Source: Nemertoderma westbladi (taxonomy: Eukaryota; Animalia; Xenacoelomorpha). From it: 40,747 bases of DNA. A program made the position numbers and the translations under genes. Shown here piece by piece: positions 1 to 40,747 of this stretch; position 1 is the stretch's first letter, and each line of letters begins with the position of its first letter. The notes under the pieces are model-generated. The model was not told where the DNA came from. It searched no databases and worked only from the letters and a program-made list of their open reading frames with translations. The stretch is from the NCBI GenBank assembly GCA_032718475.1, contig JAUCBJ010000703.1, forward strand, positions 1 to 40,747, written 5' to 3'.

Positions 1-1900
1 GTGAGGGAAGTGAGGGAGTGAGTGAGGGAAGTGAGGGAAGTGAGGGAAGTGAGGGAGTGAGTGAGGGAAGTGAGGGAAGTGAGGGAAGTGAGGGAAGTGA
101 CTTCCCTCACTTCCCTCACTCACTCCCTCACTCACTCCCTCACTTCCCTCACTTCCCTCACTTCCCTCACTTCCCTCACTTCCCTCACTTCCCTCACTTC
201 CCCCTCACTTCCCTCACTTCCCTCACTTCCCTCACTTCCCTCACTTCCCTCACTTCCCTCACTTCCCTCACTTCCCTCACTTCCCTCACTTCCCTCACTT
301 CCCTCACTTCCCTCACTTCCCTCACTTCCCTCACTTCCCTCACTTCCCTCACTTCCCTCACTTCCCTCACTTCCCTCACTTCCCTCACTTCCCTCACTTC
401 CCTCACTTCCCTCACTTCCCTCACTTCCCTCACTTCCCTCACTTCCCTCACTCACTCCCTCACTCACTCCCTCACTCACTCCCTCACTTCCCTCACTTCC
501 CTCACTTCCCTCACTTCCCTCACTTCCCTCACTTCCCTCACTTCCCTCACTTCCCTCACTTCCCTCACTTCCCTCACTTCCCTCACTTCCCTCACTTCCC
601 TCACTTCCCTCACTTCCCTCACTTCCCTCACTTCCCTCACTTCCCTCACTTCCCTCACTTCCCTCACTTCCCTCACTTCCCTCACTTCCCTCACTTCCCT
701 CACTCACTCCCTCACTCACTCCCTCACTTCCCTCACTTCCCTCACTTCCCTCACTTCCCTCACTTCCCTCACTTCCCTCACTTCCCTCACTCACTCCCTC
801 ACTCACTCCCTCACTTCCCTCACTTCCCTCACTTCCCTCACTTCCCTCACTTCCCTCACTTCCCTCACTCACTCCCTCACTTCCCTCACTTCCCTCACTC
901 ACTCCCTCACTCACTCCCTCACTTCCCTCACTTCCCTCACTCACTCCCTCACTTCCCTCACTTCCCTCACTTCCCTCACTCACTCCCTCACTTCCCTCAC
1001 TTCCCTCACTTCCCTCACTCACTCCCTCACTTCCCTCACTCACTCCCTCACTCACTCCCTCACTTCCCTCACTTCCCTCACTTCCCTCACTCACTCCCTC
1101 ACTTCCCTCACTTCCCTCACTTCCCTCACTTCCCTCACTTCCCTCACTCACTCCCTCACTTCCCTCACTTCCCTCACTTCCCTCACTTCCCTCACTTCCC
1201 TCACTTCCCTCACTTCCCTCACTTCCCTCACTCACTTCCCTCACTTCCCTCACTTCCCTCACTTCCCTCACTTCCCTCACTCACTCCCTCACTCACTCCC
1301 TCACTTCCCTCACTTCCCTCACTTCCCTCACTTCCCTCACTTCCCTCACTCACTCACTCACTCCCTCACTTCCCTCACTTCCCTCACTTCCCTCACTCAC
1401 TCCCTCACTTCCCTCACTTCCCTCACTTCCCTCACTTCCCTCACTTCCCTCACTTCCCTCACTCACTCCCTCACTTCCCTCACTCACTCCCTCACTTCCC
1501 TCACTCACTCCCTCACTTCCCTCACTTCCCTCACTCACTCCCTCACTCACTCCCTCACTTCCCTCACTTCCCTCACTTCCCTCACTTCCCTCACTTCCCT
1601 CACTTCCCTCACTTCCCTCACTCACTCCCTCACTTCCCTCACTTCCCTCACTTCCCTCACTCACTCCCTCTCTTCCCTCACTTCCCTCACTTCCCTCACT
1701 TCCCTCACTCACTCCCTCACTTCCCTCACTTCCCTCACTTCCCTCACTTCCCTCACTCACTCCCTCACTTCCCTCACTTCCCTCACTTCCCTCACTCACT
1801 CCCTCACTTCCCTCACTTCCCTCACTTCCCTCACTCACTCCCTCACTCACTCCCTCACTTCCCTCACTCACTCCCTCACTTCCCTCACTTCCCTCACTTC
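1..1900. repeat. Tandem array of 9-bp unit CACTTCCCT interspersed with 12-bp variant CACTCACTCCCT; the first ~97 bp are in the opposite orientation
   Basis: Periodicity is directly visible. The SEG/TSL/PSL/REV ORFs are translations of this repeat. The strand switches at 98-100. Confidence 0.98.
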
Positions 1901-2272
1901 TGTATACTAGCTTTGACTCTCCCAGCTATAGTGATAGTATGCAACCTTGGGAGTTAATGTGCGGTCTTACGAGTAAATGTCAAGAGATTAGACTTCATGT
2001 TGCCTCCATTGATTCACTCTTCTTAACTTTATAAAATAACTCCACCCTTATTTAAAGTTTTAAAAATTATGACTTAGTCGACTAATTTTCCAAAATATAT
2101 TATAAAAACATATAATTTCTTGAATAAATAGACCTAATAGTAATAAATATTGTTGGCAAATACATTTATAATACTAATATAATAATTAGGGATAAGTAAT
2201 CCTAATACTAATATAAATGTTATGGATAAATAGTCCTAATACTATTATGAAAGGAACTCAAACAAACAAATG

Positions 2273-3241
2273 TCAATAGCGTCGTCCTGCGCGAGCAAAT
2301 ACTGTACGAGAGTTTGATGTTATAGGTCTTCGAAAATAAGTAAAAGCTGGTTGATTTTCTTTAATTTCATCTTCCTCATTAACCAACTGTTTCTTAATTT
2401 CATTCAATTGTTCATTCATTTTCAGTAATTTACTTTTATTTCCCAGAACCTGTCTTAATATCTCTTCTCTATTTTCCTCATTTTCTTCCATTTGTTTAAT
2501 AAATTTCCGTATTTGATTTTTGTTTCCTAATATTTGTCTCAATATCTCTTCTTTATTTTCATCATTCTCTTCTAAATGTTTAATAATTTTCCGCAATTTA
2601 TTCTTATTTCCAAGTAATTGTCTCAATATTTCCTTATTATTATCATTTTCATCATCTTCTTCACTTTCCTGACCTTCACTTTCTTCGTCCTCTTCATGAC
2701 CTTCACTTTCTTCATCCTCTTTCTGACCTTCACTTTCGTCATCCTCTTCCCCGCCTTCACTTTCTTCATCGTCTTCCTGACCTTCGCTTTCTTCATTCTC
2801 TTCCTGACCTTCGCTATCTTCACCCTCTTCCTGACCTTCACTTTCTTCGTTATCTTCCTGACCTTCACTCACTTCGTTCTCAACCTCACTCTCTTCAACT
2901 TCATCCTGACCCTCACTATTTTCATTCTCCATCTCATCGTCCTCTTCTTCTTCACTTTCCTCACTCAAATTTTCATCATTTTCTAGGGGTAACTGTTTTT
3001 GTATCCTTTTCAAAATATTCATAACTTTATGAAATTTATTTTCTGTTGTCTGTTTTATCTTTAATATATCACGCTCAACTCTCTTTTTCTTTTCATCTTC
3101 ACTAAAAATATCTTCGGATTTTTTAAATTTCTTTGGTAATGGATCCATTAGTTTATCCTTTCTATGTCTTTCCATGTGACGAGATAGATTGTCTTGTCTC
3201 ATTTCTTTATTACAAACCAAACATTTTTCATAACTAGGCAT
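2273..3241 (-). CDS. Intronless 322-aa hypothetical protein: N-terminal C2H2-like zinc finger, acidic 10-aa repeats, three ~28-aa helical repeats
   Basis: ATG-initiated ORF in very AT-rich DNA. CLVC-x12-HMERH matches C-x2-C-x12-H-x3-H. It has EEDEESEGQ-type repeats (30 bp) and three EILRQ(L/I/V)LGNK repeats that diverge while keeping frame. Confidence 0.65.
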   Translation of the reverse strand: MPSYEKCLVCNKEMRQDNLSRHMERHRKDKLMDPLPKKFKKSEDIFSEDEKKKRVERDILKIKQTTENKFHKVMNILKRIQKQLPLENDENLSEESEEEEDDEMENENSEGQDEVEESEVENEVSEGQEDNEESEGQEEGEDSEGQEENEESEGQEDDEESEGGEEDDESEGQKEDEESEGHEEDEESEGQESEEDDENDNNKEILRQLLGNKNKLRKIIKHLEENDENKEEILRQILGNKNQIRKFIKQMEENEENREEILRQVLGNKSKLLKMNEQLNEIKKQLVNEEDEIKENQPAFTYFRRPITSNSRTVFARAGRRY

Positions 3242-4433
3242 TATATAGCAATGTCAATTGATATTATGAGTTTTCGATAAATGATTTTACATAATTTTAA
3301 ATAAATAAAACTTTTATGAAAATAAATAAAACTTTTAAAAATAAAAATTAGAGAATGAATGGGAATGCGGTGACTGGGGGCTTTTATAGAGGGAGGTTAG
3401 AATGGAGTTGTGAAAGAAGAATAATCTATTGCCATACCAGATGTTTATTCTAATTTCTTGGATGAATTGATATAATAACGAAGCTGTGGGTATGAATAAT
3501 TTAAGCTCTGTGGCAGGCCCCATTCACGCAGGCCCCATTCACGCATTGATGATTGGGTTAGTCATGCTATACGGTTAATAAGAGCCCGAGCAGCCATAGA
3601 TTATTGAGGGATGACTCGGGACCAAACTGGGGCATATATAATGACTTTAGGCATCGGGAATAATTAATTCCATTTAAATTGATCCGGAACATAGAAGATT
3701 GTTCATCGTCCAACTCAAAAGGTTGGTTATAAACTACAGAATATGGGATGGCAGCCTATAAATTATTCAGTCACCAACCAAGGGGTAGGAAGGCCAATGT
3801 TAAAATAAGCCAGTTATATTTCGCGTCTTTGTAGAAAATATTTCCAAATTAAAAAGGTAATGAACTAATGAAGGAGAAAAAATAAACTAAAAATATAATT
3901 AAAAAAAAATAAAATAAAATTCCTTATGAATTATTGTGAAGCTGCAAAGTGCACAAGTTTAGTCGTTAACGGTAACTAACCGGTTGCTGGGCAGACAGTC
4001 TATCCCTGTCAAGCACTCCGTTGTCACGACGACATGACAGGATTATATCTTCGGCGTCCTGCAGCCAGGAATGCAAGGACTTCAGGTCATCCTGAAACTG
4101 TCGCCACCCGGCGATGGCCTGTTGGAATCGTCTGGAATACAATAAAAGGTCACTAAATTATTGGATACAAAGACTGTATACTACGACTGTGTACTGTGTA
4201 ACGTTGTTTTTCTTAAATTACAAAACAATAACCGTAGAGCTAATCTTCGGTAATCAGTATAATATTTGTAATAATTTATTATTATATATAAATAATATTT
4301 TTATTAAATATTTCGACATTACTGAAAGTAAGTATTGACAACACAAACGAGAAACAACACATTACTACAATTTTATTCTAGACGAGTAATGAAAATCGAT
4401 GCAAATAACAGCTGATCACTCCCAAAAGTAAAA

Positions 4434-5416
4434 CTATAACCTGTTCTATGGAGTTTAGATTATTGTTTTGGTTATAATAACGTGTCACTGTAACCAGTTA
4501 TATTGAGTTTAGATTATTGTTTTGGTTATAATAACGTGCCACTGTAACCTGTTCTATGGAGTTTAGATTATTGTTTTGGTTATAATAACGTGTCACTGTA
4601 ACCAGTTCTATTGAGTTTAGATTAATTTTTGGTTATAATAACGTGCCACTGTAACCTGTTCTATTGAGTTTAGATTACTGTTTTGGTTATAATAACGTGC
4701 CACTGTAACCTGTTCTATTGAGTTTAGATTATTGTTTGGTTATAATAACGTGCCACTGCAACCTGTTTTATTGAGTTCAGATTATTGTTTTGGTTATAAT
4801 AACGTGCCACTGTAACCTTTTCTATTGAGTTTAGATTACTGTTTTGGTTATAATAACGTGCCACTGTAACCTGTTCTATTGAGTTTAGATTATTGTTTTG
4901 GTTATAATAAAGTGCCACTGTAACCTGTTCTATTGAGTTTAGATTATTGTTTTGGTTATAATAACGTGCCACTGTAACCTGTTCTATTGAGTTTAGATTA
5001 TTGTTTTGGTTATAATAACGTGCCACTGTAACATGTTCTATTGAGTTTAGATTATTGTTTTGGTTATAATAACGTGCCACTGTAACCTGTTTTATTGAGT
5101 TCAGATTATTGTTTTGGTTATAATAACGTGCCACTGTAACCTGTTCTATTGAGTTTAGATTATTGTTTTGGTTATAATAACGTGCCACTGTAACATGTTC
5201 TATTGAGTTTAGATTATTGTTTTGGTTATAATAACGTGCCACTGTAACCTGTTCTATTGAGTTTAGATTATTGTTTTGGTTATAATAACGTGCCACTGTA
5301 ACATGTTCTATTGAGTTTAGATTATTGTTTTGGTTATAATAACGTGCCACTGTAACCTGTTCTATTGAGTTTAGATTATTGTTTTGGTTATAATAACATG
5401 CCACTGGAACCTGTTC
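4434..5416. repeat. 54-bp minisatellite, ~18 copies
   Basis: Unit TGTTCTATTGAGTTTAGATTATTGTTTTGGTTATAATAACGTGCCACTGTAACC. It explains the 18-aa periodic ORF 4724..5404. Confidence 0.97.
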
Positions 5417-5573
5417 CTAGAAGGGATTTGCGTCCAGTTTCCGCCACCTGCCTACGATATATAGACCCGAAGGGCCGTAAAATGTTCAATGCTTTAATTA
5501 ATTAATACATTAGTACAAGATTTAAAAAAAGGCAATAAACCCGAAAACGCTGTTAATTTATTAGATTATGACG

Positions 5574-5627
5574 TTCCGGTTCCGGTTCCGGTTCCGGCTC
5601 CGGTTCCGGTTCCGGCTCGGTTCCGGT
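5574..5627. repeat. (TTCCGG)n microsatellite
   Basis: About 9 imperfect copies are directly visible. Confidence 0.9.
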
Positions 5628-6370
5628 TAGGTTAGGGTTACATGACTATTTTAATTAGGATTTTGGACACAATTAATTAATGTAACCTGCAAGTCCTGAC
5701 TACCAATATAACACTACAGCATCAGCCTGTCAGCATACAGCATCACCGGAATATTGCAAGTAGCGGTGTTTAGATTAAATTTGTGCAGTGTGTAACCATG
5801 GCATCGCTCATCATAGAGCGCCGATGGAAAATAACTGACTATCTTCAGTCTATCCGAATTGTTCAATGTCTTTTATATTCTATCAATTAATATACAAATT
5901 GTAATTTTATATTTTTTATTTTAAAATAAAAAGATATAACTTCTTTCACAAAAAAGAAATTAACTCTACTAATGAATAAAAAAATTATTTAAAAAAATTA
6001 TTTCCATAATAAGATAAACTAAACATTAAATTAATACTAACATTATTCTTTCCATCTAAAGACCGTATTAACAAAACTCTAAAATAAACGAAGCTACTGA
6101 AAATGTTGTTATATAACAGCAGTTGGATTCATTTCGCACTAATAATTAATTATAGGCCATAATTTGTGCGAGTATTAATGGACGTATACGGAGCACCTAT
6201 TGAAGTGCGACGAGGTGTAACTGAATTCGCACCTGTGGCCGATTTCCAACGCCCGACCCTTACGAAACCCTTACGGTGTCTACCGTATCCAACGTCCTTA
6301 TTTAATTAAACGCATAACAGAAAAACCAGAATTATTTAAGATCAGTGGTAAGGCAATCTCTTGATTTCAT

Positions 6371-6622
6371 ACTAGGATCGGCATGCTGCATTGCAGCTGC
6401 ATTTTTAAGAATGCTGTGCCGGCTTGTCAACAAAATTGCACCGCCACAACTCCCTATCACCCATGACATTTGCTAGATCATCCGCATCTTTAAGGCCAGT
6501 GTCCTTTAAGATGCGTCTCAAGAAAGTCATGGGCTGTCCACCATGCTTATTCACTCCATGAGGCTGCCAAAGTACAAGATTATGCACTGGCTGGTCCTCA
6601 CGGCGAAAGCAATGTCCTGCAA
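6371..6622 (-). mobile_element. 3' fragment of an RTE-clade LINE (same family as 14230-15414)
   Basis: Near-identical reverse complement of ~15030-15074 joined to 15195-15398. Both encode HNLVLWQPHGVN(K/T)HGGQPMTFLRRILKDTGL. Confidence 0.9.
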
Positions 6623-6741
6623 AGTGATTTCATACAAAATGATTTAAAGTTGTAGAAAGTTCGATCAAACAGACTTAAGAAATACTTTGCAATGACGTGT
6701 GTTGCAATTACGTGAAACAATTAAGAAATAATTTCCGGAGG

Positions 6742-6990
6742 TCCCACCATGGTGTAGTGGGTTCATTGAATTCACATATCTCGTAGGTCGTGGGTTCGAT
6801 CCTCGCATGGGCCAGGGCAGTTTTCGTTTCGGCACGAATGCTTTGAAGGGACCAGTCAGGGCGCATCTCTGAATTGCATCCTTAAGTGGTAGCTAAATGA
6901 GTACTGGAGTTTCCTCTGGGGAGTATAGTTCTGGGGGGACCGCACTGGAAATAAGTCGTTAGACTTTGTGCGTAATCCAAAGAAAATGTA
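6742..6990 (+). mobile_element. Probable tRNA-derived SINE
   Basis: Pol III A-box-like TGGTGTAGTGG (6750-6760) and B-box GGTTCGATCC (6793-6802) at tRNA spacing. There is no convincing anticodon arm, and a non-tRNA body follows. The 3' end is approximate. Confidence 0.6.
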
Positions 6991-8833
6991 ACTCTTTACT
7001 TTTTGACGTTGCCTCAACTACCACCACGTATTATTTTATTAACGCACCGCTGACTATTTCCAGTGCGTTGTATAGTTAATAGACGCTATCAAAATAAGTT
7101 TAATTTTAATTTTAGATTTTCTTTCATATAGAAAGTGGCATTGTGGTGAGAAAACTCCTAAAATAAAACAAAAATTTAGCCAATTACCTAATTAGCGGTT
7201 AAGTTAATAGCGGCAAATTTCGTAACAAACATTCAAATAAATTATTAATTATCGTTGTAATATTGAAAGCTTCCTATATATATATATCCGATATCGGTAA
7301 AGCTTTGGATTTTTTTAAGTAACATTATTTTATTTCAACAGTTTATCATAAGTAATTCATTGAATATAAATTTAGAAATTCCACCAAAAATAGTAACATT
7401 TTTCTAACACTTTACAGTGTTCTTGATCTGCGATACGCGCATTCGTTCGTCCACTGGAATCGGCACACTGTCACTATGTAAACAGTTAATCCGTGGTTAC
7501 AGAAATCCAATAAAACACAAATTAAAAGTAAAGTGATTTAATTCGCAAACAATACTCCATACAATTAAATGTATACTATGTTATTTTTTACCAATAAATG
7601 CAAATTTTAATTTCGAAAAAATGCTTATAAAGATAGAGTTTTCAATTACTTCATTGCTATTTATTTTGTTGGATGTGGATGGCCGAAGACAGTGCGCATA
7701 GGGGTTGGCCGCCCGGGAAATAACACTGATTGCACAGGTTGTAGTAAGTTCCTAACTGCTATGGTACAAAGACTTCCTAACGGGGGGTGGGGAGGGGGGT
7801 GGGGGGGTGGGGGGGCAACCAATACAATAACGACACTCTAAAAATCAGTGGAAGTATGCGAATCAAATAAAATGACAGCTTCTTTCATTGTTATAGCAAA
7901 AATAGTATCAGGGGATGGTGGAGTCCATTTAATTATATGTCATTGGATTTAATTATTTAATTTGGGCCATTCTCGTACATTCCAAGTTTAGCTATTAAGA
8001 CCAGTACAGGTGTTGATTGGGGCGAGCCACGAAGTCAGTGAGCCATGGCAAATTTAATTTTAAGAACATATCCAAGGCTCATAGGGCTTGTAATAAAGCT
8101 AGTGGCCACAGCGTAGTATTTAATGAATTGATGGACCAGGACCAATGACGTCATTAGAAATAAGTCGCCCGGCAATTGAGTCAGTGAAGTACTTGTTAAG
8201 GACGTCGCATGTGTTACCTGGAGCTGAATGCGTTGTCCGAACAACACAATGCGTTCCATAATTAGTTAACAAATAATAAATTAACAATTAATTATGAGTC
8301 TCGAAATATTAAGTATCGCATTGATTAACTTAAAGATGGATTGGTATCGGAGAACAAAGACCTTGAACACTGCAACTCTTACGGATAATAATTAAAAAAA
8401 AACCTTGAAACTCAGCTTGTAAAAAAAAATTATTATTGTTACCCTGAAAATGAGTTGAAAATAACATGAATAAAGGAGGTGTAATCCGCAACTCCGCACT
8501 CTTGTATGGCTACGAGATGTATTTAATTGAGTAGTTCCCCCGCCCTGTTACCCAACTACCGGCCTTGGCCACCAACCAGCCGATGGTTGAGTGTTATTTG
8601 ACTCTGTGCATTAGCTAGATATACCCGAGGTTATGTAAACTATATCGATTACTTCATTGATTGTCGACTCACAACTTCCATTCTACGAGAGATTCTACCC
8701 GTAACTAAATACGTGCCGCCCGTACACATCGGGGCAGCAAACACACACACCCGACTCCGACATAGTACAACCCAGAAACTAATCTGACACTCGCCCCCCC
8801 CCCCCCCCAAACTACTCCACTAAACCCAAACTA

Positions 8834-11661
8834 TTTCCGTCCATAATACTCATTCGTTCCTATCATCGGATTTCTGTTCCATATACTCACTTGTTCCTAT
8901 CATCGGATTTCCGTTCCATATACTCACTTGTTCCTATCATCGGATTTCTGTTCCATATACTCATTCGTTCCTATCATCGGATTTCCGTTCCATATACTCA
9001 CTCGTTCCTATCACCGGATTTCCGTTCCATATACTCATTCGTTCCTATCATCGGATTTCCGTTCCATATTCTCATTCGTTCCTATCATCGGATTTCCGTT
9101 CCATATACTCATTCGTTCCTATCATCGGATTTCCGTTCCATATACTCATTCGTTCCTATCATCGGATTTCCGTTCCATATTCTCATTCGTTCCTATCATC
9201 GGATTTCCGTTCCATATACTCATTCGTTCCTATCATCGGATTTCCGTTCCATATACTCACTCGTTCCTATCATCGGATTTCCGTTCCATATACTCATTCG
9301 TTCCTATCATCGGATTTCCGTTCCATATACTCATTCGTTCCTATCATCGGATTTCCGTTCCATATTCTCATTCGTTCCTATCATCGGATTTCCGTTCCAT
9401 ATACTCATTCGTTCCTATCATCGGATTTCCGTTCCATATACTCATTCGTTCCTATCATCGGATTTCCGTTCCATATTCTCATTCGTTCCTATCATCGGAT
9501 TTCCGTTCCATATACTCATTCGTTCCTATCATCGGATTTCCGTTCCATATACTCATTCGTTCCTATCATCGGATTTCCGTTCCATATACTCACTTGTTCC
9601 TATCATCGGATTTCTGTTCCATATACTCATTCGTTCCTATCATCGGATTTCCGTTCCATATACTCATTCGTTCCTATCATCGGATTTCCGTTCCATATAC
9701 TCACTCGTTCGTATCATCGGATTTCTGTTCCATATACTCACTTGTTCCTATCATCGGATTTCCGTTCCATATACTCACTCGTTCCTATCATCGGATTTCC
9801 GTTCCATATACTCACTCGTTCGTATCATCGGATTTCTGTTCCATATACTCACTTGTTCCTATCATCGGATTTCCGTTCCATATACTCACTCGTTCCTATC
9901 ATCGGATTTCCGTTCCATATACTCACTCGTTCGTATCATCGGATTTCTGTTCCATATACTCACTTGTTCCTATCATCGGATTTCCGTTCCATATACTCAC
10001 TCGTTCCTATCATCGGATTTCCGTTCCATATACTCACTCGTTCCGATCATCGTATTTCCGTTCCATATACTCACTCTTTCCTATCATCGGATTTCTGTTC
10101 CATATACTCACTTGTTCCTATCATCGGATTTCCGTTCCATATACTCACTTGTTCCTATCATCGGATTTCTGTTCCATATACTCATTCGTTCCTATCATCG
10201 GATTTCCGTTCCATATACTCATTCGTTCCTATCATCGGATTTCCGTTCCATATTCTCATTCGTTCCTATCATCGGATTTCCGTTCCATATACTCATTCGT
10301 TCCTATCATCGGATTTCCGTTCCATATACTCATTCGTTCCTATCATCGGATTTCCGTTCCATATACTCATTCGTTCCTATCATCGGATTTCCGTTCCATA
10401 TACTCACTCGTTCGTATCATCGGATTTCTGTTCCATATACTCACTTGTTCCTATCATCGGATTTCCGTTCCATATACTCACTCGTTCCTATCATCGGATT
10501 TCCGTTCCATATACTCACTCGTTCGTATCATCGGATTTCTGTTCCATATACTAACTTGTTCCTATCATCGGATTTCCGTTCCATATACTCACTCGTTCCT
10601 ATCATCGGATTTCCGTTCCATATACTCACTCGTTCCGATCATCGTATTTCCGTTCCATATACTCACTCGTTCCTATCATCGGATTTCCGTTCCATATACT
10701 CACTCGTTCCTATCATCGGATTTCCGTTCCATATACTCACTCGTTCCTATAATCGGATTTCCGTTCCATATACTCACTCGTTCCTATCATCGTATTTCCG
10801 TTCCATATACTCACTCGTTCCTATCATCGGATTTCTGTTCCATATACTCACTTGTTCCTATCATCGTATTTCCGTTCCATATACTCACTCGTTCCTATCA
10901 TCGGATTTCCGTTCCATATACTCACTCGTTCCGATCATCGTATTTCCGTTCCATATACTCACTCGTTCCTATCATCGGATTTCCGTTCCATATACTCACT
11001 CGTTCCTATCATCGGATTTCCGTTCCATATACTCACTCGTTCCTATAATCGGATTTCCGTTCCATATACTCACTCGTTCCTATCATCGTATTTCCGTTCC
11101 ATATACTCACTCGTTCCTATCATCGGATTTCTGTTCCATATACTCACTTGTTCCTATCATCGTATTTCCGTTCCATATACTCACTCGTTCCTATCATCGG
11201 ATTTCCGTTCCATATACTCACTCGCTCCTATCATCGGATTTCCGTTCCATATACTCACTCGTTCCTATCATCGGATTTCCGTTCCATATACTCACTCGTT
11301 CCTATCATCGGATTTCCGTTCCATATACTCACTCGTTCCTATCATCGGATTTCCGTTCCATATACTCACTCGTTCCTATCATCGGATTTCCGTTCCATAT
11401 ACTCACTCGTTCCTATCATCGGATTTCCGTTCCATATACTCACTCGTTCCTATCATCGGATTTCCGTTCCATATACTCACTCGTTCCTATAATCGGATTT
11501 CCGTTCCATATACTCACTCGTTCCTATCATCGTATTTCCGTTCCATATACTCACTCGTTCCTATCATCGGATTTCTGTTCCATATACTCACTTGTTCCTA
11601 TCATCGTATTTCCGTTTCATATACTCACTCGTTCCTATCGTCGAATTTCCGTTCCATATTT
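8834..11661. repeat. 37-bp minisatellite/satellite, ~76 copies
   Basis: Unit TTCCTATCATCGGATTTCCGTTCCATATACTCA(C/T)TCG, with contiguous copies and no spacers. It explains ORFs 8891..11836, 8928..11048 and the others in this interval. Confidence 0.98.
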
Positions 11662-12169
11662 TCCCATTCCCCGTCCAACCGAGCGACCAACTTATCGATC
11701 TGTTTCTTTTCCACCGCGCGGTCCGTCCCAGATAAGGTCGGATTCAAAGCTTCCCTTTGCTGTCGGATTCCGTCTAAAGTCGTCTGTAAGTCATCTATTT
11801 GGCCTCGTACAGTCTGCAATGAAAAGGAAACATTAACATTATTGTTCTTTTTGTAATAAAAATGATTCGTTATTGCAGTCCGCTTGCATGTCAACTGTCA
11901 ACATCCAAAATAAAAATAAGGTCTAACAATGCCCCAATCGTCACGTTAAATTGAAGTTAAAATAATAGTAATTCTCGTTGCGCCAATTTTCATGCATGCA
12001 TTGCCGCTTATTTTCCTACAGCAAAAAGCCACGGTAAATAGAATTACCGTGGAATCTCGCGCCAAATAGCCACGGCAATAGTTTTGGCGTCGAAAGTCAC
12101 GGCAAATACAACCCCCATATGAATAACAGTAAACTTTTGTTCTTTCGAGCCACATTGGAATTTGCATAC

Positions 12170-12551
12170 ATTTATACGGGGTGACGCGATCTGGATACTG
12201 ACGAAATCACTTGAACAACGAATTGATACAAGTCTACTAAGGGCGGCACTAAGCATCAGAGGTGGATAAAACATAAGGTAAACGCCGAGCTCTATGGTAC
12301 AATACCTCCTGTATCAACCACGCTCCATGAACGCAGATTAAGATTCAGTGAGGACTGCTGGCGAAGTAAAGACGAGGTCATTCCACATCTACTTTTCTGG
12401 CAACTAAGAACCAACACAAGGAACGCGTCCAAATTGAAATGGATACTGGACTTGGGAGAAACAATATTGCGACAACTATGGAGAATCCGGAAGCCTGGAA
12501 GGATCTAATTTCCACTGTCCGAGCTCGGCCTAGTAGGCTTAGTAGTAGTAA
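12170..12551 (+). mobile_element. Degenerate 3' end of an RTE-like LINE (second, more diverged family)
   Basis: Broken translation reads WILTKSLEQRID...NAELYGTIPPVSTTLHERRLRFS..CWRSKDEVIPHLLFWQ, which parallels the C-terminus of the 14253 ORF. It ends in an (AGT)n tail at 12541-12550. Confidence 0.75.
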
Positions 12552-13064
12552 TTGTGTTTGTGTAATGAATATGATACATGTACTGTACTCTGTAATGAAC
12601 ATGACCGCGTTGATGGTTGGCTAAATGGGCTTGTAGTAACACATAAAATCATCTACCATTCATTGTCTGTATTGTAGGTGTAGTTATTTGGATGGACACA
12701 AGGAATTTAATTGGCTACTTAACAACCGGCGATGAATAGCGAACATTTGACCTGCGTTCGACTCGGCTGCATACGGAAGGCCCCCAGGGGATAGCGGCTA
12801 AATCGAATCCCATTATCCTAATTAATTCCGGCCTCTGTTCTGTTCAATTATTGCTAATCTCCCGCTTACAGTTCGGCTAGTGTGGAATGGCAATAAATCA
12901 AACGCACCAAATGAGTTAACAAGTTAGGACAGCGTTGGTTATATCTATTTATTGAATAATACGAAAAAATTTACATACATATCACCAATATATCATAAAT
13001 AATTACTGGATAGACATAACGATTCATTTTTATTGTTTAAATATTATAAGTTTCCGATGTATTA

Positions 13065-13690
13065 TGTGTGACTTCCAAATCCTGGAAAGCCCATTCAATG
13101 CTGCCCAGCCCATGCCCTTCCCTTACGTATACGACGGTACTCGCCTTACTTAATCCAGGCAAAATAAGTCATCCACATGCTCGAGCACACCATCTTTAGA
13201 GCTAATGCTTACTACACGATCAGAGATTTACTGAGGATTATCGAACTTAACTGTTAAAATATTGGTCTTCTTCGAGTTAACAAATAGAGACCAAAACTAG
13301 AAGCAACCTGTTCTAATGAGCTGAGGAGCGGTTGGGCTCCCTCTAGTGATTCTGAGAGTACTCCTAAGTCATCAGCAAAGTCTAGATCAGTTAGGTACTT
13401 GGCTGGAATTCGTCGACTTCTGGTGCCAGTAGGGGGTGTGACCATCACCTCATCTTCATTATGCATAGAACATAGTTAACAACAATTATTAAGAATGGTA
13501 CATTGTTACAAGTGTGTCACCCTGGAGGACTCCCATAAAACTATAAAAACGAATGGATCTCTGTTATCATCAATGGTAGACACAAATTCCGTCGAATCAT
13601 CGTATAGTAAAATGATTGCTACAATAATTAACTGATAGACTGCATTGAAGGCCTCACATAAGTCAACAAAGATAACAGTCCGATGTCTTT
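13065..13690 (-). mobile_element. Degenerate RTE-clade LINE reverse transcriptase fragment
   Basis: Encodes PAKYLTDLDFADDLGVLSESLEGAQ and VIFVDLCEAF (FVDLxKAFD-like), with frameshifts and deletions. It is an inverted homolog of 14250-14775. Confidence 0.88.
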
Positions 13691-13726
13691 TTATTGGGCA
13701 CAGCTTTTTCAAAGTAGGCAATGACG

Positions 13727-13795
13727 TCCAGGTGGGATCGAACTGGTGACCTCAGGGTTGGAAGTCTGACGCTCTAATCATTCAGCTAGCGGCTC
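13727..13795 (-). mobile_element. tRNA-like Pol III head (SINE or tRNA pseudogene)
   Basis: Minus strand reads GAGCCGCTAGCTGAATGATTAGAGCGTCAGACTTCCAACCCTGAGGTCACCAGTTCGATCCC, with an A-box-like segment, an imperfect anticodon arm and B-box AGTTCGATCC. The acceptor stem does not pair. A related copy lies at ~19890-19950. Confidence 0.65.
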
Positions 13796-14229
13796 AGGTA
13801 AAAGATAGACCTGGAAATACTATCTGATACCTTATGTTAGCAATTTACCTCCTCATGGTCTCCCATCTGTCAATACCATCATAATATGCTGCCACTGTGC
13901 TCAACCCTACAGTACTTGGCCGTCTTGATGTCTTGATTGGCATTCAGATGTCTGTCTTACATTTTTGTCATTCACTCTTCAATTATGCAATGGACAGACA
14001 CAAGTTCGGCAATGCCGATCAATTTCTTTGAGGCCTTGGCCAGTAGACGCACTAAGAGTAGCGGATGTCCCGTTTAGTGGCCAGTTATATATACTAACTA
14101 TAATGTTACTGTCAACATTGTATTATTGTGCATTTTCAAATGTCAATTTATTTGATTAAACCAATGATATATGACATATTAATATTAAATTAAATACATT
14201 CCGATTCCGGACAGACTGATAATACCGGT

Positions 14230-15414
14230 TTTACGATGGTTCGACAACATTTGTGTCTACTGTTGACGGTGACACAGAACCATTTGAAGTGTTATGGGGC
14301 GTCCTCCAGGGAGACACACTTGCACCATTCTTGTTCATAATTGTTGTTGACTATGTTCTACGCATGTCCTTAGATCATCATAATGATGATGGGGTGATGA
14401 TAACTCCACCTACTGGCTCCAGAAGTCGAGGAAATCCTGCCAAGTACCTAACTGATCTAGACTTTGCTGATGACTTAGGAGTACTCTCAGAATCACTAGA
14501 GGGAGCCCAACGGCTCCTCAGCTCATTAGAACATGCTACTTCTAGTGTTGGTCTTTTTATTAACTCCAGAAAGACCAAAATTTTGACAGTTAACTTTGAT
14601 AGTCCTCAGCAAGTCTCTGATCGGATGAGCATAAGCTCAAAGGATGGTATGCTTGAGCATGTGGACGACTTCTGTTACCTCCTGGGATCATGGATCCGGA
14701 AGTCAGGTGAGGACCTTCGAATACGTAAGGGAAAGGCATGGGCAGCCTTGAATAGGCTTTCCAGGATTTGGAAGTCACCGAGAATTAATCGGAAACTTAA
14801 GGTCCGATTATTTAGAGCAGCAGTAGTTCCAGTACTTCTGTATGGGAGTCCATGCTGGGCTCTAACTGCTGAGGACACCAAATCTCTGGATGGCACATTC
14901 ACAAGAATGCTACGCCGGGTTCATTGTGTCAAGTACAATGCACACATCTCCAACCAGACACTATATAACATTGGAGGTGTCTCATTGGTTCCCCCAAGCT
15001 TGACACTAGAACAAAATCGCCTCCGCTGTGCAGGACATTGCTTTCGCCGTGAGGACCAGACAGTGCATAATCTTAATAATAATGAATTGTTGCGGGGTGA
15101 GTGACGGTTAATTAAATATATAATGTGGATAGGACAATATGATAATGCTCTCCATAGCGAAAAATATCAACCGACCCTGTTGGGGCATAATCTTGTACTT
15201 TGGCAGCCTCATGGAGTGAATACGCATGGTGGACAGCCCATGACTTTCTTGAGACGCATCTTAAAGGACACTGGCCTTGAAGATGCGGATGATCTAGCAA
15301 ATGTCATGGGTGATAGGGAGTTGTGGTGGTGCAATTTTGTCGATAAGCCGGCACAGCATTCTTAAAAATGCAGCTGCAATGCCGCATGCCGATCCTAGTA
15401 GTAGTAGTAGTAGA
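14230..15414 (+). mobile_element. 5'-truncated RTE-clade non-LTR retrotransposon (RT C-terminal half and 3' end)
   Basis: ORF 14253..15104 has GVLQGDTLAPFLF, LDFADD, FCYL(L)GS, VRLFRAAVVPVLLYGS and RLRCAGHCFR. It ends in a (GTA)n tail at ~15397-15413 and is interrupted by an insert at 15075-15184. Confidence 0.93.
15075..15184 (-). mobile_element. 110-bp insertion with a 10-bp target-site duplication (probable retroposed 3' fragment)
   Basis: Flanked by GCATAATCTT at 15065-15074 and 15185-15194. It is absent from the paralogous copy at ~6575-6590. One end is (AAT)3. Confidence 0.85.
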
Positions 15415-16255
15415 TATTACCGGTACCGACCGGATCGAACATTTCATCTTGAATCTATTATTTGAAAAAAAACGACTGCATTTAATTCTTAACGTAACCG
15501 TTAGGAAAACTGCGTTCCGTTATTTTCCCTATGTGGTTGTATGTGTACAGAGTAAAGCCCTGTTCTCATCTACTTAACTTACCCCAATAAATCCGCGAAA
15601 TAAATCCATCACATAAAAAATGTCATGAAATAATAATTTACAAAATCAATTATATTTTACGATAACGATAATATTATGTATAAACGATAACCTTGAGATA
15701 CACACTAGTAAGGGAAAATTGAATGGATTCAATGAATTATTAAAGGCAATCAATCAAATGCAAATACCCAATAGAGTGATTAAAAACATATTCTGTAAAC
15801 AAAAACACTTTTATTCATATCAATTTAAATGTATAATATTTGTTTTAACATAGGGCCTACTTTATATTGTAGACCCTATATTATTTTAAATATACTTGCG
15901 ATTATAAAATCTAAAAAATTTTTTTTTTATTTACTAGAGATACAAGCTGCAACGTCTTTCATAATCAAACTGATCATTAATAAAAATTAATTAATTGTTA
16001 TTACAATTGCTATAAAAAAAACTGAATAGTTATTTATTAAATTAAGTTCATCATCACCTACTTGGAAAATTAGACGATTTAAAGTTTGGTAAAAAAAAAA
16101 CATTATAAAAATAATAAAATTTAAGGTACCGACCGGAAATCAATAAATAAAATAAGAAGGAGAAAAAATATTTATTTTTAAACTGTTAATTTTTCGCCCG
16201 AATAAGCCAAAAATTCCATATCTTTGGAAAATAAGAAAATCACTTACTAAAATGA

Positions 16256-16653
16256 TACTGAAGTCAATCTAGCGATAAAAGGTAACCCAAAACTAATTCG
16301 CAATTCCTCCGAACCAAATTAAAAATTTGATGCGACTTTTAGTTAGTTACCGAGATATAACAATTTACGTGTGACAGGCCAGTGTAAATTTTATTAATTC
16401 CCTCATTGAATTGTAGCTTATTGTGAAATTATTCTGGAACATCACCAATTTGCTACTTACTCTTCCCTACTGTTTGTTCCTTTTGTTTGACTTGTGATAC
16501 GCAAATTTATGTAGAATTTCAATGAATATGTTTCCCAAAATAATTTTTTGAGACTTTTCTCGTCAATAACAAGGTAATATAAAATATGCCAAAAATGTGG
16601 TTCGGATTGATTGCGAATTACTTTTGGGTTTTATGCTAGATTGACTCGACTAT
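16256..16653. mobile_element. Probable MITE / non-autonomous DNA transposon with ~55-bp imperfect terminal inverted repeats
   Basis: AGTCAATCTAGCGATAAAAGGTAACCCAAAACTAATTCGCAATTCCTCCGAACCA (16262-16316) is an imperfect reverse complement of TGGTTCGGATTGATTGCGAATTACTTTTGGGTTTTATGCTAGATTGACT (16598-16646). TA dinucleotides lie near both ends. Confidence 0.7.
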
Positions 16654-17152
16654 AATATATAAGGCCTGCTCGCTCACCCCAGTAAGCTAACGTAATTATT
16701 AGATTAAAGAGATAAATGAATCAATGTAAGGATCCACAAAAAGCCCTTCTAATCTCATGAGGGAGTATAAACCCACATATATTAGACGCTAAGGAATTTA
16801 CATTTAAAAAAGATTCACATTTAATTAACTCTTCAGACGTAATCGATTAAAGAAAAAACCGAAATGGTTTCTACAGTTATGTGAAGTTATAGAAAATCGG
16901 ACTCGAGAAGTGGCCGCGGTGACGATTTATATGTAAAAAAAGTCACCACGATGGCGGCATTACACACTATTGGTTTATTGCAAAAGGATACAGGTAGGGG
17001 GTAGGTAGTGAACAGCCCTCGTAACACGCCAAAGTCCAGGATACCAGCTCACTTCCGTGAATACTAGAGTAGCCTTCCATCTTAATAAAGCCTGCAAGGA
17101 TTACCTACCTGGGGGGTTACGTGCCTGGAAGGAGGGGTTACCTACTTACCGC

Positions 17153-17199
17153 AGGGGAGGGAGGGAGGGAGGGAGGGAGGGAGGGGGGGGGGGGGGGGG
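17153..17199. repeat. (GGGA)n plus poly-G simple repeat
   Basis: Directly visible. Confidence 0.9.
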
Positions 17200-17706
17200 T
17201 ACCCAAGTACATACAAATACCGTCTAAGGAACCAAACTTAGAACACAACCCACTCTGAATTCTCCACGGTGAATTAACGATGATGTCACGCTATCAGATG
17301 CGCGACATCTACTGATAACGGAGACATGCAGAAGAAACAGCTATTCTAATAAACTTACTTCATACACCAGAGCCTACTTCTGGCTATCGCTTATAGCTAT
17401 TGACTTATCCCTTTGGTTTAAAACAAAGGCGACAAAAGTTTTGATAAGATAATTTTGAGAGTGAATACACTGCGGGTCATTTCCAAAACGCGGATTTAAT
17501 AATTGACACACCAATCCAGGATTATATTGGAAAAGCAAGGCAACAAATTCTACAATAGTTCATTGTGTTGTTATTGTTATTGTACTACCTTAAACAATTT
17601 TGGTGTATGCCCTTTTTCTTCATTTAGTGGAATATCGCTGCCTCTGAAATATTTACTACTACATAATATTAATTTTGTAATAAAATCAGATTAATGTTAC
17701 CGTACG

Positions 17707-18772
17707 GGGTACGGAGAAGGGGTACGGAGAAGGGGTACGGAGAAGGGGTACGGAGAAGGGGTACGGAGAAGGGGTACGGAGAAGGGGTACGGAGAAGGGG
17801 TACGGAGAAGGGGTACGGAGAAGGGGTACGGAGAAGGGGTACGGAGAAGGAGTACGGAGAAGGGGTACGGAGAAGGGGTACGGAGAAGGGGTACGGAGAA
17901 GGGGTACGGAGAAGGGGTACGGAGAAGGGGTACGGAGAAGGAGTACGGAGAAGGGGTACGGAGAAGGGGTACGGAGAAGGGGTACGGAGAAGGGGTACGG
18001 AGAAGGGGTACGGAGAAGGAGTACGGAGAAGGGGTACGGAGAAGGGGTACGGAGAAGGAGTACGGAGAAGGGGTACGGAGAAGGGGTACGGAGAAGGGGT
18101 ACGGAGAAGGGGTACGGAGAAGGAGTACGGAGAAGGGGTACGGAGAAGGGGTACGGAGAAGGGGTACGGAGAAGGGGTACGGAGAAGGGGTACGGAGAAG
18201 GAGTACGGAGAAGGGGTACGGAGAAGGGGTACGGAGAAGGGGTACGGAGAAGGAGTACGGAGAAGGGGTACGGAGAAGGAGTACGGAGAAGGGGTACGGA
18301 GAAGGGGTACGGAGAAGGAGTACGGAGAAGGGGTACGGAGAAGGGGTACGGAGAAGGAGTACGGAGAAGGGGTACGGAGAAGGGGTACGGAGAAGGGGTA
18401 CGGAGAAGGGGTACGGAGAAGGAGTACGGAGAAGGGGTACGGAGAAGGAGTACGGAGAAGGGGTACGGAGAAGGGGTACGGAGAAGGAGTACGGAGAAGG
18501 GGTACGGAGAAGGGGTACGGAGAAGGAGTACGGAGAAGGGGTACGGAGAAGGGGTACGGAGAAGGAGTACGGAGAAGGGGTACGGAGAAGGGGTACGGAG
18601 AAGGAGTACGGAGAAGGGGTACGGAGAAGGGGTACGGAGAAGGAGTACGGAGAAGGGGTACGGAGAAGGGGTACGGAGAAGGAGTACGGAGAAGGGGTAC
18701 GGAGAAGGGGTACGGAGAAGGGGTACGGAGAAGGAGTACGGAGAAGGGGTACGGAGAAGGGGTACGGAGAAG
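17707..18772. repeat. 13-bp minisatellite GTACGGAGAAG(G/A)G-type, ~82 copies
   Basis: Unit GTACGGAGAAGGG with variant GTACGGAGAAGGA. It explains ORF 17694..18821. Confidence 0.98.
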
Positions 18773-19722
18773 ATTTGTTATATTAATGCTTAGTAACTAT
18801 TGTAGTAGCAGTAGGGTCTGAATGCCCCATGCGCAATTTGTGAGGATGTATTAATTTAAATTTCCGAATTATATATTTCCAAATACCAATCACGGCATGG
18901 TTTATGGTTAGTAAGAAAGTCTTAAACGGATTTACAGTACACATCAATTAATTATATTATGAAAATTATGTTCTACCTATGAAGTTATATAATGTCCATT
19001 AAAAAAAAATGATAATCATCAATGAACGCACTTCTCTTAAACAATAACAATTTACAACAAATTATAATGTTAATTATTATTGTATATTAATTAAGAGAAG
19101 TGGAAAGTAAGTTCTCTATGGTATTAAATACGAAATTGGTACCACAGTAATAGCAAATATTTATTCGAATGTTAATATAATATTATAAACGCTGGAATGC
19201 CTTGAAACGCATATAAATTGATTTACATTAAATTAAATTGGGGGTGTGGCCGAGCGGATATAATGTGCACAATCACACAATCGGCAACTGGAAAGCTCAC
19301 CGTGGGTGAAACAATAAACCAAATTCATTATACTGATTACTCAATGAGAGAAACGATAATTATTTCAATTCCCAATCAAATAACGCCGAAATAACGGAAA
19401 ACTCTTGGAAACCTAACCAACTGTAAAAATTAGATCACAAATTGTTATATATAAAGTCGTATGAATGGGTGGGGGGAGCAAGCTTATAAGTTGCAAAGTA
19501 TTCCAAGCGTAACGGGGTTCCAGGCAGGAAAACCGTTGGCCCAATGGAATCCTGACTTCTAAAGAATAGAATTGATAGGGATTAGCTAGCGCACGACACA
19601 CCCCCACTGAACCCACCCTGGGTTGAGTGACAAAGGCTAGTCGCTGATTCCAAAGCGTCTACACGGAAATGTTAATGAATATAAAATAGATGGACTACAA
19701 CTTACGGTGTACATTCTATATT

Positions 19723-19838
19723 CGCCAAGGTAATTGTGCAATTTTATGAATTGGGGGACAACATGTAAATTAATTATTGTAACGCCAAGGTAATTGTGCA
19801 ATTTTATGAATTGGGGGACAACATGTAAATTAATTATT
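19723..19838. repeat. 60-bp tandem duplication (56 bp identical)
   Basis: CGCCAAGGTAATTGTGCAATTTTATGAATTGGGGGACAACATGTAAATTAATTATT occurs at 19723 and 19783. Confidence 0.95.
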
Positions 19839-19889
19839 ACAATTTTTATAATTTTCCTTGGTACGCAAAACCTAGCAAAGTTTGTTTTG

Positions 19890-19950
19890 ACGACCATGTG
19901 GGATCGAACTGGTGACCCTCTGGTTGGAAGTCCTGATGCACAAAGCGAAT
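19890..19950 (-). mobile_element. Second, more decayed copy of the tRNA-like SINE head at 13727-13795
   Basis: Shares GTGGGATCGAACTGGTGACC (20 bp) and GGTTGGAAGTC with the 13.7-kb copy. Confidence 0.6.
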
Positions 19951-21978
19951 TGTATTGTGGGGCGAGCCACGAAAGTAAGCGAGCTTAGCAAAAGGGTACC
20001 ACTAACTCAATCGACGTGCCTGTCGTGCTGTTGTGTCCAATCCACGATGAAATCTAACCAAACTTGGTACAAATCTCGTTTGACAAAAATGTGTAAAATA
20101 TTTTCTAAGTTGAATTCACGTGTGGCCTTCGAGAAGCTAAGATAAAAGCAGTTAATTAAGTTGACTACGGTATAAAACAGCATTTTGTCTGTAGTCCTTT
20201 ATTGGAAATTAATTATTTTCATTCTAGTATTAAGATATAAATAATTAAACTGAAAAATTTTACAGCGGTAATCCCCATACCCCATTCCATTGTAGTTTTT
20301 AATTAGTTCAAGTGATTTGCTTTAAGAAATGTGTTTTTAATTGATCTAAAGTAATTAACTTATTAAATTCCCTGTCTATCCACCAACACCCTCGCCTATA
20401 CTTCCAGCTCCCCCATTCAATGGCGTGCTTGCTATTGCCTACCTGGGAACCAGCCTTATTGTTAATTTAACATTGAGTGAGACGAGATATTAATTGAGAT
20501 AGATGATGTGAGAGAGGCATTGAACCAACCACAGTACCCCTTGAGGTCTAAGCACCCCTTAATAAAATAATGGTACTGTAGCGAATAACGAGTTTTATTA
20601 TGTTGCTATATTATTTGTATTATATTAGGTTAAATATAATAGTCGCGGACCTAAACATTTCAGAAATGCGACTAAACTATAAATAAAGTTAAGGAAGAAA
20701 TATTTTAATTAAATTATTTTTAAGAAACTATTTCACTTAGTAAAAAAACCAGGGCCTGGACCTGCTGCTACAAACATATCAAAATTTAAAAAGTATCAAC
20801 TTAAAACCCATATAAAAATATTGTAAGAAACCAATAACCTATATATTTACGGTAAATGCAGACAAATTCACATATAAATTCAAAATAGAATTCCCCTACA
20901 ATGTTTAGTAATATAGCTGTACCGGTAGCAACTGCAGCACTGCAGACCCAGTTACTAAAATATGAAATAAACGCCTTATTATTACAGAACGTCTCTAATT
21001 AAGTTTTGATTACCCTTTCCTTTCAGATTAATTTCCCTTAAATAAATAAAACTAGTTTACAAGATTTATAAAAATGGCCACTCTAGATAATTATTAAGAG
21101 CGCTCCAGATAATTAGGCCCTTATTATTTTTTTCAAAATTTAGGGGCTCCGTATATTTCACACTACCGGTCATTTTACGGTACCGTAAAATGGGGCTACT
21201 TTGCCCAGTGGGGTAACTTTGACCGATCTTTTCTTGGTCAATATAAACAGTATTTGCCACCAATTAATTAATTAATTATTAATTTTTGTACTATTGTGTA
21301 GAACAATAATTGGAGATTATAAGAGTATACCGTTACAGTGATAATTATACACAATAATTTATTTATCATCGTGTTTATGTTGCTCATCAAAAATGACAAA
21401 ATTTTAACCTCCCAAACTTCAACTTGCAAAAATTATTTGTCAACCCCCCACACCATCAAATCAGTTTTATATCAAATTCGCAGTTATTCAGGAATAATAA
21501 AATCAAAGCTTCAGTCCTCAACGATTAACCAACTTGATGTAAAATTTACTTTTATGCAACGACACAATAGCGTATTTACGCTAAATACGCAAATACGCTA
21601 TTAACGACACCCAAATTTTATAAAAGGCGGACAACTTTGCCCACCTTAACATTTAATACAATATAATACTACCGTATGAGACTTGTTGGATGTTAGGCCT
21701 ATATAGTAATTGTAGGTAAAGTAAGTAGGCCCTATGTATGGTTCTGTTTCTTGACAGCTTAATGTTTCAAATCTTTTCAAGGCCTACCGCCTACCTATAC
21801 TGCCATACCGGGCTGACACATCGTTGATTATGTATCTATATTCTATGTACTGTGTGCACTGTTAGTTGTACTGCAGCAGTTGGTAAGTTGGTAGTATTTC
21901 TGTTAGGTGGTGCATATAGTAAGTAGAGTAAGTAAGTAGAGTGAGTAAGTAAGTAGCAGGCCCTTTGTCATTACAATA

Positions 21979-23923
21979 ATGGTTAGAAATAGAAAGCGTA
22001 AACTTGGTTCTAGAAAGTATCGTGACTATACAGATAGTAAGTTGAAGGATGCAGTGGACGCAATGGAGAATGGCTTAAGTAGTCGCCAAGCCGAGGCACA
22101 ATTCCGGATTCCACGTAGAACGATCCTAAATCAACTTCATGGACAACATGGTAAGCAAGTTGGGCATCCAATTATTCTAATGCGATATGAGGAGACATCA
22201 ATTGTCAACCACTTATCCATTTGTGCAGACTGGGGCATGCCCTTATCGATTATGGATTTACGAATCACAGTTAGAAATTATTTGAACCGCTGTGGAAGGA
22301 AAGTAGATGCTTTTATCGATAATCTACCTGGTAGGGAATGGGCACTACTATTTACAGAAAGAAATAAGGATCAGCTTTCACTTCGTCTGTGCCAAAATAT
22401 CAAACGTGCCAGGGCTGCAGTTGGACCGGCAGATATTTCTGCCTACTTTGAACACCTTCAGGTAACTTTAGAGGGGATTCCTGCCACAAATGTCCTTAAT
22501 TATGACGAAACAAACATCACTGATAACCCGGGGTCAAAGAAATTACTGTTTAAAAGAGGAGTTAAATATCCTGAAAAAGTTCAAAATTATTCAAAGGGGG
22601 TGATCAGCCTCATGTTCTCAGGGAGTGCAGATGGGCAACTGTTGGGTGTGTATGTGATCTATAAGTCCAAGCATTTGTGGGCCAACAGGTGTCAAGGGGG
22701 GGCCTCCAAATACACGCTTTGCCCGAACAGTCAGTGGTTGGATGGATGAACCATCCTTTGAGGAGTGGTTCCTGACAATCGTTTTGCCTTGGGCAAAGTC
22801 TCTGGAGGGAAATAAGGTCATAATCGGGGATAATTTATGTGCCCATATAAGTGAGGGGGTCATTCAACAATGTGCTGATAACAACATAAATTTTGTGTTT
22901 CTCCCAAGAAACAGTACCCATCTCACCCAACCTCTAAACGTGGCATTCTTCAGACCACTAAAGTTCTTCAGACCACTAAAGTGTCATTGGCGCCAAATAC
23001 TTGATCAATATAAAACAAAAAATCCAGGTAGCACCTCACTTGAGAAGCAATGTTTCCCTAAACTTATTGACCAGCTCATCCAGAAACTTCATGAGAATGG
23101 AGCAGCAGCAAAGAATCTGAAATCCGGTTTCCGAGCAACTGGTATTGTTCCATTAGATTCGACGCAGGTGTTAAAGAAACTTCCAGGATATACATCATCA
23201 CCCACTCCCCCACCCAATCAGGTGGCACCCACGCCATCTGCTCCTACCCCAGGGGAATCCATACTGGTCGCACAGGCACCAGTGGAATCAACAACATCCA
23301 CACCAGTCATTCTGGCAATGGGGGAACCCATTCCAGTCACTCTATCATCATCGACATCAAGTTCCACTGTACTGCAGTCACCGAGAACCAATGCCAGCAA
23401 ACTTATCTCGAGTTCCCTACTGGAATATCTTCAGCTCTCAAGAAGAAATGCACCCCATTCAAAATCGAAACGTTACAAATTGGATGTACCAGCTGGTAAA
23501 TCAGTGTCTGCCGAAGACATATACATTCAAAGGAAAGATAAGGAGAATCAAAATCGGGGTCGAGGGCGCATTCGTGGTCGTGGTCGGGGTGCTCGAGGAC
23601 GTGGAAATACTCACAGTCAAAGGTTGCAGGGGGTGATTGGGAGAGGGGCAGGAAGGAATTTATTCCCACAACATTCTGATGATGAAATTGTGTTGAGTTC
23701 TGACTCATCTGTTAGCAGTGAATGCTGGCCTGATATCTCAGATAACCATGATGATAGTAATACGTCTGCTGCCACTAATAGGAGTGAGGGGACAATTGCA
23801 GGTATTTGTAATTTTGATGAAATATTACCGGCTAGCCCAATGAGTGGTCACAGCAGTCCTATAGAATTGTTCGCTGATTGGAATTTCGATCTCGAACTCC
23901 TGGATCGTGAACTTGAACTCTAG
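21979..23923 (+). pseudogene. pogo/CENP-B-like transposase (psq-type HTH, CENP-B-type HTH, DDE_1 domain), frameshifted and catalytically altered
   Basis: Motifs: YTDSKLKDAV...LSSRQAEAQFRIPRRT, PGREWALLF, NYDETN, IIGDNLCAH, LPRNSTHLTQPLNV. Deleting one G of the G7 run at 22696-22702 joins the two ORFs as CQGGPPNTRFARTVSGWMD. Confidence 0.9.
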
Positions 23924-24390
23924 CAGCTTATCATTTTGATTTCAAACTCCTGCAATGTGAACCTTAACTCTTTTCGAACTCTTGGATCGTGAACTCGAAC
24001 TCTAGCTTATTGTTTTGATTTTGATCTCCCGCAAAGTGAACTTGAACCTGTTTTCGAACTCTTTGACCGTGAACTTGAACCCTATAGCTTATGCCTATTG
24101 TTTTGATTTTGAACTGCTTGTGCATGGATCGTGAACTTGAACTCTATCTTATCGTTTTGATTTCGAACTCGTGCAATGTGAACTTTAACTCTTTTCGAAC
24201 TCTTGGATCGTGAACTGGAACTCTAGCTTATTGTTTTGATTTTGATCTCCCGCAAAGTGAACTTGAACCTGTTTTCGAACTCTTTGATCGTGATCTTGAA
24301 CTCTATATACCGGTATAGCTTATGCCTATTAGCCTATTGTTTTGATTTTGAACTGCTTGTGCATGGAACATGAACTTGAACTCTAGCATA
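23880..24390. repeat. Degenerate tandem repeat inside the transposon 3' region (GTGAACTTGAACTC-based subunits; ~225-bp higher-order unit x2)
   Basis: The block starting GGATCGTGAACTTGAACTCTA at ~23902 recurs at ~24126 with colinear sub-repeats. Confidence 0.85.
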
Positions 24391-25093
24391 CTGTTTTCTA
24401 AATAACTGAGCTTCAACTTTGTTTATATACTGTAGTTTGTTTATATGCAATATTTCTTATATGAATATGAAATTATATTCTTAATAGTGTTTGTGCATTC
24501 TGGCATTAGTCTGTTGTTAGTATAAGTTCTTTGTTATATATGTTCATATATACAGTAATGCCTCCCATTTCACTATGCGATGGTGAATTGGGTTAGGGTT
24601 TTTTTTTTAATCTTGCCAGTGGGCAAAGTTGTCCTGATTTATGTCAATTTTGCCTAAACTAGTGAACATTCTACAAATTGTAAGACAAAGTTTAGGGAAA
24701 ATATGGCGAAAATGGTGTAATTTGCTATGAAAAAACTGTGATGTGCAAAGTTGTCCACAAGTGGGGCAACTTTGCCCAATGCAGGAATTTTTAAAAAACT
24801 ATATGCAAACACAAAAAAAGCAACATAGTAAAGTTTTATCACATAAAATAATTACTGGAGTACCCTATGGATACATTCATATTGACCTTATTCAAAGTAT
24901 AGACATATTTAACAACCGTCGACGCCATCGACTTTGGGCCAAGTGGGCAAAGTAGCCCCATTTTACAGTACGGTAAATAAATAGAATAGGCCTAGCTTGC
25001 TCGGTATCAATCAATGTATCATAATGATATTATTCCAGGTAAATCGCAGCACAAAGTGTCTAGCATATATAGGGTCTAGTGGGATAGGCCGGG

Positions 25094-25438
25094 TTATTTC
25101 CCTATTTTTCGGAAGTTCCAATGTTGCTGGCACATCGGACATGTCGTATGATTTTTATCCAGCCACTGTTTTAAACAGCAGTTATGGTAACTGTGGTTGC
25201 AGTCCCCCCATACAACAATGCATTCGGTCTTGCCTTCGTCTTTTACCTGACAAGATGCACACGCAGAGGTCATATTATGGCGGCATATCGGGCAGGAATC
25301 GTGCTTGACGTCCCAACTCCACAACGCAACCGCGTTCCATTTCTTCAATGTAAACAACTTCGCGGGCTCGGTAACCTTTACTGGGACATTAGGCCCGTTT
25401 CCTGTTGTAACTCCATCGCCATCACCGTCGATCTCCAT
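25094..25438 (-). CDS. RNF7: RING-box protein, RBX2/RNF7(SAG/ROC2)-like cullin-RING ligase subunit, 114 aa from the first ATG, intronless
   Basis: Contains FTLKKWNAVALWSWDV, CPIC, CASC, ECIVVWGDCNHSYHNCC, CPMC and terminal IGK. The NHSxHNCC, CPxC and IGK features are RBX2-type, not RBX1-type (NHAFHFHC, CPLD). The first ATG (MEIDG) is at 25438. Confidence 0.88.
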   Translation of the reverse strand: MEIDGDGDGVTTGNGPNVPVKVTEPAKLFTLKKWNAVALWSWDVKHDSCPICRHNMTSACASCQVKDEGKTECIVVWGDCNHSYHNCCLKQWLDKNHTTCPMCQQHWNFRKIGK

Positions 25439-26859
25439 CAGGCTGTCAAGGGCAGCCAACACGGCAATAACAGATTCCGGTATATATTTATTTTAAATTT
25501 CAGATTTTAGGTCAGTAGGCTATATACAGCATACAGGCAAAGTTTTACTACAAAATAAATTGCAGTACCGGTACAGTACTGCAGTACTCCCATAGACAGG
25601 TAGATCATACTAATTGCTAAATAGGTGATCCTATCTTGTATTCTACACTCTGCAGGTTGAGGGTAAAACGTAGGGGCCTGCCTACCAGCAGTAAAAATTT
25701 ACAATTTGGGTTGGGTGTCGTTTCAGCATTCCCATAGGGTTAATGTTAAATTAATATGCCAAGAATGTGCCATATGTGCAATGACTATGTGCCAAGAAGT
25801 AAACATTCTACTGTAAACTGTGTTCCTAAATTTAGTTTATTATTTTGGTTAGAAAAGCCTGCCATTCTGACCTGCTACTTTCCTTTAAAATGAACCTTAA
25901 ATGGTAAATTGAATATCGAAATTAAATATTCGCGAAATTAAATTAATATGTTAAAATAGGCTGATCGACATCCCAATTGACTGTTAATTTAGTTTTGAAC
26001 CACTGGTAAATATTTTTTCGTGACAATTATTGCCCCAATTAACAATCGAAAAAATTTAAAAAATAAGACTGCATAGGGAGCCCCCAGTTGAAAATATACT
26101 AGGTAATCAAAAAAGGTTAAAACCGGCCCTGTGTATGTATGTATGTGTGTATGTGTATAGTAACCGTCGACATCATATTCATAAACTCCCAAAATAGTAA
26201 ATCACTCTGAAGTAATTAGCAAATTAGCGGTTGTGTTTTCTGAACCGCAGTAATATTGTACGCGCTTTTGAAGACCTTTAGCAGTTTAACCTGCCAAAAT
26301 TTATATGTCTTTTGGTTTATAAATATACTTTAGAAGAAGACAAATATTTTATACCAATAAACACAACATTAGCAGAAGCCAGCCTAGTGCGCGTCCATTC
26401 ACCCGCTGGATAATCCCGGGAGACTGGATTCTGAGGGCTTAAATTATTATTGCAGTGAAGCTTACTGTATTGTATTATTCGATTGATCGTTAATAATTAA
26501 TTTCTGACTAATATTATTCACTTTCGGGAAATATTAACAGTTCCTTTAGGACGTGGCGCTCTATCTAGATAGACAGAGATATGACTTATACTAATCACAA
26601 CGGTAAGTCGGTAAGGCTTAAGATTCACGTATGAGGCGCATTCTTTAGGAAATGCTTAGTTATCAATCACAATCATGCACACTACCGGTAACACACAATA
26701 CTGCTCACTAATTTGCCGACCGTTAATGAATTTTATCATATATAAAGAGAATAGCAACGGACCAATGTAGTGCTTATCAAATAGCATTAAATTCACTACA
26801 AACCACAACAATATAAGTCGCAATCGCTATATATAACCCGTCTCTCTAACCTGTAGTGT

Positions 26860-27547
26860 ATCAAGAAAATTGGGAAATTTGGGTTCTTTATATATGTTCT
26901 CCAAATAATATTCAACCAAACACAACAGTAAATAGCAGTATAATAATGTATATTGAACCGATAACAACAAAGTATTGAATTGTGAATGAAATTGTTAAGA
27001 ATTGCATTGATATATGAATTGAGTTGATAACAGTCATACGCTCTATAATTTAAGCCTACTAATGTTTCTTCTAAAAGTATGAAACGAATTGACTCTAGAG
27101 CCGTTGTTCCTGGCCTAGACAGCAATAACAACAAAGTATCAAGAAAAAACAGTAAGACTGAACACACTCCTTATGATCGACCGAAAAGCTACACGTCGAC
27201 AGGAAAAATCGCTCTGATTGGCTCAAGCCAAACAAAGAACCATGCGTCCAATGGCTGTTTCCATGTCAGCAACCAGCTGTTAGATGTCGTAATATGAATC
27301 ATCACGGCTAAGCTATGAAAGGTATTTGCCGCATTGCAGGTTTTTTGTCTTACCATGTCCGCTAAAACACGTATATAGCAAAATGACTTTTATGTCCGTT
27401 AAAACACCTGTAACGGTACCTTGAGGGCGAGGGGAATATTTATACAGTTATAGAACCCTTTTAGAGTATTCCAGCGCCTGGGGGGAAACTGGATTGCGAA
27501 GCAAAGGGGCCAGTTATATCCCACATAAGCTTTTACACCGCTCCCAG
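26860..27547 (-). promoter_or_regulatory. Candidate polypurine tract and start of the 3' LTR (U3) of the BEL/Pao element
   Basis: Minus strand reads CTGGGAGCGG then TGTAAAAG (TG at 27537), ~70 bp after the extra ORF's stop. CCAAT motifs lie at ~27217-27221 and ~27248-27252, and minus-strand TATATAAAG at ~26887-26895. No second LTR copy was seen, and the distal end is not defined. Confidence 0.35.
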
Positions 27548-27615
27548 AAAATGGGATTTGAGTCTATAAAATATACAAAATCACAGTTTCTAATATACGT
27601 AAATACTCTAAACAG

Positions 27616-30600
27616 TTAGTCTTTCTTGCGCGGACGGCGTTTACGCAGTTTTTTAAAGCTAGCAAGAGTCCTTTTCTCTTTGGGGCGAGCCACTTTACAA
27701 GGAGGGCTATAACTCCTGGGTGAAGGGTGCAATATGATTGCATCAGAGGGTGTAGGATTATGGTCAGTGTATCCGCCAGTCGAAGTACCGGGTTGATTGA
27801 CGTCAACGTCAGGTGAGAGGGGTCTAACGGCTTTGAGAGCTCGTTTCAAGACAGCCGCTCTTACGGGTCCTTTACGAGTGGTCTGAACGAGGGCCGTGGG
27901 TGGACCATAGACAGTTAGAAACTTCCGGGGTTTAATGGTCCTTTCCAACTCGCGTTCGCGGGCTCGGTATTCGTAAGGCCTTCGATGTACTTCCTGCAAC
28001 TCGGGATGTGAGTTAACAAACAAGTCTCCATAGTCCGGATCCTGACGGATATAATTGATTAAGTTATAGGAATGAAGGTCGCTAGGATTAACACTCCTGA
28101 GAAATTTGCGTACGAATTTAGTTGAAATACATTCTCCGACGCGCTTCAGTAGCTCGTAACTCGATATGCGTGATTTCTGTTCAACAGAAGCGAATAGATA
28201 AGGATGGAACGCATAAACTCCTTCGTAAGCGCGTCCGGGATAATAGCGATGGCGCGAATCACAATGTAAATCAGCGTTCGCTTCCCAAGCTCTGATGTAA
28301 CGCAGTGTGATCATTTCATCTACGCTTTCCAAATCGTGATTAAAAGGGCAGTCGAAACTAGCATGTCCCTTTAGTTGACAATGGTGACATTGAGTCATAA
28401 ATTGAGGGCAAACCGCAAAGATATGCAGGTTATTGAGTCTGCAATATGCGCAATAAATTTCCATAGTCGGTTGTTCTTGGAAATAGGAACAGCGGACGTT
28501 GGTGTCCATGGGCGTATCGTGGTCTCTTGAGGCGCATAACCGACAACGTTGCCTAGAAACATAGTTGGCATGGCGATAATCGTACGCAGTGAGACACTGT
28601 GGGCCTTGATACCATTCTATGATGTAATCGTTGTCGCTGGTCCGGGGCGCGATAGGCTGAATCTCTTCAGATTCTAGACATATTGGTTCGTCTTCCAAGT
28701 GCATAGCTGAAGTAGGCGTGTCTGTCTCTTCAGGTGGACCTATCGTCTGAATTTCCACGACAGAATAACCTGTGGGGATTCGAGGTCTTTGTATAACTGA
28801 GGAGTGCAAGTTCGATATACAAATCTCTTGGAAAATGGCGAATCCAGCGCTATCCAACTTCTCTGCAGCTGAGTTTCTTAGGCTGAGTTTGGTCAAAGCG
28901 CGGTCTTTAAATTGGCTATCCACGTTGCGAAACGGGGTTAAAAATCGCCGGAAACATTCGAAACGGATGAATTTATTATGTTCATCTAGCTTGGCGAGTT
29001 TGGTCCCAAGTATTAATGGATGGGCACGTATAGTACGACTGCACACATCGGCTAGCCAACCGGCAAGTGCGGTGTTTTCAAAGATCGTGTATATAGCTAA
29101 GGAGGGACGGAGTGGAACACTCATGAAGCTATACACGGCGCCAGGTGCGGTCAATGGTCCATCAAAGTATAATCGAGAATAATGGTCTCCGTATACCTGT
29201 TGATAGTTAATGGGATTTCCGACCTTGAAATTCCATCCGTATTCCTGAAAGGCAAGATGTCCGATGGAAGTTCGTTGCACCTTGGTAATGTTGCTAGACG
29301 TATTAGCATACATGGTGCGGAAGAAACCTCGACCTTCTGCCCAGGGAGCAATCAGCTGAGTATCAACGAAAGGGTATGGAATGTCCTCCATATTCCGAAA
29401 GTCGTTTTGGAGATCTCCATAAACAGCTGAGCCGATTTTAAGGATTCTTTCGTTGAACAACATCTCGAGTACGGGCTGGGGTAACATCGATCCATCGATG
29501 CCCATGGCCAGTTTGCGTTCGGTGTCAATGACGTAACGCTGCGCGAGTTCGAATTGTCCATGTCGGAGATTATTTTGTGTTTCGGTGAGAGTTTCAAAAG
29601 AATAATCAATCAAGTCGGAACACGCTCGAGTAAACACGTGGGTAGAACCAGCTAATCCGCGGATGTGGATCATGCGCGTAGTTCCTAGCTCTCTGACCGG
29701 AACGCTACCTTCATTATCGTAGGTGACAACTCCATACATCTCGATAACATTAAGAGTTTCATTCCACTCCTTGGTGGGGTTCTCTAGGGTCATCCCTACT
29801 GGATGCCACAAGGTGGCGCATTGGTTAGCGTCAGGGAGATCACTATACTTCATATGCCGAGTGGTATACGTCTCCACAGTTCCATATCTTTGTATTTTCT
29901 CTTCTTCAAATAATACATCTAGATTCCAATGGACTAATCGAGTTTTAATAAATCCATCGAGGTTATAAGGAGTTTCTATATCTTTCTCGATTCGCGAAAT
30001 GTTATATGGTTTTCTAAATGAGTTTACCTTTACTAACTGATCCAGATGTTTCTGCAATTGTTCGAGTTCGACAATGTCTAGAGGATTTATTAGTGGTAGA
30101 AACTTTAAATCATGTGTCGGGTCTTCTGGTTTTACCATATAATATTGAGTCAGATTAACGTAATAAGGGTGGTCTTTAATCCCGTAAAACGAGTTCTGTA
30201 AAGGTCTAGCGCGTATGTTGACATCGTGTACCATACGACGGACAAGATCCGCTCGATTGTCCGGAGGTTCAACGAGTATACCGTCAACACGAGCGGCCTC
30301 GATCGGCGGACGCTGTAACATAGGGGCGTCAGCGATAAGGTTTTGCGATCCTGTACTGATATCAACCGGTTGAGGTTGTATCGTCGCGAAGAGCTTGTCT
30401 CCGAAATGTGGGATCATAGAGGGATGACGAACGGTTTTAGAGTAGAGGTCCGTCATGAGAATTTGAGCTTCAGGTTGGGCTAAAGCGGCTTCTTCTCTTT
30501 CTTCCAGTTTCGTGTGTTTCTCTTCGATTAGATTTTCTTCCGCTTGTCTCTGTAAGCGTTCATCTAAAAATTCTTGTAGAGAATACGTGCGTCCAAGCTC

Positions 30601-30909
30601 GATGTCTTCCTCGAGGTTTTGGATTTCTCTATCGAACTGTGGCAAGGCTAACTCCTTCACCGATTGGACTTGTTGTTGTAATTTACGTTTCTCTAAACAA
30701 TCTTGTGTTCCCTTTCCGATTTTCTGTCGAATGGCGTCTAAAGCGTTTCTTATAACACTCTCCTCGACTTCCGTGGCGGGTTGTATCGGGTTTAATCCTG
30801 GACGATTGTAAGGATCAAAGGGCGATATTAGCTGCCCGATATTAGTGCTACGATATCTTAATCGACTAGAATTGTTAACGGATCTGAATTTTACAGATTT
30901 TAATAAATA
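27616..30909 (-). CDS. Accessory ORF downstream of pol: DEDDy (WRN/EXD/Mut-7-type) 3'-5' exonuclease-like domain, Cys/His zinc knuckles and basic C-terminus
   Basis: The listed ORF is 27616..30660 with a GTG start, but the frame stays open to 30909. ExoI-like VVTYDNEG; ExoII-like LPQPVLEMLFNERILKIGSAVYGDLQNDF; FVDTQLIA; SIGHLA; ExoIII-like VPLRPSLAIYTIFE. Knuckle CHHCQLKGHASFDC plus two variant knuckles. Confidence 0.75.
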   Translation of the reverse strand, partial: YLLKSVKFRSVNNSSRLRYRSTNIGQLISPFDPYNRPGLNPIQPATEVEESVIRNALDAIRQKIGKGTQDCLEKRKLQQQVQSVKELALPQFDREIQNLEEDIELGRTYSLQEFLDERLQRQAEENLIEEKHTKLEEREEAALAQPEAQILMTDLYSKTVRHPSMIPHFGDKLFATIQPQPVDISTGSQNLIADAPMLQRPPIEAARVDGILVEPPDNRADLVRRMVHDVNIRARPLQNSFYGIKDHPYYVNLTQYYMVKPEDPTHDLKFLPLINPLDIVELEQLQKHLDQLVKVNSFRKPYNISRIEKDIETPYNLDGFIKTRLVHWNLDVLFEEEKIQRYGTVETYTTRHMKYSDLPDANQCATLWHPVGMTLENPTKEWNETLNVIEMYGVVTYDNEGSVPVRELGTTRMIHIRGLAGSTHVFTRACSDLIDYSFETLTETQNNLRHGQFELAQRYVIDTERKLAMGIDGSMLPQPVLEMLFNERILKIGSAVYGDLQNDFRNMEDIPYPFVDTQLIAPWAEGRGFFRTMYANTSSNITKVQRTSIGHLAFQEYGWNFKVGNPINYQQVYGDHYSRLYFDGPLTAPGAVYSFMSVPLRPSLAIYTIFENTALAGWLADVCSRTIRAHPLILGTKLAKLDEHNKFIRFECFRRFLTPFRNVDSQFKDRALTKLSLRNSAAEKLDSAGFAIFQEICISNLHSSVIQRPRIPTGYSVVEIQTIGPPEETDTPTSAMHLEDEPICLESEEIQPIAPRTSDNDYIIEWYQGPQCLTAYDYRHANYVSRQRCRLCASRDHDTPMDTNVRCSYFQEQPTMEIYCAYCRLNNLHIFAVCPQFMTQCHHCQLKGHASFDCPFNHDLESVDEMITLRYIRAWEANADLHCDSRHRYYPGRAYEGVYAFHPYLFASVEQKSRISSYELLKRVGECISTKFVRKFLRSVNPSDLHSYNLINYIRQDPDYGDLFVNSHPELQEVHRRPYEYRARERELERTIKPRKFLTVYGPPTALVQTTRKGPVRAAVLKRALKAVRPLSPDVDVNQPGTSTGGYTDHNPTPSDAIILHPSPRSYSPPCKVARPKEKRTLASFKKLRKRRPRKKD

Positions 30910-31580
30910 TTAAATTAATATTTAAGATGGGCACCGATTTATTCCAGAACTTGTCTGGGGACGTTAACCATTGATTCTAGAATTTGTCTTTCAAGTATAT
31001 CGGTGGGTGCCACGATATCTTAATCGACTAGAATTACAGATGGTCAAAAGATTTAACAGATTTATTTGCGTTTTACGCTACTGTTAGAGGGACATCACGC
31101 TACTATATGTATTATTTAATATAAGGTAGAAGAGCAATATCGCACGAAGCAATGTCAGTGTGAAGAGGCAAGTCGTTTCCAAGGTCTACCCAGAGCTTGG
31201 CTTAGCCGAGACACGAGGATCTGAACTTTGCATTCCTAATACTCTGCCTACCGATAATACTTGAATATAGTAGTGGCTTTATTGTACTTTAATAAGTACG
31301 GACATTTCATCTTACTGTAGTCACGTATTTATAATATGATACGGACAGTAAGGAAAGAGAAAAAATTATTTCTCGCCGTCGCACTAAATATATATTATAA
31401 GTAATTACGTACGTAATAAACACTAATATATTGCACTAATCTACTAAATAATCACTAAAATAGCATTCTACTAAATAAAATTGAATAAAAACGATTATAA
31501 TAAAGTACATAATAAAGTTCACATACAAAAATATAACAAAATATATAAAATAATATAGTCATACACCCACTCCAGACGTA

Positions 31581-34500
31581 TCACATTAGGGAGTCCCTAG
31601 ATGTTTGAGGAATTAGGGAGGTGGTCGTGGGAAGAGTGTCTTGCCTTCCATAGTTTCCAGAGAGTTCTCTGTCTCTTTCCAGTAAACATAAACGACCAAC
31701 TGGGCGATTGAGTTGTTGCGTCTCAAAGATGATGCCTGGCTTCTTGAAGTTACGCCGCATGATGATGAGTTCTACTGAGCGTACTAAACCATCATCTGAA
31801 ATGTGTGTCTCGATGATACGACCTGTCTGCCACCGTTTACGTGGGAGGTCTGGATCTACAATAAGCACCATATCTCCGGCGCTGACGTTTTCTTGCTGCG
31901 CAAACCACTTAGTTCGAAGTTGTAGCGTGGGCAGATAATGTTTCTCGAAATGGTCAGCGAAACGACGGGATAGCAACTGCATAAGTTGCCAAGTTCGACG
32001 GCAGTATTCGTCTCCGTCGGCAATCTCCGATCGTGGGAGCATGGCTACGGGTTTCTTCAGTAGGAAGTGCGCGGGTGTTAGCGCTTCCAGGGAATCGGGA
32101 CTCGATGAGACTGGCATAAGCGGTCTCTCGTTGAGATAGGCAGCGATTTCCTCCATTAACGTCCGCAAAAGTTCGTCGGTGAGATACGCGCGGCATGGCA
32201 CTATAAAGTGAAATGCGGTTTTGACACTTCGAATTAATCTCTCCCAACTTCCTCCCCACCAAGGGGCGTCGGCGGCGTTGAAGGTCCAGCTAGACGCTGT
32301 TATCCTTAGCTGGTCGTCCACCTGTCTTTGGTTCCAGTCCTTCACGTAAGCCTGTATCTCGTTGTTGGCACCTATGAAGTTCGTTCCTTTATCCGATCTC
32401 ATGGTATTACTCGTCCCGAAGCGAGCGATCTGTCGTCGTAAACTTAAGACGAAGCTGTTGGTAGATAGATCGTTCACCATATCGAGATGGATGGCTCTAC
32501 AAGTCATGCACACGAAGATGACACACCATCTCTTGACTATAGTCCTCGCACGATATACTTCAATAGGGCCAAATAAATCTACACCAGTATTAGTAAAAGG
32601 TGGTTCATAGAAGCTTACTCGTTCCCTAGGTAATTCTGCCTCTCGCTGTGTTAAAGGCCTACTGAATGCTTTCCTACAGGGTATGCAGTTCCTAAGAACT
32701 TGGTTCAGAGCTCTACGGGGTTTATCAAAATAATAGCGAGTTCGAATTTCGCTAAGAATTCGTTCTCTACCAGCATGGTAAAGTTTACTGTGAACGTCTA
32801 CAATCATCTTGATTTGTACTTCAAGATTTCTAATAAGTATGGGGAATTTGGTGTCAAAGGATAAGGGCGCGTTGGTGAGTCTTCCTCCAACACGTATTAA
32901 CCCATCTATCATTGTGCTCGAGAATCGATCCCTTAAGCGCATCTGCGGATTTCTCAACAACAGGAAGTACTTTTCGGAATCCTCATAGCATTGCAGGAGT
33001 CTCAGTATCTGTTTATTTGTTTCTTCATACTCCTGGTGACTGATTTTCTCTTTTAGAAAACGATCAGATATCTTATATTTGGGTAAATTCTTAATAACAT
33101 GAACTTGTGCAGATGTCAATGGAGCGTGATCACTAGTGGTCTTCGTCCTGGAGTAGTGATGATGGAAACATCGTCTTAAATATGTGACGGCCTTACAGAG
33201 CCGATTCCAGGAACTGTAATGATGCATTGCTCTCTGCAGCATGGGTGAGATTCCTTGCGAGACGTCTGGTATTCCAGATTTCCAATCTCTATCTCTAATT
33301 TCCACAACAGACTTATTTGTGTTGAGGGATTGTGGATCCGAAACATCATTCCCGGAAGTATGTAATACAGATAGATCGATAGTCGGTTTAAATAACTTCG
33401 ATTTACTCGCCCGGGTTTTAGGTTTGACGGTCTCCGCTCCCTTGGCTTGTCTAATCTCTGCCGTAGTAAGGTGAGGAGGCCATTCATCCTCTTCCTTGCT
33501 CAGGAAGTCGGGTCCACCCAACCAATCTGGAGTATCTATCAGTTCCTGTGGAGTTGCTCCCCTGGAGGCGATATCGGCTGGATTAATCGTACCAGGGCAA
33601 TGTCTCCATTGATCTATCTTTGTGCGACTAAGAATAATAGCTACTCGGTTAGTAACAAAAACGCTAAACTGACAGACTTCATTGGTTAGATACTCCAACA
33701 CGAGTAAAGCGTCGGTCCAATAAACCGTTTTCTCCAGTTGATAGTCGATTTGTTCCGTTACGTTCCGGCCGATGGCTGTAGCGTATAAAGCTGCCTTTAA
33801 CTCCGCTCGAGGAACCTTTAGCTTGTTGTTAATCAATGCCTTAGAGGTAACCAAGGCGACTTTGATTCCATCCGGAGTTTCGACTCGCAGATATGCTACT
33901 ATACCTATTCCCATGTCGCTGGCGTCTCCAAACACATGGAGTTGATAGGAATACGTAGGAAGAACATGGCCAAAATATGCACGGGAAATTATAAAGTTCT
34001 CGATGGCAGGTAGAGAATCTTCCCATTTCATCCATTTCTTCAACAATTCTCCCTTAAGCGTATCGTCCCATGAGTGGTTTTCAAGCCACATCTGTTGTAC
34101 TAAACTCCGAGCAATCAATATAACTGGGCTAATAAATCCCAATGGGTCGAAATAAGTGCTCAGGATACTTAAACAAATCCGTTTGGTCCGAACTGGATTA
34201 TCTCGCTGTTTCAACTGAAAAAACAGGATGTCTCTTTCAGTGTCCCACTTCAAGCCTAGCGTCTTGGTTTCAGGAAGATCGTCCTTTATTAAGTCTAGGT
34301 CTTTCGCTCCGCGATCTTCTACCGGTATGGCTTCCAGAAACTCGCGGGAGTTGCTAGTGAATTTCGTCAGTCGAAATCCACCTCTTTTCAAACACTCTAC
34401 CGTTCCTTTCGCGACAGCTATGGCTTCTTCTACTGATGGAAGGGACCTTAAATTGTCGTCCATGTATATATTGCGTTTTATGTTGTCTATCACTTCTTTG

Positions 34501-35230
34501 GAGAAGGAGTCTCGGTTATCATTAGCAGTGGTTCGCACCACGGAGCAGGCGTTGGAAGGGCTTGATATGATCCCAAAAGCCTGGATGGTCATCCAGTACT
34601 CTACCGGTTTCTGGTTGAGGTCTCCTTCAGGCCACCACAGAAATCTCAGGCTGTCTCTATCTCTATCCAGCGCCTTGACTTGTAAGAACATTCCTTCTAT
34701 ATCAGAGGCGAACGCGATGGAATATTGTCTTAATCTTAATAGTATTCCCAACAAAGATTGGAGTAAGTTGGGTCCTGGTAACAACTCGGAATTGAGGGAT
34801 TGGCCCATATATAGCGCAGAGCCATCGAATACGACTCGGACTTCATGGGGTTTACCGGGTTTGGGAACGTAATGATGTGTTAAGTAATACGTTCTCTCCG
34901 TCACTGGTGTTCCTTCCGGTACTCGCTCCGCGTATCCCTTTGTTATAAATTTCTTCAGCTGAGTTTGGTACATTTCTTTCGCTGAAGCATAAGCTGTAAG
35001 GCGTCGATATAATTGAGCGATTCTTTTCTCTGCCAAGGGTCTGTTATTTATAAATCTAGGTTCTCGTTTTCGAAATGGTAGGCCGATTTCATACCTACCT
35101 TGGTCCTTTAAAAAACGTGTAGTTGTTTCCTGGATTTGCTTGGCTCTTTCTTCTTCTATCGATAGAGCCTTATCATATGAATTGGGCTCTACCAGTTCCT
35201 TTGTAAGCGATGGGTTCCGATGGGTGAATC
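31581..35230 (-). CDS. pol: BEL/Pao pol: reverse transcriptase, RNase H, integrase
   Basis: RT: VRVVFDGS, LNSELLPGPNL, DIEGMFLQV, YMDD. RNase H region: LHVFGDAS, PRAEL, YWTD, NPADIASRG. Integrase: HSKLYHAG..CIPC, GVDLFGP, SDKGTNF, GGSWERLIRSVK, PRKRWQTGRI. The frame extends upstream of 35036 through GRYEIGLPF to ~35230. Confidence 0.96.
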
Positions 35231-36315
35231 AGTTGACAAAGGTTCACCTGACTTTTCCAAATTTGGTTTTCTGTAAGTAGGTCGATTGTGTTCTCTTCAT
35301 CGAAGAGTTGGTAGATGTCGTCATTATCTGAGGAGTATGGTGTTCCCTCAGTTAGTTCGTCCACCTCACTGCTCTCCACTTCCCAATCGTGTACTTGGTA
35401 TGTGTGTTCTTGTGGCATTCTCTCTTCGAGAGTCCTGCGGGAAGGGCCAGTAAAGTACCAACCTACTCTAGTTCTTACTGCATAGGTTTGCAGTGGCTGT
35501 GGTTGAGCAGGCCGTTTCTCCAATGTTTCGAGCGCCTCATGCGCGTTCTGGCCGATGAGGATTTGCACTCCAGGATAATCTGTCTGGAATCGAGGTATCT
35601 CAAGATGTTGGATGCTCTCATCCTCGTCCCAATTATAAAGGTCTGCTTGAGTAGTAGCGAAGTTCTTTATAGCCACCATTTTTACTGACCTTATACCTTG
35701 TGTTCCTAACTTATCCTGGGGGGTGGACAACACACCTACATAGTAATCTGCCGTTAAGGTAGATTTCCAAACCTGCATAATTCCTGACATATTCAATTTA
35801 GTCCGGAATTTGGGTTGTCCAGCAAAGATATCTTCGGCTAATTCTTGATCGATGAATGTTCCTGTGCTGCCAGAGTCAAGGAGGGCGTTCACTATGTAAC
35901 TTTTATTAAGACCATAAACTCTTACCTGCACCACAGGAAATTCTCTGATTCCTACGTTGGAAGTTGGAGCTTTCCAAGATGGTTGTTTGGCAAAAGTAGT
36001 TGGGGGAAACTCATCGTTGGTGACCTTTTCATAAGTAAGTGCTCGATACACTGCGGTATTGATTAGATAACAGGATTCGTTGGCGTCGGAGAATTCGTCA
36101 GTATAGAATCCTTCCATCTCAGACTCCTGATCAGTGTCATTTACATCACTGAATTGGACATGTAGTTCGGGCTCACTTACCTGACTCTGTTTGTCTCGTT
36201 CGAACTCACTGTGTAACAAAATGTGATGTTTCGCGCCACACTTTGCACACTTTATGTCGGAGTAACAGGTTCGCCGCTGGTGTCCTGGTCTGAGGCAATT
36301 ATAGCATAACCGCCT
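35173..36315 (-). CDS. BEL/Pao polyprotein middle segment: gag zinc knuckles 2-3 and aspartic protease
   Basis: Upstream of the listed start (36219) the frame reads LCYNCLRPGHQRRTCYSDIKCAKCGAKHHILLH. Protease motifs are ALLDSGS and ILIGQN. Confidence 0.92.
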   Translation of the reverse strand, partial: RRLCYNCLRPGHQRRTCYSDIKCAKCGAKHHILLHSEFERDKQSQVSEPELHVQFSDVNDTDQESEMEGFYTDEFSDANESCYLINTAVYRALTYEKVTNDEFPPTTFAKQPSWKAPTSNVGIREFPVVQVRVYGLNKSYIVNALLDSGSTGTFIDQELAEDIFAGQPKFRTKLNMSGIMQVWKSTLTADYYVGVLSTPQDKLGTQGIRSVKMVAIKNFATTQADLYNWDEDESIQHLEIPRFQTDYPGVQILIGQNAHEALETLEKRPAQPQPLQTYAVRTRVGWYFTGPSRRTLEERMPQEHTYQVHDWEVESSEVDELTEGTPYSSDNDDIYQLFDEENTIDLLTENQIWKSQVNLCQLIHPSEPIAYKGTGRAQFI

Positions 36316-39300
36316 GTACGTCTGTCTACAAGGGATTTCTTTAGAAATTCAGCACACGCACTCAAACGGTGGGTCCCGTCGCACAGCGCACAGTTAGGTT
36401 TTATGTTACTCACCTTACCTTGGGTAACTTGATGCACTCTCGTTTTTTCTTCGGGTTTTCTTCGGTGCATTCTGTTAGGAGACTGAGGGGGGGTCTTGGC
36501 AACCTGTTCTCTCCTATCGTTGTTTCGAGCCTTGTATTTACTTACATCTTTTGAGGTTTTGTCAACGTAGTAAGATCGCTCAGTATCTTTCCCGCTGTCC
36601 TCTTCTTGAGAAACTTGGCTTTCGCCGTCGTCAGTGTAACACACCGGTGTTATTCTTCTCCTAGAAGCGGGTTTCTCACTTACCTTATTTTCCGCTGTTT
36701 TCTCTCTGGACTGCTTGATGAGTTGTAGTTTTACCTCACCATCTAAGAAGGACATGAGATCAGCCATGGTAGGACTTCGTCGTTGTTGTTCATTCATGTA
36801 CAACACTTTCTTGTCCCAGCGGGTACATACTCCACCCTTTGGTAAAGTAGAGACTACGGCTCCAATAACCATTGAACTCTGATATTCATGAGACTTACCT
36901 AACCAGTCCAATTGTCTACAGATCTCTTGAATCTCATCGGAAAACTCTATAATCCCGCTACTAAGGAAGTGTCGGGGGGCTACTAATTTTGCATACAAAT
37001 ACTTAGCTATGTTATCCTTGTTACCATACCTGATGTTTAATGTATCCCATACTTGTCTTAATCCTTCTGGATGTTCAATAAACTTTAACGCCATTAACTT
37101 GGGAGGTCCTTCCAAGCACTTGATGAGGAACCTAAGTTTCTCTCCGTTAGATAGTACAGAGTTCTGTATGCTGTCTTTGTAATATTCGTTGAAAGGTAAC
37201 CATTTCATCTCATCTCCATTGAATTTGACGATCTCTCCCACTTTGACCGCTTGGCGGGCTTCTGTTCTAGCCATCTGACGCGTAAAGCTTTCTTGGGCCA
37301 TCGTGTTATTTAATATCGAATTATCGGTATATAAATTTCTCGGATCATTATCAGGTCTATAGGGAATATCATTAATAACAGGTCTATAATCACCCTTAAT
37401 AGGGTTTGCTATAGGAGTTTCTACTTCACTAGCAGTATAGATGCGTGTAGGCTCCACACCTTGCGCATGTAATACTTCAGACCTAACAGGTTGACACAAT
37501 GTTACAGGGGGTATTGGTATGCCCTTTTGTATATTGACTAATTTGTCGCGTTCTAGCGCGATACTTTGCTGCACTTCTTGCAATTCGGCCCTACTTTCCC
37601 TTACTGTTCCCTTAAGCTGGTGGACAGTCTCCTGCATCTGTCCGAGCAGGAGATTCATCCCCCGCCGTCCCTCTTCTACCCACTCAACCGCCGAAGCGGG
37701 AGTCGCCAACATTGTAGCGGGCTGACGCGGGACGACGGGAGACAAATCTTTGATTTCTCTCTCAGCTTCCAGGACAGGGATATTCTCATGGACTGTTCTA
37801 CCGGGTACAGGCAGTGTAGTACTATGTAAAGGGAATTTAGAGTTAAGCTCTAGAAGTACTGGAGTTTCTAGCACAGGGGTGACCTTGGGAATGACAGGCC
37901 TAATTATTTCAGGCTCATCAACTATAGTGGGGAGTCTTTTGACCTTAATAATTTGGTCTGTAGGTTCTATACTACTTAAGTCTGTGCTAGCTAGTTGTCT
38001 TCTAACAGCTGGGGGCAAATCAGGCAATTTGTGTCGGTGAGATGTTTTTCTACGCCTGCTTAGACGAGATCTATTCCCTCCGCCTTCAGGGTCGGTGGTT
38101 TCACTTTCTTCCGATGATGTGTATCCCTGGCGTTTGGGAGTAGATTTTCTCATCATCTGCATGTGACTAGCAGTTAACTGTTTATTTATGTTGTCTTGCG
38201 TCTCTTGCAGATTTTCCAACTCCAGTTGGGTAGTCTCCTCAGACGCTCTCTGTTCTGCGTCTGCCAATGCCATTGCTGCTGCTGCTTTGGCTGCTTCCAC
38301 TGTCGCTGCCGCTTTTACTTCTGCCTCTTCCACTGCCGCTGCTGCCTTTGCCGCTGCTACTGCTGCTACTGCCTTTGCCGCTTCCACTGCCGCTACCGCT
38401 TTTGCCTCTTCCACTGACGCTGCCGCTTTCGCCGCTGCTACTGCCCTTTTGTCCTCTATCCGCCTTCTCTTTACCTGTTCTTCTTGGACTCTAGCGAGGC
38501 GGAGTTTTTCATCAAATTCTGCTTGGTTAGCAGCTAACATTTCAGCATCGATTGAATCTAACACACGCTGGGTTCCTTCACTATTGGGGGAAAGTCCAGA
38601 CAGCCGTCTCCTCAATTCTTGGTCTCCTAGGAATCGCTGATAGTCGGACAGATAAATGTCTATGGCGTCTCTCGTTCGTGGTTTCTCTGAGGTCTCTTCG
38701 CCTTCCACTTGAGAAAGGGTGGCATCGGTTGGTTCTTCATAAGTTAGTCTCTCAGACAGCTGGGATTTCCACTGGTCTGTTTCTTGGATTTGGAGACCTA
38801 CCCGCTGGAACCAAGTTTTGACAGCAACCTGCAGTGACGTGTCCTGTCTTCTTTTGGAAGTTTCCTCAAAGGCTGATAGGATTAGTCGAATGCGTAGGGT
38901 TCTTTCGCGTACTTGATATAGCAGTTCTTCCTGCTCTTGAGGTCCTTGGGGTTGTCGAAACAGTTGTTCTTCTAATCTCTCTAAGGAGTCGAAGAATCCC
39001 TGCACATATCCTGCTGCCGACCTCTTCCAAACAGCTGGATCCATCGTATCTTTAGCCACTCCCATCCTGTGTATATCTTCCCAAGTAGCCTCGGACAGAT
39101 CTAACGGGAGTCCGGGTCCGGGAAAGTTCCATTGTGACTCGACAATAGACATCAATTCTTCCCTGGCGTATCCTGCATAATCATCTTGGGTCGCTCGCTT
39201 ATTTCTCGCCCAATCTGCTTGATGTTCCTCCACCGCAATCAATATAGTTGTTAGCACTGCGGCAGGAAGGGTGAGAAGGGGGTCCGAGTAGGCTTTAGTC

Positions 39301-39623
39301 GTCATCTGCAATCCGCGTTCGGGGGTCAGTTCGACAGTATCCGAACTACTGGAGTTATCTGATCGCTGGGGATAAGTTTCTTGACTAGGCTGTTGCTGCT
39401 GTGGGACAGCTGCTTCCTGGTTCCGTTTGACTTGGGCCCGAGTGCCGATGATGGACCTACGGTGTTGGATTAGCTTAGGGTCCGATATCACTACTGGAGG
39501 GATGACTTTTCTTTCAGTAGGAGGTGAGCTGAACTCCTTTCTTAAACGCTCCACACTCCTATCTGTGTCACAGATGGTTGTATCGATTAGACTGTCTGAC
39601 AGGTTTTGCTGAGTGTCAGACAT
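36252..39623 (-). CDS. gag: BEL/Pao gag (long N-terminal extension, Ala-rich repeats, DUF1759-like capsid region, first zinc knuckle)
   Basis: ATG-initiated 1123-aa ORF with FNGDEMKWLPF, EKLRFLIKCLEGPP, WDTLNIRYG and CALCDGTHRLSAC. Confidence 0.9.
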   Translation of the reverse strand: MSDTQQNLSDSLIDTTICDTDRSVERLRKEFSSPPTERKVIPPVVISDPKLIQHRRSIIGTRAQVKRNQEAAVPQQQQPSQETYPQRSDNSSSSDTVELTPERGLQMTTKAYSDPLLTLPAAVLTTILIAVEEHQADWARNKRATQDDYAGYAREELMSIVESQWNFPGPGLPLDLSEATWEDIHRMGVAKDTMDPAVWKRSAAGYVQGFFDSLERLEEQLFRQPQGPQEQEELLYQVRERTLRIRLILSAFEETSKRRQDTSLQVAVKTWFQRVGLQIQETDQWKSQLSERLTYEEPTDATLSQVEGEETSEKPRTRDAIDIYLSDYQRFLGDQELRRRLSGLSPNSEGTQRVLDSIDAEMLAANQAEFDEKLRLARVQEEQVKRRRIEDKRAVAAAKAAASVEEAKAVAAVEAAKAVAAVAAAKAAAAVEEAEVKAAATVEAAKAAAAMALADAEQRASEETTQLELENLQETQDNINKQLTASHMQMMRKSTPKRQGYTSSEESETTDPEGGGNRSRLSRRRKTSHRHKLPDLPPAVRRQLASTDLSSIEPTDQIIKVKRLPTIVDEPEIIRPVIPKVTPVLETPVLLELNSKFPLHSTTLPVPGRTVHENIPVLEAEREIKDLSPVVPRQPATMLATPASAVEWVEEGRRGMNLLLGQMQETVHQLKGTVRESRAELQEVQQSIALERDKLVNIQKGIPIPPVTLCQPVRSEVLHAQGVEPTRIYTASEVETPIANPIKGDYRPVINDIPYRPDNDPRNLYTDNSILNNTMAQESFTRQMARTEARQAVKVGEIVKFNGDEMKWLPFNEYYKDSIQNSVLSNGEKLRFLIKCLEGPPKLMALKFIEHPEGLRQVWDTLNIRYGNKDNIAKYLYAKLVAPRHFLSSGIIEFSDEIQEICRQLDWLGKSHEYQSSMVIGAVVSTLPKGGVCTRWDKKVLYMNEQQRRSPTMADLMSFLDGEVKLQLIKQSREKTAENKVSEKPASRRRITPVCYTDDGESQVSQEEDSGKDTERSYYVDKTSKDVSKYKARNNDRREQVAKTPPQSPNRMHRRKPEEKTRVHQVTQGKVSNIKPNCALCDGTHRLSACAEFLKKSLVDRRTGGYAIIASDQDTSGEPVTPT

Positions 39624-39699
39624 GTTTAGCTATACAGTTGAATGCCTACTGCTATAGTTACAGTTAAAGCAAGTCTAGTAATTCAGTATGACCGTTGGC

Positions 39700-39975
39700 C
39701 TAGTACCGGTAATTTATTGCAGTATATTAGAATACCGGTATGCACTTATAGTATATATAAGTATTGTAAACTAGGTTTGTCACAGAGTACCGGTATATAA
39801 ATTTAGCACAAATATATATAAATATATAATAGGCCTATCGTGAATACCGGTATACAGCGTACACTTATAGTATATAAGTATAATTCTGGACTAGAATTAT
39901 TACAGAATACCGGTATGATTTCAGCTCAAATTTATAGAAATAAATATAATAAGCCTATGGTAAATACCGGTATGT
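39700..39975. repeat. Degenerate tandem repeat in the retrotransposon 5' leader with six TACCGGTA cores
   Basis: TACCGGTA occurs at ~39704, 39733, 39788, 39845, 39908 and 39965. CACTTATAGTATATA and AAATAT-AAT-GCCTAT segments repeat with a ~115-120 bp period. Confidence 0.75.
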
Positions 39976-40747
39976 CAATTATTTTAGAATAATTGATTTT
40001 CTGAATATTTTAGGGTTACTTGGTTACTTTAACTTACTTTGTTACCGCTATTTAAGCAGTAGTCCAACTGATTTTGAGACCTAGTTGTTATATGGCAGGC
40101 CTACTATTTATAAATCGTTTGAGTTGATTTATAATAGATATATACCCGTTTAAATGGGTTTTTTGTCAATATTTGAAATAAATGTTATTATTTCTGGGGG
40201 TCACTACACAGAAGCTGTGCACTCTCAGTGAAGTGCTATTTATTGGACACTAAAACAGATAATTCTAATTTACCTAAGTTACTTAGTACTACAAATTACT
40301 TACGATACGGGTGAGATTAAATCTCTAATTAAACACAACAAAAATATTACGTACGAATTTTTAGGGTAATTTTACAGGAAGTCTACAAACCAGCCTAACA
40401 AAGGGTTAGATTTCTGGTTATTACAACGGACAGGGTACTACGGTATTTGAAAATAATAAGTAGTAGTAGATACACTGCGTTGTCCAGATAGGAAAATACC
40501 ACCGCCTGACGACCTATAACCGTATCGCTATAGGTACTACGTTATGTATCACGGAGTGTTCCTACCTAGAAGTTAATTACCGCGGACTACCAGATCCAGC
40601 GTGCCTATTAACCACTTTACAACACAAATATACTGCCTACACACTAATTACTTCGGAAAGCACTGTACACTAAACCCTAAATTAGGTACAAGTACTGGTA
40701 CAACAAATAATCATGTGGCAACAGGCAACGCCAAAGGTTGGTAAGAG

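Follow-up and report, generated by a model that had tools for sequence, protein, structure and literature searches.

The 40,747-nt stretch of DNA analysed here (the window) holds a high-copy BEL/Pao retrotransposon with a third gene, ORF3, behind pol; sequence comparisons support a DEDDy-type, RNase D-like domain in the middle of this ORF. We hold with about even confidence that this third gene encodes a predicted metal-dependent 3'-5' exoribonuclease that trims RNA for the survival of the element. The features of the element are as follows.

39630..40747, minus strand: 5' leader, high-copy, with a single ATG over its 1.1 kb; the element continues past the window end
36252..39629, minus strand: gag-like ORF of 1125 codons with the BEL/Pao DUF1759 domain and an ATG at its 5' end (Pfam PF03564, E 3e-12)
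35173..36348, minus strand: second frame, with the remaining nucleocapsid zinc knuckles and an aspartic protease (Asp_protease_2, E 0.012; zf-CCHC, E 0.085)
31581..35228, minus strand: pol, with RT (YMDD), Peptidase_A17/RNase H region, integrase and DUF5641 (PF05380, E 5.5e-36; PF18701, E 7.1e-20; PF17921, E 2.4e-7)
30910..31580, minus strand: AT-rich, high-copy spacer, GC 0.33
27616..30909, minus strand: ORF3, 1097 codons stop to stop (ORF list)
29029..29790, minus strand: DEDDy-type exonuclease-like domain (motifs, profile and fold comparisons)
28348..28545, minus strand: three zinc-knuckle(-like) motifs, residues 789-854 (zf-CCHC_3, E 0.0058; three also in the homologue P0001)
27619..27939, minus strand: basic, proline-rich C-terminal tail, 23% K+R, with a nuclear-localisation-like end
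26232..27537, minus strand: candidate 3' LTR, preceded by a purine tract at 27545, starting with TGT and ending in CA near 26232

The Pfam markers of BEL/Pao elements follow one another in order, namely gag DUF1759, protease, RT, Peptidase_A17/RNase H, integrase and DUF5641, and support the BEL/Pao identity proposed in an initial annotation made from the sequence alone. The second frame shares 97 nt with gag and 56 nt with pol, and the two breaks in the gag-pol frame may be either programmed or acquired. With a length of 14.5 kb or more, the element extends beyond the window. A TGG-starting motif at 40733 is a candidate primer-binding site for a tRNA, and no 5' LTR lies in the window. The window contains no tRNA gene, and 24000-40747 gave no Rfam match.

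ORF3 begins 672 bp beyond the pol stop (31581) on the same strand and is uninterrupted, in agreement with the ~670 bp and ~1100 codons estimated earlier. Each of the other five frames contains 52-78 stops over the same interval; an open run of this length would arise by chance at ~1e-26 given the base composition, which rules out a chance ORF. GC by codon position (0.54/0.39/0.43) is elevated like that of pol (0.50/0.40/0.45), as had been claimed, with non-coding neighbours at 0.33-0.37. At the best-supported sites listed, 11 of 23 ORF3 differences are synonymous versus 22-28% expected (p 0.006-0.035), as are 11 of 15 pol differences; together these 38 sites are the best-supported of about 2,400 and 340 in two site lists, and the ORF3 excess is weaker than that of pol. 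The first in-frame ATG comes only at codon 152 (30456), which would give 946 aa. A candidate splice acceptor ends at 30798, and none of the joints listed is a splice joint. Run X5, a possible RNA run, carries no weight here as evidence of expression. The 19-residue hydropathy mean peaks at 1.12, and ORF3 therefore has no membrane anchor; hydropathy and Pfam revealed no env-type signal peptide plus transmembrane anchor. An env gene is thus ruled out, as the initial annotation had argued. No Pfam family matches the entire ORF, and the regions before and after its two domains have no Pfam match.

ORF3 and pol share one high-copy repeat. Summed contig depth is 18-21 in the flank bin 25118-25676 and climbs to 1e5-1e6 at about 26230, a level that holds up to the window end, with bins of 103,000-300,000 in ORF3 and 220,000-740,000 in pol (runs X1 and X3); single X3 contigs reach 7,329 and 14,039 in ORF3 and 5,742 in pol, against 19-21 in the flank, contig depth here not being equal to copy number. 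Repeat depth stops near 26232, where the sequence ends in CA, and a single-copy contig (25984-26257, depth 19.3) lies at this edge. A single-copy host exon, an alternative raised at the outset, is ruled out by the repeat-level depth of ORF3, like that of pol. Two polypurine-tract candidates, at 31573 and 27545, could precede a 3' LTR. As no paired LTRs occur within the window, ORF3 likely, rather than demonstrably, occupies the env position of the element.

The five exonuclease motifs appear in ORF3 in the order originally given: TYDNEG (29724-29707), LPQPVLEM (29484), FVDTQLIA (29370), SIGHLA (29268) and PLRPSLAIYTIFE (29115-29077). The ExoI D-x-E comprises D398 (29718-29716) and E400 (29712-29710), located as claimed; both are invariant in a 34-row alignment and lie on strand 1 of the seeded model described below. 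The ExoII aspartate is D499 (29415-29413), in an RNase D-like context, and the domain also contains D516. ExoIII reads Y607-x3-E611 (29091-29089 and 29079-29077), not Y-x3-D, and aligned with Y-x3-D only after the references were trimmed. Two insertions also occur in the domain, one of about 30 residues following ExoI and one of about 28 preceding ExoIII.

Profile searches of the domain, one of the checks proposed in the initial annotation, gave RNase D and PF01612 matches that span the ExoII region only. Both NCBIfam matches (2/2) are to ribonuclease D, with a best E of 0.0046. A PF01612 profile built from 31 bacterial domains, mostly RNase D, gives the ORF3 domain 16.4 bits, where 500 shuffles reach 3.4 at most, and P0001 18.0 bits (7.0 for shuffles). 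With hhalign, RNase D was matched at a probability of 91% (E 1e-6, 51 columns; 0/40 shuffles equal), compared to 12.5% (E 0.0023) for a WRN-like profile and 0.9% for a short RNase D profile. Of the exonucleases that had been listed as relatives, RNase D thus fits better than the WRN-like class among the bacterial profiles tested, with the eukaryotic EXD1/EXD2, Nibbler and Egalitarian groups not separable. PF01612 is carried by 24/30 ESM Atlas matches of ORF3 (score 0.92) and 25/30 of P0001 (0.94), although ORF3 shares 161-163 of 256 features, under the 170 typical of true family members. A PDB sequence search with the domain returned chance matches only and no solved structure. Pfam detected no HRDC domain in ORF3 or P0001, and ORF3 residues 641-780 are poorly modelled. 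The NCBIfam and hhalign matches, together with the knuckles, bear out the earlier description of a DEDDy exonuclease-like, zinc-knuckle protein.

In the suggested structural check, single-sequence AlphaFold of the domain gave no usable fold (pLDDT 29.5). We obtained a DnaQ-compatible model (pLDDT 60, pTM 0.59) from an alignment primed with 32 bacterial DEDDy proteins and trimmed until ExoIII aligned; it matches diDNase, Pol I exo, RNase D, WRN and EXD1 at Z 11.5-10 (best Z 11.5, rmsd 3.8, 149 aligned), and Egalitarian as well. One caveat here is that seeding with DEDDy proteins makes this model circular, and hence it shows fold compatibility only. Foldseek searches with the seeded model gave nothing from the PDB at E <= 0.001, the top entry being EXD2 (1.3e-3), and one viral match, a Pandoravirus 3'-5' exonuclease (4.6e-4).

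A single homologue of ORF3, P0001, was found (E 2.4e-6 among 1.84 billion). At ~27% identity, it retains D398, E400, D499, D516 and Y607 along with the atypical E611 and a set of three zinc knuckles, and it, too, has a basic C-terminal tail. The ExoII, ExoIII and knuckle regions of the pair each score above 1000/1000 shuffles, while the ExoI half alone is not significant (312/1000 shuffles score as high). In ORF3, a canonical CCHC knuckle at residues 841-854 accompanies knuckle-like motifs at 789-807 and 820-834; these knuckles are not notably similar to knuckles two and three of the element's own gag. Word-based protein searches recovered 0/2411 and 0/2403 candidate relatives and, among 7986 in a further search, P0001 itself only. 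No ORF3 relative turned up in scans of metagenome and viral contigs. No plasmid matched, the only phage matches were three chance ones at E 6, and the protein searches yielded no rotifer sequence.

In the reading that we favour, the three zinc knuckles would grip single-stranded RNA and a two-metal site, apparently intact judging from D398, E400, D499 and E611 plus Y607, would trim RNA 3' ends, aiding survival of the element. Given that its first 151 codons lack an ATG, ORF3 would be translated separately, either from a transcript of its own or from a spliced one, and its basic, nuclear-localisation-like tail suggests a nuclear site of action. The favoured substrates, and the least certain step, would be silencing triggers or guides (aberrant or antisense element transcripts, small-RNA precursors), as a separate, probably nuclear protein suits a trans-acting over an in-particle role. 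It seems improbable that we are dealing with a giant BEL/Pao lineage whose old family of D-E-D-E/Y exonucleases with triple knuckles trims guide or precursor RNAs and so suppresses silencing by small RNAs, the gene possibly lying within a 5-kb LTR. If true, silencing suppression would explain the very high copy number of this family.

Two alternatives concern what the protein does. An active exonuclease could work on replication intermediates (genomic RNA 3' ends, primer tRNA, cDNA) or in proofreading, which we consider unlikely. Its knuckles resemble retroviral nucleocapsid (P0001 matches HIV NC structures, E 1e-4), the seeded model has WRN and Pol I exonucleases among its tied fold matches, no AATAAA or ATTAAA occurs in the 1.4 kb after ORF3, and 3'-end processing of element RNAs has been proposed (PMC5408684, available part). 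However, a separate ORF3 protein ending in a nuclear-localisation-like tail has no evident route into the particle, and the published description of BEL/Pao elements lists gag, pol and, in some cases, env, but no further gene (PMC8742986). We also doubt that the domain is a weak or dead RNA-binding module that escorts element RNA, e.g. in nuclear export like CERV of Cer1. Retention of four carboxylates and the tyrosine in so divergent a homologue as P0001 argues against this, since dead enzymes need not keep them. Consistent with an escort role are the E for D in ExoIII, the extra residues flanking the motifs and the modelled fold matches to EXD1 and Egalitarian; Maelstrom and EXD1 are inactive DEDD derivatives according to the available part of PMC5408684, and CERV, which an LTR element encodes through a spliced RNA, acts in nuclear export (PMC10309623).

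Two others concern where ORF3 lies. Just after the pol stop, a purine tract with TGT (31573-31563) is followed by TATAAA (31333) and AATAAA (31283, also 31066 and 30943), an LTR-like order. ORF3 could then sit within a 5.3-kb LTR (31565 to near 26232) and, in the 5' LTR, be the first gene on the RNA; the missing poly(A) hexamer downstream of ORF3 would fit this arrangement, too. We nonetheless regard it as rather unlikely: the depth of ORF3 is not twice that of pol in runs X1, X3 and X5, a comparison confounded by divergence, and the second purine tract plus TGT at 27545 would define an LTR of 1.3 kb, little more than the typical 0.2-1.2 kb (PMC8742986). Among the contigs listed none spans pol to ORF3, and the element's 5' end and LTR partner lie beyond the window, which would be compatible with ORF3 belonging to another high-copy repeat that abuts the BEL/Pao copy. 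This is very unlikely, as ORF3 lies on the pol strand with pol-like codon-position GC, depth is 1e4-1e6 at all listed sites in 30528-31659 (runs X2 and X3), and collinear contigs of high depth bridge the pol stop (31442-31694) as well as the spacer (30925-31261). Moreover, the loose ends listed (24 of 637, alongside 32 of ~28,500 pieces) include none in 30800-31260.

The initial annotation implied a novel architecture, which was an overstatement. DEDDy-exonuclease ORF3s are present in the bdelloid rotifer LTR retrotransposons Juno1/2 and Vesta2/5 and also in Athena/Terminon elements, their activity yet to be demonstrated (Rodriguez et al. 2017, PMC5408684; here and below, the available part). 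Like ours, the Juno/Vesta ORF3 is a non-env enzymatic gene after pol, RNase D-like DEDDy, with no membrane anchor and one altered carboxylate, and activity is only predicted in both. The carrier differs (BEL/Pao versus Juno/Vesta), as does the motif (D-E-D-E with Y versus DEED, compared by description), and three zinc knuckles plus a basic tail in ~950-1100 aa are unlike the rotifer proteins as described, as is very high copy versus low-copy rotifer families. The word 'exonuclease' is absent from the available main text of de la Chaux and Wagner on BEL/Pao (PMC3118150), and the full-text literature, with Repbase, GyDB, subscription journals and supplements outside the search, yielded no exonuclease ORF in BEL/Pao. 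New here are the BEL/Pao carrier, a divergent D-E-D-E/Y family with a triple knuckle, high copy and a size of 14.5 kb or more. Exonuclease cargo is thereby extended from rotifer elements to BEL/Pao, suggesting recurrent acquisition of an RNA 3'-end enzyme by LTR elements. As an intact, high-copy gene whose variant active site is conserved, ORF3 lends itself well to tests of the predicted activity, and it bears on the question whether retrotransposons of animals counter piRNA silencing with proteins of their own.

With cellular DEDDy enzymes (RNase D, Rrp6, WRN-exo, EXD1/EXD2, Nibbler/Mut-7, Egalitarian, NrnC/diDNase), ORF3 shares the ExoI D-x-E, a K..G...D ExoII region, the DTQ motif, a PL...Y-x3-acid ExoIII and, by modelling, a compatible fold. 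It differs from them in its 13-22% identity, final E, two insertions and fused knuckles, with no subfamily assignable. CERV of C. elegans Cer1 is likewise a non-env accessory protein of an LTR element, and it is nuclear and made from a separate spliced RNA, traits only presumed for ORF3; in the abstract of PMC10309623 no nuclease domain is mentioned, the carrier is Gypsy-type and function is shown, whereas that of ORF3 is predicted. Belpaoviridae (Semotivirus) have the same gag-PR-RT-RH-IN order, the BEL/Pao marker domains and a third ORF behind pol, but theirs is env-like, and their stated length is 4.2-10 kb (PMC8742986), which the present element exceeds.

Four long frames follow one another on the minus strand, and the first three carry Pfam markers of BEL/Pao in the order expected for such elements.

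Minus-strand frames of the element
39629-36252, minus strand: gag frame, DUF1759 (Pfam E 3e-12)
36348-35173, minus strand: second frame, knuckle and protease matches, both weak (Pfam)
35228-31581, minus strand: pol frame, Peptidase_A17 (5.5e-36), integrase zinc finger and DUF5641 (Pfam)
30909-27616, minus strand: ORF3, 1097 codons, no stop

In the window copy, gag-pol is interrupted twice, at 36252-36348 and at 35173-35228, and is spread across three frames. With 1125 codons, the gag ORF is unusually long, and gag contains an alanine-rich tandem repeat with a 27-nt period (38255-38455). Within pol, joints omitting ∼1.7 kb each (31716-33431 and 33616-35318) were seen in several of the public sequencing runs compared with the window, most strongly in run X4, and these joints represent internally deleted and probably non-autonomous derivatives.

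ORF3 begins 672 bp past the pol stop, close to the initial annotation's estimate of an uninterrupted ORF of ∼1100 codons starting ∼670 bp beyond pol. Its length is counted from the frame start rather than from a start codon, the earliest in-frame ATG being codon 152, and a candidate splice acceptor (pyrimidine-rich CAG) lies at 30798. Over the same interval, the other five frames contain 52-78 stops. GC content at the three codon positions resembles that of pol, and hydropathy analysis revealed no hydrophobic anchor in ORF3, as had been proposed; all of the motifs quoted in that annotation lie in ORF3 where it had placed them. Among the listed differences, a small tool-selected subset in which private changes of the window copy are mixed with subfamily differences, 11 of 23 within ORF3 are synonymous, compared to 22–28% expected (p 0.006-0.035), and 11 of 15 within pol. 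Because these sites are few, selected and mixed in origin, the synonymous excess lends modest support to selection on ORF3. At the 5' edge of ORF3 is a 29-nt direct repeat (97%; 30845-30873 and 31007-31035, 162 bp apart); as the match of an X4 contig ends at 30838, this repeat may reflect a duplication polymorphism.

No Pfam family was found across the whole of ORF3. NCBIfam returned ribonuclease D twice for its domain and no other family (E 0.0046 and 0.033), and HMMER, run against all 1.84 billion representatives, yielded one relative, P0001 (648 aa, E 2.4e-6), which is the sole member of its cluster and comes from an ENA contig of 9.4 kb. P0001 has the same layout as ORF3 (exonuclease-like domain and linker, followed by three knuckles and a basic tail) and at ∼27% identity retains D398, E400, D499, D516, Y607 and E611, with 11 of 28 aligned acidic residues identical. 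PF01612 clusters account for 24 of 30 ESM Atlas neighbours of ORF3 and 25 of 30 of P0001, and shared-feature counts are just below the true-member level for the former and at it for the latter. Against a bacterial profile composed mostly of RNase D (all reference profiles being built from bacterial domains), ORF3 scored 16.4 bits, versus 3.4 for the best of 500 shuffles. For the exonuclease-like domain named in the initial annotation, hhalign gave 91% with the RNase D profile over 51 columns of the ExoII region and 12.5% with the WRN-like class. D-x-E, K491, D499 and D516 fall in invariant alignment columns without adjustment; Y607/E611 match Y-x3-D of the references only after the references are trimmed. 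A model from a seeded alignment (pLDDT 60) resembles DEDD structures and fits diDNase, Pol I exonuclease, RNase D, WRN and EXD1 about equally well (Z 11.5-10.7), but it is circular and shows just that the ORF3 sequence tolerates this fold. Single-sequence prediction gave no usable fold for the domain. From these sequence comparisons, we predict with considerable confidence that the ORF3 domain is DEDDy-type exonuclease-like.

Summed contig depth in runs X1 and X3, which is not equivalent to copy number, goes from 18-21 over 25118-25676 to 1e5-1e6 between ∼26230 and the end of the window. Bins in ORF3 show 103,000-300,000 and those in pol 220,000-740,000, with gag of the same order; individual X3 contigs have depths of 7,329 and 14,039 in ORF3, compared with 5,742 for pol and 19-21 for flanking sequence. 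Such repeat-level depth rules out ORF3 as a single-copy host exon, the reading that the initial annotation had set against its own. A single-copy contig covers 25984-26257 with zero differences, and from this contig and the 31-letter word size we infer that the element's 3' end lies near 26232, at a CA. Given repeat depth from there to the window end, the high-copy unit is at least 14.5 kb long, exceeding the 4.2-10 kb of the family in the ICTV profile (PMC8742986).

ORF3 is real and is carried by the BEL/Pao element. No LTR pair was found within the 40,747-nt window, and two purine tracts, each followed by TGT, occur at 27545 and 31573. Because ORF3 depth is not double pol depth in X1, X3 or X5, we judge it probable that the tract at 27545 defines a 1.3-kb LTR, which would place ORF3 in the env slot (between pol and the 3' LTR). 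Starting from the tract at 31573, a 5.3-kb LTR would enclose ORF3; TATAAA and AATAAA come after this tract and no poly(A) hexamer was found in the 1.4 kb downstream of ORF3, but the depth shortfall makes this arrangement unlikely. That ORF3 and the BEL/Pao unit are two separate repeats seems quite improbable: none of the contigs listed (32 of about 28,500 pieces) covers the whole pol–ORF3 link, yet all of the sites listed between ORF3 and pol, the spacer included, have high depth, and collinear contigs traverse the spacer and the pol stop. In X4, depth is 7,000-48,000 at 27124-27939 versus 30-1,000 over most of ORF3, and a commoner relative in this run has both the end of ORF3 and the region of the candidate polypurine tract in common with the element.

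In DEDDy enzymes, four carboxylates bind two metals and a tyrosine orients water for 3'-5' cleavage. The five corresponding positions, the odd final glutamate included, are kept in the distant homologue, which argues for a site that is working or at least metal-binding. The P0001 knuckles match HIV NC (E 1e-4) and Air2 (E 0.064), and the nucleocapsid-like knuckles likely bind single-stranded RNA. The basic tail at the end of both proteins suggests a nuclear site. We favour, at roughly even probability, a scheme in which the carboxylates and tyrosine would catalyse metal-dependent 3'-5' RNA cleavage while the knuckles grip single-stranded RNA, the protein acting in trans, probably in the nucleus, as an exoribonuclease that would remove RNAs triggering or guiding silencing of the element. 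Two other roles are each doubtful: that the protein processes replication intermediates of the element itself, and that it serves as a non-cutting RNA escort analogous to CERV, EXD1 or Maelstrom.

RNase D-like DEDDy ORF3s are described for the rotifer LTR elements Juno and Vesta and for Terminons by Rodriguez, Kenefick and Arkhipova (PMC5408684); in these ORF3s the DEDD motif has become DEED, and a role in RNA 3'-end processing or silencing is suggested but unproven. Several reviews restate this (PMC5718144, PMC6338049, PMC6431247). The window ORF3 appears similar in kind, although it does not have the DEED motif. Third genes of Belpaoviridae in the ICTV profile (PMC8742986) are env-like only, whereas the window ORF3 is exonuclease-like and without an anchor. 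The word 'exonuclease' is absent from the main text of a survey covering 7,861 BEL/Pao elements (PMC3118150), and searches of the open-access literature listed no exonuclease ORF in BEL/Pao. The initial annotation knew of no such architecture; this holds for BEL/Pao in that literature but not for the kind in general, given Juno and Vesta (PMC5408684).

Elsewhere in the window, an intronless gene at 25094-25438 (minus strand) encodes a 114-aa RING-H2 protein of Rbx1/Rbx2 type (Pfam zf-rbx1 E 2.6e-16). Its depth is single-copy in X1 and X3 (18-21) but ∼1,075 in X4, and thus the gene may be a retrocopy or may have been amplified as mobile cargo in another population. A short element at 24618-24965, with inverted motifs containing GGGCAAAGT, is missing from one X4 contig (joint 24488-24739), a MITE-like insertion polymorphism. 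On the plus strand are a Pogo/Tigger-like DDE_1 transposase with HTH in two frames (21949-23923; Pfam E 5.6e-12), followed by 79-82-bp tandem repeats, and a non-LTR reverse transcriptase fragment (14223-15104; RVT_1 E 1.3e-9; DUF6451). A 326-codon minus-strand ORF (2273-3253) that combines acidic repeats with a C2H2 finger-like motif at its N terminus possibly derives from a DNA transposon. Long satellites occupy 1-1900 (9 bp), 4433-5416 (54 bp), 8833-11659 (37 bp) and 17706-18772 (13 bp), and the strand of the 9-bp array flips at position 100.
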